From an uncultured Victivallales bacterium (GTDB lineage Bacteria > Verrucomicrobiota > Kiritimatiellia > UBA8416 > CAZASC01): DNA of 64,000 nt. This document shows positions 1 through 64,000 of this stretch, one piece after another; within the stretch, counting starts at the first letter, position 1; every line of letters begins with the position of its first letter. Where the stretch lies: NCBI GenBank assembly GCA_964487695.1, contig CAZASC010000003.1:19306-83305 (forward strand). Direction: 5' to 3'. The notes beneath the pieces were generated by a model that was not told the origin of the DNA, did not search any database, and was given only the letters and a program-made list of their open reading frames with translations. Both the position numbers and the translations under genes were made by a program.

Positions 1-2
1 TT

Positions 3-3000
3 GGCAACGCTCCGGTGAGTTTCTGCACCGGCATGCTGTTCACATTGGCCTGCCGGTGGGCGCGTGATTCCGATGGTTCGTCCGTGGCGAAAGTGTATAC
101 ATGGGAATGCGTGGGCGGAGTTTTTGGAGGTCTCGTGGTGACGCTCCTGCTGGCGCGAGGCGTGGCCGAGGAAACGCTTTTCCTTTACGCGGCTCTGTTA
201 GTGACTGCGATGTTTGCCATCTACAGGTTGAGCAAACGATCCCACGTCAGCGCTGTGTTGCCGGTTCTCGCTGTTGTTGCTGCGTTATATTCCGGTGTCG
301 CCGATCACTGGCGGGATTCCGACAACCGGCATACGTGGCAACGTGTTATATCAGCACAGTTGCCAAAAGGCAGCTTCACGACGCCTGAGGCGAAATACCT
401 GTATGGCGAGTATGGCGACCAGTTTAACGTCATGGTGTGGGAGACGGTGGCGGATACTATTCCAGCCACCGAACACGCATCGGAAATCGTGGCGTTACAT
501 CTCGCGCAGCGTCCAGCCGCCCGCCGATTTCTGGTGGCCGGGCGCGGAGCCTTTTCGATTTGCCGACGCCTGCTGATCTTGCCACAGACGGAGAAGATTA
601 CGTGGTTCGATCCTGATCCGGCTTATCCCGCACAACTGCTGAGCATATTGCCGCAACGCTTTCTGCCAGGGGTTGAGCGTCTGGAATTACCCAAAGCCGA
701 CATGCGGGGCTGGTTGGGGCAAACGCAGAACAAATACGACGTGATCATACTGGATTGGCCAGATGACGCCACTCTGGCGCTAAATCGTTACTTTACCCAG
801 GAGTTCTTCGAGTTGCTAAAGACGCACATGAGCGACTCCGGCATAATAGGCGTGCGGGTTTCCGCAGGCGAGAACTTCATGAGCGAAGACCGGGTGAATG
901 CCGGCGCATCAGTTTTCGCGACATTGCGCTCCGTGTTCAAATATCTCGTCATCAAACCCGGGGACGAAAGCTGGTTGCTGGTGTCGGACAATCCGGGACT
1001 GACGACAAGTCCAGCGGCGCTCAGGGACCGGTTCGCGGCCATCAATGGCGCAAATCAGATCTATCCTGCCGACGCGCTGATGGCATTGTACCTGCCGCAA
1101 CGCATTGAGTTTGAAATGCAAAGCTACGAGGCGGCCGTGCGAGACACGCCGGGCGAGATGCTGCTCAACACAGATCGCCATCCAAGAGCTTTGCTGCACG
1201 CGCTGCTATTTGCGGCCCATGAAGCTGGCGGCGTCCAGTGGCTGGGCGGCGCCATCAGAATGTTTGCTCTTCACGGTCTCCTTATTCTGCCATTGGGTCT
1301 GCTTCTCTTCGCTCTGCTTCGAGTCGTCTTTTTGCTCAAGAGCCGTGGAGTTGAAACGCCAGCGGACGGCAAGCAGTTCTCGGCCTTCGACGGCCACGCC
1401 CTCGTATTCACGACCGGCGCGGCAGGTATGGGCGGCAGTATCCTGTTGATGTTCCTGTATCAGTCCGCCTTTGGTTCCATTTTTCTGCACATGGGGCTGA
1501 TTTCGGCGGTCTTCATGCTCGGGCTCGCGCTCGGGAGCGCAGCGTCAGCCCGTATTGCGAGCGTTGGTTCTGGTAGGACATCGCCGGGGCTGCTGTGCGG
1601 CGTCATCCTGATGCATGTGCTTCTTTGCGGGGCGATCATGTCCATGGCGACGAGTCTTACCCGCGCAGAATTCGTCGCTGCTTTTCTCCTGAGCGGTCTA
1701 TTTAATGGTGCTTATGTTCCGCTGGCCGTGCGCCGTATGAACGCCGCCGGTATGCAGGACACGGCGGCTGGCGCCTGGATCGAAGCGATCGATCATCTCG
1801 GCGGTGCTGTGGGCGGATTAGTGACCGGACTGATTCTCCTTCCCGTTTTCGGAGCGTCGTACACACTTGTCGTCCTGATGTGTTTGCTTGCAACCAATCT
1901 GACGATGGTGTGGTTGCCTGCGAGGAACAGAGTTGAAATCCCGGATTATTCCAGCCGATCAATTGGAGCTTTCGGGTATGTCATCTTCGGCACTATCGCT
2001 TTCGCGTTGATGGCAGGCATATTGCTCCATCGTGGAGGCACCGATGAAAAGCGTCAGGCATTCCTGGCCTTTGCACGCTCGGCGGCGGGAAAAAGCGAAC
2101 TGCAAACGCGCCAGCTGACGCTCGGCAATGGAAAGACAATGGATTACTTTTGCGTGACCAACGAGCAGCCTGCGGAGACTGGATCGAGCGAAAGATACAT
2201 CTTTCAGACCGATACGTTATCTCCCGACATCGTCGGTTATGGCGGCCCGATCACACTCGCTGTCGTTCTGGATGCCGATGGCACGATCCAGAATGTCACG
2301 GTGTTGAATTCTGAGGAAACGCCATCTTATCTGGAGTTTCTCGGGCCTTGGATCAATCGGCTTCTCGGCGGCAAACTCTTTACGCCTGACCCTTTGAAGG
2401 ATGTGGATGCCGTGACTGGCGCAACGTTAACGTCAACTGCAATTCTTCGCATTCTCCGACAGGCCGGTCCCGCATTTGGCAGGGATGCGCTGGGCCTGTC
2501 GCTTGGCGCGGCGACGACGCCTGCGGTTTCCTTCTCTACGCTATACAAAGAGAACGTGTGGCTGGTGATTGCAATTATGACGGCGCTGGCTCTGCGAATC
2601 AGACCGTCCCGCTGGTTGCGGCGCGGATTTCTTCTTCTAGTCGTTGTGTTTTTCGGGTTTGTGTTCAACATGCAGTATTCGCTTGCTCACGTGTTTTCGC
2701 TTTTGAAACTCTCGATTCCGCCTTTTGGACTTGCTTCTATCTTTGCGCTGATTGCCGGGATTCCTTTGGTTGTGACGCTGTTCGGCAACGTTTATTGCGG
2801 TTACCTCTGTCCGTTTGGCGCGTTACAGGAGCTCGTCGGGGATCTCAGGCCGGCATTCCTGCGCACAGACCCGGACAAAACCATCTGGGCTTACGCCCGC
2901 TTCGTGAAATACCTGTTGCTCGCGCTGATGACCCTGTTCTTTGCCACGACTCTTGAATCGGCGCTCGCGTCAAACGATCCGCTTGTCACGATGTTCGCGC

Positions 3001-3530
3001 ATGAACGAAGTCACATTCTTTTATGGCTGGGGGGACTGCTTTTGGCGCTGGCATTTGTCTATCCGCGCTTTTGGTGCCGGACATTGTGCCCGACCGGCGC
3101 GTTTCTGTCTTTGCTTAACGGTATCCGTCTTTTCAAGCGGCTGATTCCGTTTGTCGCGCCGCGCGCCTGCGTGTATGGGGTAAGAGAGAGTCGCGAACTG
3201 GATTGCCTGTGCTGTGACCGCTGTCGCAGGCCGGGGCGACAGGAGGAGCGGGTATTGGCCAGATCGCCGGACTGGATTGCCGCGCGCCCTGTCAGGACAA
3301 TATTGCTTAGCACCACCATTGCGCTGGCCTTCATTCTCGCCGTCCAGACAACGGCGACATGGCGCAGTACTATCTTGACGATGGGCAATCGAGGGCAGGC
3401 GGGGATGAGCGGCAGCGGCGCCAAACCAGTTGATATGCAACGCCTCCGCTACCTGATCGAACAAGGCAAGCTATCCGACAAGGAAGCCCGTTTCTACAAG
3501 ACCGCCCCCAACGGACCGTCGCGCCCTTGA
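3..3530 (+). CDS. 5'-partial giant membrane redox fusion: polytopic membrane + spermidine-synthase-like module, second TM bundle, periplasmic FMN-binding domain, NosR/NapH-type CX3CP membrane module
   Basis: The frame is open to the window edge, so the gene is 5' partial. ORF aa ~100-345 look spermidine-synthase-like: acidic signature DVIILDWPDDATLALNRYFTQEFF, but a degenerate glycine loop (FLVAGRGAFS). Many hydrophobic helices lie before and after. nt 2400-2440 encode DVDAVTGATLTS, an FMN_bind/flavinylation-type motif as in NosR, RnfG and NqrC. nt 2796-2813 (CGYLCP) and 3075-3092 (CRTLCP) are the paired CX3CP motifs of NosR/NapH/MauN-type proteins, followed by a Cys-rich tail (CVYG..CLCCDRCRRP). 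Confidence 0.75.
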   Translation, partial: GNAPVSFCTGMLFTLACRWARDSDGSSVAKVYTWECVGGVFGGLVVTLLLARGVAEETLFLYAALLVTAMFAIYRLSKRSHVSAVLPVLAVVAALYSGVADHWRDSDNRHTWQRVISAQLPKGSFTTPEAKYLYGEYGDQFNVMVWETVADTIPATEHASEIVALHLAQRPAARRFLVAGRGAFSICRRLLILPQTEKITWFDPDPAYPAQLLSILPQRFLPGVERLELPKADMRGWLGQTQNKYDVIILDWPDDATLALNRYFTQEFFELLKTHMSDSGIIGVRVSAGENFMSEDRVNAGASVFATLRSVFKYLVIKPGDESWLLVSDNPGLTTSPAALRDRFAAINGANQIYPADALMALYLPQRIEFEMQSYEAAVRDTPGEMLLNTDRHPRALLHALLFAAHEAGGVQWLGGAIRMFALHGLLILPLGLLLFALLRVVFLLKSRGVETPADGKQFSAFDGHALVFTTGAAGMGGSILLMFLYQSAFGSIFLHMGLISAVFMLGLALGSAASARIASVGSGRTSPGLLCGVILMHVLLCGAIMSMATSLTRAEFVAAFLLSGLFNGAYVPLAVRRMNAAGMQDTAAGAWIEAIDHLGGAVGGLVTGLILLPVFGASYTLVVLMCLLATNLTMVWLPARNRVEIPDYSSRSIGAFGYVIFGTIAFALMAGILLHRGGTDEKRQAFLAFARSAAGKSELQTRQLTLGNGKTMDYFCVTNEQPAETGSSERYIFQTDTLSPDIVGYGGPITLAVVLDADGTIQNVTVLNSEETPSYLEFLGPWINRLLGGKLFTPDPLKDVDAVTGATLTSTAILRILRQAGPAFGRDALGLSLGAATTPAVSFSTLYKENVWLVIAIMTALALRIRPSRWLRRGFLLLVVVFFGFVFNMQYSLAHVFSLLKLSIPPFGLASIFALIAGIPLVVTLFGNVYCGYLCPFGALQELVGDLRPAFLRTDPDKTIWAYARFVKYLLLALMTLFFATTLESALASNDPLVTMFAHERSHILLWLGGLLLALAFVYPRFWCRTLCPTGAFLSLLNGIRLFKRLIPFVAPRACVYGVRESRELDCLCCDRCRRPGRQEERVLARSPDWIAARPVRTILLSTTIALAFILAVQTTATWRSTILTMGNRGQAGMSGSGAKPVDMQRLRYLIEQGKLSDKEARFYKTAPNGPSRP

Positions 3531-4601
3531 AGTTTGCGCGGATTTGCATCTCGGCAAGCGTTCGTGGGTATTCTGATTTATGTCGAGGATTTGTCCGTCG
3601 AAAGAAGAATCGGGTGTGAAGTATTTGCGAACGCCGGGAGAGATGTATATTCGGGTGGGGCGTTCATCGGGGATGAAGATGACATGACAGTTCGGCGTGC
3701 GTGCGAGAATCGGCAGAGATTTGTCGAGACCCAACACGAAGAATGGCTTCGTCATGGCGTCGGCCTTGACCGCGCTGTCGGCGATTATGGTGACGGATGC
3801 GACCCCTTCGACCGGATATCCTGTGAGCGGGTTCATGATATGGATGTAGCGTTTCCCATCGAGCATGAAGAATTTCTCGTAGTTGCCCGATGTGGCTACA
3901 GCCATGCCGTCGGATAAGCGGAGAGTACCGACGATCCGATCATGATCGAACGGATCGCGGATGCCGATGCTCCAGGGACGACCGGGCCCAGCCGAACCCC
4001 GGCAGCGGATGTGTCCGCCGAGGTTGACCATGAGATTCTTGATGTTGTTCGTCACCAATGCCTCGTAACAAACATCCACGGCATAGCCCTTGCCGATCCC
4101 GCCGAGATCAATACCCATGCCTTCCCGGTCGAGAAAGGCCGCGCCGTTCGACACGCTGAGGTGATGATAGCCAACCCGCTCAAGCACGGACGAGATCGCG
4201 GAGCTATCTGGAACGACCGATAACGGCGGACCCTTGTTGAAACCCCACAACCGCATCAAAGGCGCAACGGTTGGATCGAACGTCCCGTCGGTGGCCTCGG
4301 AGTAGTGCGTGGACAGCTGAAGCATGTTTTCAGTCATTGCCGATATTTGCACTGGAGATGCACCTGCGGACCGGTTAAGCCGGGAGATCTCGGAATCGGG
4401 CTTGAAGATGCTGAGGCGGTTGTCCAAGTCGCAGAGACTGGCTGCGGCTGTCGCCGAGGCTGAGTCCAATGCCGCCTCTTCGTCAGCCGACAGGGTGAGA
4501 CTTGCGTACGTGCCCATGCACGCCCATGTATTGCTCACCGGTTTTGCGGCGCGTGAACAGGCACTTGCGCCAGACAGCAGAAAGCAGAGACAGATTCGCA
4601 T
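3471..4601 (-). CDS. apbE: FAD:protein FMN transferase (ApbE family) lipoprotein
   Basis: Track ORF 3471..4889 trimmed to Met97 (ATG at 4599-4601), which gives the lipoprotein signal MRICLCFLLSGASAC. The body has ApbE-like blocks (GIGKGYAVD; AVATSGNYEKFF..GKRYIHIMNPLTGYPV). The Arg-rich 96-codon upstream extension looks non-coding. The 3' end overlaps the convergent CDS by 60 nt. Confidence 0.85.
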   Translation of the reverse strand: MRICLCFLLSGASACSRAAKPVSNTWACMGTYASLTLSADEEAALDSASATAAASLCDLDNRLSIFKPDSEISRLNRSAGASPVQISAMTENMLQLSTHYSEATDGTFDPTVAPLMRLWGFNKGPPLSVVPDSSAISSVLERVGYHHLSVSNGAAFLDREGMGIDLGGIGKGYAVDVCYEALVTNNIKNLMVNLGGHIRCRGSAGPGRPWSIGIRDPFDHDRIVGTLRLSDGMAVATSGNYEKFFMLDGKRYIHIMNPLTGYPVEGVASVTIIADSAVKADAMTKPFFVLGLDKSLPILARTPNCHVIFIPDERPTRIYISPGVRKYFTPDSSFDGQILDINQNTHERLPRCKSAQTSRARRSVGGGLVETGFLVG

Positions 4602-4892
4602 TGTCAGACCACACTTATCACGACTCCTTAAAAAGGCGTGAGTAATCCACCTGTGACGGAACGAGTTGCGCCGGAGGTGATGCCACACCGTTCTCCCTCT
4701 CTCCTCGCCAAGCGCGCGATAGGGGTGAACGGTCCTACATAGCATTTCTCTGTTGTAGAACCGCTTGCACAGCGCGAAGCGGCGAGAAGCGGTCTGAGAA
4801 ATGCGGGTCAGGAGTATGATGGAAAGTTTTTGCGAAGGCTCTACAGATATCTTCATATTGTTCGGAGCGGGGCAGCGCACGCAACGCAATTA

Positions 4893-5008
4893 AACCGTAG
4901 ATTGACGAATGATGAATATCGAATATCGAAGTACCGAATGATTTTGCAAAATCTGAATTTTGTTCCGCACTTCATTATTCCGGAATCGTCATTCGTCAAT
5001 ATGCGGTT
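4893..5008. repeat. Palindromic TIR-bearing intergenic element, copy A (MITE/REP-like)
   Basis: aaccgtagattgacgaatgatga (4893-4915) matches the reverse complement of tcgtcattcgtcaatatgcggtt (4986-5008) at 20/23 positions. The same termini recur at 44789-44911 in the opposite orientation, with a partly similar interior (acttcgatatt..cattca). The element lies in the 510-nt gap between the heptaheme gene and apbE. Confidence 0.55.
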
Positions 5009-5111
5009 CGGATGTCTCATTGTTTGTTTGAGGCGTTCGGCTCGACGGAGTCTCGCCCTCCCATAAGATATGCCGCTTTGAATGTGCTGTGTTTGTTACT
5101 ACACGATGCAC

Positions 5112-6611
5112 TTACGGAGCGCCAGTATGGCAGGTATCGCAGCGATCCGTTTTCCATGCGTCTTCGATGTCTTCCGGGTGCTTGAATTCGACGCCGTCCG
5201 ATACAAACCCTTTAAGATCGGCCTCCGTGCCCGGGCCCTGCGCGAGAATGGTGTGGCACATGTTGCAGTCTTTCCGGATGGTCGCACCGGATTTGCTCAC
5301 ATGCTGACCGTCGTGGCAGCGGAAACAGCCACCCGTGATTTTGTGGCCTGTCAGGTTCGGATATTCGTCCCATCTCACTTTCATCTCGGGGAAGAAGTTG
5401 CGCGTGTAAATCGCCTGGACTTCCTTGATCGTCTCGCCAAGTTTCGGATGTTGCGGATATTTCTCGCGCAAGCCGCCGGCGATGGCTTCGAGCGCCTGGG
5501 GCGTCGTGTCGTACTTGCCCACCAGCAGTTTCGCCGCGACCTCTTTTATACTTGGGATAGTGCGATCAATCGAGCCCTCCGACAAGGCGATGTCGAGCGC
5601 CTGATAAGGGGACAGGTAGCGGTGCGAAGGCCGGTTATGGCAATCGAGACAATCCATCTTTCGTGGCGGCAGAGTCGTAGCTTGTTCTGGCGTGAGGTGT
5701 TCGTCCTTGTTTGTCGTTTCGTAAATCGTGACGTTGCCCTTTTGATCCGTGACACGGATCCACGGGATGATGGAACGTTTGCGATCGGAAGCGATGTACT
5801 CGACCGTATTGACTCCTTCCATGTGCCAGTGGATGCCATGAATCATTCCGTGCGCCGGATCTCCGCCGCCTATGTTTATCAACATTTTGATTGTCCATGG
5901 GGAGTTCTTCTCATCTGGCAGGTATGTTGTCCAAGACTTCAACACGGCGCCGAAAAATTTCTGCGGCCAGTGGCAGGTGAGGCATGTTTCCTTCGCGGGA
6001 CGCAAATTGATCACGGGAGTCTCGATAGGCCTGTGATACTTGTTAAACATCACGGCGTATACCTGGTAGATCCCGGATAGCTTGGCCCTGACGAACCATT
6101 CCGCGCCCGGTCCGATATGGCAAGTCGTGCATGTTGTTTTGGAATGTGGTGAATTCTGGAATGTGGTGAATTCTGGTTTCATCACAGTGTGGCACACTTT
6201 GCCGCAGAATTCGACAGACTCAGTGAAGTGATACGTTCTGTAGGTGGCCACAGCCGAGACCGCAACAAAGATGACAAAGAAACACGATACTATGAGCAGG
6301 CGCGCCAGTGTTGTCTGGCTTCTCAAGTCAATCACGAGCGGATGAATGTCCCCGCCGGACCTCCTCTGCCGCCACGACATCCATAACATGCCTGCTATGA
6401 CCAGAAAGATACTGCCGGCAATAAGCAATGGAACGATTCCGTAAAGAAGTATGCCGAAGTATGGATTTGGCTGATCCTGCTGGATATCCACCACCAGCAG
6501 AACGGTGCCGGTGACAAATGCGAAACAGCCCAGGAAAATCCCCGCCAGGCTTATCCAGTTCCTTAATAAATCCGATATTGTCGCTTTGGGTCTCGTCTGG
6601 TTCATTTGCAA
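5112..6611 (-). CDS. Membrane-anchored heptaheme cytochrome c, NapC/NirT-type N-terminus (putative quinol dehydrogenase)
   Basis: Three N-terminal hydrophobic helices. FCGKVCH...SPHSKTTCTTCH resembles the NapC/NirT N-terminal di-heme signature. Also CLTCH, CLDCH, CFRCH, CNMCH and CDTCH, for 7 CXXCH in total. Confidence 0.8.
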   Translation of the reverse strand: MQMNQTRPKATISDLLRNWISLAGIFLGCFAFVTGTVLLVVDIQQDQPNPYFGILLYGIVPLLIAGSIFLVIAGMLWMSWRQRRSGGDIHPLVIDLRSQTTLARLLIVSCFFVIFVAVSAVATYRTYHFTESVEFCGKVCHTVMKPEFTTFQNSPHSKTTCTTCHIGPGAEWFVRAKLSGIYQVYAVMFNKYHRPIETPVINLRPAKETCLTCHWPQKFFGAVLKSWTTYLPDEKNSPWTIKMLINIGGGDPAHGMIHGIHWHMEGVNTVEYIASDRKRSIIPWIRVTDQKGNVTIYETTNKDEHLTPEQATTLPPRKMDCLDCHNRPSHRYLSPYQALDIALSEGSIDRTIPSIKEVAAKLLVGKYDTTPQALEAIAGGLREKYPQHPKLGETIKEVQAIYTRNFFPEMKVRWDEYPNLTGHKITGGCFRCHDGQHVSKSGATIRKDCNMCHTILAQGPGTEADLKGFVSDGVEFKHPEDIEDAWKTDRCDTCHTGAP

Positions 6612-6657
6612 GTTCTGCCTTTACGAGCCAGTTTCGCGTGTATTTACGCCTGGCGGA

Positions 6658-7452
6658 TTATGCGTAACTGTGTAAACCGCTTAACAGAAAGTTAACGCCA
6701 ATGTAAGTGAAAAGCACCGACAAAAAACCGACAATCGAAAGCCATGCCGCGCGCCTGCCGCTCCAGCCTCGCATATAGCGGCAATGCAAAAACGCCGCAT
6801 AGATAAACCATGTGATGAGCGACCATGTTTCCTTTGGATCCCACGACCAGTAAGTTCCCCAGGCCGAGTTTGCCCAGACGGCGCCGGTAATGATGCCGAT
6901 GGTCAGGAAAATAAAACCGAAAGCCACAGTCTGAGTCATTACAGATTCCATGGCGTTTCTCGCCGGCTGCTCCGATAAAGTGGAAGAGCGCTTTGCAGCG
7001 ATGAGATAGGCGATTGCTGCGATAAAGGAAATTGCGAATCCTGAGTAACCGAGGAAGCAGGTGAAGACATGGAACGTGAGCCAGTTGCTGCGGAGGGCCG
7101 GAACCAGGGGTTCGATATCGGATTTGAAAGAACTGGCGTAAGCCAGCGTAACCGTGGCGAGTAGCGCGGCGGCAACTCCGAGAACGGGAACGTGTTGCTT
7201 GACGCGGACAACCAGATAAACAACAACAGTTGCCCACGCGAACAAAACGAGGGATTCGAACATATTGCTGAAGGGCGGCCTGCCGGCTTCATGCCAGCGC
7301 CAGATAATGTAAACTAATTGAAGCATGCTGGCTGCGGTCAGCAGGGAGTTGATCGCCCAGTCGAGAAAACGGCGTTTAACGAACAGGTTGATCACGGCAA
7401 AGAAGAAAGCGATGACGTAACCGGACATAACAAGGTTGAATAACTGCGTCAT
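6658..7452 (-). CDS. ccsA: Cytochrome c biogenesis protein CcsA/ResC (System II heme handling)
   Basis: Polytopic protein with a Trp-rich heme-handling signature (WANSAWGTYWSWDPKETWSLITW). Its start overlaps the ResB-like gene by 4 nt. Confidence 0.85.
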   Translation of the reverse strand: MTQLFNLVMSGYVIAFFFAVINLFVKRRFLDWAINSLLTAASMLQLVYIIWRWHEAGRPPFSNMFESLVLFAWATVVVYLVVRVKQHVPVLGVAAALLATVTLAYASSFKSDIEPLVPALRSNWLTFHVFTCFLGYSGFAISFIAAIAYLIAAKRSSTLSEQPARNAMESVMTQTVAFGFIFLTIGIITGAVWANSAWGTYWSWDPKETWSLITWFIYAAFLHCRYMRGWSGRRAAWLSIVGFLSVLFTYIGVNFLLSGLHSYA

Positions 7453-8729
7453 GGCAATTGTCCCTCACTCACAGACGGTTGGTTTGCGGCTGGCTTCTTC
7501 CGGCCTGCCGGTTTGAAGCAGAGAAGCAGGATCAACCCGCTAACCATGCTGAGAAAACCCGCATATACAACGGGCACGCCAGGATCATGCACCACCTCCA
7601 GTGTGCTTTGCGTCAGATCGCCGGGATTGTAACCGGACTGGTAGAGTGTGTAGCCGCGAAAACTGAGAGGCGAATTCACTTCGATCGTTTTCTCTACGAG
7701 AACGTTGCTGTCTTCCAGAAGCTGGAGCTTGCTCTTGAAGCTGCGGATTGGTCTTGAACGGTTCTGAAAGCTGTCCTCATTTTCTGCGCCGTTTGAAAGA
7801 TATAGCAGCTTCAGGTTTCCGGCGGCCCCCTTGTCGGACGGAGAGTGGAGCATGTCGAAATCGGGATGCCTGGCGAATATCCACTTGCTGACATGAACAT
7901 CGCCGGAATTGACCTCAACGAGAATCGCGGGATTATTTGGAGACCCGGAGCGGCTGCCTGCTTCGTGGGTATTCATATCTATGACAAAATCCGGCTCATA
8001 TCTGGACACTGTCACGTTGACGGCATTCGATTCTGTCTGAGTTTCCTTGTCAGGATGAAGAGAAATAATGGAGGTGCCAACTTCGACAACTACCTGCGTC
8101 TCGATATGACGCTCCGGCCAGGCAATGCTGAGCATGTCCGGCTTGTCGGCATCAGGATTCGCATCCGTCTTCTCATCATAGTATTCCAGATTGAACTTAA
8201 CGAGGCGCACATCGAATGGCAGTCTTGTCGGGCCGGTGGGTGTCATGAAATGTGCTTGTGTCTCGCCTTCCCGGATTTCCATTTCGCCTTTTTGTCCCAC
8301 GGCTCCACGGATCACAGCGCCGCCAAGGATCAGCAGGAGGCTCATGTGCGTGAGAAGAAACCCCCAGCCGGATGTTCCCATGCGCCCGGACTTAATAAGA
8401 TTCGACATGCGGCGGATCAGGCATGCGACGACATTCAAGGAGAAAAAGACGAGCAGGCCGATAAACCACCACGACTCGAACACATTCGCAAGCCCGACAG
8501 AAGCGAGAAACTTCATCTGGCTTGCGTGCTGAGGATTGGCGCGGAGGTATTTCTGCACATCTCCGCCTTGGGGCAGAAGAGTGCCCAGAATGCAGGCCAC
8601 CACTATGAGGGAGCCGACTGCCGTCGCCAACTTGGCTGACGAAAGCTCCCCCAGAATAATTCGGAAGACCCCGGTACCTTCGGTACGTGTTGTCGTATCA
8701 GGTCGAGAATTCTCGTTGTTGTTGATCAC
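7449..8729 (-). CDS. ccsB: Cytochrome c biogenesis protein ResB/CcsB
   Basis: N-terminal TM ending ..ACILGTLLPQG, a large soluble loop and C-terminal TMs. This architecture and the pairing with ccsA are typical of System II. The gene abuts the tetraheme gene (8729/8730). Confidence 0.75.
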   Translation of the reverse strand: MINNNENSRPDTTTRTEGTGVFRIILGELSSAKLATAVGSLIVVACILGTLLPQGGDVQKYLRANPQHASQMKFLASVGLANVFESWWFIGLLVFFSLNVVACLIRRMSNLIKSGRMGTSGWGFLLTHMSLLLILGGAVIRGAVGQKGEMEIREGETQAHFMTPTGPTRLPFDVRLVKFNLEYYDEKTDANPDADKPDMLSIAWPERHIETQVVVEVGTSIISLHPDKETQTESNAVNVTVSRYEPDFVIDMNTHEAGSRSGSPNNPAILVEVNSGDVHVSKWIFARHPDFDMLHSPSDKGAAGNLKLLYLSNGAENEDSFQNRSRPIRSFKSKLQLLEDSNVLVEKTIEVNSPLSFRGYTLYQSGYNPGDLTQSTLEVVHDPGVPVVYAGFLSMVSGLILLLCFKPAGRKKPAANQPSVSEGQLP

Positions 8730-9314
8730 TTACTTCTTTACGTCAGGATCAGGATGTTCGATCTTCTTGAATGCCTGTTCGACATCGAAGCCGACTTTCT
8801 TTCCATCCTTGGTCGTGTAGAGCTCAGGATTCCAGGACGGCGATTTGTCGTTGTGGCATTTCTCGCAGCTTTTCGTGGCTGGATATACCATGCCGTTCTT
8901 GACGGCGTCATCGCGGACCTTCATGGTCTCCTTGCTCTTGTAATTCTTTCCGGCTCCGTGGCACGATTCGCAGCTGACACCTTCTTCGACCGGTATCACG
9001 TCTGTCTGCTTTGTCTCGGTCCAGTTGTAAGCGGTGGAGTGGCATTGCAGGCATTTCCCGCTCGTCTGAGGATTGTCTATCTTGAGCTTTGCGCCTGCGG
9101 CCTTTGCGGCATCCCCGGCCAGTGCGGCATACGCCTTGGCATGAGGACCTGCTTCCCACTTGCCGAACTGATCGCCCTTCTTCTCGCCTTTATGGCACAT
9201 CTTGCAGGACTTGACTCCAACATAAAGCGAAGCGTCAGGACCATCGCCAGCCTGAACGTTCGCCGCCGCAAAAATTCCCATCGCAATGCACGCAGTAACA
9301 ATATATGCCTTCAT
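8730..9314 (-). CDS. Periplasmic tetraheme cytochrome c (c554-like small multiheme)
   Basis: Signal peptide MKAYIVTACIAMGIFAAANVQA. Four CXXCH motifs: CKMCH, CLQCH, CESCH, CEKCH. Confidence 0.8.
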   Translation of the reverse strand: MKAYIVTACIAMGIFAAANVQAGDGPDASLYVGVKSCKMCHKGEKKGDQFGKWEAGPHAKAYAALAGDAAKAAGAKLKIDNPQTSGKCLQCHSTAYNWTETKQTDVIPVEEGVSCESCHGAGKNYKSKETMKVRDDAVKNGMVYPATKSCEKCHNDKSPSWNPELYTTKDGKKVGFDVEQAFKKIEHPDPDVKK

Positions 9315-9606
9315 CAGTTATCTCCTTGTTCTATTTAAGCCCCAAAGACTCTCTTTTTCACTGTCAAAAGTAAAGCTGAAATAACTGAAATGTGACAAGA
9401 TAAAATGAAGTTATGCCCATCTCGTCATCGTCTTCTTAAATACTGTGATAGCGTCTCATTTCTGCCAATCTGCTGTAAATAGGACAAATCTATAAAGTCA
9501 GGGATGGATCGCTTGGATCTGCGCCTGTGGAACGAATTGGCAGGGCCGGTTTTATACTGGCCACGTCCGAAGCCGACATAAAGTTGGCTCTACCAGGAAA
9601 AACACA

Positions 9607-9737
9607 GAGCCTCTTGCAAAAGTCCATCGTAAGGCGGTCGCAAAGGATTGCGACCCTCCAGAACTTCGGAAAATCAAACGTTTTCCCCTGGCTGGAGGGC
9701 TGCAATCCTTTGCTGCCGCGACTTTTGAAAGAGGCTC
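9607..9737. repeat. 131-nt extended imperfect palindrome (long stem-loop) in a 476-nt intergenic region
   Basis: Outer arms: 9607-9624 gagcctcttgcaaaagtc against 9720-9737 (17/18 complementary). Inner arms: 9634-9661 against 9692-9719 (24/28). Apical stem: ggaaaa (9668-9673) with ttttcc (9681-9686). Each inner arm also carries its own local hairpin (ggtcgcaa-agga-ttgcgacc; ggctgcaa-tcct-ttgctgcc). Confidence 0.5.
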
Positions 9738-9790
9738 CATAGATACAGATTGTTGCAAAATACTACACTGGCAAATCCGCGTTGTGTGCT

Positions 9791-11044
9791 TCATTTAAGC
9801 TTCTTGAGTGCCTTGACGATATCTTCCGGCTCCATCCGCTTCGTATAGTCAAAATCCACCAGTCCGTCGCTTATGATGGCCTTCTGATCAATGATGTACG
9901 TGGAAGTCACCGGCAGTTGCAAATGTCCCTTGCCGTTGTAACTCTCAAGATCAACTCCGAATTTCTCGCGGTACACTTTCTGCATGGCTTCAGGAACGTT
10001 ATACAGGAGATGGTATGCTTTCATCGTATCGCCGGTCCCATCGGTCAGCAAAGGGAAAGTGAGATTGTTTTGGCCGCTCTGCGCGGTCGCTTTCTCCTCC
10101 ATCTGCGGAGACACGGCGATCAGCGATGCCCCGAGCTTAAGAATGTCCGGATAGACTTTTTCGAGCGCCCTGAGCTGGAGGTTGCAAAATGGGCACCATT
10201 CTCCACGATAGAACACGAGAACAACCGGCCCCTTTTTCAGCGCTTCGTAAAGCGAAACCGATTTTCCAGTTGCGTCCGGCAATGTGAAATCGGGAGCCTT
10301 GTCGCCGATTTTAAGCCCATCATGACCGCTGGAGGCCATGATCTCCTTTTCGGCTTTGTTGAGCGCCTCCTCGGAGTCTTTGTCCAGAGCTTTCTTCTCC
10401 TGCTCCTTGTAAGTCGCGGCGCTTTCCGCCAGCGTCTTGGATTTGGCCGCCTCAGGCTTCGCTTCGATGGCCTCGATGTCAAGAATCAGTTCCACATCGT
10501 TCCCGAGCATCGTCACCCCGTTGGTAAGGGTTGCATTGTAGGCAACGCCGAAATCCATTCTGTTGATCGTCGCTGTTGCATGAAATCCAGCGCGATGCGC
10601 TCCTCGGGGATCCACCCCATGCCCGAGAAACTGTCCCTTGAAAGTCACTTCCTTCGTGATTCCGCGGATGGTCAGGTTGCCGGTAACGGCGCCTGCGTCC
10701 TTTGTATCGCCCAGGGATGTGCTGGTGCTAACAAATGTGGCTGTCGGATGATTTGCGGCGTCGAAGAAATCGGGCGTGCGCAGATGTTTCTCCCGATCCG
10801 CATTAGCGGTGTCAATGCTGGCAATGTCCACCGAAGCGGAAACTTTCATCGTCGTCGGGTTGTCAGGGTCGCCAGAGATGGTGCCCTCGAATTTGTCAAA
10901 GCGTCCTGAGAACATTGAATAGAGATGCCTGACTCTGAATTGAACGCTCGAATGGACAGGATCAATCTGAAACTGCTTTTCTTCGGCCTGTCCGGCGGTC
11001 GCCAGCATCAGCCCGGCAAATAGCGAAATCGCAACCTTCTTCAT
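9791..11044 (-). CDS. Secreted YceI-like domain fused to AhpC/TSA-type peroxiredoxin/redoxin domain
   Basis: Trimmed to ATG 11044, with a GGGAGG-like RBS upstream and signal peptide MKKVAISLFAGLMLATAGQA. YceI-like blocks: FQIDPVHSSVQFRVRH, GNLTIRGITKEVTF, INRMDFGV. A Lys/Glu-rich linker follows, then a redoxin domain (IGDKAPDFTLPD..VVLVFYRGEWCPFCNLQL). Confidence 0.7.
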   Translation of the reverse strand: MKKVAISLFAGLMLATAGQAEEKQFQIDPVHSSVQFRVRHLYSMFSGRFDKFEGTISGDPDNPTTMKVSASVDIASIDTANADREKHLRTPDFFDAANHPTATFVSTSTSLGDTKDAGAVTGNLTIRGITKEVTFKGQFLGHGVDPRGAHRAGFHATATINRMDFGVAYNATLTNGVTMLGNDVELILDIEAIEAKPEAAKSKTLAESAATYKEQEKKALDKDSEEALNKAEKEIMASSGHDGLKIGDKAPDFTLPDATGKSVSLYEALKKGPVVLVFYRGEWCPFCNLQLRALEKVYPDILKLGASLIAVSPQMEEKATAQSGQNNLTFPLLTDGTGDTMKAYHLLYNVPEAMQKVYREKFGVDLESYNGKGHLQLPVTSTYIIDQKAIISDGLVDFDYTKRMEPEDIVKALKKLK

Positions 11045-11194
11045 GATTACCTCCCGAATTTTTTGTTTGTTACAGCGAGAACCGTGCCACAAAAGGGAAG
11101 CATTGTCCAGAATACATGATGCTTTATCCATGGTCTTTCGGGTTAAACTTTGCTGAAGCTGTGACGAAGCGTGGGCTACAACTTGCAACATCTG

Positions 11195-11797
11195 TCATTT
11201 TGTCATCAGAAGCACGGACAACATTGCTGTTGACCAGAGAATGTCCGGCGGAACGTGCCGCTCGCAAGTGGCATCGAACAGCAGTTCGGCCCTGGCCGCA
11301 AACTCGTCGTCTTCGCGCCATAACACGACTGTAAGCGGCAGGCGTGGAAACGGGAAAAGCGTCACGGCTGCATCGCCATAAGTTTGCCGCCCGCCGCCGA
11401 ATCGCAATCCCTGCGTAAGAAATCCATCCGTATCCATGGCATATTTGACGGCCAGAGCATCGAGCGGCAACACATGAGATCCAGTGAAATAGATGGCTCC
11501 AACCTTCAGGTCCGACGGTTTGACAAGCTTGCCGGACAGCGGCAATGCCTGCGCTGCGATCAAGTAATGCAGGATTGAAAGATGGGAGAAATAAGCCATC
11601 TTCTTCAGGATCAAATCGCAGTCCTGAAAAGCGCCGTTGATCGTCAGTTCTTTGGGTGACACGGTTACAGGGTGGCCGAACATGTTTACGATATAACTCC
11701 CGTCCGAAGGATTGTGAGTCGAGAGTGATCGCTCGCAAACGTCAATCGGATTCAGCAACTCCAAGTCCGACCAGGCTTTCTCCTCTCCTGCTTTCAT
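11195..11797 (-). CDS. DUF3786-like protein
   Basis: Trimmed to ATG 11797, 2 nt after the stop of the upstream gene. The sequence (AWSDLELLNPIDVCERS..; LSILHYLIAA; VVLWREDDEFAARAELLFD) resembles DUF3786 proteins as I remember them. This is recognition only, with no search. Confidence 0.45.
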   Translation of the reverse strand: MKAGEEKAWSDLELLNPIDVCERSLSTHNPSDGSYIVNMFGHPVTVSPKELTINGAFQDCDLILKKMAYFSHLSILHYLIAAQALPLSGKLVKPSDLKVGAIYFTGSHVLPLDALAVKYAMDTDGFLTQGLRFGGGRQTYGDAAVTLFPFPRLPLTVVLWREDDEFAARAELLFDATCERHVPPDILWSTAMLSVLLMTK

Positions 11798-11799
11798 CG

Positions 11800-12900
11800 C
11801 TATTTTGTCCACCCATGCCGGTCCCGCAGGAAAGAACTCAAAGACGACGTCAGAGAGAAGACTTGTTCGGCATCGCCGGCTTCCATAAAACCAACGCCGC
11901 AAGAGGGTGTGATCATGGCCTGTCGCGCCAGCCCTTCCGGGTCAAATCCCTTTTTGGCGACAAGCGCCATCATTCGATCGAGCCTGCCGGCAAGACTTTC
12001 AACAGTCTCGGTGCGGATGGCTTCCGTCGTTGGCACGATGCCCCATGCCACGACACCGCCTCGATCGAAGTGCGTGCGAAGCGATGCGCCGTATCGGGCT
12101 ATTGTCTCGCCGTACGCGAATGCGTCGAAATTGAGGATATCAACCCCGGCATCAATCGGAATGCTCCAGTCGGTATTGCCGCAACAGTGCATCCCCGCAA
12201 AAGCGCCCTCGGCCTGGATCGAACTCACGACTTCCCGCAACATTTCCACCACATCCTCCCGCTTCACTCCAATGTACGAGGCGCTGCCGAAAGCGGACAG
12301 AGCGGGTTCATCCACAAAGCAGATCACGTCCTCCGCGTAGCGGCGGAAACGACGGATCTGCCAGCGACTCTTCAAAGCCAGCGTCTTGGTTACGACGTCA
12401 CGCAGTTCTTCCCGGTAATAAACCGGCAGGCCTTCGGCGTCCTGGCATGACAGTGCAAATGTGCAGGGCCCGGTCGTCTGGACTTTTACGAACGGCAGCT
12501 TTGGCCGATTAGCAAGAGCTCTTTCAAAGGCATCAATGCCCTTGGAGAACTCTGATGACAACGCAAAGCGATCCCAGGCTGCAGTCTTCGATGCTTGCCC
12601 CATAACATCCATGTAGTCCTGGTAAAATGCCTCCAGCTCTTCAGTAAGATCGCGGGATGTATCAATCATGGTTTTGCGTTTATCTTCGTTGATTATTGCG
12701 CCGGGCATGCCTTCGCTGTACTGGGCGATCATGTCCTCGCGGACGCCGAGGCGGGGCAGTTGCGGCCAAAACGGCGCTTCAGGGAAATGGCGGAAAACCA
12801 AATTAAGCGCATATTCAGGATCGGCAAACGGCATGCTGCCAATGCCTGTTGCGGTAAACATCGGTGCTCTCATAAGTCTACGATCTCCTGACGTGAACAC
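11800..12900 (-). CDS. TIM-barrel Zn-methyltransferase-like protein (MetE C-terminal / UroD-MtaA superfamily)
   Basis: N-terminus ..ATGIGSMPFADPEYALNLVF..FWPQLP.. and a candidate Zn motif GMHCCGN resemble cobalamin-independent methionine-synthase-like or MtaA-like enzymes. The true start may be Met10 or Met14 of the track ORF. Confidence 0.45.
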   Translation of the reverse strand: MFTSGDRRLMRAPMFTATGIGSMPFADPEYALNLVFRHFPEAPFWPQLPRLGVREDMIAQYSEGMPGAIINEDKRKTMIDTSRDLTEELEAFYQDYMDVMGQASKTAAWDRFALSSEFSKGIDAFERALANRPKLPFVKVQTTGPCTFALSCQDAEGLPVYYREELRDVVTKTLALKSRWQIRRFRRYAEDVICFVDEPALSAFGSASYIGVKREDVVEMLREVVSSIQAEGAFAGMHCCGNTDWSIPIDAGVDILNFDAFAYGETIARYGASLRTHFDRGGVVAWGIVPTTEAIRTETVESLAGRLDRMMALVAKKGFDPEGLARQAMITPSCGVGFMEAGDAEQVFSLTSSLSSFLRDRHGWTK

Positions 12901-12959
12901 ATGCCGAACCCTTTTGCCGGGTTTCTTAGTGTCTTTGTATTTGTTCCAATCGGATTACT

Positions 12960-13478
12960 TCAGCCTTGGTTCTTATTCTTTGGCAAAGACGATGTCGGTC
13001 CGTGATCATGGTCATGATCGTGAGGATGATAATGCGATTGGGTGGGGGTGCCGCCCGCTCCGCCTGCGTCAGCCAGCGCCTTCTTTAGAAGTTCGTCGGT
13101 GGCGGCCATATTTGCCACGGCCTTATCTAGAAGCGCTGCCAGAGTTTCTCCCCCTTCAGCACGCGCTGCTGCTGCCCACTGTTTGAACTCGACCCCATGT
13201 TTCTGGCTATGTTCAATCCAGTGCGGGAGAAGAAACCGCAGTTTCTCAAGCGTCGTTTTCGGATTCATTTCAGGCATCTTTTCCTGTTTTGTCTCGCTCA
13301 CGCTTACTTTGCCCTGCAGGAAATCAATGCCTGTGATCGCCACTCCCTGTATGAGCTTAGGTTGTTCAAACAACGCGTTAGCCCGAATTCCATCATCCAC
13401 CACTTCAAGGAGGGCCGCGTTTTCCAACACAACCTGTTCTTTACCGTTTTGTTTCAGGACAATGCTCATTTGACACAT
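12960..13478 (-). CDS. CooT-like N-terminal domain fused to a helical domain with His-rich tail (putative metallochaperone)
   Basis: The first ~65 aa (MCQMSIVLKQNGKEQVVLENAALLEVVDDGIRANALFEQPKLIQGVAITGIDFLQGKVSVSE) have the Met-Cys start and strand pattern of CooT-family proteins. The C-terminus is helical and ends QSHYHPHDHDHDHGP. The start overlaps the fdhD 3' end by 38 nt. Confidence 0.6.
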   Translation of the reverse strand: MCQMSIVLKQNGKEQVVLENAALLEVVDDGIRANALFEQPKLIQGVAITGIDFLQGKVSVSETKQEKMPEMNPKTTLEKLRFLLPHWIEHSQKHGVEFKQWAAAARAEGGETLAALLDKAVANMAATDELLKKALADAGGAGGTPTQSHYHPHDHDHDHGPTSSLPKNKNQG

Positions 13479-14283
13479 GCGAAACCTCCATTCTCTTTAT
13501 CTGTTTACCATCTGACGTGACGATCCGCCATCCATGAGTGTACACGGAAAGACCGTCATCCCGCACAAAACCGCACAACGTTATGCCGAACCTGTCGGCA
13601 GCTTCGACGGCGGCGTTTGTCGGGGCGCCGACAGCCAGCAAAATCGGGATGCGCGCCCGCCCGGCCTTGATGATCATCTCGATGCTGGTTCGCCCTGAGA
13701 GAAACACCGACGTGGCATCCATGGAAATTTGGTTAAGCATGGCATATCCGATCAGTTTGTCCATCGCATTGTGGCGGCCAACGTCCTCCTTCACGCACGC
13801 AATAGCTCCGTCCGGTTTGATCAATGCGGCGGCATGCGCGCTCCCGGTGGCGCGGAACAGCGGTTGCGAATCCCGGATTGCCGCCTGTACCCGGTGGATT
13901 TGTTCCAGCGAAATCCGGCAATCGGACTCGATTCGCGCAAGCGATCTGATCAATGCTTCAATATCCTCCCTGCCGCAAAGCCCGCACGATGAAGTCATCA
14001 CCAGTGTGCGTTGGGGGTTATCGCTTGGTGCTGAAGTCTTGACCATGATGGCGTCCGGCGTATCGGGACATTCGCTGAGAAGCATGATATCTACGATGTT
14101 TCCGATCAGCCCCTCAGTGAACAGGAAGCCGACGACGAGTTCCCGATCGTTTCCCGGTGTGCGGAGCAGCGTGTAGTTGACGCCGTCAACCTGGATGCTC
14201 AGGGGACTTTCGGAAATAACGACATCGCGACGAAGGTGTCCTTCCGGATGGACTGAATCGAACTTTACCGCTTCGATCTCCAT
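13441..14283 (-). CDS. fdhD: Formate dehydrogenase accessory sulfurtransferase FdhD
   Basis: Trimmed to ATG 14283. Carries the conserved SSCGLCG loop and GRHNAMDK block of FdhD and lies immediately downstream of fdhA. Confidence 0.85.
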   Translation of the reverse strand: MEIEAVKFDSVHPEGHLRRDVVISESPLSIQVDGVNYTLLRTPGNDRELVVGFLFTEGLIGNIVDIMLLSECPDTPDAIMVKTSAPSDNPQRTLVMTSSCGLCGREDIEALIRSLARIESDCRISLEQIHRVQAAIRDSQPLFRATGSAHAAALIKPDGAIACVKEDVGRHNAMDKLIGYAMLNQISMDATSVFLSGRTSIEMIIKAGRARIPILLAVGAPTNAAVEAADRFGITLCGFVRDDGLSVYTHGWRIVTSDGKQIKRMEVSHVSNEHCPETKR

Positions 14284-14318
14284 CTTTTCGGCGGAAGGAG
14301 ACAGATGCGACCGATCAC

Positions 14319-17060
14319 TCACGGAGATGCCCTCTCCACTGCGGCGGCGCAAACCTTGTATTCGGCCGTGCGCGTGATGTTGTCGAAAGCGTTGTTGGTG
14401 AGCAGATTGGTGGACGATTCTACATGGTGGAATGGCATCCAAATGGCACCCGGGCGCACTTTGGACGAAACCCTGGCAAGTACCACAAGCGAACCGCGGC
14501 GGGTCGAGACACGGACGTATTCACCATCGCTTACTCCGATCCTTGCGGCATCGTCTCTGTGTATTTCAACAAAGTTCTCCGGTTCCTTCTGGTCTATTAT
14601 CCCGCTCTTCCTCGTCATGTTGCCGATGTTGTAGTTGAAGAGTGTACGACCTGTCGAAAGAATCATCGGGTATTTCTCGTCCGGCACTTCGGCAGGCGGC
14701 CGATATTTGATGACATGGAAAAGCCCGAGTCCGCGTGTGAATCGTTTCGCATGCAGGTACGGCGTTCCAGGATGATCCTTGTCGGGGCACGGCCATTGGA
14801 GGCCGCGCTTCTCGATGCGTGGGTATGAGATGCCAGCAAAATTAGGGGTCAATGATGCCAATTCGTCCCATATTTCAGAAGGATGCGAGTACGTCATGGG
14901 GTATCCCATGGCAGTTGAGACATCGCAGACGATCTGCCAGTCGGCCCAGGCCTCGCCCGGCGGCTCGACTGCCTTGCGCACACGTTGGACGCGACGCTCG
15001 GTGTTCGTGAATGTACCGTCCTTTTCCGCGAAACACGCGGCAGGAAAGACCACGTGTGCCAGTTTGGCGGTTTCCGACATGAAGATATCCTGACAAACAA
15101 GGAATTCCAGCTTGGAGAGTTCTTCTATGATCTTTGTGCTGTTAGGTTCGCTTCTGACGAAATCCTCGCCCATTGCGTAGATGGCTTTTATCTTGCCTTC
15201 GCCGGCGAGCTCGAAGAAATCGGTGAGCTTTCCCCCCGCGTCGGTGGGAAGCGGCACACCCCATGCGGTCGCGAACTTCTCGCGTACTGCCGGGTCGGCA
15301 ACCTTCTGGTAACCGGGCATGTTCGTGTTCATGGCACCCATATCGCATGCGCCCTGGACATTGTTCTGGCCGCGCAATGGATTGATACCGGACGATTCCT
15401 TGCCGATCTGCCCGCAAAGCATCGCCAGGTTGGCCAGATTCTGCACGTTCTCGGTTCCGCAGGTGTGCTCAGTGATGCCAAGAGTATAGAAAATGGAGGA
15501 CGGCGTTCCGAGAGCATACCACTCTGCGGCTTTCCGTATCAGATCTGCTTCCACCCCGCAGACTTTGGCGGCCTCTTCCAGCGAATAACTGCCCAGATTG
15601 CCGACGAAAGCTTCGAAATTCTCGCAGCGTGTCTTTACGAATTCCGTATTGTGAAGATGCTTCTCCACAATATGCTTCATCATCGCATTGACGAGGAAAT
15701 TGTCGGTTCCCGGCTTGTGCTTGATGTGAATATGCGCATGTTTTGCCATCCACGTGTCCCTTGGATCGCACACGATCAGGCGGGCACCGCGGCGCAGGGC
15801 CTTCTTCATTTCGAGGCCGACGATCGGGTGAGCTTCAGTGGGGTTGGCGCCGATCAGGAAAAGTGTCTGCACATTCTTGATCTCACGAATGGCGTTGGTC
15901 ATTGCTCCGGAGCCGAACGACGACGCCAGGCCGGCGACTGTCGCCGCATGGCACGTTGTAGCACACTGGTCAATATTGTTTGTGCGGCCCGCGACGCGGG
16001 CAAGCTTCTGCATGAGATAATTCTCTTCATTGGTGCAGCGGGATGAACTCGTGAACGCGACACTCTGCGGCCCGTGCTTGTCGCGGATTGCAGTCAGCCC
16101 GCGTCCGACCCGCTCGATGGCCTCAGCCCATGACGCTTCGCGAAACACGCCGTTCTCCCTGATCAAGGGCTTTGTCAGCCGCTCCGGAGAATGGATAAAG
16201 TCGAAAGCGAAGTGCCCCTTGACGCAGAGGTTGCCGTCGTTGCTTCCCTCGCCAGGCTGTGTGGTGACTCGAATGACACGGTTCGTGCGGGGATTAATGT
16301 TGAGATTAAGCGTGCATCCGACTCCGCAATATGTGCACGTTGTCTGCACCTTCACCAGATCCTTGGAACGGCCCTGTCCTCGGGCGCCTTTCTCCCGCAT
16401 GGCTCCGGTGGGACATACCCGTATGCAGCCACCGCACAGTTCGCAATCCGATTCATGCAGGGGCCGTCCATGCGCAGTGTTGATCTTCATCGTTATGCCG
16501 CGGCCGTCAAAAGTCAGCGCGCAGGCCCCCTCCACTTCGTCGCAGAAGCGAACACATCGGCCACAGCGGATGCATTTTTCCACATCGTATTCGATACCGC
16601 GATTGTCCGAAGTGTAGTTCAGTACCTGCGGTTCGACGTGCTGGAAGGTTCCGTAAACAGATTCGCCTGCACCATAACGATATGAAAGGTCTTGCAGCGT
16701 GCAGTCGCCGTCAGCGTCGCAGCTCGTGCAGGCGACCCTGTGTTCGCTCAGCAAAAGTTCGAGAATGGCCTTGCGTCGCGCAGCAAGTTGAGGGGATTCC
16801 GTGGTGACGATCAGTCCATCTTTAACAGGCGTGCAACAGGCGAGAACCGGTTCACTCTCCATCTTGCCGACATGCACCTGACATAGGCGGCATGCGCCGC
16901 TTGGTTCCAATCGCGGTTCGTGACAAAGTCTGGGAATATCCATGCCCCTGACCAGTGCGGCTTCTAGAATTGTCTGGCCTGCCAGCGCTTCGATTTGCCG
17001 ACCGTCAATTGTCAGTCGAACAATTCCATTTTCCGATTTCTTCTCAGAATTTACTTGCAT
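14319..17060 (-). CDS. fdhA: Formate dehydrogenase alpha subunit (Mo/W-bisPGD) with NuoG-like N-terminal FeS domains
   Basis: N-terminal 2Fe-2S region (..SGACRLCQV..), ferredoxin motifs CIRCGRCVRFC and CELCGGCIRVCP, and MopB cluster CTYCGVGC, followed by long molybdopterin domains. The ORF is uninterrupted, so this is a Cys-type enzyme with no in-frame TGA. Start taken at ATG 17060, a 10-nt overlap with the upstream gene. Confidence 0.85.
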   Translation of the reverse strand: MQVNSEKKSENGIVRLTIDGRQIEALAGQTILEAALVRGMDIPRLCHEPRLEPSGACRLCQVHVGKMESEPVLACCTPVKDGLIVTTESPQLAARRKAILELLLSEHRVACTSCDADGDCTLQDLSYRYGAGESVYGTFQHVEPQVLNYTSDNRGIEYDVEKCIRCGRCVRFCDEVEGACALTFDGRGITMKINTAHGRPLHESDCELCGGCIRVCPTGAMREKGARGQGRSKDLVKVQTTCTYCGVGCTLNLNINPRTNRVIRVTTQPGEGSNDGNLCVKGHFAFDFIHSPERLTKPLIRENGVFREASWAEAIERVGRGLTAIRDKHGPQSVAFTSSSRCTNEENYLMQKLARVAGRTNNIDQCATTCHAATVAGLASSFGSGAMTNAIREIKNVQTLFLIGANPTEAHPIVGLEMKKALRRGARLIVCDPRDTWMAKHAHIHIKHKPGTDNFLVNAMMKHIVEKHLHNTEFVKTRCENFEAFVGNLGSYSLEEAAKVCGVEADLIRKAAEWYALGTPSSIFYTLGITEHTCGTENVQNLANLAMLCGQIGKESSGINPLRGQNNVQGACDMGAMNTNMPGYQKVADPAVREKFATAWGVPLPTDAGGKLTDFFELAGEGKIKAIYAMGEDFVRSEPNSTKIIEELSKLEFLVCQDIFMSETAKLAHVVFPAACFAEKDGTFTNTERRVQRVRKAVEPPGEAWADWQIVCDVSTAMGYPMTYSHPSEIWDELASLTPNFAGISYPRIEKRGLQWPCPDKDHPGTPYLHAKRFTRGLGLFHVIKYRPPAEVPDEKYPMILSTGRTLFNYNIGNMTRKSGIIDQKEPENFVEIHRDDAARIGVSDGEYVRVSTRRGSLVVLARVSSKVRPGAIWMPFHHVESSTNLLTNNAFDNITRTAEYKVCAAAVERASP

Positions 17061-20000
17061 GCATGCTCCAGATCGCAGCGCAGACACCGCCGGGCTTCAC
17101 TTCTGGCTTCAACGTCACCGAGCGTGGCCACCACCTCGTCGAACGATGCTGTCCGCGACACGAGCCCTGCCAGGCGCGCATGCGGACGTGGAGGGGCCGA
17201 CTCGCCTTCAGCGGCGTAGCGTTTTTGCGTAAGCTTGAGATTGTCTGGCAGTTCTCCCTTGCCGCCGAAAATACGGTCAATGGAGCAGGCGGCACGCTGG
17301 CCGTCTCCAATGGCCTGTACCACGGACGCCGGCCCACGCGCACAATCGCCACCGGCGAAAACGCGTTCGCGGCTGGTGGCCAGCGTGACAGTGTCCACCT
17401 CGTATGTACCGTCTGTGTTCAGGCGTAGTCCCCACGCATCATTTGCGGCCACCTTCTGGCCTACCGCACTGATGATTGTATCGCATGGAATCTGGAACTC
17501 TGAGCCTGCGATCGGCTTCGATTGCCGGCGCCCACTCTCATCGGCTGTTCCAAGTTCCATCCGGACGCACTTGAGAGCTGTCACATGGCCCTTGTCGATC
17601 ACAGCCGCGACAGGCTGCGTCAGAAATTCGAGCTTTATGCCTTCCGCACTTGCTTCCTCAATTTCCTCGGTATAGGCCGGCATCTCGGCGCGGGTGCGGC
17701 GGTACACGACGGTCACCTCTCCGCCGTTTCGTCGTGCGCTGCGCGCCGCGTCAATGGCCACGTTGCCGCCACCAATGACCACGGTGCGCCCCAGTTTCTG
17801 CGGAGCCCGTCCGAATGCGGCGTCCCTCAGGAATCGGACGCCGTCAAGAACGCCCGGTGTGGTTGTGTCGAATCCCTTCAGAGGCGTGCTTTCATGTGCG
17901 CCGACGCCCAGGAACACAGCCCCGTATCCGGCGTCGAACAAATCCTCCAACCGATTGACGGGCGAGTCGAGTTGCAGTTTTACGCCCGTGGAAAGAATGA
18001 AATCTATGTCCAATTTGAGGCGATCGTCTGGCAGGCGGTATCTGGGAATTCCGACAAGAAGCATGCCTCCGGCTTTGGGCAGGGACTCAAAAATTGTCAC
18101 GCTATGGCCGAAAGAACGCAGGAAATACGCGCAAGTCAATCCTGCCGGCCCGGCTCCTACGACGGCCACCTTCTGCTTGGTCTCGCTCACCGTCCACTGT
18201 TCGGGGGCCCGCCACGGAGCGGCAACTGTGTCCGTAATATGGCGCTTGATGTCACGAATGGAAAGAGGCTCGTCTATATCAGTGCGGCGACAGCGGTGTT
18301 CGCAGGGATGGTCGCATACGCGACCACAGACAGAGACCAGCGGATTGCGCATCTGAATGACGGCCAGCGCTTCGGTATAGCGGTCCTCGGCGGCAAGGGT
18401 CAGGTAATCCGGTACGTCAACCCCTGCCGGGCAGGCATGGCTGCATGGCGACTCGACGAGTCCCGGACAAGCCGAAGCTCTGCACTGCTTCAGCGCGATG
18501 TGCTCCATGTATTCTTCGCGGAAGTGGCGTAGCGTACTCAGCACCGGATTGGCCGCAGTCTGGCCAAGCCCGCAAAGTGAGTTCTTCTTGACCTGATAGG
18601 CAAGAGCCTCGAGTTTATCCAAATCGGACAGCTCTCCCTTGCCGGCGCAAATGCGCTGGAGAATTTCCAGCATCCGCGTAGTTCCAATCCGGCAAGGCGG
18701 ACATTTGCCGCACGATTCCTTGGCGCAGAAATCCATGAAGTAGCGGGCGATGTCCACCATGCAGGTGTTCTCGTCGAGTATGATCAGACCGCCTGAGCCC
18801 ATGATGGCGCCGACTTCTTTTACCGACTCGTAGTCTATTGGCAGATCCAGATAGCGGGCCGGCACACACCCACCGGATGGGCCGCCCATTTGCGCGGCCT
18901 TGAAGGCACGTCCTTTCGGAATGCCGCCGCCGATTTCATAAACGAGCTGGCGGAGCGTAATGCCCATTGGGACTTCCACGAGGCCGGTGTGATTCACTTT
19001 ACCCGCAAGCGCGAAAATTTTTGTCCCTCTGCTTTTTTCCGTGCCAAGCTTTGCATATTCCTCAGCGCCCATTCCAAGAATTGCCGGGATATTGGCGTAC
19101 GTTTCCACGTTGTTGATGTTCGTGGGTTTGCCCCACAAACCGGCTTGGGCGGGGAACGGCGGGCGTGGTCTGGGCTGGCCGCGTTTTCCTTCAATGGAAG
19201 CCATAAGCGCTGTCTCTTCGCCGCACACGAACGCTCCGGCGCCAATCTTGATCTCCAGATCGAAATCGAAAGTGGTGCCGAGTATATGTTCTCCCAGAAG
19301 ACCCGATTTCATGGCTTGCTTGATGGCTATCCCGAGATGTTCGATGGCGATTGGATACTCGGCCCGAACGTAGACGTATCCACGTCTTGCGCCGATGGCG
19401 TAAGCTGCGATCAACATCCCCTCCAGCAATGCGTGAGGATCGCCCTCAATGACGGCCCGATCCATGAACGCTCCGGGATCTCCTTCGTCGGCATTACAGA
19501 CAAGGTACTTGATGTCGCCGGCTGCGGCGCGGGCGAGACTCCATTTTAAACCGGTTGGAAACCCGGCCCCGCCTCGTCCACGAAGGCCGGATGTGGTAAT
19601 CTTTTCTATCACAGATTGAGGAGCCATTTCGGTCAAGACCCGGTCGAATACATCGTAAGCGCCCTCCGCGAGAGCCGATTCGATGTCTGTGGGATCTATT
19701 CGTCCGCATCGATCAAGAACGATTTGTTTTTGGGCAGAGAAGAAAGGTATATCGGCGCGTCGTGGGATGGGGGCGTTTTGACCACTGAAGCAAAGGCGAT
19801 CCACCACACCTCCGCCGATCAGGGTGGTGCGGACGATTTCGGCCACATCTTCGGGTTTGGCGCCCACGTAGACGATTCCGTCAGGATCAATGCTGATCAC
19901 CGGTGCGCCGGCGCAAACGCCCTGGCAACCGGTCTTGATCAGGGCGACGGCATTTGTCAGGCCTGACGATGCCAATTCTTTCTCGAATGCCGAGTGGACA

Positions 20001-20122
20001 TTGAGAGCGCCCAATGCCCTGCATCCCGTCGCGCAGATTCGCACCGCCCTTTTAGGTTTGTGTGTCTGTGCTTCACTACGGCGCAGACGCAGTTCTTTGA
20101 TCTGTGCTGTTATCTCAGACAT
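17051..20122 (-). CDS. Fusion of NuoF-like FMN/NAD(H) module and GltD/NfnB-like FAD/NADPH oxidoreductase module
   Basis: N-terminal thioredoxin-like 2Fe-2S segment. NuoF blocks: GLRGRGGAGFPTGLKW, KYLVCNADEGDPGAF, ESCGKCPPCRIGT. GltD-like part: Cys clusters (CPGLVESPCSHACP; CGRVCDHPCEHRC), VAVVGAGPAGL (FAD) and VVIGGGNVAIDAA (NADPH). Start is ATG 20122; a TTG at 20137 overlapping the upstream stop is an alternative. Confidence 0.8.
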   Translation of the reverse strand: MSEITAQIKELRLRRSEAQTHKPKRAVRICATGCRALGALNVHSAFEKELASSGLTNAVALIKTGCQGVCAGAPVISIDPDGIVYVGAKPEDVAEIVRTTLIGGGVVDRLCFSGQNAPIPRRADIPFFSAQKQIVLDRCGRIDPTDIESALAEGAYDVFDRVLTEMAPQSVIEKITTSGLRGRGGAGFPTGLKWSLARAAAGDIKYLVCNADEGDPGAFMDRAVIEGDPHALLEGMLIAAYAIGARRGYVYVRAEYPIAIEHLGIAIKQAMKSGLLGEHILGTTFDFDLEIKIGAGAFVCGEETALMASIEGKRGQPRPRPPFPAQAGLWGKPTNINNVETYANIPAILGMGAEEYAKLGTEKSRGTKIFALAGKVNHTGLVEVPMGITLRQLVYEIGGGIPKGRAFKAAQMGGPSGGCVPARYLDLPIDYESVKEVGAIMGSGGLIILDENTCMVDIARYFMDFCAKESCGKCPPCRIGTTRMLEILQRICAGKGELSDLDKLEALAYQVKKNSLCGLGQTAANPVLSTLRHFREEYMEHIALKQCRASACPGLVESPCSHACPAGVDVPDYLTLAAEDRYTEALAVIQMRNPLVSVCGRVCDHPCEHRCRRTDIDEPLSIRDIKRHITDTVAAPWRAPEQWTVSETKQKVAVVGAGPAGLTCAYFLRSFGHSVTIFESLPKAGGMLLVGIPRYRLPDDRLKLDIDFILSTGVKLQLDSPVNRLEDLFDAGYGAVFLGVGAHESTPLKGFDTTTPGVLDGVRFLRDAAFGRAPQKLGRTVVIGGGNVAIDAARSARRNGGEVTVVYRRTRAEMPAYTEEIEEASAEGIKLEFLTQPVAAVIDKGHVTALKCVRMELGTADESGRRQSKPIAGSEFQIPCDTIISAVGQKVAANDAWGLRLNTDGTYEVDTVTLATSRERVFAGGDCARGPASVVQAIGDGQRAACSIDRIFGGKGELPDNLKLTQKRYAAEGESAPPRPHARLAGLVSRTASFDEVVATLGDVEARSEARRCLRCDLEHACK

Positions 20123-20133
20123 GAACAAACCTT

Positions 20134-20649
20134 TCAATCAGCCGTGTTTCCGGCTGCATCCTTCCCATCTATTGCGTCCAGAATCTTTACAGCCCTGTCG
20201 GGTGTCAACCTGCCGAAGTATTGACTGTCCACGAGCATGACAGGCGACAGAAAGCAAGTGCCAAGGCAGGCCACGGTCTCAAGCGAGAAACGCATGTCTG
20301 GTGTGGTTTCGCCATCCTCAATTCCCAGATGCTGCGAAACCTTGGCAAGAACCTGCGGCGCATTCCTGACGTGGCAGGCAGTGCCGCGGCAGACTCGGAC
20401 TGTATGTTTTCCGTGCGGCTCAAGATGAAATTGTGCATAGAAAGTGGCCACCCCGTAAAATTTGGCAACTGGCATGCCGCTTAACCGGGCCAATTCGTCC
20501 ATGGCCGGTCTCGGCAGGTAGCCGTAGCGGTCCTGGATATCCTGAAGAGAACTGATGATGCTGCCTTCCGTAAACGGCGCATAAGAAGCTACGATTGTGG
20601 CCACCGGCGCCAGATCAACATCATGCTTTTCAACGGCTTTCGTTTTCAC
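20134..20649 (-). CDS. NuoE/HydC-like thioredoxin-fold [2Fe-2S] ferredoxin subunit
   Basis: Cys pattern CRGTACHV ... CLGTCFLSP, typical of the 24-kDa NuoE family. First gene of the fdh cluster. Confidence 0.8.
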   Translation of the reverse strand: MKTKAVEKHDVDLAPVATIVASYAPFTEGSIISSLQDIQDRYGYLPRPAMDELARLSGMPVAKFYGVATFYAQFHLEPHGKHTVRVCRGTACHVRNAPQVLAKVSQHLGIEDGETTPDMRFSLETVACLGTCFLSPVMLVDSQYFGRLTPDRAVKILDAIDGKDAAGNTAD

Positions 20650-20747
20650 AAAACTCCTGTCAGGTGCAAACCACTACCACAATGTAGTATGGTACGTTTA
20701 ACTGACGATACGACTCAAGGAAAAAACATATTGCTTTGCCGCCGGCT

Positions 20748-21347
20748 TTACAATCGTCTCCGCATCAGACAGGACCATGCCTGTGGCGGATCGGCCTGGT
20801 CGGAGTCAAAATGAGTTGCCGCCAGCTCGATAATCTCAAAACGGCTCTCGACTGCGGCTGTGATTTCAGACGCCGACCAGCGCGGTGGGCCCACTTCGCT
20901 CTTCGGTCCATCGCTGCTTCCGATAAGGCTTACCCATAGACCACGATCCGCCAGAGAGCCGTATACGGCTTCGACCCAGATTCTTCTGTCATTCGTAGCT
21001 TCGAAGCAATGGAGACAACCACGGTCGAACACGAGTCCAAATTGGCCGCCGGGGAGTTTGTCCGACAACACGTTGACTACGCTGAAATCCACGCGGGCTT
21101 TCCGCTCCTGGGCTTTTCGACGTGCCTTGTCCACCGCCGCCGCAGAAACATCCACCGCCTTTACCTGGAATCCACGGGCCGCGAGCCAGATGGCATTGTT
21201 TCCAGTTCCGCACCCGATTTCCAGGGCGGCACACGGCTTGATGGAATGCGCCTCAATCAACCGTTCGAGATTCCTGTCGTGGCGTTCAGTTTCCCACGGA
21301 GTTCCGTTTTTCAGGTATCGTTCGTTCCATTGCGCTTGTGTATCCAT
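20748..21347 (-). CDS. Class I SAM-dependent methyltransferase (TPMT/TehB-like)
   Basis: Trimmed to ATG 21347. Contains WNERY..GTPWE and the SAM motif ALEIGCGTGNNAIWLA. Confidence 0.65.
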   Translation of the reverse strand: MDTQAQWNERYLKNGTPWETERHDRNLERLIEAHSIKPCAALEIGCGTGNNAIWLAARGFQVKAVDVSAAAVDKARRKAQERKARVDFSVVNVLSDKLPGGQFGLVFDRGCLHCFEATNDRRIWVEAVYGSLADRGLWVSLIGSSDGPKSEVGPPRWSASEITAAVESRFEIIELAATHFDSDQADPPQAWSCLMRRRL

Positions 21348-21384
21348 GTGGACGGATTTCCTTCTAATATCGCATTCAGCGTGC

Positions 21385-22626
21385 TCATTTCGTTCCCTCC
21401 TGCTGTGCCGGGGCACCGGACGGGAGAGGCGAGTGATGGGAGTATAGAAACTCAACGAGATCGGCCATCTCACCGGGCTCGAATTTCGGCCATGGAATCC
21501 CTTTTGCCGCCATCAGTGGCACCATTTCTTCGGCATTGTTCCACATGGCATTGATCATATCTAAAGGAGACATGATGGCCTTCGACTTGTCAGGGTGCGG
21601 GCCCGCAGAACTCCCGAATTCGGCAGGTGTGTGACACTCGCTGCAGCGACGCTTAACAAACAATTCTTTGCCACTGGACGCATTGCCGGGTTTGTCGAAA
21701 TAATTGATGAAATACAGATAGGCAATGATGTCGGCCATTTCATTGTCCTGGAACTTCACTATGGCTATCTTGCGCTCCCGCATCTTTTCCCACATGGCAG
21801 TTCCATGGTTCCACATGAGGCCGGCGACCTGGGTCACGCTGCGCACGAGCTCTTCCCGTCGTTTACCGAGATCTGGCACCTCTGGCAGGCCTCCCGCACC
21901 GCGCACCGGGTGGCACTCGGCGCATCCCTTGCTGGCGAACAGGTCGCGACCGCGGCGCGGGTTACCTGGCTGCATATACACTGGATCGGCATTGGCCGGC
22001 GCCGCCGTGTGCTGAAGGTAGGCTATCAGATCAGCCATCTGATCCTCCTCGAACTTAGGACGGGAAACGCCCTGCTTGAGGAACTCTTCGCTCATGGGCA
22101 CGCCGTGGTTCCACATGGCCTGGGCGATCACGATCGGCGAAAGCTTGGCGTACCCGCGCAGGCTCGGGCCCACTTTCTCAAAATCAGCTTCCCGCTGCAG
22201 CGAATGACATTTCGAGCAATTCTTCTGATCGAAAATCTCCCGGCCCTTTTCGGGGTCGCCGGGCTTGCCGAGTTGCGCCAAATAGAACTGGTAAGCTGTG
22301 AGGAAGGCGACCAGGTTGGCCATTTCCTGGGGAGTCGTCTTTGGCACGTCTATATGCAAGGCCACCATGTTCTCGTACATCGCTGGTGCGTGATTCCACA
22401 TGGTACCGGCCACGTCCAGCAGGCTGCCTTTCAGGTGGATCCGGCCTAGATTTGGACCGATCCGGCCTCCCGCTTCGCCAATGGCGTGGCACCTGACACA
22501 GCCTTTTTCCTGAAAAAGCCGCGCACCATACGAAGGATCCTCAGGCAACGGAATGGGGTCTTGCGCCATGGCCACGGATGTACCCAGGATTAGTAGGCTT
22601 AACCAAGTGGAATGAATGACGTTCAT
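21385..22626 (-). CDS. Secreted cytochrome c with four tandem class-I-like monoheme domains
   Basis: Signal peptide, then CVRCH, CSKCH, CAECH and CSECH. Each is followed ~35-45 aa later by an MWNH/MWNN..M block and an E..DL.A(Y/F)L helix. The start overlaps the NrfD gene by 4 nt. Confidence 0.75.
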   Translation of the reverse strand: MNVIHSTWLSLLILGTSVAMAQDPIPLPEDPSYGARLFQEKGCVRCHAIGEAGGRIGPNLGRIHLKGSLLDVAGTMWNHAPAMYENMVALHIDVPKTTPQEMANLVAFLTAYQFYLAQLGKPGDPEKGREIFDQKNCSKCHSLQREADFEKVGPSLRGYAKLSPIVIAQAMWNHGVPMSEEFLKQGVSRPKFEEDQMADLIAYLQHTAAPANADPVYMQPGNPRRGRDLFASKGCAECHPVRGAGGLPEVPDLGKRREELVRSVTQVAGLMWNHGTAMWEKMRERKIAIVKFQDNEMADIIAYLYFINYFDKPGNASSGKELFVKRRCSECHTPAEFGSSAGPHPDKSKAIMSPLDMINAMWNNAEEMVPLMAAKGIPWPKFEPGEMADLVEFLYSHHSPLPSGAPAQQEGTK

Positions 22627-23978
22627 GCTTCCTCCACCGTTGTTGCGGGGGGCAAATAGGTCTGGATACGCGCGACGGTTTCAGGCACAGCCACCTCGCG
22701 GCCTTCCCGTATTTCCCAGATGGAAATAATTGGAAACAGTTTGGTGAACAACATGTAGACCAGAATGAACCCGGCAAAACATCCAGCCATCAGCGACCAC
22801 TCGACCCATGACGGATGATAGAAATGAAACTCCACGGGCAATCGCGGGTTGGACAAAGACGGTACGACAATGGTGAAACGCTCAAGCCACATGCCGATAT
22901 TGATGGAGATGGAGGCGATCAAGGTCCCATTGATCGTGCGCGTGCGAGAGTTGCACAGGATGGCGAACGGGATGATAAAACAGGTCAGGAACATCGTCCA
23001 GAAGAGCGGCGCATAAGATCCGGTGAACTTGGCCCAGAAGACGCTCATCTCAACGGGCTCATGGCCGTACCAGGCCGTCAGGTATTCGGCCAGAGTAAAG
23101 TAGAACCACAACAACGTCATCACGAACAGCAGAATGCCCAGATTATTGAAATGCACCGGTCGCAGGTAGGCCTCGAGGTGATACACCTTGCGGATAATGA
23201 CCATTGCCGTAATGAGTGCAGCAATCCCCGAGAAAATGGCGCCGACAACGAAGAACGGTCCAAAAATTGTCGAATGCCACATGGGCATGATCGTCATGGC
23301 AAAGACCCACGATACGATCGTATGCACACTGATCGCAATGGGAATAATGATCACCGCCAGAACGCTGATCACCTTTTCGATCCTATGCCATTGCTTGTCG
23401 GTACCAGTGAATCCCATCGCCAGCACACGATAAACCGGTTTGCGCCATCCGGTGGCCACATCCCGCAGGATGGCCAGGTCGGGAATCAAGGGCATATACA
23501 GGTAAATCGAGCTGCCTGTCAAATAGACGCAGATGCTGCTGATGTCCCATAGCAGTGGGGACGTGAAATGGGCATGGGTGATCACATACAGGGCGCGATC
23601 CGGACGGCCCAGATCGAGGAGCACGTTACCCACGCCGAAGAACAAGACGAGCACGGTAATCATTTCCGCCATGCGCGTGATGGAGCGACGCCATTCCGCC
23701 CGGCAGAGCCGCAGGATCGCCGAGATCAGCGTCCCGGCATGGCTTACGCCGATGAAGAAAACGAAGTTGGTGATATAAATGCCCCAATACACGGGGCGAT
23801 TTAATCCCGTCATGCCCAAGCCGTTACGCAATTGCCAGCAGTAGGCCCAAATGGCCCAGCCGACCACGCTTGCCAGTATGGCGACGGCCGTATAGAAGCC
23901 CCGGCCTGACGTGAAAATGGGCTTGAATATCTGTCGATCCTGATCGTAGGCGGTCTTGCTGTCGAGGAGATGCGGCAT
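22623..23978 (-). CDS. NrfD/PsrC-family integral membrane quinone-interacting subunit (large, ActC/QrcD size class)
   Basis: 451 aa and highly hydrophobic. The N-terminal region (..FYTAVAILASVVGWAIWAY..GMTGLNRPVYWGIYITNFVFFIGVSHAGTLISA..) is typical of the NrfD family. Lies directly after the FeS subunit. Confidence 0.8.
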   Translation of the reverse strand: MPHLLDSKTAYDQDRQIFKPIFTSGRGFYTAVAILASVVGWAIWAYCWQLRNGLGMTGLNRPVYWGIYITNFVFFIGVSHAGTLISAILRLCRAEWRRSITRMAEMITVLVLFFGVGNVLLDLGRPDRALYVITHAHFTSPLLWDISSICVYLTGSSIYLYMPLIPDLAILRDVATGWRKPVYRVLAMGFTGTDKQWHRIEKVISVLAVIIIPIAISVHTIVSWVFAMTIMPMWHSTIFGPFFVVGAIFSGIAALITAMVIIRKVYHLEAYLRPVHFNNLGILLFVMTLLWFYFTLAEYLTAWYGHEPVEMSVFWAKFTGSYAPLFWTMFLTCFIIPFAILCNSRTRTINGTLIASISINIGMWLERFTIVVPSLSNPRLPVEFHFYHPSWVEWSLMAGCFAGFILVYMLFTKLFPIISIWEIREGREVAVPETVARIQTYLPPATTVEEA

Positions 23979-23981
23979 GGT

Positions 23982-24665
23982 TTAGATTCCCTCTTTCAGG
24001 TAGATGACTTTTGGTTTGGTGCCGAGGTCTTCCATCAGGCGCTCAGCCCGCGGGCTGCGCGCCCATTCGGCGACCTGACTGTCCGGATTGTCAAGATCGC
24101 CGAAGACCATCGCGCCGGCGGGACAGGCCTGCACGCAGGCCGGCTGGTAATCTTCGTCGCGCATGGCGCGGCCCTCGGCTTCAGCGGTCTCCTTCGCCTT
24201 GGTCCGGCGATGACTGCAGAAGGTGCATTTCTCGATTACGCCCTTTGGGCGCACTGAAACGTCACTATTCAACGAGGCCTGCAGTTGCTTGGGCCATTCT
24301 GGTGCGGTCCAATTGAAATACTTGACCGTATATGGGCAGGCATTGGCGCAGTAGCGGCAGCCTATGCAGCGGGGATAAGTCTGGGCCACAATCCCTTCCG
24401 GCGTTATGTAGGTTGCGCGTGTGGGGCACACGAAGATACAAGGGGGCCGGTCGCAATGTTGGCAGAGCATGGGACGAAAACGCACCTTCACATCAGGAGA
24501 TTCGCCTTCGACCTCTGTCTGGATGTACATCCAGGAAATCTGTCGACCTTTCTCGGCCGTCGCCGGCGTAGAGAAAGGAACATTATTTTCCTGCTTGCAG
24601 GCGATCACACACGCCTGACAGCCGGTGCAACGGTCCAAATCAATTACCATTCCCCAACGGGGCAT
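23982..24665 (-). CDS. Four-cluster 4Fe-4S ferredoxin-type subunit (NrfC/PsrB/QrcC/ActB2-like)
   Basis: Motifs CTGCQACVIACK, CQHCDRPPCIFVCP, CIGCRYCANACP and CTFC...CVQACP. It has no signal peptide of its own, so hitch-hiker export with the TAT-MopB is plausible. Confidence 0.85.
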   Translation of the reverse strand: MPRWGMVIDLDRCTGCQACVIACKQENNVPFSTPATAEKGRQISWMYIQTEVEGESPDVKVRFRPMLCQHCDRPPCIFVCPTRATYITPEGIVAQTYPRCIGCRYCANACPYTVKYFNWTAPEWPKQLQASLNSDVSVRPKGVIEKCTFCSHRRTKAKETAEAEGRAMRDEDYQPACVQACPAGAMVFGDLDNPDSQVAEWARSPRAERLMEDLGTKPKVIYLKEGI

Positions 24666-27100
24666 CAGCCACCTCCTGTCGCTTTTGAAATCCGCACGCG
24701 TGTAGTCGCCGCCAAGGCCATAGATCCAAACCCTGTCGCATCCGTGCGATACGCGATCAGATCGCTCACCCCGGTCGACGCTTTCTTTACGTATTCGCCT
24801 CCGCCCTGATGCTCCTGCCCCAGCAACACGCTGAGAACATTCTTCATGCCTCTCGGAGACACACGCGCTCGAATCATGATCTTACCGAGCGGCGATTCGA
24901 GCCACACCCAGTCCTCCTTCGCGATCCCAAAGCGGCGTGCTGTTTCGGAATCCATTTCCACCCAGCTATCCCATCGGGCATAGACGAGGGGCGAAAGCGC
25001 TTCCTGCAAAAACGACTGGTTCGGGTTTTCCAGACCGCCCGTGGTGAGGACGGTAAACACTTTCAGCAGCAACGGGAATTCACGGGGGTCGCCGGCGAGG
25101 GGAACCGGCACGAAACGGGGCATCCACGCGTTCTCGGACGGCTGCGTGGGGTGAGCTACCGCCAGCGCCTGCGACACAAACTCGAATTTTCCGGAGGCGG
25201 TTCGCAAAACCCGCCGCCATTGTTCATATGAATAAATCGGATCCCACCAGCCGCCTGTTTTCACCAGCTGATCCCAGAATTCATCGAAGGTCTTGGCGGA
25301 TGGAATCCACCAGCCCCCGGTTTCGAGTTGCTGTGTCCATGCGTCCTCATAAGGTGTGGTGTAAGGTGAGCCTCTGCGCGACTCGAACAAGCCTTCCGCC
25401 ACAAACCGCAACACATCATGCGCGGTTTGCCATGGAAATGCGGCCGCAACAGTCCCGCCTTGATCGCGCCCTAACGAGATTATCACTTCGCTCATGAGCC
25501 GCGTGTCCAGCAACGGTGCAAGCGCCGGCGGGCTTAGTGCCCACACCGGCGTGCCGTTGACGGGCAGCGGTGCGGCGTCCTGCCATTTCTCCAATGGAGA
25601 ATGATCTGGCAAAATCAGATCGGCCAGCGCGGCGCTGTCGTCGAGCGTGCTGGAGAAACTCACGATGAATGGAATGTTTTCTGCCGCTTCGAAGAATTTC
25701 TTCTCCTGCGGCGCGATTGAAAAGAAACGACTGCTCGAAATGAACAGAGCCTCGACCGGGTATGGTTTAAGCGAAGCAATGACCTCCGCCAACGCAGGTA
25801 GCACCGCCCCATCTGCCGGGAATCCAAAAGGAACAGGTTTCAGCGGTTGCGACAGTCCGCGCTGAGCTACTGCGTCTAGTATAGGTTCGTCAAATGCTTT
25901 CAGCGGCAGCGGACGCTGGGTCAATACGCCGCCAGGTCTGTCTATCATGCCGTTGAGTGCGTTGAGTGCGAGGACAGACCAGGCTAACGGTATCCCGCCC
26001 GACAAAGGGATCTGCTCGCCAACGACCAGTGCCGGCCTGTTGGCCGAGATCTCGCGGGCCAACCGCAGGATGGTAGTCGCGGGGACTCCGGTCACTGCGG
26101 CCGTATCGAGCGGCGCATAATCGCGCAGCAAGACCGTCCGAAAGCCGACATGCTCCCGGCCAGAGGCATCTGTCCAGTCCTCAAACCCGGCGGTATGGTC
26201 CGATACGAAGGCCCGATCATACAGGTCTTCGCGGATCAGCACATGGGCGATCGACAGGGCAAGGGCCGACTCCGTCCCTGGGTTAATGGGGATCCATTCA
26301 TCGGCCTTAACCGCCGTGGGCGATAGCCGCGATTCCACCTGGATGAAACGTCCGCGCCGTTCCGGCTGCCCCCTCCGCAGATGACCGAACTGTCTGGCCA
26401 TCCACGTGGGCGACAACCAGGCTTCGAGCACGGGCGTGCCGAACGACAGGACATACGTGGTTTTTTCGAAATCGTAAGCCGGCAGTTCCTTTACACCCTG
26501 GCAGAAGTAAGCTGCGGCGCGCGCAGCCTCATCCCGGATATCGGTAAACTCGAATAGATTGGGGCTGCCATAAGAGCGCATGAAACGGCGGATCAGTTGG
26601 CCTGTCGTGGCATCGTCACGCTCGGCGATCCATGCCAGAGCCTGTGGTTTGTTTTGCGTTCGCATACCGCCGAGATGTGACCGGATATCAGCGAGCGCGT
26701 CCTCCCACGAGATGCGAGCCCACTTATTGGCACCGCGCGGCCCAACTCGTCGCACAGGGCAGAGCAGACGATCCGGATCGTAAAGTGCCTGAATGGCCGC
26801 CTGGCCTTTCGGGCACAACGTCCCACGCGCTATCGGGCAGAGGGGATTACCATCCAGCTTCTTCACATTCCCATCCACCAATCGCACCCGCAGGCCGCAG
26901 GCCGCGGGACACTGACGGCAGATGGACGACATCCATGTTTCGATACCGGGTCCTTCTACCGGATAATCGGGGGTTATCTTCCGTATAAGGGTATCGCCCA
27001 GATAGGCGCCAAGAGTAATGCCTGCAGCGGACCCCCCGACAAGCTTCAGAAAATCGCGGCGGTTTATTTGCCATGGATTATTATTTGAGGGAGTCGTCAT
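24665..27100 (-). CDS. TAT-exported molybdopterin-oxidoreductase (MopB) family catalytic-type subunit, substrate unknown
   Basis: Twin-arginine signal NRRDFLKLVGGSAAGITLG. FS0-type cysteines CRQCPAACGL...CPKG. 811 aa. Overlaps both neighbours by 1-4 nt. Confidence 0.8.
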   Translation of the reverse strand: MTTPSNNNPWQINRRDFLKLVGGSAAGITLGAYLGDTLIRKITPDYPVEGPGIETWMSSICRQCPAACGLRVRLVDGNVKKLDGNPLCPIARGTLCPKGQAAIQALYDPDRLLCPVRRVGPRGANKWARISWEDALADIRSHLGGMRTQNKPQALAWIAERDDATTGQLIRRFMRSYGSPNLFEFTDIRDEAARAAAYFCQGVKELPAYDFEKTTYVLSFGTPVLEAWLSPTWMARQFGHLRRGQPERRGRFIQVESRLSPTAVKADEWIPINPGTESALALSIAHVLIREDLYDRAFVSDHTAGFEDWTDASGREHVGFRTVLLRDYAPLDTAAVTGVPATTILRLAREISANRPALVVGEQIPLSGGIPLAWSVLALNALNGMIDRPGGVLTQRPLPLKAFDEPILDAVAQRGLSQPLKPVPFGFPADGAVLPALAEVIASLKPYPVEALFISSSRFFSIAPQEKKFFEAAENIPFIVSFSSTLDDSAALADLILPDHSPLEKWQDAAPLPVNGTPVWALSPPALAPLLDTRLMSEVIISLGRDQGGTVAAAFPWQTAHDVLRFVAEGLFESRRGSPYTTPYEDAWTQQLETGGWWIPSAKTFDEFWDQLVKTGGWWDPIYSYEQWRRVLRTASGKFEFVSQALAVAHPTQPSENAWMPRFVPVPLAGDPREFPLLLKVFTVLTTGGLENPNQSFLQEALSPLVYARWDSWVEMDSETARRFGIAKEDWVWLESPLGKIMIRARVSPRGMKNVLSVLLGQEHQGGGEYVKKASTGVSDLIAYRTDATGFGSMALAATTRVRISKATGGG

Positions 27101-27630
27101 TTATGACACCTGGCGCAATCGGTTGAAACGTTGTTTTCAGTGTGACAATCCAAACAATCTTTCATATGGATGACCCTTACCTTTTCAGGTGGTTTGACTG
27201 AGGTGGGCATGCCGTCATGGCACATGACGCAATCAATTCCTCCCAGCGTGGCGTGCTCACGATGGGAAAAATAGATGCTCCGAGGTTCCCGCGTCAGTTT
27301 TTTCCATTGAATGTGCCGGACCTTAACCGCTTGCTCCCAGACAGCCGTATTCCACACGACGTTTGGCGGCGGCGTGGCGTGACAATTGAGACAGATATCC
27401 ATGTCCGGCAAGCCCGCATGCGCCCGCTTATCCACGCCGTTATGACACATAACGCAGGCCATAGCCCGGTGCTTGGAATGGTTGAAGGGGATCGGTTGGA
27501 TGACCGCCTGGGGATGCAACCACGGTTTTAATGGCAACTGGAAAGCGATACGCGCCACGAAGGCTACCGCCATCATGACCAGCATCAACACTATCCAACT
27601 TCGTGAACCTCTGGAAAGTCGATCCGCCAC
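27097..27630 (-). CDS. Membrane-anchored pentaheme cytochrome c (ActA/QrcA-like position)
   Basis: N-terminal TM (WIVLMLVMMAVAFVARIAF). Five CXXCH: CVMCH, CLNCH, CVMCH, CLDCH, CARCH. Confidence 0.75.
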   Translation of the reverse strand: MADRLSRGSRSWIVLMLVMMAVAFVARIAFQLPLKPWLHPQAVIQPIPFNHSKHRAMACVMCHNGVDKRAHAGLPDMDICLNCHATPPPNVVWNTAVWEQAVKVRHIQWKKLTREPRSIYFSHREHATLGGIDCVMCHDGMPTSVKPPEKVRVIHMKDCLDCHTENNVSTDCARCHK

Positions 27631-27631
27631 G

Positions 27632-28078
27632 CTAAAAAGTCTCCTTCTCTCCTGCCGGCATCAAACTGAAAAGGTATTTCTGCACCGCGTCCAGATCGTC
27701 ATCTGGAATCCACTTCGCAAACGCCGGCATGCGAAATGGAGGAGTCGGCCCGTCCGCCCTCTTTTTGTCAATCGTCGGTTGCCCGCGGCGGATAAATTTT
27801 TTCAGTTCGTCCGCTGTGTATCCATCAGCGACGTAAGTCAGCGGAGGCACCTTATCGAGTGTCTTTGCATTGGGGTTGGCAATGCCGGACTTGGCGTCCT
27901 TACCATGGCACATCACACAGCCGTATTTCTCGAACACCTGGCGGCCCAATTGTACAGGATCGGCGGGCGGCACCGGACGTTTCGCCGGCGCTTGTTTGGC
28001 AGACACATGCGAATCGCCGCTTGGTCCGCAACCAACGACCGAAAGGAGAATAACGCTTATAATCAATGGCCAACGCAT
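27632..28078 (-). CDS. Monoheme class I cytochrome c lipoprotein
   Basis: Lipobox LLSVVGC, a single CVMCH, and distal Met context FRMPAF. Confidence 0.7.
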   Translation of the reverse strand: MRWPLIISVILLSVVGCGPSGDSHVSAKQAPAKRPVPPADPVQLGRQVFEKYGCVMCHGKDAKSGIANPNAKTLDKVPPLTYVADGYTADELKKFIRRGQPTIDKKRADGPTPPFRMPAFAKWIPDDDLDAVQKYLFSLMPAGEKETF

Positions 28079-28083
28079 GGACG

Positions 28084-28563
28084 CTATTTTTTCTCGTACT
28101 TGTCGTGGACTTCCTTGATCTTGTCTTCGGCGGCCGTCTTTTCTTCTGGTGTTGCCTTGGCAAGCTTCTCATCCACCATAGCCTTCTTGCGAATGCTGGA
28201 GTCATACGTCAGAAAGTCAAAGATCTTCTTGGCGTCGGCGCTGCTGATGCCTGAGCCGGGCTTATGCATCATGCGTTTGATGTAACGCTCCCATTCTGCG
28301 GGCAACGCGTAGTCCGAGTTGATTGGACGGCTTAGTTTATGACACTGCGAGCATTTTTGACTGAAAACTTCGTAGTTCTCCTGTATGCCTTCCGGGTACT
28401 TGGAAACGTCTATTGTCGCAGAACCCTTTTCGAATCGTTCAACACGCTCCTTGGTTTCAGGATCCAGCGAAACGTCCGGCGGGCGATCCCCGCCTCGACC
28501 GAGCATGGCAAGCGCGGAGACGCCGATGAAGATACTGGCATATTTGAGCTTCACTGAGAACAT
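28084..28563 (-). CDS. Secreted monoheme cytochrome c (uncharacterised type)
   Basis: Signal peptide and a single CSQCH, followed by ..PAEWERYIKRMMHK..AKKIFDFL... It appears paralogous to the 29915-30223 product. Confidence 0.6.
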   Translation of the reverse strand: MFSVKLKYASIFIGVSALAMLGRGGDRPPDVSLDPETKERVERFEKGSATIDVSKYPEGIQENYEVFSQKCSQCHKLSRPINSDYALPAEWERYIKRMMHKPGSGISSADAKKIFDFLTYDSSIRKKAMVDEKLAKATPEEKTAAEDKIKEVHDKYEKK

Positions 28564-28587
28564 ATCGTGTATTCCTTTTTTTGAGTG

Positions 28588-29901
28588 TTAGAACCCATAT
28601 GAGAACTGTAGCACAAAATCGTTATGCGCCTGCGAAGGATCGTCGCTGCCTATGGATTCATAGTCGCCCTCGAAAAGCAGCGTATTTGAAAGATAGTAAA
28701 CATATCCCATGGTGCACCGATGCGTTCGAGTCCCCATATCATCATCTGTCCTGTCGTACCGGCTTACCAGTTCGACGTCGTTAACGATCGGAAGATCCAT
28801 GTCCAGAGCGGCTAATTTATAGGACGCTTGGATCCAAAAGCCCCGTGGTCGGATTGTCCCAATGTCATCGGTTTCCTGCCAGGTATTGATGCACTCGCCC
28901 TTCGCCTCAAAATATGGACTGAGGTGTAAAGCGGCATCTAGCACACCGGCTGACCACAGGCGTTTCCCTGCGTCGTCCCAGGCGCCGGACTGGCCCGAAA
29001 CTCCGAGTTCGAGGTCATAATGCGCTTTCCAAGGTAGGAACCAACCCAGACGTCCGCCGCCACTGGGTGAACTATGCAGATTGGCGGTCGTACTGTCAGA
29101 CTTGATGCCCACGTTTCCGCCGAGATCAAGGTTAGGGATTGAATTGCTGCCGGCATCGAGCGTTGTGGAATTGCCGGAACCATCAACCGAACTTGGGCCG
29201 TTCACGCCATAGACGGCGTACGTGAACACTTGGCCAGAGTCATCCAAAGGAATGGATCCCCGTATCTGAACACCGATACCGCTGTCCTGCAGGAGGGCTC
29301 GTGGCAAAGGATCGTCAGGTATTTTGTTGAGCCATCCAGCGCCCCTCTCGGTGTACGTGCCCAGCGGCAGCAGCATGTAGCCAGCCACGATGGTCGCGTA
29401 GTCATTCAGCAGATAATCCAGTTGCGCAAAACTCAGGTCAATCGTTGTCTGTGATGAGCTGTCGTGCGTTTGTCCGTTCAGGAGCGTGGTCGAGCCATTC
29501 TGCAACCCAATATCGAAGCCAGCTTCAAACAACACGCTATCCGACGCCCGATAGAGGAAGATCGGCGCGAAATCTGCGAAAGTGAAGCCGCTGCTCTGAC
29601 CCTCTACTTTGCCGAACTGTACTTCCGCGTCGCCCACCATCATGAAGTTATGGCTTGCGCTTGATCCCAAGGCAGACGCTGGGTAGACAGGTTGCACCAC
29701 GGACACCTCGGACTTTGCCGCCGTATTGGTTGCAACCGCTTGCGTCTTCTCCACTTGATCTATACGCCCTCCTTGCTTGCTGACTTGATCCTTCAAAGTA
29801 TTGAAGTCTTCATCACTCACCGCCAGCGCATGAGAAGTCAAGACAAGCCCCATCATGCATCCGATAGTCCATACGCTTGAAACCTGGAAATAATTTCTCA
29901 C
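28588..29901 (-). CDS. Outer-membrane porin-like beta-barrel protein
   Basis: Signal peptide, a coiled-coil-like N-terminal segment (SDEDFNTLKDQVSKQGGRIDQVEKTQ), and Gly/Ser/Asp/Tyr-rich alternating sequence. It ends in the aromatic C-terminus ..VLQFSYGF typical of OM barrels. Confidence 0.6.
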   Translation of the reverse strand: MRNYFQVSSVWTIGCMMGLVLTSHALAVSDEDFNTLKDQVSKQGGRIDQVEKTQAVATNTAAKSEVSVVQPVYPASALGSSASHNFMMVGDAEVQFGKVEGQSSGFTFADFAPIFLYRASDSVLFEAGFDIGLQNGSTTLLNGQTHDSSSQTTIDLSFAQLDYLLNDYATIVAGYMLLPLGTYTERGAGWLNKIPDDPLPRALLQDSGIGVQIRGSIPLDDSGQVFTYAVYGVNGPSSVDGSGNSTTLDAGSNSIPNLDLGGNVGIKSDSTTANLHSSPSGGGRLGWFLPWKAHYDLELGVSGQSGAWDDAGKRLWSAGVLDAALHLSPYFEAKGECINTWQETDDIGTIRPRGFWIQASYKLAALDMDLPIVNDVELVSRYDRTDDDMGTRTHRCTMGYVYYLSNTLLFEGDYESIGSDDPSQAHNDFVLQFSYGF

Positions 29902-29914
29902 TGGTGCGATCCTC

Positions 29915-30223
29915 CTAGTTACCGCTTTCTTCCTGGAGATACTTTAGAATCTTTTTGGCCTGCGTCGCGGGAATGTTAGCCCGCACGCGCATATGAATCA
30001 TTAGAGTCTTCCACTGCGCCGCTGTCCATTCAGTCGGATATCGCTCCGGATGGCAGCGGTTGCAGTTGATCGCGTATAGTTCGGCTCCGGTGGGCGCTTT
30101 GGGTTTGGCCGTTTTTTCGCCATCGGCCATGGCAATGACGATCGTTGACGCTATGATGGCCCCAGCTGCGACCCAGGCAGCGCCCCCCCATCGTCGCAAT
30201 TTCACGGAACGTGATTGGTTCAT
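29915..30223 (-). CDS. Small membrane-anchored monoheme cytochrome c
   Basis: Trimmed to ATG 30223. TM segment AAWVAAGAIIASTIVIAMA and a single CNRCH, followed by ..PTEWTAAQWKTLMIHM..AKKILKYL.. Confidence 0.6.
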   Translation of the reverse strand: MNQSRSVKLRRWGGAAWVAAGAIIASTIVIAMADGEKTAKPKAPTGAELYAINCNRCHPERYPTEWTAAQWKTLMIHMRVRANIPATQAKKILKYLQEESGN

Positions 30224-30379
30224 GCTCCTGCCTCCATTTAGGATTGAACTGTCGTTCTTAACTCTTTCCAACGTACCCGGTACCCGCAAGATGCTTGTTT
30301 GTCAAACTCCAAACTCCAGACGCCACGCTTATGCGTTTGACTGCTTTGACAAACACAACCCCATCGTTGAACAATCGGA

Positions 30380-30793
30380 CTATCTTTCGGCCAGCACTTT
30401 CCTGATTTCATCGAGCAGGCGCATGGCGGAAATCGGTTTTTCCAGAAAGACTGCTGGCGCGGATCCCAAGTACTGCTCCATGCTTTCGCTTCCGAACGGC
30501 AAACCAGTCTTACTGGCAACCTCGGAAAGCATGATAACGGGTATGTCGCGGGTTATGTCGTCGCTCCGCAGATTGCAGAAGGCGGTGAAGCCATCCATGC
30601 CACCGGACATCATTACGTCCAGCACAATAAGAGCAGGCTTTTCAATTCGCGCCTTAAGAATCGCCTCCTCGCCATCGGCAGCTGAAATAACTGCATACTC
30701 CGCTCCGATCGCCTTTTGCGCGAAATTTACGCATTCGTCGTCATCGTCCGCGATCAAAACCGATTTCCTTTTGCTTTTATTTCCAACTATCAT
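30380..30793 (-). CDS. Stand-alone response-regulator receiver (CheY-like)
   Basis: VLIADDDDE acidic pocket, phospho-acceptor context LIVLDVMMSGGMDG, and conserved Lys in FLEKPI. No output domain. Confidence 0.8.
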   Translation of the reverse strand: MIVGNKSKRKSVLIADDDDECVNFAQKAIGAEYAVISAADGEEAILKARIEKPALIVLDVMMSGGMDGFTAFCNLRSDDITRDIPVIMLSEVASKTGLPFGSESMEQYLGSAPAVFLEKPISAMRLLDEIRKVLAER

Positions 30794-30997
30794 TGCGCTT
30801 TATTTTATCCATAATATTCATCGTCAACAATGGGATAATTCTACAGGACATCCGTTCGCGAGGGCTTTCCCCTTGAGTCCGCCGTGCAGTCTACTGTATA
30901 TTTGCAACTTGTTGGCGCTTGGGATGGTGGGCGGCTCGTGAGAAATCAGGAACGCCATCCCTGGTCAACGCTGGTGTCGGACAGGGGATGTATATCC

Positions 30998-31852
30998 ATG
31001 TTGTTGGAAGCTTCATTGGCTGCTTCGGGAATCGGGCTGTTCTGCGTCGCTTCGGTGTTTTCCGTGGCCTGCCTGTTGTGTCGGAATCCGCCCGGAAGAG
31101 GTGAATTGGGAGTCTCCTTGCTTCTGGCATTGGGATGTGTCCCCCTCGTAGCGGTTCTGCTCCTGCGAAGCGCCAACACTGGCCGCGTGCCGCTCTTCAG
31201 CACTTTTGACGCCTTGACGGTCTATGGTGTGTTCCTCACCATAGCCGCACTCTGTTTCCTCACAAGACATCGGACGCAAGGAGTATTCGCGATCCTGTCC
31301 CCATATGTAACTATTATATTGATCGCAGGCTTTCCCGCCGTCGGCGTGGAAACTGGGCCTGTGCCGCATACGGTATCGAACGTGGTTTTGTTATCGCACA
31401 TGATTATCGCCTTCGCGGGATATGCGCTTTTCAGTCTGGCCAGCATTCTTGCTTTTGCCTACCTTATTCAGAATCGCAACTTCAAACATCGTAATTTCGG
31501 CGTGGTTTTCGAGCGATTGCCGGCATTGGAAACGTTGGACGACCTGATGTTCCGCCTGGTTGGTTTCGCGTTTCTCCTTCTGACGATCTCCCTCATGTTG
31601 GGCGTGTACCTGGTTCACCAGAGCGGCAGTGGCGCTGAATGGGCGGCAGACCCCAAGGTCGTGGCGACTTTTGTGACGTGGGCGCTCTACGCGGGACTAG
31701 TGCACATGCGCGCCAACGCCGGAAGGCACGGCACTCGACTGGCGCTGGTCACTTTCATCGGGCTCGCCTTTGTATTGTTTTCCATGATTGGCGTTCACAT
31801 GGTCGCGCATAGCGTCCACGGATTTGTCCAGATCGGTGTCGCAGCAAAATGA
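30998..31852 (+). CDS. CcsA-like cytochrome c assembly family / HemX-like membrane protein
   Basis: Trimmed to ATG 30998. Polytopic protein with the block ..ADPKVVATFVTWALYAGLVHMR.. seen in CcsA-like proteins encoded next to hemA. Its stop overlaps the hemA start. Confidence 0.65.
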   Translation: MLLEASLAASGIGLFCVASVFSVACLLCRNPPGRGELGVSLLLALGCVPLVAVLLLRSANTGRVPLFSTFDALTVYGVFLTIAALCFLTRHRTQGVFAILSPYVTIILIAGFPAVGVETGPVPHTVSNVVLLSHMIIAFAGYALFSLASILAFAYLIQNRNFKHRNFGVVFERLPALETLDDLMFRLVGFAFLLLTISLMLGVYLVHQSGSGAEWAADPKVVATFVTWALYAGLVHMRANAGRHGTRLALVTFIGLAFVLFSMIGVHMVAHSVHGFVQIGVAAK

Positions 31853-33192
31853 ACATGAATCTGTCGGTTCTCGGCATCAATTTTCGCACAGCTCCAATCG
31901 AGCTGCGTGAGCAGGCGTCGTTCGTCGCTGCCGATGTCGGCGTTGCGCTTGGCCGTCTGTGCGCGGAGTTTCCGGGAAGCGAAGCCGTGTTACTCTCGAC
32001 ATGCAACCGGACGGAATTATATACAGCCGGCATCGATGTGGAAGCAAAGCAAACGGCGCTTATCCGCATGCTGTTGAAGGGAAATGGATCCACTGATCTC
32101 TCTGAAGCGACACGACATTTCTACACAAAGAAGGATCTGACCGTGGCGGAACATCTACTGGCCGTCGTTTCGGGGCTGGACTCCATGGTGGTAGGCGAAA
32201 CGGAAATCCTTGGCCAGGTCAAACAGGCATACATGCTTGCTGAACAGGCTCAAGCCCTTGGCAAAGCCCTGGATCCCTTGTTCCAGAATGCGTTCAGGAT
32301 CGCCAAGCGGATACACACCGAAACGGATCTGTGCCGGGGCCGCGTATCCGTCAGCTCCATCGCGGTTGAATTCGCAGAGAAAGTATTTGAGGATCTGGGA
32401 TCCAAGACGGTGATGATCGTGGGAGCCGGCGAAACCGCAGAGCTATCGCTGAAAAGTCTTATCGAAAGGGGCGCAAAGGAGGTGCTCGTGCTCAACCGTT
32501 CCCTGGAGAGGGCGTTGTCGCTGGCTGAACGATACGGAGGGCGCGCCATTCCTTATGACCTTCTCGATGACTACCTGCCCCGCGCCGACATCGTAATCAG
32601 CTCGACCAGTGCGCCGCACTGTGTAATCCGCGAGGCCACCGTACGCAAGGCCGTTGCAGTGCGCCGCGGTTTACCCCTGTTGTTGATCGATATCGCCGTT
32701 CCACGCGACATTGAACCAGCCGCCGGAGAACTGGCGAACGTATATCTCTACGACATTGACGATCTGCAGCGTGTGGCAGCAGAAAATCTGGCGAAGCGGC
32801 AGGAATCCGTGGAAGAAGCCCGAAAGATTATTCGGGAGGGTGCGGCTGAGGTCGCGTGCATGTTCGAAAGCGCAGACCTGAGGGAGATGATGCGCAGGCT
32901 GGACGAATTCGGGCAGGAGGTATCTGATACTGTGCTGCAGCGGATGCTTGCCAAGGAAAAAATGGCGGCACTGTCCGATGAAGCGCGCGAGGAAGTTCGC
33001 GCCATTGCACAAAAAGTGGTGGCAAAATTACTGGCTGGTCCAAGAGAGTCGCTCAAGCGGGCAGCCCGGAACGGCCAATGGGCGGAATATGCCAACGTGG
33101 TGAGCGATCTCTTTCGATTTAACGACCGTCCCGGCGCAGATCGAGATAATAGTGAAGCAAAAAATGATAAAGACAGCAGGAAAAGACAGTAA
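31849..33192 (+). CDS. hemA: Glutamyl-tRNA reductase
   Basis: N-terminus LSVLGINFRTAPIELRE, the catalytic-Cys block LLSTCNRTELY, and the NADPH fold VMIVGAGETAE. Confidence 0.9.
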   Translation: MNMNLSVLGINFRTAPIELREQASFVAADVGVALGRLCAEFPGSEAVLLSTCNRTELYTAGIDVEAKQTALIRMLLKGNGSTDLSEATRHFYTKKDLTVAEHLLAVVSGLDSMVVGETEILGQVKQAYMLAEQAQALGKALDPLFQNAFRIAKRIHTETDLCRGRVSVSSIAVEFAEKVFEDLGSKTVMIVGAGETAELSLKSLIERGAKEVLVLNRSLERALSLAERYGGRAIPYDLLDDYLPRADIVISSTSAPHCVIREATVRKAVAVRRGLPLLLIDIAVPRDIEPAAGELANVYLYDIDDLQRVAAENLAKRQESVEEARKIIREGAAEVACMFESADLREMMRRLDEFGQEVSDTVLQRMLAKEKMAALSDEAREEVRAIAQKVVAKLLAGPRESLKRAARNGQWAEYANVVSDLFRFNDRPGADRDNSEAKNDKDSRKRQ

Positions 33193-33378
33193 ATAAGCGG
33201 CGTCTGATCCGATGTTTACCCGATTGTGTCATCTCTTTCTCTTCTGGAATAAGTCATGATTTCATGATGCGCAGGTTCATAGTAAAATCCCATCTTTCTG
33301 ATATTATTCACATTGCAGGTATCGCTTCGCAAGTGCTATATTCATTCGTTTGAGTCACCTTGGTGAGCGGGAGATTTC

Positions 33379-34815
33379 ATGAGGAAAATACTGGTTGCCG
33401 AGTTTGCGATGCCTCGTTACGTAACCGCCTGTCGCCGCCAACTTGTCCTGATGTTCGGGCTTTTTATTCTTGCCCTTCAGGTGGTATCGTCATCCTGCCT
33501 GGCTGAGGATGGATATCCGATGTCGGCAACGCCATGGTATGAAGGGCATATCTCGGGGCAATCGCGAAGCGAATACGAATATCGCTCGTCCGATGGCGAA
33601 CACGACTCTGATCTTTACGAATACTTGTATTTCAGCGATCGGGATCTGGCGAACCGCCATTTGGATTTCTATTTCTCGGGAAGATTTCAGAAGGACCTCA
33701 ACAACCTGTCCACTTCGCTCGCGGATAATGAATTCGCCAGCATAGACGACCTTACAAGCGATTATTATTTGTTCCAACTCTACCTGGAAGCGCACGACAT
33801 CGCGAGGGATGTCCTGTTTCGTGGTGGCCGCCAGTATATTGATGTCGCTGACAGCCTGCACATAGACGGCGGCCAGTTGATGGCATTCGAGAATTCAAGG
33901 TTTGGCGGCCAGGTTTTCTACGGCCGGCCTGTCAGCTACTACTCATCTGTCTCCAATGACTGGGCAGGTGGGTTCTCGCTCATCGGGCGCCCTTGGGCGC
34001 AAAATCAGACGCGCCTAACCTATGTCCGCTATCATGACGACAGCGCCGACGTGGACGATCAGCATTATGCGCTGGACGTCAGGCAAAGGTTTGATGAGGA
34101 ATTGAGAAGTCAGTTGCAAGTCTCGGAGCTGAACAAGTCTTTCGAAATGGCAAGTCTGGACTTATACTACGATTCTACAGCCGGCGATTTCGGAGGTTAT
34201 GTCGGGGTTCGCCGGTGGGGCGATGCGACGGGCGATACCATTGCCTATTCCCCGCTTCTACAGGTATTGGGAAGTTTCGATCCTTATACCTACGTTTGCG
34301 CCAGAACCTACATGAATGTCCTGCCCTGGCTTTACATCGCGCCTGAGTTCACGGCGCGCATGGTTGCCACCGGCGACGAGAACGCTCAAAACACGGACTA
34401 CACCCACTACGATCTTACGATCTCCATCGAACCGGACCACACGTGGAGCGCGTCGGTGGCCGGCGAATACTGGGATGTCCGCGGCGGCGACAGTTTTTTT
34501 GGCGTTAGCGGAGAACTGCGCTATAGACACGGAAGACTCTGGGAGATCTCGGCAGGCACAGGCTATACTCACTATGACTACACGCAGTATGTGGATTATA
34601 CCGGCACAATCGACGCGGGCGATGTGCATTTTTCCGGCGACGGTAGTGTTATGCAGGATTCACCTGATTCATACAGTTATTTTCTGGCTGGAAAGTGGAA
34701 TCTGAATAAAACCTTTGCAATACAGGCGCGGGGCGAAATGGAGACTGACACCGGTACGAACGAAACCAATGGGCACAGCTTGATGGCCCAGATTACCGTC
34801 GTGTTGCGAATCTGA
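33379..34815 (+). CDS. Putative outer-membrane beta-barrel protein (candidate porin of a porin-cytochrome conduit)
   Basis: Hydrophobic signal (..LVLMFGLFILALQVVSSSCLA). Tyr/Asp/Gly-rich sequence with alternating hydrophobicity throughout (YEYRSSDGEHDSDLYEYLYFSD; LRYRHGRLWEISAGTGYTHYDY). The stop is 12 nt before the multiheme gene. No enzyme motifs. Confidence 0.5.
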   Translation: MRKILVAEFAMPRYVTACRRQLVLMFGLFILALQVVSSSCLAEDGYPMSATPWYEGHISGQSRSEYEYRSSDGEHDSDLYEYLYFSDRDLANRHLDFYFSGRFQKDLNNLSTSLADNEFASIDDLTSDYYLFQLYLEAHDIARDVLFRGGRQYIDVADSLHIDGGQLMAFENSRFGGQVFYGRPVSYYSSVSNDWAGGFSLIGRPWAQNQTRLTYVRYHDDSADVDDQHYALDVRQRFDEELRSQLQVSELNKSFEMASLDLYYDSTAGDFGGYVGVRRWGDATGDTIAYSPLLQVLGSFDPYTYVCARTYMNVLPWLYIAPEFTARMVATGDENAQNTDYTHYDLTISIEPDHTWSASVAGEYWDVRGGDSFFGVSGELRYRHGRLWEISAGTGYTHYDYTQYVDYTGTIDAGDVHFSGDGSVMQDSPDSYSYFLAGKWNLNKTFAIQARGEMETDTGTNETNGHSLMAQITVVLRI

Positions 34816-34826
34816 AGAGAGATAAT

Positions 34827-36371
34827 ATGACCAACAAACTCTTTAACTGCGCCATCATCTTTCTGATGCTGTTTCTCGCCGGATGCGACGAAAAGGACAA
34901 GTATACCCTTAAGTTCAGTCACACCCTCCATGTCAAGGAAAACGGCATGTCATGCAGCGACTGCCATGGCGATGTCAAAGATGGCCGGCTGGCCTGGCCG
35001 GGGCACAAAGTTTGTGCCGATTGTCACGGCGATATGATTGAGACCAACGAGATCAGCGCCAAGACATGCGGCGTTTGCCACAAAGAAAAGAACCTTAACG
35101 ATATTGCCAAGCGCCCGGAATATGCCGCTGCAGCCCCCGGCGTTTTCACGCATACTGCGGCGTTGAAGACGGAATGCGCAAGCTGCCACGCTTACATGCT
35201 GGCGCCCGATCAGGACTACGTGCCAAAAACCTCCCGCAGCGACATCATAATGATCAGGCAGAAATCGCACGAGAGCGGCAGGTCCTGCGACACCTGTCAC
35301 AGCAACATGAGCCCGCTCGTTCCTCCGGCCAGTCACAAGAAGGACTGGACGCGCCGTCACGGTAGTGAAGCGAATGCGCCGGACGCGGTGTGCAGCGTGT
35401 GCCACCATGAAGAAACATGCAGGGAATGTCATGAGACCAATAAACCATTGTCGCACAATAATAATCTCTGGAGATTGAAAACCCACGGAATCGAAGCTTC
35501 ATGGGAGCGGGCAAAATGCCGGGTGTGTCACGAGGTGGATTTCTGCGTCGAATGCCACTCCCAGACGCGTCCACTCTCGCACAATGCGGCGTGGCGCGGG
35601 ACGCATTGTCAGAATTGCCACACATCACAGGAAATGGGCACCGGTTGTGTGACTTGTCATTTTGAGGGGATTGCCGAGCACCCCGATCCGCATGCCGCAG
35701 GCTGGAAGAATCAGCACTGCAATCAGTGCCATCCCGGCAGTCCAGAGTGGAATCAGTGTATTCTCTGCCATACGGAAGGAATTGGCGGTCATCCTGATCC
35801 TCACAGTGCCGGCTGGCTCAACCAGCACTGTAACCAATGCCATGCAGACACACTGCAAGACGATAACTGTCTGATCTGCCATGCGCAGGGATTGGGCGGC
35901 CATCCCGATCCTCATGCAGCCGGCTGGCTCAGCCAGCACTGTAACCAGTGTCACGTGGACACGTTGCAAAATCTGTGCGTGATCTGTCACGCGCAGGGAT
36001 TGAACGGTCATCCCGATCCGCATCCCGCGGGCTGGCAGCTCCAGCACTGCAGTCAATGTCATGCCGGACAATCCGGTAACCCATGTGCGACATGTCATGC
36101 GGCGGATGTTGCGTCTCACCCTGATCCCCATCCTTTGAGTTGGCTGAATGGCCATTGTGCGTCCTGCCATCAGAGCGGCGATTCATCCTGCAATCAGTGC
36201 CATGTTGCCGGGACGCTCCTCACGTATCACGTTGCCGTATGGGATCCATCTTTACATGCTGGGTTCACTGCGCAAACTGATTGTTTCCAGGCCGGTTGCC
36301 ATGACACAGGTAATGCACGAAGTAAAAAGAAGATTATTCATGCGGCGACTCCAGCCAAGGGTCATAAGTAG
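34827..36371 (+). CDS. Multiheme cytochrome c lipoprotein, 21 CXXCH plus one CX4CH
   Basis: Lipobox LFLAGC, with Asp at +2. I counted 21 canonical CXXCH in 514 aa, plus CFQAGCH. The central part has doubled-CXXCH blocks (CSVCHHEETCRECH, CRVCHEVDFCVECH). The C-terminal part has five tandem di-heme repeats. Confidence 0.85.
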   Translation: MTNKLFNCAIIFLMLFLAGCDEKDKYTLKFSHTLHVKENGMSCSDCHGDVKDGRLAWPGHKVCADCHGDMIETNEISAKTCGVCHKEKNLNDIAKRPEYAAAAPGVFTHTAALKTECASCHAYMLAPDQDYVPKTSRSDIIMIRQKSHESGRSCDTCHSNMSPLVPPASHKKDWTRRHGSEANAPDAVCSVCHHEETCRECHETNKPLSHNNNLWRLKTHGIEASWERAKCRVCHEVDFCVECHSQTRPLSHNAAWRGTHCQNCHTSQEMGTGCVTCHFEGIAEHPDPHAAGWKNQHCNQCHPGSPEWNQCILCHTEGIGGHPDPHSAGWLNQHCNQCHADTLQDDNCLICHAQGLGGHPDPHAAGWLSQHCNQCHVDTLQNLCVICHAQGLNGHPDPHPAGWQLQHCSQCHAGQSGNPCATCHAADVASHPDPHPLSWLNGHCASCHQSGDSSCNQCHVAGTLLTYHVAVWDPSLHAGFTAQTDCFQAGCHDTGNARSKKKIIHAATPAKGHK

Positions 36372-36564
36372 AGGAGAGGCCGCTTGTCTGGCTGGATGAC
36401 ATGGGTTTTATGTGGTGCATAATTCGATTAATCGTAGAATGATCCTATTGTTGCACCCAGGCGTTTTGCGCTAATATATGGATGGTTTCGTGGTAAAAGG
36501 TTTAGTATCAAGCATGTACCGATATTGGGCGCTCGAAGTGACGAAAAGTCAGGAGAAAGATGTG

Positions 36565-39237
36565 ATGTACAAAAAAATGCTAAGCAAAGTGATGTTGAAG
36601 TTTGTTGCCGCGATCGGCGTTTGCGCTGTCACGCTGGCGACGGTTCAGGCAGCCGGTGTTCCGTTTGCCCAGATTGTTTCTCATCCGCTTACGCCGTCAG
36701 GCATTAAGGCTGCCGGTCTATCCGCAAGCACACAAAAATCTTCCGGGCTGCTTTCGACTGGCTTGGGCACGCCGGTTTACCTTGAAGTCCAGGTGACAAA
36801 CATAGTAGTCACACAAGTGGTGTGGAGGCTGCAAATTCCCACCAACGATAGTCGCCCCTCGCTGGCCGTATTGCAGGACAGTCCTCTTAACAACTTGCTA
36901 CGAGCTCCAATCTACGATGTCGGAGAAAGAAATACCTATTTTGTGCCCACAAACCAGTACGCCGGCGCCTCGATTGTTTATTCTTACACATATACCAACA
37001 GCCCTGGCGGCAATAAGACGAATAGCGTAACGGTAGCCCTTACCAATGTGACCACAGGTGGATCGGTCACCTATTCCAATATTTTGGGTGGAGCCACCAC
37101 GAATACGACGACGGTAACCGTCACTAATAACGTGTACTTGTTGCAGGGCAGGACGGCCCTGTCGCCTGACGTCGTTGGCGAGTATATTGTCGCAGCCAAT
37201 GTGTACGGAAAGACCGGTGCGGTGTCGGTATTGGTTTCGGTCACCAATAAGATCACAGCCGCAGAGTACATCGGTGTGGAAGATAGCGGTTGCGCGTTCT
37301 GCCACAGCGGAAAGCCATTCACTACCAACGACAATTATGGCGCTTGGTTTGTGACATATCACGCAGATGCTTTCGAACGGAAAATAGATGGCGGCCCCGC
37401 ATTTGACGGGACGTTACTGGGCGCCGGCTTCAAGTCGTCTTGCTACAGTTGCCACACGACGGGTTATGATGCAAATTCCAATGCGCTCAACAATGGCGGC
37501 TTCTACGACGAAATGACCAATGCCGCGCTCCTGCCGCCAAACTCCGTCAATTACTGGATTCCGCCCACTTCCGGCCCTGGCCAATGGGAAAACATGCCGG
37601 TTGCTCTGCAGGACAAGGCCAACATCCAATGTGAAGACTGTCACGGTCCCGCAGGCGAGCACTTCGGAGATACCAACAAGATTTCCATCAGTCTTAGCGC
37701 TGGAGTTTGCGCTTCGTGCCACGATTCGACTAACGGTCATGTAACCGCTTTTGAGTGGAGCCAATCTATGCATGGCTCCGGTTCGGCCTCATACAAAACC
37801 AACAACGTATCCGCCAATCCTCTGACATTTACCTGGTGCAGCCGCTGCCATAGCACGGCAGGTTTCATAGATGCTTTCAAGACCAATGGGATAACGCGAA
37901 CGACCGGACTCGAGGGCATTACCTGCGCCGCGTGCCATGATCCGCATCCCACGGGAACAGAAACGAACGAGCATCTGCTGCGAACCCTTGCTGATATCAA
38001 AATTGGCCCCGAGAATGGGCCAGTAGTGGCGACTATTTCCGATGGCGGCGATGGCAAACTCTGCATGCAGTGCCACCGGTCACGGTTCGTTTCCGCCGCA
38101 GTAAACACATCGAATTATCCGGCTTCGTTTGGGCCACATGACAGTCCAATTGCCGATATGCTGGCTGGGGTCAACGGCATCGAGTACGGCGGTTTCACGA
38201 ATCTCTCTTTGCGAAGTCCGCATCTGACTATTCTCAAGGATACATGCATTAACTGTCACATGGAGCAGAGCATAAAGACCAGTACCAATCCGTCCATCAG
38301 CAACTCCTTCATGTATGCTCAGGGGCATACCATGAAGATGGTCACAACCGACGGCGTAGATATTGCCGTGGCTTGCCAGAGTTGCCATGTTGAAACGGGC
38401 GGCACGAACTTCGATTTCGTTGACACAACATTCAACCCACTGACCGATAATCCGAATAATGACTATGATGGCGACGCGGTTCACGGGGTCGTTGTGGAAG
38501 GTGTACAGACTCAGGTCTCCAATCTTCTGTCCAGGCTGGCCGCATTGCTTCCGCCGTTCAGCCACGGCAGCATAGGGGTGAATGCGAATTCCAGTGTTGA
38601 GCAATTGAAGGCCGCTTACAACTATGATTTCGTAAGCGCCGACGGCAGTCATGGTGTTCACAATGCCGGGTATGCTGTGGATCTTCTCAAGGCCTCCATA
38701 GCTGACATGCAGGATTGGGGACAGTACTCGCCCAGAACCAACACCACGCTGAAATTGCCAGTTTTCACATGGCCGGCGGCGGATGGCACTCTTAAATCAG
38801 GGGTCACAAACTACACGTTGCAGATCCTGCTGAACGGAAAGGCGTTCAAGACGCTGGCTCTGAAAGGTGCGCCAACCTGGACTCCTGCCGCGCCTTTGGC
38901 TGCTGGCAACTATCAGTGGCGCGTCGGAACATCGCGGTGGATTTCGTTCAGTCGTCTTGCCGTGGCTCCAGGCCCGATCACCCTGATTTCGCCCAGCGGC
39001 ATATCGACGGGCGGGACGACGCGTGTCTTTACATGGGTGGCCGATCTAAATTCCACCAAATATAACATGGAGATACACACTCCTAATGGGAAAACCAGTA
39101 CTTTCGCGGGAATAACTGGCACAAGCGTTGCAAAGACTATTGCCAAGGGCACAAACACATGGCAGATGCAAGGCATCAACACGGACGGCCTTGGAACTGG
39201 GCCATGGTCAACTAATGTGACTTACATCATTCGCTAG
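36565..39237 (+). CDS. Secreted nonaheme cytochrome c with Thr/Asn-rich beta-sandwich-like N-terminal region and C-terminal Ig-like repeats
   Basis: Trimmed to ATG 36565 (AGGAGA RBS; signal MYKKMLSKVMLKFVAAIGVCAVTLATVQA). Nine CXXCH: CAFCH, CYSCH, CEDCH(GPAGEH), CASCH, CSRCH, CAACH, CMQCH, CINCH, CQSCH. Two C-terminal FTW-containing repeats (PVFTWPAADG..; RVFTWVADLN..). Confidence 0.8.
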   Translation: MYKKMLSKVMLKFVAAIGVCAVTLATVQAAGVPFAQIVSHPLTPSGIKAAGLSASTQKSSGLLSTGLGTPVYLEVQVTNIVVTQVVWRLQIPTNDSRPSLAVLQDSPLNNLLRAPIYDVGERNTYFVPTNQYAGASIVYSYTYTNSPGGNKTNSVTVALTNVTTGGSVTYSNILGGATTNTTTVTVTNNVYLLQGRTALSPDVVGEYIVAANVYGKTGAVSVLVSVTNKITAAEYIGVEDSGCAFCHSGKPFTTNDNYGAWFVTYHADAFERKIDGGPAFDGTLLGAGFKSSCYSCHTTGYDANSNALNNGGFYDEMTNAALLPPNSVNYWIPPTSGPGQWENMPVALQDKANIQCEDCHGPAGEHFGDTNKISISLSAGVCASCHDSTNGHVTAFEWSQSMHGSGSASYKTNNVSANPLTFTWCSRCHSTAGFIDAFKTNGITRTTGLEGITCAACHDPHPTGTETNEHLLRTLADIKIGPENGPVVATISDGGDGKLCMQCHRSRFVSAAVNTSNYPASFGPHDSPIADMLAGVNGIEYGGFTNLSLRSPHLTILKDTCINCHMEQSIKTSTNPSISNSFMYAQGHTMKMVTTDGVDIAVACQSCHVETGGTNFDFVDTTFNPLTDNPNNDYDGDAVHGVVVEGVQTQVSNLLSRLAALLPPFSHGSIGVNANSSVEQLKAAYNYDFVSADGSHGVHNAGYAVDLLKASIADMQDWGQYSPRTNTTLKLPVFTWPAADGTLKSGVTNYTLQILLNGKAFKTLALKGAPTWTPAAPLAAGNYQWRVGTSRWISFSRLAVAPGPITLISPSGISTGGTTRVFTWVADLNSTKYNMEIHTPNGKTSTFAGITGTSVAKTIAKGTNTWQMQGINTDGLGTGPWSTNVTYIIR

Positions 39238-39310
39238 AACAGGATTGATAAATCTATGGCTGCTACCGCCCGCCGGTTTGCCGGCGGGCGGCTGGCTTTT
39301 GGAGAAGGAG

Positions 39311-40057
39311 ATGAAAGGTATGAAATCGTGGATTGTCGCCGGATCAACGTTGGCGCTGGCAGTTTTCTTTATTACAGGTTGTCATCAGTCGGAGTCGGTC
39401 AAGCAATCGTCTTCAAGTTCAAGCGCCGTTTGTCCCGTTGCATCGACGATGAAGGAAGGCCCGTCATCCGGAGCTGTTTGTCCAGCAGCCGCTTCGAGCG
39501 CAGAGAAAGAGTCGGCTTCATGCAGCATGTGTCCGGCTTCAGCTAAAGGAAGCAGCGCCACATCCTCCAACACATGTTCTATGTGTCCTTCTTCAGGCCA
39601 GGGGAATAGCTCCAAGCCGACCAATGCTATCGCCGTTTGTCCAGCTTCCATGCAAGCAAACGGCGTCATGTCCACCAATTACCCAGCCGGGTACGGCATG
39701 CACGGATCGAAACCGGCGGCTATGGGTGCGCAGAGCCAGCCGTCTTTTGACGTCAAGGTTCCTCCTGTCGAAGGAGGCGTGACCATTGCGGCTCTTGTGG
39801 AACAGCGGGAGAAACTGGTCGGCACGGAGGTGAAACTTCGCGGCAAAGTAACCAAATACACCGCCAACATCATGAACGCCAATTGGCTTCACATCATGGA
39901 TGGTTCTGACAAGCGAGACCTTGTGGTTACCACAAAAGAGAGTCTCAAGGTGGGTGATACCGTCGTGGTCAAGGGACGCCTTGAACGTGATGTCGATATC
40001 GGCGCCGGGTATTCATACGACCTCATCATCCGCGGAGCGGATGTAACGGTAGAATAG
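39311..40057 (+). CDS. Lipoprotein with periodic Cys-Pro / CSMCP motifs and OB-fold-like C-terminal domain
   Basis: Trimmed to ATG 39311 (GGAG RBS; lipobox FFITGC). A Ser/Ala-rich region carries AVCP, AVCP, CSMCP, CSMCP and AVCP at ~17-aa spacing. The C-terminal ~110 aa (..NWLHIMDGSDKRDLVVTT..VGDTVVVKGRLERDVDIGAGYSYDLII..) resemble an uncharacterised OB-like family. Confidence 0.55.
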   Translation: MKGMKSWIVAGSTLALAVFFITGCHQSESVKQSSSSSSAVCPVASTMKEGPSSGAVCPAAASSAEKESASCSMCPASAKGSSATSSNTCSMCPSSGQGNSSKPTNAIAVCPASMQANGVMSTNYPAGYGMHGSKPAAMGAQSQPSFDVKVPPVEGGVTIAALVEQREKLVGTEVKLRGKVTKYTANIMNANWLHIMDGSDKRDLVVTTKESLKVGDTVVVKGRLERDVDIGAGYSYDLIIRGADVTVE

Positions 40058-40064
40058 CAGTCTC

Positions 40065-40086
40065 GGTTTCTGACATGCCAGAAACC
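40065..40086 (+). terminator. Weak candidate terminator hairpin after the lipoprotein gene
   Basis: GGTTTCTG-acatgc-CAGAAACC forms an 8-bp stem 8 nt after the stop. The trailing sequence is only moderately T-rich. Confidence 0.3.
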
Positions 40087-40181
40087 ATGTCCTGCGGCTT
40101 TCGTTTCTTCAATTCTGTTGCCAATCATCCGGCGCTGCGGCACAATATCAGTAAGTACCAAGGCATATCGGAGGGAATGGC

Positions 40182-41372
40182 ATGATCGGAATTTCGAAAC
40201 TTTATTGCGGCACGGTTGAACCGTCCGACCCGTTGCGTTATGGGCGGCAATCCAAAGACCTGCCTTCGCATCTCCTGCAATTTTCCGTCGACAAGAAACC
40301 TGTGGTTGTCTGGAATGTTGGCCGCCGCTGTAACCTGCGTTGTGTGCACTGCTACTCGCAATCCCGAAACGAGGATTATTCCGGAGAACTTTCCCACAAG
40401 GAAGGCATAAGGTTGATAGACGATCTTGCCGGCTTCGGTTGCCCGGTGCTCCTCTTTTCCGGCGGTGAACCTTTGATGCGTCCTGACATCTTCGAGCTCA
40501 TCGAGCACGCTTCAACAAGAAAGATGCGCGCGGTAATCTCTACCAACGGAACGCTGATCACAAAGGAAGTTGCTAAGCAAGTCAAGGCTGCCGGACTTTC
40601 GTATGTAGGCATAAGTATGGACGGTCTGAAAGAAACGAACGACTTATTCCGCGGCGTTGAAGGCGCATTCGAAGATGCTTTGGCCGGAGTGCGAAACTGT
40701 CTGGAGATGGGCGTCAAGGTGGGGCTTCGTTTTACCATGACACGCGGCAATTTTCACGACGTGGGCGGAATTCTGGATCTGATCGAACGCGAAGGCATTC
40801 CCCGTGTTTGTTTCTATCACCTCGTCTATGCAGGCCGGGGCAGCAAGCTCGTGACTTCCAGCCGGATGTCCCATGAAGAGACGCGCGCAACAGTGGATCT
40901 GATAATGAATCGCACAAAGGAACTCCACGATCGCGGGAAGCACGTCGAAGTCCTCACCGTAGACAATCATACGGACGGTCCTTATCTCTATCAGCGCCTG
41001 TTGCGCGAGAATCCGGACAAGGCCGAGGCTGTGCTGACGCTCCTTCGTATGAACGGCGGAAACAGCAGCGGGCTCGGCATCGGCTGCGTAAGCTGGGATG
41101 GTTCAGTCCATCCCGATCAGTTCTGGCGACACTACACTGCGGGCAACGTCAGGCAGAAGCCGTTTAGTGAAATCTGGGGCAATCCTACGGATGAGCTCCT
41201 GCCGAAATTGCGGACACGCAAGCAGTACATCGAGGGGCGTTGCGCCAAATGCAAATGGCTGGACATTTGCAACGGCAATTTCCGCGTTCGTGCCGAAGCG
41301 ATCACAGGGAACGTCTGGGCGGAGGAACCCGATTGTTATTTGTCCGACCGCGAAATTGGACTGGAGAGCTGA
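40182..41372 (+). CDS. ahbC: Radical SAM/SPASM enzyme, NirJ1/AhbC-like (Fe-coproporphyrin III synthase candidate)
   Basis: Radical SAM motif CNLRCVHCY. The N-terminus ..KLYCGTVEPSDPLRYG.. is typical of NirJ-type proteins, and there is a C-terminal SPASM-like Cys cluster (CAKCKWLDICNG). Which of the paired genes is ahbC and which ahbD is inferred from order only. Confidence 0.65.
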   Translation: MIGISKLYCGTVEPSDPLRYGRQSKDLPSHLLQFSVDKKPVVVWNVGRRCNLRCVHCYSQSRNEDYSGELSHKEGIRLIDDLAGFGCPVLLFSGGEPLMRPDIFELIEHASTRKMRAVISTNGTLITKEVAKQVKAAGLSYVGISMDGLKETNDLFRGVEGAFEDALAGVRNCLEMGVKVGLRFTMTRGNFHDVGGILDLIEREGIPRVCFYHLVYAGRGSKLVTSSRMSHEETRATVDLIMNRTKELHDRGKHVEVLTVDNHTDGPYLYQRLLRENPDKAEAVLTLLRMNGGNSSGLGIGCVSWDGSVHPDQFWRHYTAGNVRQKPFSEIWGNPTDELLPKLRTRKQYIEGRCAKCKWLDICNGNFRVRAEAITGNVWAEEPDCYLSDREIGLES

Positions 41373-41373
41373 T

Positions 41374-42471
41374 ATGCACCCCCACGCACCGCACGGCTCC
41401 GCTGCGACTGGCAACGAGCTGCGTCTCGTTTTCTGGGAACTCACTGCGCGCTGTAATCTAACATGCAAGCACTGCCGGGCGGAGGCGCAGGATCATTTCG
41501 TCCAAGGCGAACTGAGCACCGAAGAAGTCATGCAGGTTGCCACGGATATTCGCGAGTGTGGCGACCCTATAATGATCCTGACAGGCGGCGAACCGCTGGT
41601 AAGAACCGATATCTACGACATCGCCAAATATTGTTCCGGCATCTTCACGCGGGTCGCCATGGCCACAAACGGCACGCTGATTGACGACAAGGTTGCTAAG
41701 AAGATTGCGGACTGTGGCATCCAGCGGGTGAGCGTTAGTCTGGACGGTGCTACAGCCGCTACGCACGATGCCTTTCGAGGTCTGCCCGGAAGTTTCGATG
41801 CGACTTTGCGCGGGTTCGATGCGCTTCGGCGTGCAGGCGTATCGGTCCAGGTGAATGTAACGGCTTCACGCTACAACCTGGCTGAGATTGAAGACATCCT
41901 CAATCTCGCGCTCGCACGAGGGGCAGATGCGTTTCATGTGTTTGTCCTTGTGCCGGTCGGTTGCGGCGCCGAACTGGATGAAGCCGCGCGATTGACCCCT
42001 GCAGAAATGGAGAAAGTGCTTCGATGGCTCTTTGAGAAGTCGCTCGAACTGCGCGGGCAGGTGCATATCAAGGCGACATGCGCGCCCCAGTATTACAGGA
42101 TCATGCGCGAAATATCCCGAGACAAGGGACTTCAGGTTGAAAGCTCAGGTCACGGCATGCAGGCCATGACTCGCGGCTGTCTCGCAGGTTCGGCGGTATG
42201 CTTCATTTCGCGCATCGGCGATGTTCAACCATGCGGCTATCTTCCAGTACGAGTTGGTAACGTGCTGGAAAAGAAGTTTGGAAACATCTGGAAAGAATCG
42301 GAAGTTTTTCAGGCATTGCGCGACCCCGGCGAGTTGAAAGGCAAATGCCACGCTTGCGGCTATCGGAAACTCTGTGCCGGATGTCGCGCCCGCGCATACG
42401 CCGACACCACTGATTTTCTAGGCGAAGACCCGGATTGTGCCTATGTCCCGGTCACGGAGACAAGCGGATGA
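41374..42471 (+). CDS. ahbD: Radical SAM/SPASM enzyme, NirJ2/AhbD-like (heme b synthase candidate)
   Basis: Trimmed to ATG 41374, 1 nt after the ahbC stop. Radical SAM motif CNLTCKHCR and a C-terminal Cys cluster (CHACGYRKLCAGCRARA). Confidence 0.65.
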   Translation: MHPHAPHGSAATGNELRLVFWELTARCNLTCKHCRAEAQDHFVQGELSTEEVMQVATDIRECGDPIMILTGGEPLVRTDIYDIAKYCSGIFTRVAMATNGTLIDDKVAKKIADCGIQRVSVSLDGATAATHDAFRGLPGSFDATLRGFDALRRAGVSVQVNVTASRYNLAEIEDILNLALARGADAFHVFVLVPVGCGAELDEAARLTPAEMEKVLRWLFEKSLELRGQVHIKATCAPQYYRIMREISRDKGLQVESSGHGMQAMTRGCLAGSAVCFISRIGDVQPCGYLPVRVGNVLEKKFGNIWKESEVFQALRDPGELKGKCHACGYRKLCAGCRARAYADTTDFLGEDPDCAYVPVTETSG

Positions 42472-42638
42472 AAGAACTGGCAGGCAATGACGTAGCGCAG
42501 GCGTCCCCGCCTGCGAGCGCAAGCGCCGTCCCGGCGCGCAAATCCGAAGAACATGGAATGACGCCAAAGGTGCCTGACGGCGGGACGCCATCGAAACTCG
42601 CAGCCGGGACGGCTGCGGTCCGGAAGGTCGGCGTTTGA
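42468..42638 (+). CDS. Possible small (56 aa) low-complexity ORF translationally coupled on both sides
   Basis: Its ATG overlaps the ahbD stop (ATGA), and its stop overlaps the TTG start of the next ORF. The product is Ala/Pro/Ser-rich with no recognisable domain. Confidence 0.25.
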   Translation: MKELAGNDVAQASPPASASAVPARKSEEHGMTPKVPDGGTPSKLAAGTAAVRKVGV

Positions 42639-42970
42639 AGCAGGAATCTAAAGACACAAGGACCCTTCAGGTCATGCTCGGTATTTATTGCCGCGACAAA
42701 CATGAGAGCTCAGAGACGTTGTGTCCGGAATGTCGGGAAGTACTGGATTACGCCGCTGCAAGACTGGCAGAGTGCCCCTTTGGTGAGAAGAAACCAACCT
42801 GTGCACAGTGCACGATCCATTGCTACAAACCTGACATGAGAGAACGCGCAAGGGAGATTATGAAATATTCCGGACCGAGGATGCTGAGAGCCCATCCCGT
42901 GATGGCAGTCAGACATCTGGTTCAGGGCGTCATGCGCAAACCATCCAGAAAAGCAGCTACATCCAAATGA
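42635..42970 (+). CDS. YgbA/nitrous-oxide-stimulated-promoter family Cys-rich protein
   Basis: ..YCRDKHES..LCPECREVLDYAAARLAECPFGEKKPTCAQCTIHCYKPDMRE..MKYSGPRM.. matches my memory of the YgbA_NO family. Start is uncertain: TTG 42635 or ATG 42674. Confidence 0.6.
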   Translation: MKQESKDTRTLQVMLGIYCRDKHESSETLCPECREVLDYAAARLAECPFGEKKPTCAQCTIHCYKPDMRERAREIMKYSGPRMLRAHPVMAVRHLVQGVMRKPSRKAATSK

Positions 42971-43974
42971 AAGAAGCTTCCTCAAATGCCAATCAAGCTT
43001 TGCTTATAGCCTTGCAGCAGGGAATACCGCTTGCTCGTCGCCCGTGGGCGGAGATGGCTGGAACGCTGGGCATGACAGAAGTGGAAGTGCTCCATGCGGC
43101 TCAAAATCTGTTCACCCAAGGCGTGGCGCGACGGTTCGGCGGTGTCTTCGATTCCCGCCATCTCGGCTATGCAAGCACGCTCTGTGCTGTTGATGTGCCC
43201 GCGCACGACATTGAGCGAATTGCAGAGCTGCTACAACCGCATCCTGGTGTAACGCATTGCTATGAAAGGGAAGGGATCCCAAGTTTGTGGTTTACACTTA
43301 CAGCGCAGGCCAACAAACTGGAAGACGAACTCCAAAGGGTCGAGAACACGCTCAAGCCGTACCTGCTGCTCAACCTGCCGGCCATCCGGCGTTTCAAAGT
43401 CGAAGTTGTACTGGACGCGGCCGAAGGCGACGTAGAACCGGTGAGTGACAAAGACGCGCCGGGAACGACGGATGTGGCAACGCCGCCGATATTCTCAGCG
43501 TGTGAGAAATCGCTGGTCCGTAAACTCCAAGGCAACCTGTCCGTGGTTGATGAGCCATTCGCCGTTGTTGCGCAGGACCTGAAATTGGACATTGAAGAAT
43601 TGCTCGAACTTCTGACATCGTGGAAGAAATCCGGGATTCTGCGCAGAATCGGGTTTATCCTTCGACACCGGAAGGCCGGTTTTGTCGCAAACGGCATGTG
43701 CGTATGGCCGGTGGCGGAAGCCGATGTTGTCAGGGCAGGCAAAATTCTGGCGGCAGCTCCAGAAGTTACACATTGTTACGAGCGTCATGCCTCGCCATCG
43801 GTTCCATTCAATCTTTACGCCATGATTCATGCCCGCGAAAAGGAAACTGCCGGAAACATATTCCGCCGCTTGGGTGAGCAGGCCGCACTGAGCAACGGAC
43901 GCATGCTGGTCTCAACACGCGAATTCAAGAAGACGAGCCCGGTTTTCTTTCTCGAAAACGAGCAATCGCAATAG
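42967..43974 (+). CDS. ahbAB: Fused siroheme decarboxylase AhbA-AhbB (NirDL/GH-like, duplicated Lrp/AsnC-type fold)
   Basis: Two homologous halves (..LQQGIPLARRPWAEMA..GVARRFGGVFDSRHLGYASTLCAV.. and ..LQGNLSVVDEPFAVVA..GILRRIGFILRHRKAGFVANGMCVW..). Confidence 0.75.
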   Translation: MKEASSNANQALLIALQQGIPLARRPWAEMAGTLGMTEVEVLHAAQNLFTQGVARRFGGVFDSRHLGYASTLCAVDVPAHDIERIAELLQPHPGVTHCYEREGIPSLWFTLTAQANKLEDELQRVENTLKPYLLLNLPAIRRFKVEVVLDAAEGDVEPVSDKDAPGTTDVATPPIFSACEKSLVRKLQGNLSVVDEPFAVVAQDLKLDIEELLELLTSWKKSGILRRIGFILRHRKAGFVANGMCVWPVAEADVVRAGKILAAAPEVTHCYERHASPSVPFNLYAMIHAREKETAGNIFRRLGEQAALSNGRMLVSTREFKKTSPVFFLENEQSQ

Positions 43975-43985
43975 AAAGTATTGTC

Positions 43986-44813
43986 ATGAAACAAGCAGTC
44001 TTGTTCGCTTTGCCAGGGACAAGTTCGGAGGATGCCGGCAAAACACTCGACCACATTGACGACTTGTTTTGCCGCCGTTTCAGCAGAGTTTCCAAGGGTT
44101 GGGCCTACACGTCGTCGGGTGTCAGGAAGAAACTGGAGCAGAACGGAAGAATCTCGAAAGTTCCTTATGAATCGCTCTCCGAATTGCGAAAGCAAGGGAT
44201 CACACATCTGGCCGTCAAATCTCTTCACTTGGTGTCCGGCGTTGAATATACTGAACTCAAGAAGCTGCTGCAGGAATTCACCGGTACGCCGAATGGATTC
44301 GTGCAGACTATTCTTTCCAAACCACTTCTGGATGCTCCAGGAGACTTCGAGCGCACTGTGCGCTGGCTGCTTGACGAGCTGCCAAAATGTGATGCGCTAC
44401 TGCTCGTGGCCCACGGCAGCAAGCGTCATGAAGCACAATCGGCTTACGAAGCGGCGGCGACTCTCTGTCGCAAGCTTGACCGGCGGGTGATTCTGAGTAC
44501 GCTGATGTCAAATCACGGTCTTGAAGATGTGATCAGGGAATGCAAGACTTCAGGCCTGACGCAACTTGTAATAGCGCCGTTGATGATCGTCGCCGGGCTT
44601 TCCACGCGAAACGAACTGGCAGGCAACGATCCTGCATCATGGGCTTCTGCGTTTGAACGCGAGGGCATACGTTGTGTACCCGTGATCAAGGGATTGGGGG
44701 ATAACGATGATATTGTCCGGATCTGGTTGGATGATGTCGAACGTATGATGCTTGAGTTGTCCCGAGAGACTTTTTCTGGAATAGTTGAGAATGAACCGCA
44801 GATTGACGAATGA
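43986..44813 (+). CDS. cbiK: CbiK-family sirohydrochlorin chelatase-like protein
   Basis: Alignable by eye to CbiK: ALPGTS, YTSSGVRKKL, KSLHLVSGVEY, VAHGS, APLMIVAG, SW, GLGDNDDI. The last 8 codons and the stop lie inside repeat copy B. Confidence 0.7.
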   Translation: MKQAVLFALPGTSSEDAGKTLDHIDDLFCRRFSRVSKGWAYTSSGVRKKLEQNGRISKVPYESLSELRKQGITHLAVKSLHLVSGVEYTELKKLLQEFTGTPNGFVQTILSKPLLDAPGDFERTVRWLLDELPKCDALLLVAHGSKRHEAQSAYEAAATLCRKLDRRVILSTLMSNHGLEDVIRECKTSGLTQLVIAPLMIVAGLSTRNELAGNDPASWASAFEREGIRCVPVIKGLGDNDDIVRIWLDDVERMMLELSRETFSGIVENEPQIDE

Positions 44814-44911
44814 TGAGGTCAAAATGATGAAGCGTAAAGAAGGCAGCAGTCGCTGGGTTGTCTGTAACTTCGATATTTGACATTCATGATTCGGCAATCT
44901 GCGGTTCATTC
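44789..44911. repeat. Palindromic TIR-bearing element, copy B (MITE/REP-like)
   Basis: gaatgaaccgcagattg (44789-44805) is the exact reverse complement of caatctgcggttcattc (44895-44911). The arms extend imperfectly to ~29 nt. The termini match copy A at 4893-5008. Confidence 0.55.
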
Positions 44912-44958
44912 GGGTTGCAGGCAATGCCTGTGTTAATACTTGGAGATTGGACAGTATA

Positions 44959-45474
44959 ATGCGAAAGAAGACTGCTTCTCGTCCGATTTTACCCGCCTGC
45001 CTGCTGGTCGCGGGTCGCCCGTGCCTTGTTGTCGGCGGGGGCCAGATCGCAACGCGCAAAGCCGGCCACTTGCTTGATGCCGAGGCCGATATAACCGTTG
45101 TCGCTTCCACTGTCACGGAAGCGCTTCGGGAACTCGCCGCTTCCGGGAGGCTTCGGATAATAGCGCGTAATTTTTCGGCGTCAGACATTACAGGGCAGTA
45201 TTTGGTCTTCGCGGCAACGGACGATGAAGATGTGAACAGACAAGTCATTGCGGCCTGTCGCAAGAGCGGCATACTTTGCAGCGCCGTGGACAGTTGCTGG
45301 ACCGAAGGCGATTTCGTTACACCCGCAATATGCAGGAAGAACGGTCTTGTTGTGACAGTTTCGACAGGCGGTCGCTCATGCCGGCAGTCGAGGATGGTTA
45401 AAGAGAGGATCGCGCAAATGCTCGACGCAATGACCGAAGAAGCATCCATGGAAGAAAAGAATGACGCCAAATAG
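44959..45474 (+). CDS. sirC: Precorrin-2 dehydrogenase / sirohydrochlorin ferrochelatase (SirC / CysG N-terminal / Met8-like)
   Basis: Trimmed to ATG 44959. Rossmann block LLVAGRPCLVVGGGQIATRKAGHLLDA, and a size typical of SirC. Confidence 0.75.
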   Translation: MRKKTASRPILPACLLVAGRPCLVVGGGQIATRKAGHLLDAEADITVVASTVTEALRELAASGRLRIIARNFSASDITGQYLVFAATDDEDVNRQVIAACRKSGILCSAVDSCWTEGDFVTPAICRKNGLVVTVSTGGRSCRQSRMVKERIAQMLDAMTEEASMEEKNDAK

Positions 45475-47602
45475 AATTCCACTTAAAGCCGGAACCCGGG
45501 CCAGCAAACTTGCGCGCGTCCAGACTCGCGATGCCTTGGACAAACTTGAGGCATGTTTCCCGGTGTGCACGTTCGAGGATGTGCCCATTTCTTCGCCGGG
45601 CGACCGCGATCTCACGACGGACCTGCGCGTGACGCCGCCAGATTTCTTCACCCGCGACCTTGACGAGAAAGTGCGGAGCGGCGAGTTGGACTGCGCAGTA
45701 CACAGCGCAAAAGATATACCCGATCCCGTGAAGGCGGGATTGGATTGGTTTTGGCTGCCATGGTCCGAGGATGCGCGCGATGCAATTATCATGCCGACCG
45801 GACGCAGCGTGAAAGACATCCCCGCCAATGCAAGAATCGGTGTGAGCAGCGATCGGCGCGAAGCATACTGCCGTCGCAGATTTCCCAATGCGAGTCTGAA
45901 CAACATCAGGGGCAATATCGAGCAGCGTCTGGAACAACTCGACCGGGGTGATTACGACATGCTGATCATGGCCGCCGCCGCGCTAGTGCGACTGGGGCTT
46001 GAGAAACGAATTACCGAATGGATTTCTCTATCGGAACTGCCGCCGCCGGACGGACAAGGATATCTGGGCATGACCTTTAGAGGCGGCGACGAACGCTTCA
46101 CGCGCCTCCGATCGTTCTTTGTCAAAGCAGTCACATTTGCCGCCGCCGGTGTTGGTTCCGGCGGAACCTGCACGCTCGACGCGCTTAAGGCACTTCGTCG
46201 GTGCGACACATGTCTGCACGACGATCTTATGGGCCCTGATCTTCTCGATCAGATTCCGTCGAACGTGGAATGCGTGCATGTCGGCAAGCGATCGGGCCGG
46301 CATAGCATGCCACAGGAGGAAATTACTCAACTCGTCGCCAAGTACGCACGCCGTGGTCTGCGGGTCGTTCGCCTGAAAGGTGGAGATCCGGGAATCTTTG
46401 GCCGTCTCGCTGAGGAAGTTGAGGTTCTCGATTCGCTGGCGTTGCCATACTGCGTATTGCCCGGCGTGAGCAGTCTCATGGCGGCGACAACTGGCACCGG
46501 AATGCTTCTCACACGGCGTGGCGTGTCGCGCGGCTTCACCGTCATGACACCTCGCATGCAAGGCGGTGACATCGGTTCCATCGGCGCTTCCGTTCGCGCG
46601 GGTCTGTCCACTGTGTTTTACATGTCCGTCTCGATCACAAGACAGATCGCAAAGGAATTAATGGATGAAGGACGGTCGCCAGACACGCCGGCCGCCATGG
46701 TTTACGGAGCTGGCGGCGATCAGGCTTTTGTGGTTTCGGGAATTCTCGCCGACATAGCCGACAAGGTGGAGCAAGTTACCACGCAATTGCCCGGCACGCT
46801 TATTATTGGCGAAGCCGCAGGATATCGTTATCGCACCGAATGGGGCGCCCTTCAGGGACGGCGCATTTTGCTGACATCAAGCCAGTCACTTCAGGACAAG
46901 GCCGGCGGCCTGGTGACCGACTTCGGCGGTATCCCGATATTTCGCCCGCTAATCAAGCTGGTGACCACGGACGACGCTTTGCAGTGCATTAGCAGGATCA
47001 AGGAATATGATTGGGTCGTGCTGACATCGCCATCCGCTGTTCGGTGTTTCGCGGACCTGCTGAGAAGCGCGGGAACTGATTTACGTTCTCTTCCTAAACT
47101 CGTAACTTGCGGCGGCGGTACGTCTGATGAACTCCGCGTTATGGGGCTTCGCGCAGACATCGAGCCTCCTTCGAATTTCGGCGCAGATGGTCTGTTGAAA
47201 ACTGTCGAGCCTCTAGTGAGATCGGGCATGCGAATCCTGCGTCTGCGTTCCGACAAGGCCGGCGCGGGCCTATCCGAAGCCTTGCGTGGCCGGGGAGCAA
47301 ATGTGGAAGATTGCATCTTGTACAAGAATGAGCCCATCGAATACGACACCAAGCCGGAATTTGACGCCGTCTTCTTCGCCAGCGCTTCCGCCGTCGAAGT
47401 CTTCGACAAACAGTGGGGAGTTGAAGGGTTGGAAAAGAAGACCGTTGTGGCGATCGGAAAACCTACTCTAGCGGCTTTGGAAAAACGGGGCGCCAAGGTT
47501 AATCTGGTTGGTCCTGAAGCAACGGTGGAATCGTGCCTGACGGAGTTGGCCCGTAAGTACACAAATGAATCACTGAATTCAATAATGGAGAAAACATCAT
47601 GA
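45461..47602 (+). CDS. Triple fusion: HemC-like (domains 1-2 only) + uroporphyrinogen-III C-methyltransferase (CobA) + uroporphyrinogen-III synthase (HemD)
   Basis: aa 1-~215 are HemC-like (GTRASKLARVQ, HSAKDIP, SSDRREAY, IRGNIEQRL, PPDGQGYLGMTFR). aa ~216-470 are SUMT-like (VGKRSGRHSMPQEEI, VVRLKGGDPGIFGR, VLPGVSS). aa ~470-713 are HemD-like (RILLTS.., WVVLTSPSAVRCF, AVFFASASAV). Confidence 0.8.
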   Translation: MTPNRIPLKAGTRASKLARVQTRDALDKLEACFPVCTFEDVPISSPGDRDLTTDLRVTPPDFFTRDLDEKVRSGELDCAVHSAKDIPDPVKAGLDWFWLPWSEDARDAIIMPTGRSVKDIPANARIGVSSDRREAYCRRRFPNASLNNIRGNIEQRLEQLDRGDYDMLIMAAAALVRLGLEKRITEWISLSELPPPDGQGYLGMTFRGGDERFTRLRSFFVKAVTFAAAGVGSGGTCTLDALKALRRCDTCLHDDLMGPDLLDQIPSNVECVHVGKRSGRHSMPQEEITQLVAKYARRGLRVVRLKGGDPGIFGRLAEEVEVLDSLALPYCVLPGVSSLMAATTGTGMLLTRRGVSRGFTVMTPRMQGGDIGSIGASVRAGLSTVFYMSVSITRQIAKELMDEGRSPDTPAAMVYGAGGDQAFVVSGILADIADKVEQVTTQLPGTLIIGEAAGYRYRTEWGALQGRRILLTSSQSLQDKAGGLVTDFGGIPIFRPLIKLVTTDDALQCISRIKEYDWVVLTSPSAVRCFADLLRSAGTDLRSLPKLVTCGGGTSDELRVMGLRADIEPPSNFGADGLLKTVEPLVRSGMRILRLRSDKAGAGLSEALRGRGANVEDCILYKNEPIEYDTKPEFDAVFFASASAVEVFDKQWGVEGLEKKTVVAIGKPTLAALEKRGAKVNLVGPEATVESCLTELARKYTNESLNSIMEKTS

Positions 47603-48579
47603 ATACATTTCCCGATGTCAGGCTTCGCCGGTTGCGTCGTACATCATCGCTGCGGAATATGTTCGACATGCCGATGCCGGGGCCGGAGAAGTTTATATGG
47701 CCGGCATTTGTTGTGGCCGGAAAGAAGCAGCGTCAGAAGATTGATGCCATGCCCGGTCAGTATCGTTGCAGCGTGGACACGCTTTTGAAGGAACTGAAAC
47801 CGGTTGTGGAGTCTGGAGTGGGCGGAGTTCTGCTTTTCGGCCTTGTGGACGACGACAAGAAAGACCACAAGGGCACCGCTGCGTGTGAAGAGAGCGGCGC
47901 GGTCCAGCAGGCGGTGAGGGCAATCCGCGCCGAATATCCCGATCTGGTGATCTTCACCGATGTGTGTCTTTGCGCTTACACGACGCATGGCCACTGCGGG
48001 CCCGTGCGTGATGACGACGTGGATAACGACGCAGCCAATGAGATGCTGGCCAAAGTGGCCGTTTCCCATGCCGCAGCCGGCGCGCACGGCGTGGCGCCGA
48101 GCGCCATGATGGATGGCCAGGTACAAGCTATACGTTCTGCCCTGAGTTCATCAGGATTCGAGCAGACCATACTGATGAGTTATTCAAGCAAGTTTGCCTC
48201 ATCCATGTACGGGCCATTCCGGGAAGCTGAAAAGTCGTCGCCGCAAAAAGGTGACCGGCGCGGTTACCAGGCCAGCTATGGTGACATCAGGCAGGCATTG
48301 CGCGAGTCCAAGCTGGACGAGCAGGAAGGAGCGGACATCCTCATGGTCAAGCCATCGCTATTTTATCTGGACATCATTGCCCGTCTTCGCGAAATGACCG
48401 ATCTGCCTATTGCCGTGTATAATGTGAGCGGAGAATATTCGATGCTGATTGCCACCGCCGATCGCGGTTGGGGCAATCTGCGTGATATGGTGCGCGAATC
48501 AACCGTTGCACTGGCCAGATCGGGGGCCGATCTGTTGATTTCGTACTGGGCCAATAGGTATAGGGAGTTTCTAAAATAG
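47599..48579 (+). CDS. hemB: Porphobilinogen synthase (ALA dehydratase), Zn-type
   Basis: RLRRLR N-terminus, Cys-rich Zn site DVCLCAYTTHGHCG, and Schiff-base Lys context ILMVKPS. Confidence 0.9.
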   Translation: MNTFPDVRLRRLRRTSSLRNMFDMPMPGPEKFIWPAFVVAGKKQRQKIDAMPGQYRCSVDTLLKELKPVVESGVGGVLLFGLVDDDKKDHKGTAACEESGAVQQAVRAIRAEYPDLVIFTDVCLCAYTTHGHCGPVRDDDVDNDAANEMLAKVAVSHAAAGAHGVAPSAMMDGQVQAIRSALSSSGFEQTILMSYSSKFASSMYGPFREAEKSSPQKGDRRGYQASYGDIRQALRESKLDEQEGADILMVKPSLFYLDIIARLREMTDLPIAVYNVSGEYSMLIATADRGWGNLRDMVRESTVALARSGADLLISYWANRYREFLK

Positions 48580-48667
48580 TGTGCAGTGTTCAGTGGTCGG
48601 TGTTTAGGAAAAGAACCAAGTGCTGAACACTGACCACCGAACGCTGACCACTGAGAGAGGGACCAAC

Positions 48668-49942
48668 ATGACATCGAAAGAGTTGTTTGAAAGGGCCAAG
48701 CTCGTCATCCCCGGCGGAGTGAACAGTCCGGTTCGCGCATTCAACGCCGTCGGTGGCGACCCCATTTACGTGGAAAAAGGCAAAGGTTCCAGAATATGGA
48801 CGGCTGAAGGTCGGGAGCTGACTGACTTCTGTGGCTCATGGGGACCGCTGATACTTGGACATGCGCGTGCCGAAATAGTTGACGCCATCCAGCGCGCTGC
48901 GGCGGAAGGCACCACGTTTGGAATCAATACCAGACGCGAAGTGGAGTTCGCCGAATATTTATGCGAATTGGTTCCCTATATGGATATGGTGCGATTGGTC
49001 AATTCCGGCACCGAAGCCGTTATGACAGCGCTTCGCCTTGCGCGAGGATTCACCGGTCGGATCAAGCTCATCAAATTCGACGGCTGTTATCACGGCCACG
49101 CCGACTACCTGCTCGTCTCCGCCGGTAGCGGATTACTGACCGGCGGCATCACATCGTCGGCAGGTGTTTCGCCCGCAGCAGTGGCGGAAGTGCTGGTGCT
49201 TCCGTATAACGATCTTGATGCCGTGCGCAGCGTGCTGGACAAAGACGGCAAAGAAATAGCCGCAGTCATAATCGAACCAGTGGCAGGCAACATGGGGTTG
49301 GTTCCTCCGGCTACGGGATTTTTGAAAGGGCTTCGGGAATTAACGCAGGCGTGCGGTTCGTTGCTTATTTTTGACGAGGTCATCACTGGCTTTCGTCTTG
49401 GCCCGACAACATACGGATCGCTTTGCGGAGTGACGCCAGATCTGACATGTCTCGGCAAGATCATCGGAGGCGGGATGCCGATCGGTGCGGTTGGCGGCAG
49501 GGCTGAGATCATGCGCTCGCTGGCCCCGCTCGGTCCCGTGTATCAGGCTGGAACGCTCAGCGGCAACCCAGTTGCCGTGGCGGCTGGAATGATGACGCTG
49601 CAGTTGCTCAAGAAAGAGAATCCGTATCCAGCTATGGAATCGCTCTGCAAGAGTCTTGCGGATGGCGTTAATGCTGAGGCGCGGAAGCACGGCGTTGTCC
49701 TGCATTGTGCGCAACTCGGCGGATTGTTTACACCGTTCTTCACCAGCACTCAGGTGACAGATCTTGCCACCGCGAAGCATTCAAACGTGAAAGCTCATGC
49801 CGCGTTCTTCCACGGGATGCTGGATCGCGGCTTCTATTTGCCGCCATCGCAGTTTGAAGTGGGTTTTGTTTCCTCCGCTCACAACGCCGGGGACATCGAA
49901 CGCTTTGTGAAGGCCGCCGGCGCAGCTCTATCGGCATACTGA
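48668..49942 (+). CDS. hemL: Glutamate-1-semialdehyde 2,1-aminomutase
   Basis: Trimmed to ATG 48668 (GAGAGAGGG RBS). Contains IPGGVNSPVRAF, FDEVITGFR and the PLP-Lys block LGKIIGGGMPIGA. Confidence 0.9.
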   Translation: MTSKELFERAKLVIPGGVNSPVRAFNAVGGDPIYVEKGKGSRIWTAEGRELTDFCGSWGPLILGHARAEIVDAIQRAAAEGTTFGINTRREVEFAEYLCELVPYMDMVRLVNSGTEAVMTALRLARGFTGRIKLIKFDGCYHGHADYLLVSAGSGLLTGGITSSAGVSPAAVAEVLVLPYNDLDAVRSVLDKDGKEIAAVIIEPVAGNMGLVPPATGFLKGLRELTQACGSLLIFDEVITGFRLGPTTYGSLCGVTPDLTCLGKIIGGGMPIGAVGGRAEIMRSLAPLGPVYQAGTLSGNPVAVAAGMMTLQLLKKENPYPAMESLCKSLADGVNAEARKHGVVLHCAQLGGLFTPFFTSTQVTDLATAKHSNVKAHAAFFHGMLDRGFYLPPSQFEVGFVSSAHNAGDIERFVKAAGAALSAY

Positions 49943-49963
49943 TGCATAGTCGGAGATGATTCC

Positions 49964-50227
49964 ATGCACGCACCGTACAGCCCCTGGGCAATCGCTCCCG
50001 TCGTTTTGCTGCTGAATTTGCCTTTCGGCTATTGGCGGGCGCTCTGCCGTAAGTTCTCATTCTCGTGGTTTGTGTCCATCCACGCCCCAATCATTCTCGG
50101 CATCGCGCTTCGGCTCCTGCTCGGCATCCCATTTCGCCTTGCAACTTTTCCGTTCTACGTCCTGGCCTTTCTCATTGGTCAGTCTCTGGGCGGTCGAATC
50201 CATCGGCTCACTCGGTCCCAGTCGTAA
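49964..50227 (+). CDS. Small hypothetical membrane protein (about 3 TM)
   Basis: The 87-aa product is hydrophobic and follows hemL by 21 nt. No recognisable family. Confidence 0.4.
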   Translation: MHAPYSPWAIAPVVLLLNLPFGYWRALCRKFSFSWFVSIHAPIILGIALRLLLGIPFRLATFPFYVLAFLIGQSLGGRIHRLTRSQS

Positions 50228-50348
50228 AAAAACCTTTTCAGGTGGAACGGGCTCTCCGAGCACGTTCGTATTGTCCAAAATGGGACCATACAAGTGCCAG
50301 AGATGCCGCTCGGAGATCGGCGTCCAGTGCGCACGCATAAATAGATGG

Positions 50349-52478
50349 TCATGTCGCAGCAAAAGGCTTGAGCAAGAAGATCGTCTCGGCGCCAAACTTG
50401 CTGGCTTTGGCGGGGCCGATGCCGCGAACTTCCATGAGTTCTGCTTCTGTCTGGGGCAGACGACTCGCGAGGTCTTCCAGCGTGGCGTCCGGATAGATGA
50501 TATAGGCCGGTACGTTTCCCATGGCTGCGGCCTTCTGACGCCGCCACGTCCGTAGCGCTTCAAAGGCTTCCTGGTTGAACGATGGATCGTTGTCGCCAGC
50601 CACATGTCGCGATTTGGCTCTTGCTGCACGAGTCGCCTTCGGTTTCGCATCGGTCTGTGTCGGCATGGCCAGCGGAACTGTTTTCTTCCGATGCACTACT
50701 TCCAAGCCCAGGGCGGTCAGCGAAAGAGTGGGGTACTCGCCGTTGCTGACCTCTATGCAGCAGGCTTTGATCAACGCTTCGATCAGACTCCACACATAGT
50801 CTGCGCCTTCAGTTGAAAGGAGTCCATAGGTCGGAAGGCGATCCAGCCCGAGATCGAGCAATTCCTTGGCATGCGACCCCACGAGTGTCTGCGTCACCCG
50901 CCCGCGTCCGAAACGTCCGTTCAATCGTCCCACACAACTGAGTGCCTTTTGGATAGTGACCGTTTCCGACTCCGTGGGCAGACGAGTCGTGACATTCAAG
51001 TGTGAGAGGCAATTGTCGCAAACGGCACAACTGCGCGCGGCTTCTGTGTCGCCAAAATATTCCAGGATGAATTGGTGACGACAGCCCCGGTGCCCAGTGA
51101 AATCTATCATTCGGCGCAGTTTGCTGCCGTCGCGTTCGAGTTTCGTTTTTAGCGCATCGAAATCAATCGTCACTTCGGCAAGCGGTTTCACTGGAAGATT
51201 CAGTTGCGTGGTGTACGTGCGTCCGCCCTGCGCATACTCTCGACGGATGCAGCCTGACCGTTCCAGTAAATAGAGTCCTGTGCCGACGGCCATCTCGTTC
51301 TTTGCGCCAACCACATGCTCCGCGATTTCTGAGATCGGCATTTCGATGGGGCCATTCTTGCATAGAACTTGCAGCGTTGAGTACAGCTCTGCAATGATCT
51401 CGCGTGTGGGATTGGCGCCTTGGATAAAGAATTCCTGGGTCCGGACGTCGGCGTAATTGAACAACAACTCGCATCGTGCTGGTTCGCCGTTGCGGCCGGC
51501 ACGTCCCGCTTCCTGATAGTAGGCTTCGACGCTGCCGGGAACATCGTAATGTATTACGAAACGCAGATCGGATCGGTCAACGCCCATCCCAAAGGCGTTG
51601 GTGGCAACGGCAACTGGACAGCCGCCTGTCATGAAGCGATCCTGCTGCTTGGTGCGTTCTTTCTCTGGCATACCGCCATGGTAGGCGACGCACGCAATCC
51701 CGGAGCTCTTCAGATCTGCGGTGACACGTTCCACGTTCTTACGGGTGGCGCAGTAGACGATACCCGTTTTCATAGCCCGGATGGTTCGCACGATGCAATC
51801 CAGTTTCGCCGCCTTATTCGCTGTGTGAGTTACAGCCAGCGTCAGATTGTGCCGGGCAAATCCGGAAACGAAGACCTTTGGCGGTTTGCGACGCCCTTTA
51901 CCAAGACTCAACTGCGCGATGATGTCGTCGCGCACTTCCGGCGTCGCCGTAGCGGTAAGTGCAGCTACCGGCGGTTGCCCCAGATTCTCCAGTACCCATT
52001 TCAACCTGAGATAATCGGGTCGGAAATCGTGTCCCCACTGTGAGATGCAATGTGCCTCGTCTATCGCAAACAGGGCGATTGAAAGTGGCGAAATGGCTTC
52101 CACAAAGCGTTTGCTCTTGAATCGCTCGGGCGCAACGTAAACCAGCCGGTAATCCCCATGCGCCAGACCGTCAATGCGCTTGCCGATCTCCGATTCGGAC
52201 AACGACGAGTTGATGCATGTGGCGGGAATCTTCTTCGCGGCCAGGCCATCCACTTGGTCTTTCATCAATGCGATCAGCGGAGATACCACCACGGTGATTC
52301 CCTGTAGCAACATGGCAGGGAGTTGATAACACAGCGACTTGCCGCCGCCTGTTGGCATGACGATGAGGGTGTCTTCACCGTTGATGATCGCCTCCATGGC
52401 GGATTGCTGGCCTTCGAGAAATTCTCGGAAGCCAAAATGCGTCTCCAGAAGCTGATGCATTTGAGTTTGTTTTTCCAC
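50349..52478 (-). CDS. recQ: ATP-dependent DNA helicase RecQ
   Basis: Walker A (MPTGGGKSLCYQLPA), DEAH box (FAIDEAHCISQWGHDFRPDY), Zn-binding Cys cluster (CRHQ..CAVCDNC), and a C-terminal HRDC-like region (..LRTWRRQKAAAMGNVPAYIIYPDATL..). Confidence 0.9.
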   Translation of the reverse strand: MEKQTQMHQLLETHFGFREFLEGQQSAMEAIINGEDTLIVMPTGGGKSLCYQLPAMLLQGITVVVSPLIALMKDQVDGLAAKKIPATCINSSLSESEIGKRIDGLAHGDYRLVYVAPERFKSKRFVEAISPLSIALFAIDEAHCISQWGHDFRPDYLRLKWVLENLGQPPVAALTATATPEVRDDIIAQLSLGKGRRKPPKVFVSGFARHNLTLAVTHTANKAAKLDCIVRTIRAMKTGIVYCATRKNVERVTADLKSSGIACVAYHGGMPEKERTKQQDRFMTGGCPVAVATNAFGMGVDRSDLRFVIHYDVPGSVEAYYQEAGRAGRNGEPARCELLFNYADVRTQEFFIQGANPTREIIAELYSTLQVLCKNGPIEMPISEIAEHVVGAKNEMAVGTGLYLLERSGCIRREYAQGGRTYTTQLNLPVKPLAEVTIDFDALKTKLERDGSKLRRMIDFTGHRGCRHQFILEYFGDTEAARSCAVCDNCLSHLNVTTRLPTESETVTIQKALSCVGRLNGRFGRGRVTQTLVGSHAKELLDLGLDRLPTYGLLSTEGADYVWSLIEALIKACCIEVSNGEYPTLSLTALGLEVVHRKKTVPLAMPTQTDAKPKATRAARAKSRHVAGDNDPSFNQEAFEALRTWRRQKAAAMGNVPAYIIYPDATLEDLASRLPQTEAELMEVRGIGPAKASKFGAETIFLLKPFAAT

Positions 52479-52640
52479 GCAGAGAATGTAGAACCGGCTC
52501 TGCTGAATGGCAAATGAGAAGTGATTGTATCCAGTCAGTTACCTGATGGCCTCAATGTAGCTGCGTCTGATAAGACGCGGCTACGAAAACGAGACCGTCC
52601 AGTAACTTAAGGAATACAAGTACGCGTCGGGATAAATAGT

Positions 52641-53870
52641 ATGACTGATGATTGCAAAAAGATCATTCGAGATGGCGTTCTTTTAGCAGGCGCTTCCTTC
52701 TCTCGTGCCGTTTTCAGCGGGCCTCGCAACGAGACAATGTTCGTCAAAGTCGTTGTGCGCTCTGTTGAAATCAAGGGCGTCAGGCAAGTCCAGTTCTCGT
52801 ACTTGGACAAAGAGAAAGACATAACAAAGAACTACTCGAATGATGAAGTTGCCGCCAGTTTGGACGAGCTGCTCGATCTTCCCTTCAGAAACATTCGCGT
52901 GGAAACTTCCAACGGCGATCTCGATGTTCACATCAGCAAGAAAGGTCGGCACTCGGTCACGAGAAGCCGCTCTGCCGGAAACGCGGCGGTCGTGGATTTG
53001 TCGCATGATCGCAAGAAGCAAAGAATTCTCGATAGCTCGGCGCCGTTCCTGCAAGCCGTTGGAATTACGACGAGCGACTCGAAGATCAAGGCCAGCATGA
53101 ACGACAAGTTCAGGCAGATCAACGAGTTCGTTCGTTTGATGGCTGAAACGAATGTATTGAAGGAGTTTGCCGGCAAGCCTGTACGTGTGGTGGATTTTGG
53201 CTGTGGCAATGCCCACCTCACTTTCGCAACCTGTCATTATCTCAATAACATCCTTGGACTTGAGGCGCACATATGCGGCATTGATGTCAAAGCCAACCTT
53301 CTAGCGAAACATCGCGAACATGCGAAAGCACTCGGCTGGGATCGGCTGACGTTTCAGCAAGCCGAAATAGCGGAGTTTCAACCTGATTACGTTCCGGATA
53401 TAGTCATGGCTTTGCACGCCTGCGATACCGCGACAGACGACGCGCTGGCGTTTGCCATACGGCGTGGCGCGAAAATCGTACTGTGCGCGCCGTGTTGCCA
53501 ACATGAACTTCAGTCGCAGCTGGCTCAAACCGGGATGCCTGCGCAACTCGAAGCGATTTCACGTTTCGGCATACTGCGCGAACGCATGGGAGACATCCTG
53601 ACTGACACATTTAGAGCAACAATCCTGCGAATCGACGGATATCGGACGGATGTGGTCCAGTTCGTGTCTTCCGAGCATACCGCAAAGAATCTGATGATTC
53701 GCGCCGTCAAAACGGCATCGCAGAACGATATGCGCACATCGGAAGAGTATCGCGCTCTCAAGGCGTTTTGGAATACCACTCCCTACCTGGAACATTTGCT
53801 GAGAGATGCAGGATTTTCCCTTGAGTCTGGGGGTTCTTCTGGGGACGTGTTTTTACAACGTACGATCTAA
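52641..53870 (+). CDS. SAM-dependent methyltransferase with uncharacterised N-terminal domain
   Basis: SAM motif VRVVDFGCGNAHLT and the downstream block VMALHACDTATD. The N-terminal ~170 aa are unassigned. Confidence 0.65.
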   Translation: MTDDCKKIIRDGVLLAGASFSRAVFSGPRNETMFVKVVVRSVEIKGVRQVQFSYLDKEKDITKNYSNDEVAASLDELLDLPFRNIRVETSNGDLDVHISKKGRHSVTRSRSAGNAAVVDLSHDRKKQRILDSSAPFLQAVGITTSDSKIKASMNDKFRQINEFVRLMAETNVLKEFAGKPVRVVDFGCGNAHLTFATCHYLNNILGLEAHICGIDVKANLLAKHREHAKALGWDRLTFQQAEIAEFQPDYVPDIVMALHACDTATDDALAFAIRRGAKIVLCAPCCQHELQSQLAQTGMPAQLEAISRFGILRERMGDILTDTFRATILRIDGYRTDVVQFVSSEHTAKNLMIRAVKTASQNDMRTSEEYRALKAFWNTTPYLEHLLRDAGFSLESGGSSGDVFLQRTI

Positions 53871-54276
53871 TTTACTTGGTTGAGCATTCTTTGGCAGAGG
53901 AGAAGAGGATGGTAAGACATGCAATGAATTTGAATTGCGAAGATACGTTCCCAAAAATAGGTAAGTGCGGCGCAGGCGCGCTGCACTTCCTCTTGAATTG
54001 CTGGTGGTTGTTGGGCAATCTGATTTTTCGGAGTTTTTCAAGCCAACTATCATTGACTGCAACCAGGTGTTCGAGTTATCGAAAGAGGAATTGATCCAGA
54101 AGTTCAATGCGGGAGGATTGCGTCATCATCTGGATTTGCCTAAAGAAATCTTGAAGAAGGTTTGGCTGGGAGTAAGGCGAAGCCCACGAGTAGACGAAAT
54201 CCACAAACGCTTGCTTCCGTCTGAACTCGAAAATGGATAAAGATATAAGAAGACCGCACCACCACAACTTGTTTAA

Positions 54277-54455
54277 AAGCTCTGGAATTACTGCAATATT
54301 CTCCGGGATGATGGTTTGTCATATGGAGACTATGTCGAGCAACTGACGTATTTGCTATTCCTCGACATCTTCCGGCCCCGGAACTTATAGCCGAAGAAAT
54401 AACGGCGGACCTGGAATCAGTCGTCGAGCAATTCGCCACCATCACTGAAGACTAG
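54277..54455 (+). pseudogene. hsdM: Remnant of a type I restriction-modification methylase gene (hsdM) with large internal deletion
   Basis: One frame reads KLWNYCNILRDDGLSYGDYVEQLTYLLFL, closely resembling the HsdM N-terminus (EcoKI: KLWKLCDNLRDGGVSYQNYVNELASLLFLK). It is preceded by TAA and stops after ~37 codons. A second frame reads PELIAEEITADLESVVEQFATITED-stop, like an HsdM C-terminus. No start codon. The surrounding region is AT-rich. Confidence 0.55.
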
Positions 54456-54514
54456 CGAGTGTAGATATCTTACAGTTTCCGAAGTATTATCACAGAATTG
54501 TATCGAAACCTTCG

Positions 54515-54543
54515 TTGACAACCACAATGTGGGACTGTACATT
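54515..54543 (+). promoter_or_regulatory. Candidate sigma70-type promoter for the nuo operon
   Basis: TTGACA (54515-54520), a 17-nt spacer, then TACATT (54538-54543), ~80 nt upstream of nuoA. This is a consensus match only, and the promoter rules of this lineage are unknown. Confidence 0.25.
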
Positions 54544-54623
54544 TCCACGATCTAATTTTTCATTTTCAATGAGAAGCGGTGTCATTATTCCGCTCCCTCT
54601 GGTGGGAAACACGATAGATTATC

Positions 54624-54974
54624 ATGAATTACTTTCTTGTGCTTCTATTTATCGGGTTAACCGGAGCCTTCGTCTTTGGTGGACTCATTGCTTCCTTTCT
54701 TATTGCTCCGCATAAGCCCGGCAAGGTGAAGAACTCGCCCTACGAATGCGGTGAGAAACCCATGGGCTCGGCGTGGGTCCAATTCAACGTCGGCTATTAC
54801 CTCTTTGCGCTTTTATTCCTGGTTTTCGATGTTGAGGCCGCGTTCCTTTATCCATGGGCCGTTGTGCTGCGCGAAGTTGGCGTGGCAGGGCTGATGGAAG
54901 CCGGCGTTTTCATCCTGATCCTGCTCTCGGCGCTGGTTTACGCCTGGCGTAAAGGAGTGTTGGAATGGGTGTAA
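54624..54974 (+). CDS. nuoA: NADH-quinone oxidoreductase subunit A
   Basis: 116 aa, 3 TM, YECGE motif. Confidence 0.9.
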   Translation: MNYFLVLLFIGLTGAFVFGGLIASFLIAPHKPGKVKNSPYECGEKPMGSAWVQFNVGYYLFALLFLVFDVEAAFLYPWAVVLREVGVAGLMEAGVFILILLSALVYAWRKGVLEWV

Positions 54975-55624
54975 TCACCGAAAAGCTTCCCATCTACATA
55001 GAGCCTATGCCGGGCGGCTCGATGGTTTTGACGAGCATGGATTTCATGATCAACTGGGCGCATGCCAACAGTCTCTGGCCCCTGACTTTCGGTACAAGTT
55101 GCTGCGCCATCGAGGTGATGATGGCTGCCGGCGCTTCAAATCACGATCTCGCACGATTCGGCGCAGAAGTGGCAAGGGCAACGCCCCGGCAGGCCGATTT
55201 GCTGGTTGTTGCCGGCACGATCGTCAAACGCATGGCGCCGATACTGAAGACTCTGTACGCGCAAATGGGGGAACCGCGCTATGTCATCGCCACCGGCTCC
55301 TGCGCGATTTCGGGCGGACCGTTCGTTTTCAATTCGTATACGACGATCCGGGGCGTTGACCAGCTTATACCCGTGGACGTTTACGTCCCGGGTTGTCCTC
55401 CTCGGCCCGAGGCGTTTTTCTACGGGCTGCTGACGCTTCAGCGAATGATCAAGGAAGGCGAAACTGTCCGCAAACCCGGCATTCGCCGTAAACCGGTCAT
55501 GGCTGCATTGCCGGAAGGAATTACCATCGCGGATATACAAGCCGAATTGGCCGCACTTCTCGATCGAAACGCCACTGTCAATGTGCCGCAGCAATGCAAG
55601 GAAAGGGATCTCGATGAGCCCTGA
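54965..55624 (+). CDS. nuoB: NADH-quinone oxidoreductase subunit B (N2 cluster), with C-terminal extension
   Basis: GTSCCAIE, GSCAISGG and VPGCPPRPEA cysteines, plus ~50 extra C-terminal residues. Confidence 0.9.
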   Translation: MGVITEKLPIYIEPMPGGSMVLTSMDFMINWAHANSLWPLTFGTSCCAIEVMMAAGASNHDLARFGAEVARATPRQADLLVVAGTIVKRMAPILKTLYAQMGEPRYVIATGSCAISGGPFVFNSYTTIRGVDQLIPVDVYVPGCPPRPEAFFYGLLTLQRMIKEGETVRKPGIRRKPVMAALPEGITIADIQAELAALLDRNATVNVPQQCKERDLDEP

Positions 55625-56078
55625 CGATCTTGTTGCGGCGGTCATAGCCATCGAGTCAGGAGTTGCAAAGAAGGATCTTTGTGACCGGCTCGCGGTCAAC
55701 GTTTTGCCTGAAACGCTGCTCAAATTCATGCAGAGGCTTCACGACGACCCGCAACTGGCTTTCGATATGCTGTACACTCACACCGCAGTTGATTATCCAG
55801 TGGAAAACAGGATCGAACTTATATATCAACTCTATTCGGTGAAGCAGCGGCATTATCTTATGGTGGCGACGTCGGTGAAGCGCGACAAACCGGAAATCTC
55901 CAGCGTGAGTTCCATCTGGCGCATCGCAGAGTGGCATGAGCGCGAGGTCTACGATTTGTTTGGCGTCCTCTATGACGGGCATCCAGATCTCCGGCGACTG
56001 TTTCTCGATGACGATTGGAAAGGCTTTCCGCTAAGAAAAGACTACAAAGATGATTTCATGTTGGAGCGCCCGGAATGA
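55614..56078 (+). CDS. nuoC: NADH-quinone oxidoreductase subunit C
   Basis: 30-kDa family block WHEREVYDLFGVLYDGHPDLRRLF. Start taken at ATG 55614. Confidence 0.85.
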   Translation: MSPDDLVAAVIAIESGVAKKDLCDRLAVNVLPETLLKFMQRLHDDPQLAFDMLYTHTAVDYPVENRIELIYQLYSVKQRHYLMVATSVKRDKPEISSVSSIWRIAEWHEREVYDLFGVLYDGHPDLRRLFLDDDWKGFPLRKDYKDDFMLERPE

Positions 56079-57235
56079 GCATCAGAGTCACGACTCTCGA
56101 CGAAAAGATTCATGAAATCCCAACGAACGAAAGTCCGATGGCGAGTCAGGAATATTTTGTCAACATGGGCCCCCAGCATCCTTCAACCCACGGCGTACTC
56201 CGGCTTGTCCTGAAAATGGACGGTGAAACCGTGCGCGAGATTTTACCGGTTCTCGGCTATATCCATAGGGGCATCGAGAAAAAAGGCGAACATATCGGCT
56301 ATCGCCAGTTCGTCCACTTGACAGACCGGCTGGATTATCTTTCGGCGCTCGCCAATAACTGGGCAGTATCGATGGTCGTGGAAAAGGCCATGAACATCGA
56401 ACTCAACGATCGCATACAGACGATCCGCACCATCATGGCAGAGCTTCAGAGAATACAGAGCCATCAACTCTGGTGGGGCGTTTTCGGGATGGACCTTGGG
56501 GCTTTCACGCCGTTTCTTTACGGGTTCCGCGACCGCGAGAAGATCACGACAATACTGGAAGAAACAATCGGCGCGCGGTTGACAATGAATTACATCCAGC
56601 CCGGCGGGTTGATGTTCGACATTCAGCCGGATTTCGCGAAAAAGGTGAAGGAATTCATTTCTTACTTCAAGCCTAAGCTTGAGGAATATGAAACGCTTGT
56701 ATCAAACAACGTCATCTTCGAGCAGAGGATGAAAAACGTGGGCATTCTTGATGCCGCGACGGCGGTTTCGATTGGGACAACAGGCCCGGTCTTGCGCGCC
56801 AGCGGCGTTGCGCACGACCTGCGCAAGGACGAACCTTATGGAGTGTATGGCAAAGTCCAATTCAAGGTTGCGGTGGGCAGCGTTGGCGACTCATGGGATC
56901 GCTACCGGGTTCGCATCGAAGAGATGCGCCAGTCCATACAGATCGTCGAGCAGTTGATTGACAACATTCCTGAAGGCAAAACTTTGGTGATGAAACCGGC
57001 CATAAAAATCAAATTACCGGCGGGCAATTATTACAGCCATATCGAGACGGCACGCGGCATATTCGGCGTGTTTGTTGTCGCCGACGGAACGGACAGGCCT
57101 TACAGGATCCATCTGCGGACGCCTAATTTCAACAACCTTTGGGCTGTCACCGTGACAGCGCCTGGCTGGCGGCTGGCTGACTTGGTGACTATTCTTTCGT
57201 CACTTGATATTGTCGTTCCAGACATTGATCGATGA
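56075..57235 (+). CDS. nuoD: NADH-quinone oxidoreductase subunit D
   Basis: 49-kDa family blocks NMGPQHPSTHGVLRL and RIHLRTPNFNN. Confidence 0.9.
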   Translation: MSIRVTTLDEKIHEIPTNESPMASQEYFVNMGPQHPSTHGVLRLVLKMDGETVREILPVLGYIHRGIEKKGEHIGYRQFVHLTDRLDYLSALANNWAVSMVVEKAMNIELNDRIQTIRTIMAELQRIQSHQLWWGVFGMDLGAFTPFLYGFRDREKITTILEETIGARLTMNYIQPGGLMFDIQPDFAKKVKEFISYFKPKLEEYETLVSNNVIFEQRMKNVGILDAATAVSIGTTGPVLRASGVAHDLRKDEPYGVYGKVQFKVAVGSVGDSWDRYRVRIEEMRQSIQIVEQLIDNIPEGKTLVMKPAIKIKLPAGNYYSHIETARGIFGVFVVADGTDRPYRIHLRTPNFNNLWAVTVTAPGWRLADLVTILSSLDIVVPDIDR

Positions 57236-57245
57236 GATTTTGAAA

Positions 57246-58334
57246 ATGAACACAACCTGGAAAGTTACAACTGTTGCGCAGCGAGCAGCCGAAGCCCTGC
57301 CGGCACATCCATGGATCGCGAGCGGCTATTTGCTTCTTGGTGTGGCAGGCATCGGGGCTTTCGTCGCCGGTCTTGGGCTGGCCATGATCTACGCTGAACG
57401 CAAAATCGCCGCGCATTTCCAGTGCCGCCTCGGCCCCATGAGGGTGGGGTGGCATGGTCTGCTGCAAACTGTGGCCGACATGCTCAAGCTCCTCATGAAG
57501 GAGGACATTGTGCCCGCCCAGGGCGATCAGCTCCTGCATCTGTTCGCGCCGCTGCTGACGTTTCTCGGAACCATGCTGGCGATCATGATGGTTCCCATGA
57601 GTCCCATCCTTCAGGTCGCTGATGTGAACATCGGCGTTCTTTATGTCACCGCGGTCAGCGGGTTCGGTGTGCTTGGCATTTTGCTTGGCGGCTGGAGCTC
57701 TAATAATAAATGGTCGCTCCTGGGCGCGATGCGCGCCGGTGCGCAAATCATTTCCTATGAAATCTCCGCCACGCTGGCGTTGCTTGTCGTTGTGATGTTC
57801 TCTGGAACACTCCAATTGTCGCATATCGTACAGAGTCAGGCCGATGGCTGGTGGATCTGGCGCGCGCCCGGCGTGGGCCTTGTTTCGTTCATCGTCTATC
57901 TCATCGCCTCGACAGCGGAAATCAACCGCACTCCGTTTGACATACCGGAAGGCGAAAGCGAGCTGACGGCCGGGTTCCACACCGAATATTCTGGAATCAG
58001 GTTCGCTTTCTTCTTTCTAGCCGAATTCATCAACATGTTCATCGTCTCGGCCATGGCGGCTACTTTGTTCCTTGGCGGCTGGATGCCTTTCCATATTGGC
58101 GGTTTTGGCACGCTGAACCATGCCATGGATTTGATACCGCCGGGATTGTGGTTCGCCGGTAAAACCGGTTTCCTGATATTCCTCATCATGTGGTTCCGCT
58201 GGACCTTTCCGCGTCTGCGCGTTGACCAGCTGATGCGGCTTGAATGGAAAATTCTGCTTCCAGTGGGTTTTGCCAATCTCCTTGTCGGCGCTAGTTTCGT
58301 GATTTTCAATCTGTACTTTTTCCCGTGGCATTAA
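57246..58334 (+). CDS. nuoH: NADH-quinone oxidoreductase subunit H
   Basis: AERKIAAHFQCRLGP and NRTPFDIPEGESELTAGFHTEYSG. Follows nuoD directly, with no nuoEFG in between. Confidence 0.9.
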   Translation: MNTTWKVTTVAQRAAEALPAHPWIASGYLLLGVAGIGAFVAGLGLAMIYAERKIAAHFQCRLGPMRVGWHGLLQTVADMLKLLMKEDIVPAQGDQLLHLFAPLLTFLGTMLAIMMVPMSPILQVADVNIGVLYVTAVSGFGVLGILLGGWSSNNKWSLLGAMRAGAQIISYEISATLALLVVVMFSGTLQLSHIVQSQADGWWIWRAPGVGLVSFIVYLIASTAEINRTPFDIPEGESELTAGFHTEYSGIRFAFFFLAEFINMFIVSAMAATLFLGGWMPFHIGGFGTLNHAMDLIPPGLWFAGKTGFLIFLIMWFRWTFPRLRVDQLMRLEWKILLPVGFANLLVGASFVIFNLYFFPWH

Positions 58335-58343
58335 GAAGTGGTT

Positions 58344-59024
58344 ATGAGTTTTGATGATAAAATAGAAGCAGGTGCGCAAAGCGCATCGGTTGTTGTTGTG
58401 GCTCGACCGGCAGAAAGGGGCATAGTGCGCTCCTTTGTGGACGGAATGATGTCCCTTTTCAAGGGCATGAAAGTGACCTTCCATTATCTCTCGCACCCAT
58501 CCACCGTGGTGACCCAGCAATATCCGGAGAATCGCAAAACCTTGCGCATGGCCGATCGTTTCAGGGGGCAACTGGCGTTTGTGCGCGACGAGAATGGCTA
58601 TCACAAATGCATCTCCTGCCACACGTGCGAAACTGCCTGTCCAAACGGTTCTATCGTTATTGATGATAGAAAAGGTGCGACCACCGGGAAGAACGAGATT
58701 AATCATTTTGTCTGGCGCTTCGACAGTTGCACTTTTTGCAATATGTGCGTCATGGTATGTCCGACGGCGGCGCTCAAGATGCTGCCCAACTTTGAATCCG
58801 CGGTTTACGATCAGAGGTTGCTGGTTTACAACTTGAACCCTTATGCGGGACCGGCTGCGCCGGTGCTTTTGAAAGTAACAGATCAGGAGGAACGCAAAAA
58901 GCTGATGGAAGCGCGAAAATTCTACGAGGGGCCAGTGCCGCTTTGCGGCGAAGCGATGCCGGGCTGTCCGGCTGAGAACCGGATTTCTCCGACACCAGAT
59001 TCTTCGGGGGAAAAGAAATGCTGA
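58344..59024 (+). CDS. nuoI: NADH-quinone oxidoreductase subunit I (2x 4Fe-4S), with C-terminal extension
   Basis: CISCHTCETACP and CTFCNMCVMVCP, plus a ~70-aa C-terminal tail. Confidence 0.85.
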   Translation: MSFDDKIEAGAQSASVVVVARPAERGIVRSFVDGMMSLFKGMKVTFHYLSHPSTVVTQQYPENRKTLRMADRFRGQLAFVRDENGYHKCISCHTCETACPNGSIVIDDRKGATTGKNEINHFVWRFDSCTFCNMCVMVCPTAALKMLPNFESAVYDQRLLVYNLNPYAGPAAPVLLKVTDQEERKKLMEARKFYEGPVPLCGEAMPGCPAENRISPTPDSSGEKKC

Positions 59025-59551
59025 GCAATTTTGTAGCCAACTTGATGTTTTACGTTCTAGCCGTAGTCGCGATCTTTTTCGCCATCGCCGTCGTCTGCAG
59101 CAGCCGGATACTTCGCGCGGCAGTTTATCTCATGTGCCTGCTGGCCACGAGCGCCGGCTTTTACCTGCTGTTGGGCGCGGAGTTCCTGGCCGGTGTTCAG
59201 ATTCTCGTTTATGTGGGCGGTATCGTTGTGTTGCTGGTGTTCGCAATAATGTTGACGCGATCCGCCGAGATGCCGGAAGACAAACCTTCGCTTTTGCGAC
59301 AGAGCCTTGGTTCGCTGGCGGCCGGCGGTTTCTTTGCGGTTACGGTGACGATGTTCCGCTTTTCTGATTTTCCAGCCCTCCAGAAAGGTGTTCTTGCAGG
59401 CGGCGACACAGCTGAAATTGGACGACGGCTTCTCAATCGCGGTGCACACGGTTATCTGTTGCCATTCGAGGTCATTTCACTCCTGCTGTTGAGCGTGGCA
59501 ATAGGCGGAATCGTTCTGGCGCGTAAACTCCATCCGAAAGGAGGGGAGTAA
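59018..59551 (+). CDS. nuoJ: NADH-quinone oxidoreductase subunit J
   Basis: Hydrophobic 177 aa. The GAEFLAGVQILVYVGGIVVL block is typical of NuoJ, and the position in the operon fits. Confidence 0.8.
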   Translation: MLSNFVANLMFYVLAVVAIFFAIAVVCSSRILRAAVYLMCLLATSAGFYLLLGAEFLAGVQILVYVGGIVVLLVFAIMLTRSAEMPEDKPSLLRQSLGSLAAGGFFAVTVTMFRFSDFPALQKGVLAGGDTAEIGRRLLNRGAHGYLLPFEVISLLLLSVAIGGIVLARKLHPKGGE

Positions 59552-59613
59552 TCGTGCAGCAATGTTTCGCCACACATTTCCCAGGAGTTGTTCTGTGGTT
59601 GAAATGCTTTGCC

Positions 59614-59928
59614 ATGCATTCTCCAGGAGTTTTTCACTGGCTGGTACTTTCGACGCTGCTGTTTTCGATCGGCATTTATGGCGTGCTAACCCGCCGGAAT
59701 GCGGTTGGTATTCTCATGGCCGTCGAGCTTCTGCTGAACTCTGGTGCGCTGAATTTTGTGGTTTTCGACCGGTACGTAGCGCCCGGCGTCGTGGATGGCG
59801 AAATCATGGCTATCTTCATCATTGCTGTGGCGGCGGCGGAAGTGGTTGCGGGCATGGCTATCTTCGTTACTTTGTTCAGGAACCGTAAAACGGTTGACGT
59901 GACCAGTATGGACATGATGAAACATTGA
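59614..59928 (+). CDS. nuoK: NADH-quinone oxidoreductase subunit K
   Basis: ~100-aa 3-TM protein with LSTLLFSIGIYGVLTRRN..MAVELLLNSGALNFV. Start is uncertain: ATG 59614, or GTG 59554 as in the track. Confidence 0.8.
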   Translation: MHSPGVFHWLVLSTLLFSIGIYGVLTRRNAVGILMAVELLLNSGALNFVVFDRYVAPGVVDGEIMAIFIIAVAAAEVVAGMAIFVTLFRNRKTVDVTSMDMMKH

Positions 59929-59954
59929 CGGATAGATTGACGGAGTTCGTTTTT

Positions 59955-61955
59955 ATGCAAGATGCTTTGATTCTAGGGTTCGCGCTGAAACATGCCTGGC
60001 TTATTCCAGGTATTCCTTTCTTCTCGTTCCTGATTGTGGGCTTGTTTATCCGCCCCCTGTCGCAAAAGGTGGCAAGCATAGTTGCGACGGCGTCCATATT
60101 CGTGACTGCGATCCTCGCCTGGCTCCTGGCTTGGGAATATTTTCATCTATTCCCTGTCGGCACAGAACGGCTTACCCTGATCCCGTGGAGCTTCGAGTGG
60201 CTCACTTATCAGAACAATATGTCCGTCAACGTCGGCGTCCTGATTGATCCAATCTCGGTGTTGTTGCTGGTCGTGGTCACCACGGTCAGCGCACTGGTGC
60301 ATCTCTATTCCATCGGCTACATGCATGGTGATACGGGTATCGGCCGCTACTTCACATTCCTTAATCTGTTCACCTTCAGCATGCTTGGGCTTGTCGTATC
60401 GCCGAACATTCTGCAGATGTATGTTTTCTGGGAGCTGGTTGGCGTGAGTTCGTTCCTGTTGATTGGCTTCTATTACGCCAAGCCATCAGCTGTCGCGGCG
60501 TCGAAAAAGGCGTTCATTGTCACTCGCTTTGCCGATCTTGGTTTCTTCATAGGTGTGTTGATCCTTGGTTACTATGGCTATCAGTTTTATGGAAAGCTTG
60601 GAGCAGCGGTCGCACCGGCAGTCGGTGGGGCAGCAGTCCAGCCTTTTGACTTTGTGTACCTGTGTAATCCTCATGTCCTCGCGGCGTTCGCGCGAGCGGG
60701 ATGGGCGTTTTCGGGATTAAGCATCCTGACCCTCGCCATGGTGCTGGTTTTCATGGGCGCGGCTGGCAAGAGCGCGATGTTCCCGCTCCACATCTGGCTG
60801 CCGGACGCAATGGAAGGCCCTACGCCGGTGTCCGCTTTGATTCATGCGGCAACGATGGTCGTGGCCGGCGTGTATCTGGTTGCGCGGATGTTCCCGGTTT
60901 TTGCCGCATCCGGGCACGCGTTGATGGTGGTCGCTTACGTTGGCGCGTTCACTTCCCTGTTCGCAGCCGTGATCGGCTGCACGCAGGACGACATCAAGCG
61001 CGTGCTGGCTTTCTCGACCTTGAGCCAGTTGGGCTACATGATGTTTGCACTCGGCGTGGCAACCATGGATCAACCGCTCGGTTACACCGCTTCTATGTTC
61101 CATCTGTTCACGCATGCCTTTTTCAAGGCGTTGCTTTTCCTGTGCGCCGGATCTGTGATCCACGCTGTCCATAGCAACGAAATATGGGACATGGGCGGGT
61201 TGTGGCGTAAGATGCCATTCACGCACATCACGTTTCTGATTGCCACGCTCGCCATTTCCGGTATCTACCCGTTTGCCGGGTTCTTCTCCAAAGACGAGAT
61301 CCTGGCTTCCGCCCTCGCAACGGGGCACCGTGGAATTCTTGCGCTGGCGATGCTGGTCGCTGGCATGACGGCTTTCTACATGTTCCGGATTTACTTTGTG
61401 ACGTTCTGGGGCAAGCCGCGCGGGCATAACGCCGAACACGCGCACGAAGCTCCGCTCGTCATGCTGCTCCCGCTGGCAGTTCTCGCAGGGCTGTCGCTTG
61501 TGGCTGGCTTCGTTCCCATGAATCAGTTCATCTCGATCGGTCACGCTCAAGAAGGACACGGTGGAATAGATTTCGTTATTGCGATCCCTGCCACTGTGCT
61601 GGCATTGCTTGGAATTTTCATGGCATGGCTATTGTATGGACGGGCGACCAGGCTGGCTGAAGGGCTGACAAATATGATGGGCTTTGTTTATACCGCCATA
61701 AAGAAGAAGTTCTACTTCGACGAAATCTATCTATTTGTGACCAAGAAAGTTATCTTCCGCCTGGTGGCTGCGCCCATCGCGTGGTTCGACCGTCACGTCG
61801 TTGATGGCAGCATCAACCTGAGCGGCTGGTGCACACGAACGTTGGGCTACGAACTTAGTTTCCTGCAAACAGGCCAGGTGCAAACCTATGGCTTCTGGTT
61901 CGTGAGCGGCGCAATATCTGTGTTGTTATTCATTCTGTTGTTCCTGGAGATTTAA
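59955..61955 (+). CDS. nuoL: NADH-quinone oxidoreductase subunit L (antiporter-like)
   Basis: WELVGVSSFLLIGF, GKSAMFPLHIWLPDAMEGPTPVSALIHAATMV and the long C-terminal amphipathic region typical of NuoL. Confidence 0.9.
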   Translation: MQDALILGFALKHAWLIPGIPFFSFLIVGLFIRPLSQKVASIVATASIFVTAILAWLLAWEYFHLFPVGTERLTLIPWSFEWLTYQNNMSVNVGVLIDPISVLLLVVVTTVSALVHLYSIGYMHGDTGIGRYFTFLNLFTFSMLGLVVSPNILQMYVFWELVGVSSFLLIGFYYAKPSAVAASKKAFIVTRFADLGFFIGVLILGYYGYQFYGKLGAAVAPAVGGAAVQPFDFVYLCNPHVLAAFARAGWAFSGLSILTLAMVLVFMGAAGKSAMFPLHIWLPDAMEGPTPVSALIHAATMVVAGVYLVARMFPVFAASGHALMVVAYVGAFTSLFAAVIGCTQDDIKRVLAFSTLSQLGYMMFALGVATMDQPLGYTASMFHLFTHAFFKALLFLCAGSVIHAVHSNEIWDMGGLWRKMPFTHITFLIATLAISGIYPFAGFFSKDEILASALATGHRGILALAMLVAGMTAFYMFRIYFVTFWGKPRGHNAEHAHEAPLVMLLPLAVLAGLSLVAGFVPMNQFISIGHAQEGHGGIDFVIAIPATVLALLGIFMAWLLYGRATRLAEGLTNMMGFVYTAIKKKFYFDEIYLFVTKKVIFRLVAAPIAWFDRHVVDGSINLSGWCTRTLGYELSFLQTGQVQTYGFWFVSGAISVLLFILLFLEI

Positions 61956-61957
61956 AA

Positions 61958-63475
61958 ATGGGTCTGTTGAGCTGGCTGATTGCAATACCATTCTTGACCG
62001 CACTGGCTGTCATTGCCACGCCTTCTAGCCGCGCCGGCTGGATCCGGTGGATTTCCGCCTTCGGAACGGGATTGCAACTTGTTCTGACCGCGGTGGTCAC
62101 CTTCTTGTATTGGCAGGCTGCGGTTCCAGATATCGAAGCGATGAAAACCGCGCAGTTCACGAAATTGTATTTCGTCGAACAAGTCCCGTGGTTCCAAAGC
62201 CTTGGAATTCAATACAAGGTCGGGATGGACGGCATTTCCATGGCGATGGTCATACTGACCTCGATCATCATCTTCACCGGCGTCATGGCCAGCTGGAACG
62301 TCAAGGAACGTGGCAAAGAATTTTTTGCGCTGCTACTCACACTCGTGACGGGAGTGTTCGGCGTTTTTCTGAGTTTCGATTTGTTTCTCTTTTTCGTTTT
62401 TTACGAAGTCGCAGTCCTGCCGATGTATCTATTGATCGGCATCTGGGGCACCGGTCCAAAAGAATATTCCGCGATGAAGCTCACGTTGATGCTCCTTGTC
62501 GGGTCGGCCTTTATACTTGTTGGAATGCTGGCCATGTACCACGCGTCGGGCTTCCACACCTTTGACCTGACGCAACTTGCCCACGCTGATTTTCCGTCCC
62601 ATTTCCAGAAATGGGTGTTCCCGATGGTCTTCGTGGGATTTGGCGTGCTGGGAGCGCTCTATCCATTCCACACATGGTCGCCTGACGGACATGCGTCGGC
62701 ACCCACTGCAGTCTCGATGCTGCATGCCGGCGTCTTGATGAAGCTCGGTGGTTACGGCGCACTCAGAATCGCCGTCTACCTGCTTCCGGAGGGAGCAAAA
62801 TACTGGGGTCTCTTTTTCATGGGGCTCACCACTATCAATATCCTCTACGGTTCGCTTGGAGCGATCATGCAGAAGGACTTGAAATATTTCACCGCCTATT
62901 CTTCGGTTAGTCATTGCGGCTTCGTTCTGTTCGGTGTCGCGACCCTGAACTTCATGGGGGCGAAGGGCGCCGTGATTCAGATGTTCAGCCATGGAATCAT
63001 GACCGGCCTTTTCTTCGGTCTGATTGGGATGGTCTATGGCCGAAGCCACACCCGCATGATTCCTGAGATGGGCGGACTGGCAAAAGTAATGCCGTGGCTG
63101 GCAACTTCGTTTTATATCGCGGGCCTGGCTTCGCTTGGGTTGCCCGGTTTCTCGGGCTTTGTAGCCGAATCTCATGTGTTTCTTGGCGGTTTCTTCGGGA
63201 ATCCCTGGCACAGCCTTACGCTGATGAGGGTTTTAACCATACTCTCGACTATGTCCATCGTCGTGACAGCGGTTTATGTTTTGCGGGGTCTCGCCGCAGT
63301 TTTCCAGGGCCCCATCCTGAATCACCATTTCGATGAATTGACTGATGCCACATTGCCGGAAAAGATCTGCACAGGCGTACTGGTCGCAACTCTTACGATC
63401 ACAGGGGTAGCGCCATTCCTTTTGATCAACCTGATTTCGAGTTCTATTATGCCGATCATTAATCGGCTGCATTGA
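61958..63475 (+). CDS. nuoM: NADH-quinone oxidoreductase subunit M (antiporter-like)
   Basis: FFVFYEVAVLPMYLLIGIWG, HTWSPDGHASAPTAVSMLHAGVLMKLGGYG. Confidence 0.9.
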   Translation: MGLLSWLIAIPFLTALAVIATPSSRAGWIRWISAFGTGLQLVLTAVVTFLYWQAAVPDIEAMKTAQFTKLYFVEQVPWFQSLGIQYKVGMDGISMAMVILTSIIIFTGVMASWNVKERGKEFFALLLTLVTGVFGVFLSFDLFLFFVFYEVAVLPMYLLIGIWGTGPKEYSAMKLTLMLLVGSAFILVGMLAMYHASGFHTFDLTQLAHADFPSHFQKWVFPMVFVGFGVLGALYPFHTWSPDGHASAPTAVSMLHAGVLMKLGGYGALRIAVYLLPEGAKYWGLFFMGLTTINILYGSLGAIMQKDLKYFTAYSSVSHCGFVLFGVATLNFMGAKGAVIQMFSHGIMTGLFFGLIGMVYGRSHTRMIPEMGGLAKVMPWLATSFYIAGLASLGLPGFSGFVAESHVFLGGFFGNPWHSLTLMRVLTILSTMSIVVTAVYVLRGLAAVFQGPILNHHFDELTDATLPEKICTGVLVATLTITGVAPFLLINLISSSIMPIINRLH

Positions 63476-63623
63476 ACGGAAGTGGAATTTTGATGAGAAT
63501 TTCGTTGAAGAATACGCCCGGTGTGGTCACCGGGTCTACAAGACGGGCTGTTTCTGTAGGCCGTGTGAGCTCACGCGGCGCTGGTCCGGATATTCAGCGG
63601 GTTCCAACCAGAGGTGTTGAGCG

Positions 63624-64000
63624 ATGTTGATAATGCCTGAATTTATCGTCGTTGCCACGGCATTCGTCGTGTTGTTCGCGGATCTTGTTGTTGGCAAGGA
63701 GCGCAAAACCGTACTGGCCCCAATTGCGCTGGCTGGTCTTGGCGTGGCCGCTGTTACCGTTATTTCCATGATGCCTCATGCAGGCGTCACGATAGGCGGT
63801 CGCTTCTCTGTGGATGCCGTGGCCTGGTGGTTCAAGCTGCTGTTTATAGGCGCAGCAGCGATGACCGTGACGATGTCCATGGACACGCTCGATGGCCGCG
63901 CAGCCGTGCCGGCCGGGCTTGGGTCGCGCGGCGAGTACTACACCATCATGTTGCTCACGGTGTCGGGAATGATGTTCCTTGCATCCGCCACGGATTTGAT
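63624..64000 (+). CDS. nuoN: NADH-quinone oxidoreductase subunit N, 3'-truncated by the window end
   Basis: Not in the ORF track because there is no stop in the window. ATG 63624 has GAGGTG 8 nt upstream and an in-frame TGA at 63618. My translation, MLIMPEFIVVATAFVVLFADLVVGK...GEYYTIMLLTVSGMMFLASATDL, is NuoN-like. Confidence 0.75.
   Translation, partial: MLIMPEFIVVATAFVVLFADLVVGKERKTVLAPIALAGLGVAAVTVISMMPHAGVTIGGRFSVDAVAWWFKLLFIGAAAMTVTMSMDTLDGRAAVPAGLGSRGEYYTIMLLTVSGMMFLASATDL

Follow-up and report, generated by a model that had tools for sequence, protein, structure and literature searches.

A HemC–CobA–HemD triple fusion with a two-domain HemC module in a siroheme-dependent haem operon of Kiritimatiellia

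The fusion gene and its operon

The window, a stretch of 64,000 nucleotides from an uncultured Kiritimatiellia bacterium, carries at 45461–47602 (+) one 713-residue ORF with an ATG start, at the same coordinates at which a sequence-only reading of this DNA had described a HemC–CobA–HemD triple fusion. Pfam profiles recognize the corresponding domains in that order: Porphobil_deam (aa 9–213, 174 bits, E = 4e-51), TP_methylase (aa 224–432) and HEM4 (aa 485–693, 140.7 bits). In the same search Porphobil_deamC is absent from the 713-residue fusion. The motifs that had been quoted for the protein were all located, at aa 12–21, 81–87, 129–134, 149–157, 195–207 and 229–242.

The fusion lies in a complete glutamate-to-haem b operon of the siroheme (Ahb) type, with multihaem cytochromes adjoining (Table 1). 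The first 14 nt of the gene, from the ATG onwards, are shared with the 3′ end of sirC, and the stop codon TGA overlaps the ATG of hemB (ATGA). The window holds hemA, hemL, hemB, sirC, cbiK, ahbAB, ahbC and ahbD, the product of the last being AhbD-like, with TIGR04545 (heme b synthase) as its best match at 453 bits, under the cut-off of 500. The consumers of haem or siroheme are represented by ccsA, the multihaem cytochromes c and a NIR_SIR gene.

Table 1. Genes of the haem operon and modules of the fusion, in window coordinates
Feature	Position	Strand	Remarks
CcsA-type cytochrome c assembly protein (haem consumer)	30884..31852	+	
HemA, glutamyl-tRNA reductase	31849..33192	+	
Two multihaem cytochrome c genes	34827..39237	+	34827–36371 and 36478–39237
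AhbC, 12,18-didecarboxysiroheme deacetylase	40182..41372	+	TIGR04546, 670 bits (cut-off 650)
AhbD-like radical SAM/SPASM protein	41425..42471	+	start inferred from profile match
Fused AhbA/AhbB siroheme decarboxylase	42967..43974	+	
CbiK-type sirohydrochlorin chelatase	43986..44813	+	
SirC-type precorrin-2 dehydrogenase	44947..45474	+	175 aa
HemC′ (two-domain)–SUMT–HemD ORF	45461..47602	+	713 aa; profile searches
HemC′ module, PBGD domains 1 + 2	45461..46114	+	aa 1–218; profiles, structure comparison
Junction, HemC helix to SUMT strand 1	46109..46129	+	aa 217–223
SUMT/CobA module	46124..46840	+	aa 222–460; TIGR01469
Divergent SUMT glycine loop with Cys237, AAGVGSGGTCTL	46139..46177	+	aa 227–239
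HemD/UroS module	46853..47575	+	aa 465–705; HEM4 and structure comparison
HemB, porphobilinogen synthase	47599..48579	+	
HemL, glutamate-1-semialdehyde aminomutase	48620..49942	+	

The second and third modules are readily assigned. The SUMT module scores 188.6 bits against TIGR01469 (an equivalog-domain profile with a cut-off of 185) and has the class III methyltransferase fold, with Z scores of about 15–17 to the CysG, SUMT and NirE structures. As the genome, with its siroheme-dependent operon, yields no other TP_methylase domain, the module would be the enzyme that methylates uroporphyrinogen III at C2 and C7 with SAM. Its glycine motif had been noted as divergent, and indeed the loop reads AAG(V/A)GS(A/G)G(A/T)CT in Kiritimatiellia (AAGVGSGGTCTL in the fusion) against the usual GAGPGDPxLLT; this divergent loop characterizes the Kiritimatiellia lineage, and the Cys237 within it is specific to that lineage. 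The HemD module has the two-lobed UroS fold (Z = 15–17 to 4ES6, 1WD7 and 3RE1).

Retained active-site residues and a missing third domain

The HemC module (hereafter HemC′) matches the NCBIfam hemC equivalog TIGR00212 with 176 bits, above the cut-off of 164, but over profile positions 1–210 of 293 only, and it superposes on PBGD structures with Z scores of 19–24. Its catalytic residues, judged recognizable from the sequence, are kept as a full set: R13, S15, Q21, D48, F63, S82, K84, D85, S130, R132 and R133, together with R150, R156, R177, Q199 and G200, which are the equivalents of the R11...D84...R155 set of Escherichia coli. When mapped onto human HMBS (PMC7959689, Table 2), the substrate site and pyrrole sites 1–2 have every one of their residues. 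Other positions are specific to the clade of short HemCs to which this module belongs, namely D50, D61, F62, T64, D68, D88, Q/E155 and A174. The lid lysines and the site-4 threonine, which stabilize the displaced cofactor in canonical forms, are replaced by acidic residues in the short forms, so that the net charge of the lid passes from +0.3 in canonical enzymes to between −2 and −2.6, and the threonine beside E. coli R155, invariant in canonical HemC, is a glutamate or a glutamine.

The lack of domain 3 and of its cofactor cysteine, which had been suspected from the sequence, is borne out by the Pfam search, by the span of the TIGR00212 match, by the PDB alignments and by the AF2 model. The PDB chains of PBGD align with aa 5–216, every alignment ending at the boundary between domains 2 and 3, and no position of the fusion aligns with E. 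coli Cys242 (human C261). The junction (aa 217–223) lies where canonical enzymes begin domain 3. In the AF2 model the final HemC helix (211–220) leads directly into the first SUMT strand (224–228), a continuity that leaves no space for domain 3, and neither the profile search nor the model reveals a Porphobil_deamC-like stretch at aa 200–300.

We may ask whether domain 3 could have been lost at the junction through a frameshift, or through a deletion that arose in sequencing or assembly. At least 120 clusters of homologues, drawn from many assemblies, have the same domain architecture, and contigs from other studies (X2 and X3, from two independent metagenome runs) bridge nucleotides 46097–46133 with no differences and no indels. 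In addition, the remaining frames across the junction contain no remnant of domain 3. On these grounds we rejected both a deletion introduced during assembly and a third domain concealed out of frame, and we regard the probability of an artefact as negligible. Contigs from wetland RNA libraries cover 46151–46436, 47215–47379 and 48229–48441 and leave the junction unbridged; they may reflect DNA carry-over.

A sole HemC copy and a single-origin clade

The sequence-only reading had envisaged a canonical hemC elsewhere in the genome. Profile searches find a single PF01379, a single PF00590 and a single PF02602, all in the fusion, and at E ≤ 1 the genome yields no match to PF03900. With a completeness of 92% and 354 contigs, this Kiritimatiellia genome may have a gene that was missed, but closed relatives argue against this: in a sample of 151 genomes of the class PF01379 is present in 98 and PF03900 in six, and about 90 relatives have no canonical copy, including the single-contig genomes G100 and G137. 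The one PF03900 match in G100 (19 bits, below the cut-off, inside a 1366-residue frame) was taken as spurious. Five other genomes with a short HemC also have no PF03900.

In a tree built on domains 1–2, a single branch (SH-aLRT 100, length 0.38) sets all 40 short HemCs apart from the rest, which corresponds to one change, and the HemC′ of the window is nested among them; the tree is unrooted, and its canonical members were drawn via the HSAKD pattern, which is common to the short clade, so that canonical diversity is undersampled. The derived residues of the clade are D50, D61, F62, T64, D68 and E155, as well as I149 and I153. D85, K84, R13, S15, Q21, R132, R133, R150, R156 and R177 are invariant. 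The short modules end at the helix that returns from domain 2 to domain 1. They occur stand-alone or fused to HemD, CobA, CobA–HemD, HemA or SirC–HemA, with the partner at the N-terminus, at the C-terminus or missing altogether, and are found in Omnitrophota, Chlamydiota, Planctomycetota, Spirochaetota and other phyla. The loss of domain 3 is not peculiar to the triple fusion but defines a large clade of single origin. Our literature search, with most subscription journals outside its reach, returned no paper on a natural HemC devoid of domain 3, and as far as it extended this large clade of two-domain HemCs is so far undescribed.

Routes to the bilane and comparison with known systems

Hydroxymethylbilane synthase (HMBS) is a textbook enzyme that builds its own covalent primer and keeps it on a cysteine of domain 3. 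Recent reviews and structural studies ascribe three domains and the cofactor cysteine to every known HMBS (PMC7959689; PMC13564367). For the fusion, one could imagine that a cysteine-linked dipyrromethane is retained on a different, lineage-specific residue, in line with the earlier suggestion that a cysteine is borrowed from elsewhere in the polypeptide. The candidates are C78, C137 and C237, conserved in 88, 92 and 89%, respectively, of the 108 members of the Kiritimatiellia family. C237 sits in the SUMT glycine loop, 21 residues past the junction; the SUMT module follows HemC′ with almost no linker, and in some structural alignments a few SUMT residues superpose on domain 3 (with model ranges extending to 268–330). 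However, only 0–16% of the sister short HemCs have these cysteines, and no cysteine column is conserved across the clade. Five complete stand-alone members contain no cysteine at all, and a cysteine-free stand-alone protein is predicted to fold confidently by itself (pLDDT 93). Even within the family, 11% of members have Leu or Gly in place of C237 and 9% have Val in place of C251, in each case the residues usual in canonical SUMT. Other HemC′–CobA fusions have a near-canonical loop devoid of cysteine, and the SirC–HemA–HemC′ fusions stop directly after HemC′. A canonical or near-canonical loop is seen in L038, L059, L066, L026 and L077. A lineage-specific tether is thus unlikely, and Cys237 was discarded as a general stand-in for C242, being missing in the other fusions and variable within the family. 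A four-cysteine metal site (C237, C248, C251 and C271/C278) was also considered and rejected: neither 271 nor 278 is a cysteine in 23 of the 108 members, and the replacements at the proposed metal-site cysteines are Leu or Val.

The tether could otherwise be provided in trans, by a separate protein or by a small-molecule thiol. The fact that short hemC genes are always fused or translationally coupled to pathway enzymes would fit work in a complex. Yet there is no PF03900-like ORF in the genome, in the roughly 90 relatives of the class or in the five other genomes, and no conserved small ORF lies beside the stand-alone short hemC genes; a search at L009 and L036 for a nearby small ORF that might serve as domain 3 found none. 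The coupled CobA and HemD partners have no conserved cysteine column either, and a cysteine from these partners was dismissed as a candidate. We consider a primer in trans quite unlikely. Very unlikely, in our view, is that HemC′ is a scaffold that binds PBG or bilane, or a regulatory module, the bilane coming from a non-homologous enzyme or from scavenged tetrapyrroles. In its favour, canonical enzymes are inactivated by loss of the cofactor domain (PMC7959689; PMC13564367). On the other hand, the clade spans several phyla and shows no variation in the catalytic Asp85 or in any Arg, Ser or Gln of the substrate and pyrrole sites, and HemC′ is the sole homologue in genomes where the pathway is otherwise complete and haem-dependent proteins are present. 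Moreover, we know of no alternative HMBS.

We therefore favour, with a probability of about 0.6, a trifunctional enzyme in which HemC′ is active without a cysteine-tethered dipyrromethane and delivers what it makes to the attached HemD. That HemC′ may be active is suggested by residue conservation and by pathway logic. The fusion would convert porphobilinogen into precorrin-2 through HemC′, then HemD, then SUMT, and would serve the siroheme-dependent (Ahb) haem operon. HemC′ would polymerize PBG without the cysteine-bound primer, the first pyrrole units either sitting non-covalently in sites 1–2 or being held transiently on a residue other than cysteine, for example the clade-invariant Asp61, and the bilane would pass straight to the adjacent HemD. 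We infer both the lack of a covalent cysteine anchor and this hand-over; a textbook reaction is thus probably carried out in a way not yet described. It is conceivable, although here we are more hesitant and incline slightly to the negative, that the whole two-domain clade, chlamydial enzymes included, builds bilane without a covalent cysteine link, priming the chain with bound pyrroles or with a labile Asp61 ester and delivering the product directly to HemD.

If the two-domain clade works in this manner, it would represent a second catalytic strategy for an enzyme thought to be universally dependent on a cysteine-linked dipyrromethane. A clade that provides the sole HemC of complete haem or siroheme pathways implies a second mechanism for priming the chain and counting to four pyrroles, or else an unknown partner. 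Such proteins are at present annotated as ‘hydroxymethylbilane synthase’ or ‘uroporphyrinogen-III C-methyltransferase’ with nothing to flag the missing domain, which matters for pathway reconstruction in PVC bacteria, Omnitrophota and related phyla, and also for understanding the role of domain 3 in human HMBS.

Compared with canonical HMBS (E. coli HemC, PDB entries 1PDA and 1AH5; human enzyme, PDB entries 7CCX and 7CCY), HemC′ shares the fold of domains 1–2, with an r.m.s.d. of about 1.8–2 Å over 200–217 residues and a sequence identity of 29–35%. It differs in lacking domain 3 together with the cofactor-binding loop and the cofactor cysteine, in a lid loop that is acidic rather than lysine-rich and in an aspartate at the site-4 threonine. 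The bifunctional CobA/HemD of Desulfovibrio vulgaris (SUMT and uroporphyrinogen III synthase) has been characterized biochemically, as PMC3004389 states. Both proteins carry SUMT then HemD in one polypeptide that serves a siroheme-dependent haem route, whereas the HemC′ module in front and the divergent SUMT glycine loop distinguish the fusion of the window from the D. vulgaris enzyme. At an Omnitrophica locus (L009), the CobA–HemD order occurs as a separate gene after a short hemC.

The NF002202 profile (PRK01066, ‘hydroxymethylbilane synthase’), which we take to represent the chlamydial short HemC, matches the fusion with 141.5 bits against a cut-off of 251, over positions 17–222 of 241. The module of the window is likewise of the short type, and the short HemCs of Chlamydiae fall in the same clade, but the Kiritimatiellia module is fused and, given its score under the equivalog cut-off, belongs to a different subfamily (stem branch 0.67). 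The same order of enzymes is seen in HemC–CobA–HemD or HemC–HemD fusions of a Clostridiales MAG (L077, 819 aa), of Chloroflexia (L049) and in P0319; these have retained Porphobil_deamC, and the tree places them among the canonical HemCs, in contrast to the fusion of the window, which has no Porphobil_deamC. Finally, CysG (PDB entries 1PJQ and 1PJS) is also a multifunctional tetrapyrrole enzyme, and its SUMT is the best structural match to aa 220–456 (Z of about 17). CysG, however, joins SUMT to a dehydrogenase/chelatase, whereas the fusion of the window joins it to HemC and HemD and leaves SirC and the chelatase to separate genes.

Domain content of the fusion

The fusion is a single uninterrupted ORF on which Pfam recognises Porphobil_deam (PF01379), TP_methylase (PF00590) and HEM4 (PF02602), while Porphobil_deamC (PF03900), the profile of HemC domain 3, is absent from all 713 residues. 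It matches only profile positions 1–210 of the 293 in TIGR00212 (the NCBIfam hemC equivalog), scores 188.6 bits against the SUMT domain model TIGR01469 (cut-off 185) and is matched over aa 463–701 by several NCBIfam HemD models. Residues 5–216 align with the sequences of solved PBGDs (HemCs) with an E value of about 1e-32, and the alignment ends at the domain 2/3 boundary. A confident AlphaFold2 model built with 70 homologues (pLDDT 88.4, pTM 0.87) superposes on PBGD structures over just 200–217 residues, which correspond to domains 1–2 (Z 19–24, r.m.s.d. about 1.8–2 Å), and on both CysG/SUMT/NirE and UroS (HemD) with Z 15–17; in this model the last HemC helix (211–220) leads directly into the first SUMT strand (224–228). 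The HemC-CobA-HemD fusion without HemC domain 3 described by the sequence-only reading is confirmed by Pfam, NCBIfam, the PBGD alignments and the model: every motif it quoted is present in the ORF, the Pfam search it proposed returns the first HemC profile without the second, and the modelling it proposed leaves no domain between the HemC' helix and the SUMT strand.

Features of the fusion and of the surrounding gene cluster
Feature	Position	Strand	Details
ccsA-like gene	30884–31852
hemA	31849–33192
ORF	33379–34815	+	478 aa; no Pfam or NCBIfam match
Two multihaem cytochromes c	34827–39237	+	514 and 919 aa; MtrC/MtrF-like, c7/c554-like repeats
ORF	39245–40057	+	270 aa; no Pfam or NCBIfam match
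ahbC	40182–41372		TIGR04546, 670 bits
ahbD-like gene	ends 42471
Fused ahbA/B	42967–43974	+	335 aa; both NCBIfam equivalogs above cut-off
cbiK-type chelatase	43986–44813
sirC	44947–45474	+	175 aa
HemC'-SUMT-HemD fusion	45461–47602	+	713 aa
Porphobil_deam	aa 9–213 of fusion		Pfam, E 4e-51
TP_methylase	aa 224–432 of fusion		Pfam
HEM4	aa 485–693 of fusion		Pfam
hemB	47599–48579		directly after fusion
hemL	48620–49942
Complex I (nuo-type) gene run	54965–63475	+	20-kDa, 49-kDa, NuoH-, NuoL-, NuoM-like subunits; downstream

That the fusion is a sequencing or assembly artefact has a negligible probability. No remnant of domain 3 was found in the alternative frames across the HemC'/SUMT junction, and two other studies, of wetland (X2) and peat (X3), have contigs that span it with zero differences and no indels. 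The set of three Pfam domains lacking PF03900 recurs in at least 120 protein clusters (55–78% identity), where named mostly from Kiritimatiellia/Kiritimatiellota MAGs. Among 151 sampled genomes of the class, 98 contain PF01379 and six contain PF03900 above cut-off, the latter in ordinary HemC frames of 305–375 aa; the other PF01379 genomes, which include the single-contig G100 and G137, nearly all have it within frames of roughly 650–770 aa. One peat X3 contig (depth 2.3) joins 45587 to 45964 via 31 unrelated letters, which removes a net 115 codons from the HemC' module without shifting the frame; this contig could be chimeric or stem from a relative.

The haem operon and its single HemC

The genes around the fusion make up a complete pathway from glutamate to haem b via siroheme, and the fusion shares start/stop codon overlaps with the genes on both sides (14 nt with the 3' end of sirC). 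A homologue of a siroheme-dependent reductase lies on another contig of the genome. The organism thus needs the products of the pathway and is otherwise equipped to make them. Further details of the cluster were noted: the multihaem cytochromes c are embedded inside it, flanked by two ORFs between hemA and ahbC; siroheme decarboxylase alpha (AhbA) and beta (AhbB) are fused in a single ORF; and the short SirC-type precorrin-2 dehydrogenase covers just positions 2–147 of the 205-position cysG_Nterm model.

The sequence-only reading had also envisaged a canonical hemC elsewhere in the genome. None was found in the assembly (4.96 Mb, 354 contigs, 92% complete): PF03900 is absent even at E<=1, and PF01379, PF00590 and PF02602 are each matched exactly once, all within the fusion. 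The HemC' module is the sole candidate for the PBG-to-bilane step in this genome. An RsmI-type 16S rRNA methyltransferase, of the same family PF00590, was not found in this 92%-complete assembly either.

A family of two-domain HemCs

A search with the HemC' module alone retrieved many proteins of about 215–240 aa with PF01379 only, some encoded on 50–99-kb contigs. Taking loci from named genomes together with a profile search of 1.84 billion representatives, the two-domain module occurs in seven settings: stand-alone (Omnitrophota, Chlamydiae); HemC'-HemD; HemC'-CobA (Ca. Termititenax); HemC'-CobA-HemD, which Spirochaetota, Planctomycetota and a rumen MAG have as well; as the C-terminal module of HemA-HemC' (representatives P0244, P0258 and P0282) and of SirC-HemA-HemC' (P0256, P0272, P0336 and about 20 more), both of which terminate right after the module, where domain 3 would begin; and, listed as the seventh, the window's own fusion type. 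PF03900 is absent throughout five further genomes with short forms. The Omnitrophica locus L009 has the order hemA, hemC' (226 aa), cobA-hemD (4-nt overlap), hemB, hemL, which is the window's operon with the stop codon still present. In the 433-aa protein P0250, 200 N-terminal residues without a Pfam match precede HemC', and in an Omnitrophota-like MAG (L011:6945–8705) HemA without its dimerisation domain shares one open frame of 587 aa with a short HemC, be it as a single protein or as two in-frame genes.

Domain 3 is retained in some other fusions (L077, L049, P0319). The first, in Clostridiales MAG UMGS680 (L077:7998–10454), is an 819-aa HemC-CobA-HemD with Porphobil_deamC, so that fusion and domain-3 loss are separable events. 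In an unrooted IQ-TREE tree of domain 1–2 columns from 111 sequences, in which canonical diversity is undersampled because the canonical sequences were fetched by means of short-family patterns, all 40 short forms fall on one side of a single branch (SH-aLRT 100, length 0.38), and one change suffices for the domain-3 trait. The Kiritimatiellia fusion clade is nested within the short forms (support 100, stem 0.67), and the window's gene is one ordinary member of the short clade. The canonical HemC of one Kiritimatiellia genome (L003, G028) clusters with Myxococcota and Thermodesulfobacteriota sequences, which suggests that the three-domain HemCs of a few genomes of the class are replacements by lateral transfer.

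Active site, priming and known systems

In human HMBS (HemC), the substrate site (R26, S28, Q34, F77, S96, D99, R167, R173) and pyrrole sites 1 (K98, R150, R195) and 2 (S147, R149, R150, R173) are built from domain 1–2 residues only, whereas sites 3–5 take the displaced cofactor on a mobile domain-3 loop, assisted by lid-loop lysines (PMC7959689). By PBGD alignment, the former correspond to R13, S15, Q21, F63, S82, K84, D85, S130, R132, R133, R150, R156 and R177 of the fusion, all universal in the short and canonical groups. In the short clade, the lid-end GGKG motif is gone, position 61 is an invariant Asp (Gly in 89% of canonical sequences), D50 and D68 are specific to the clade, Asp or Glu takes the place of the site-4 Thr, the Thr adjoining R155(Ec) (99% in canonical) has become Glu or Gln, G173(Ec) is replaced by Ala and the lid net charge is −2 to −2.6 compared with +0.3. 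The machinery for binding three pyrroles and for catalysing their condensation is thus intact, while the part that holds and retracts the polyanionic tethered cofactor is lost or has turned repulsive to it.

The most likely reading (probability about 0.6) is that the fusion would be a trifunctional PBG-to-precorrin-2 enzyme, in which HemC' would polymerise PBG without a Cys-tethered dipyrromethane and hand the bilane to the adjacent HemD, then SUMT. The first pyrroles might be held noncovalently in sites 1–2 or, alternatively, through a labile link to a residue other than Cys, the obvious candidate being the clade-invariant Asp61, beside F63.

A lineage-specific Cys anchor is unlikely. C78, C137, C237, C248, C251, C529, C550 and C618 are each 88–99% conserved in the Kiritimatiellia family, but none is conserved in the sister short HemCs. 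A cysteine borrowed from elsewhere in the fusion, as first suggested, is not supported: five complete stand-alone short HemCs contain no Cys, an Omnitrophica HemC'-HemD frame has one in total, and no Cys column is common to the CobA/HemD partners, whether these are fused or coupled. Cys237, in the SUMT glycine loop, was rejected as a general cofactor Cys, being limited to the Kiritimatiellia lineage; the loops of other HemC'-CobA fusions are of the GAGPGDP type, and within the family Leu or Gly replaces it in 11% and Val replaces C251 in 9%, these being the canonical SUMT residues. A tether provided in trans is quite improbable; at the loci L009 and L036, short hemC is followed by its neighbour with no small ORF intervening. 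The fused partner varies by lineage and lies on either the N- or C-terminal side, which precludes any one fused domain from being the general substitute for domain 3. A Cys-free stand-alone short HemC is predicted to be well folded without a partner (pLDDT 93.1). That HemC' is an inactive scaffold is very unlikely, given its universal site residues and its place as the only candidate in a complete route.

All known HMBSs are stated to consist of three domains and to carry their cofactor on a Cys (PMC7959689; the 2026 review PMC13564367), and no description of a natural HMBS without domain 3 was found in the literature searched. The closest known systems are the canonical three-domain HMBS, the D. 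vulgaris CobA/HemD enzyme, characterised according to PMC3004389, and the short-HemC NCBIfam model NF002202, against which the fusion scores below the cut-off (141.5 compared with 251 bits).
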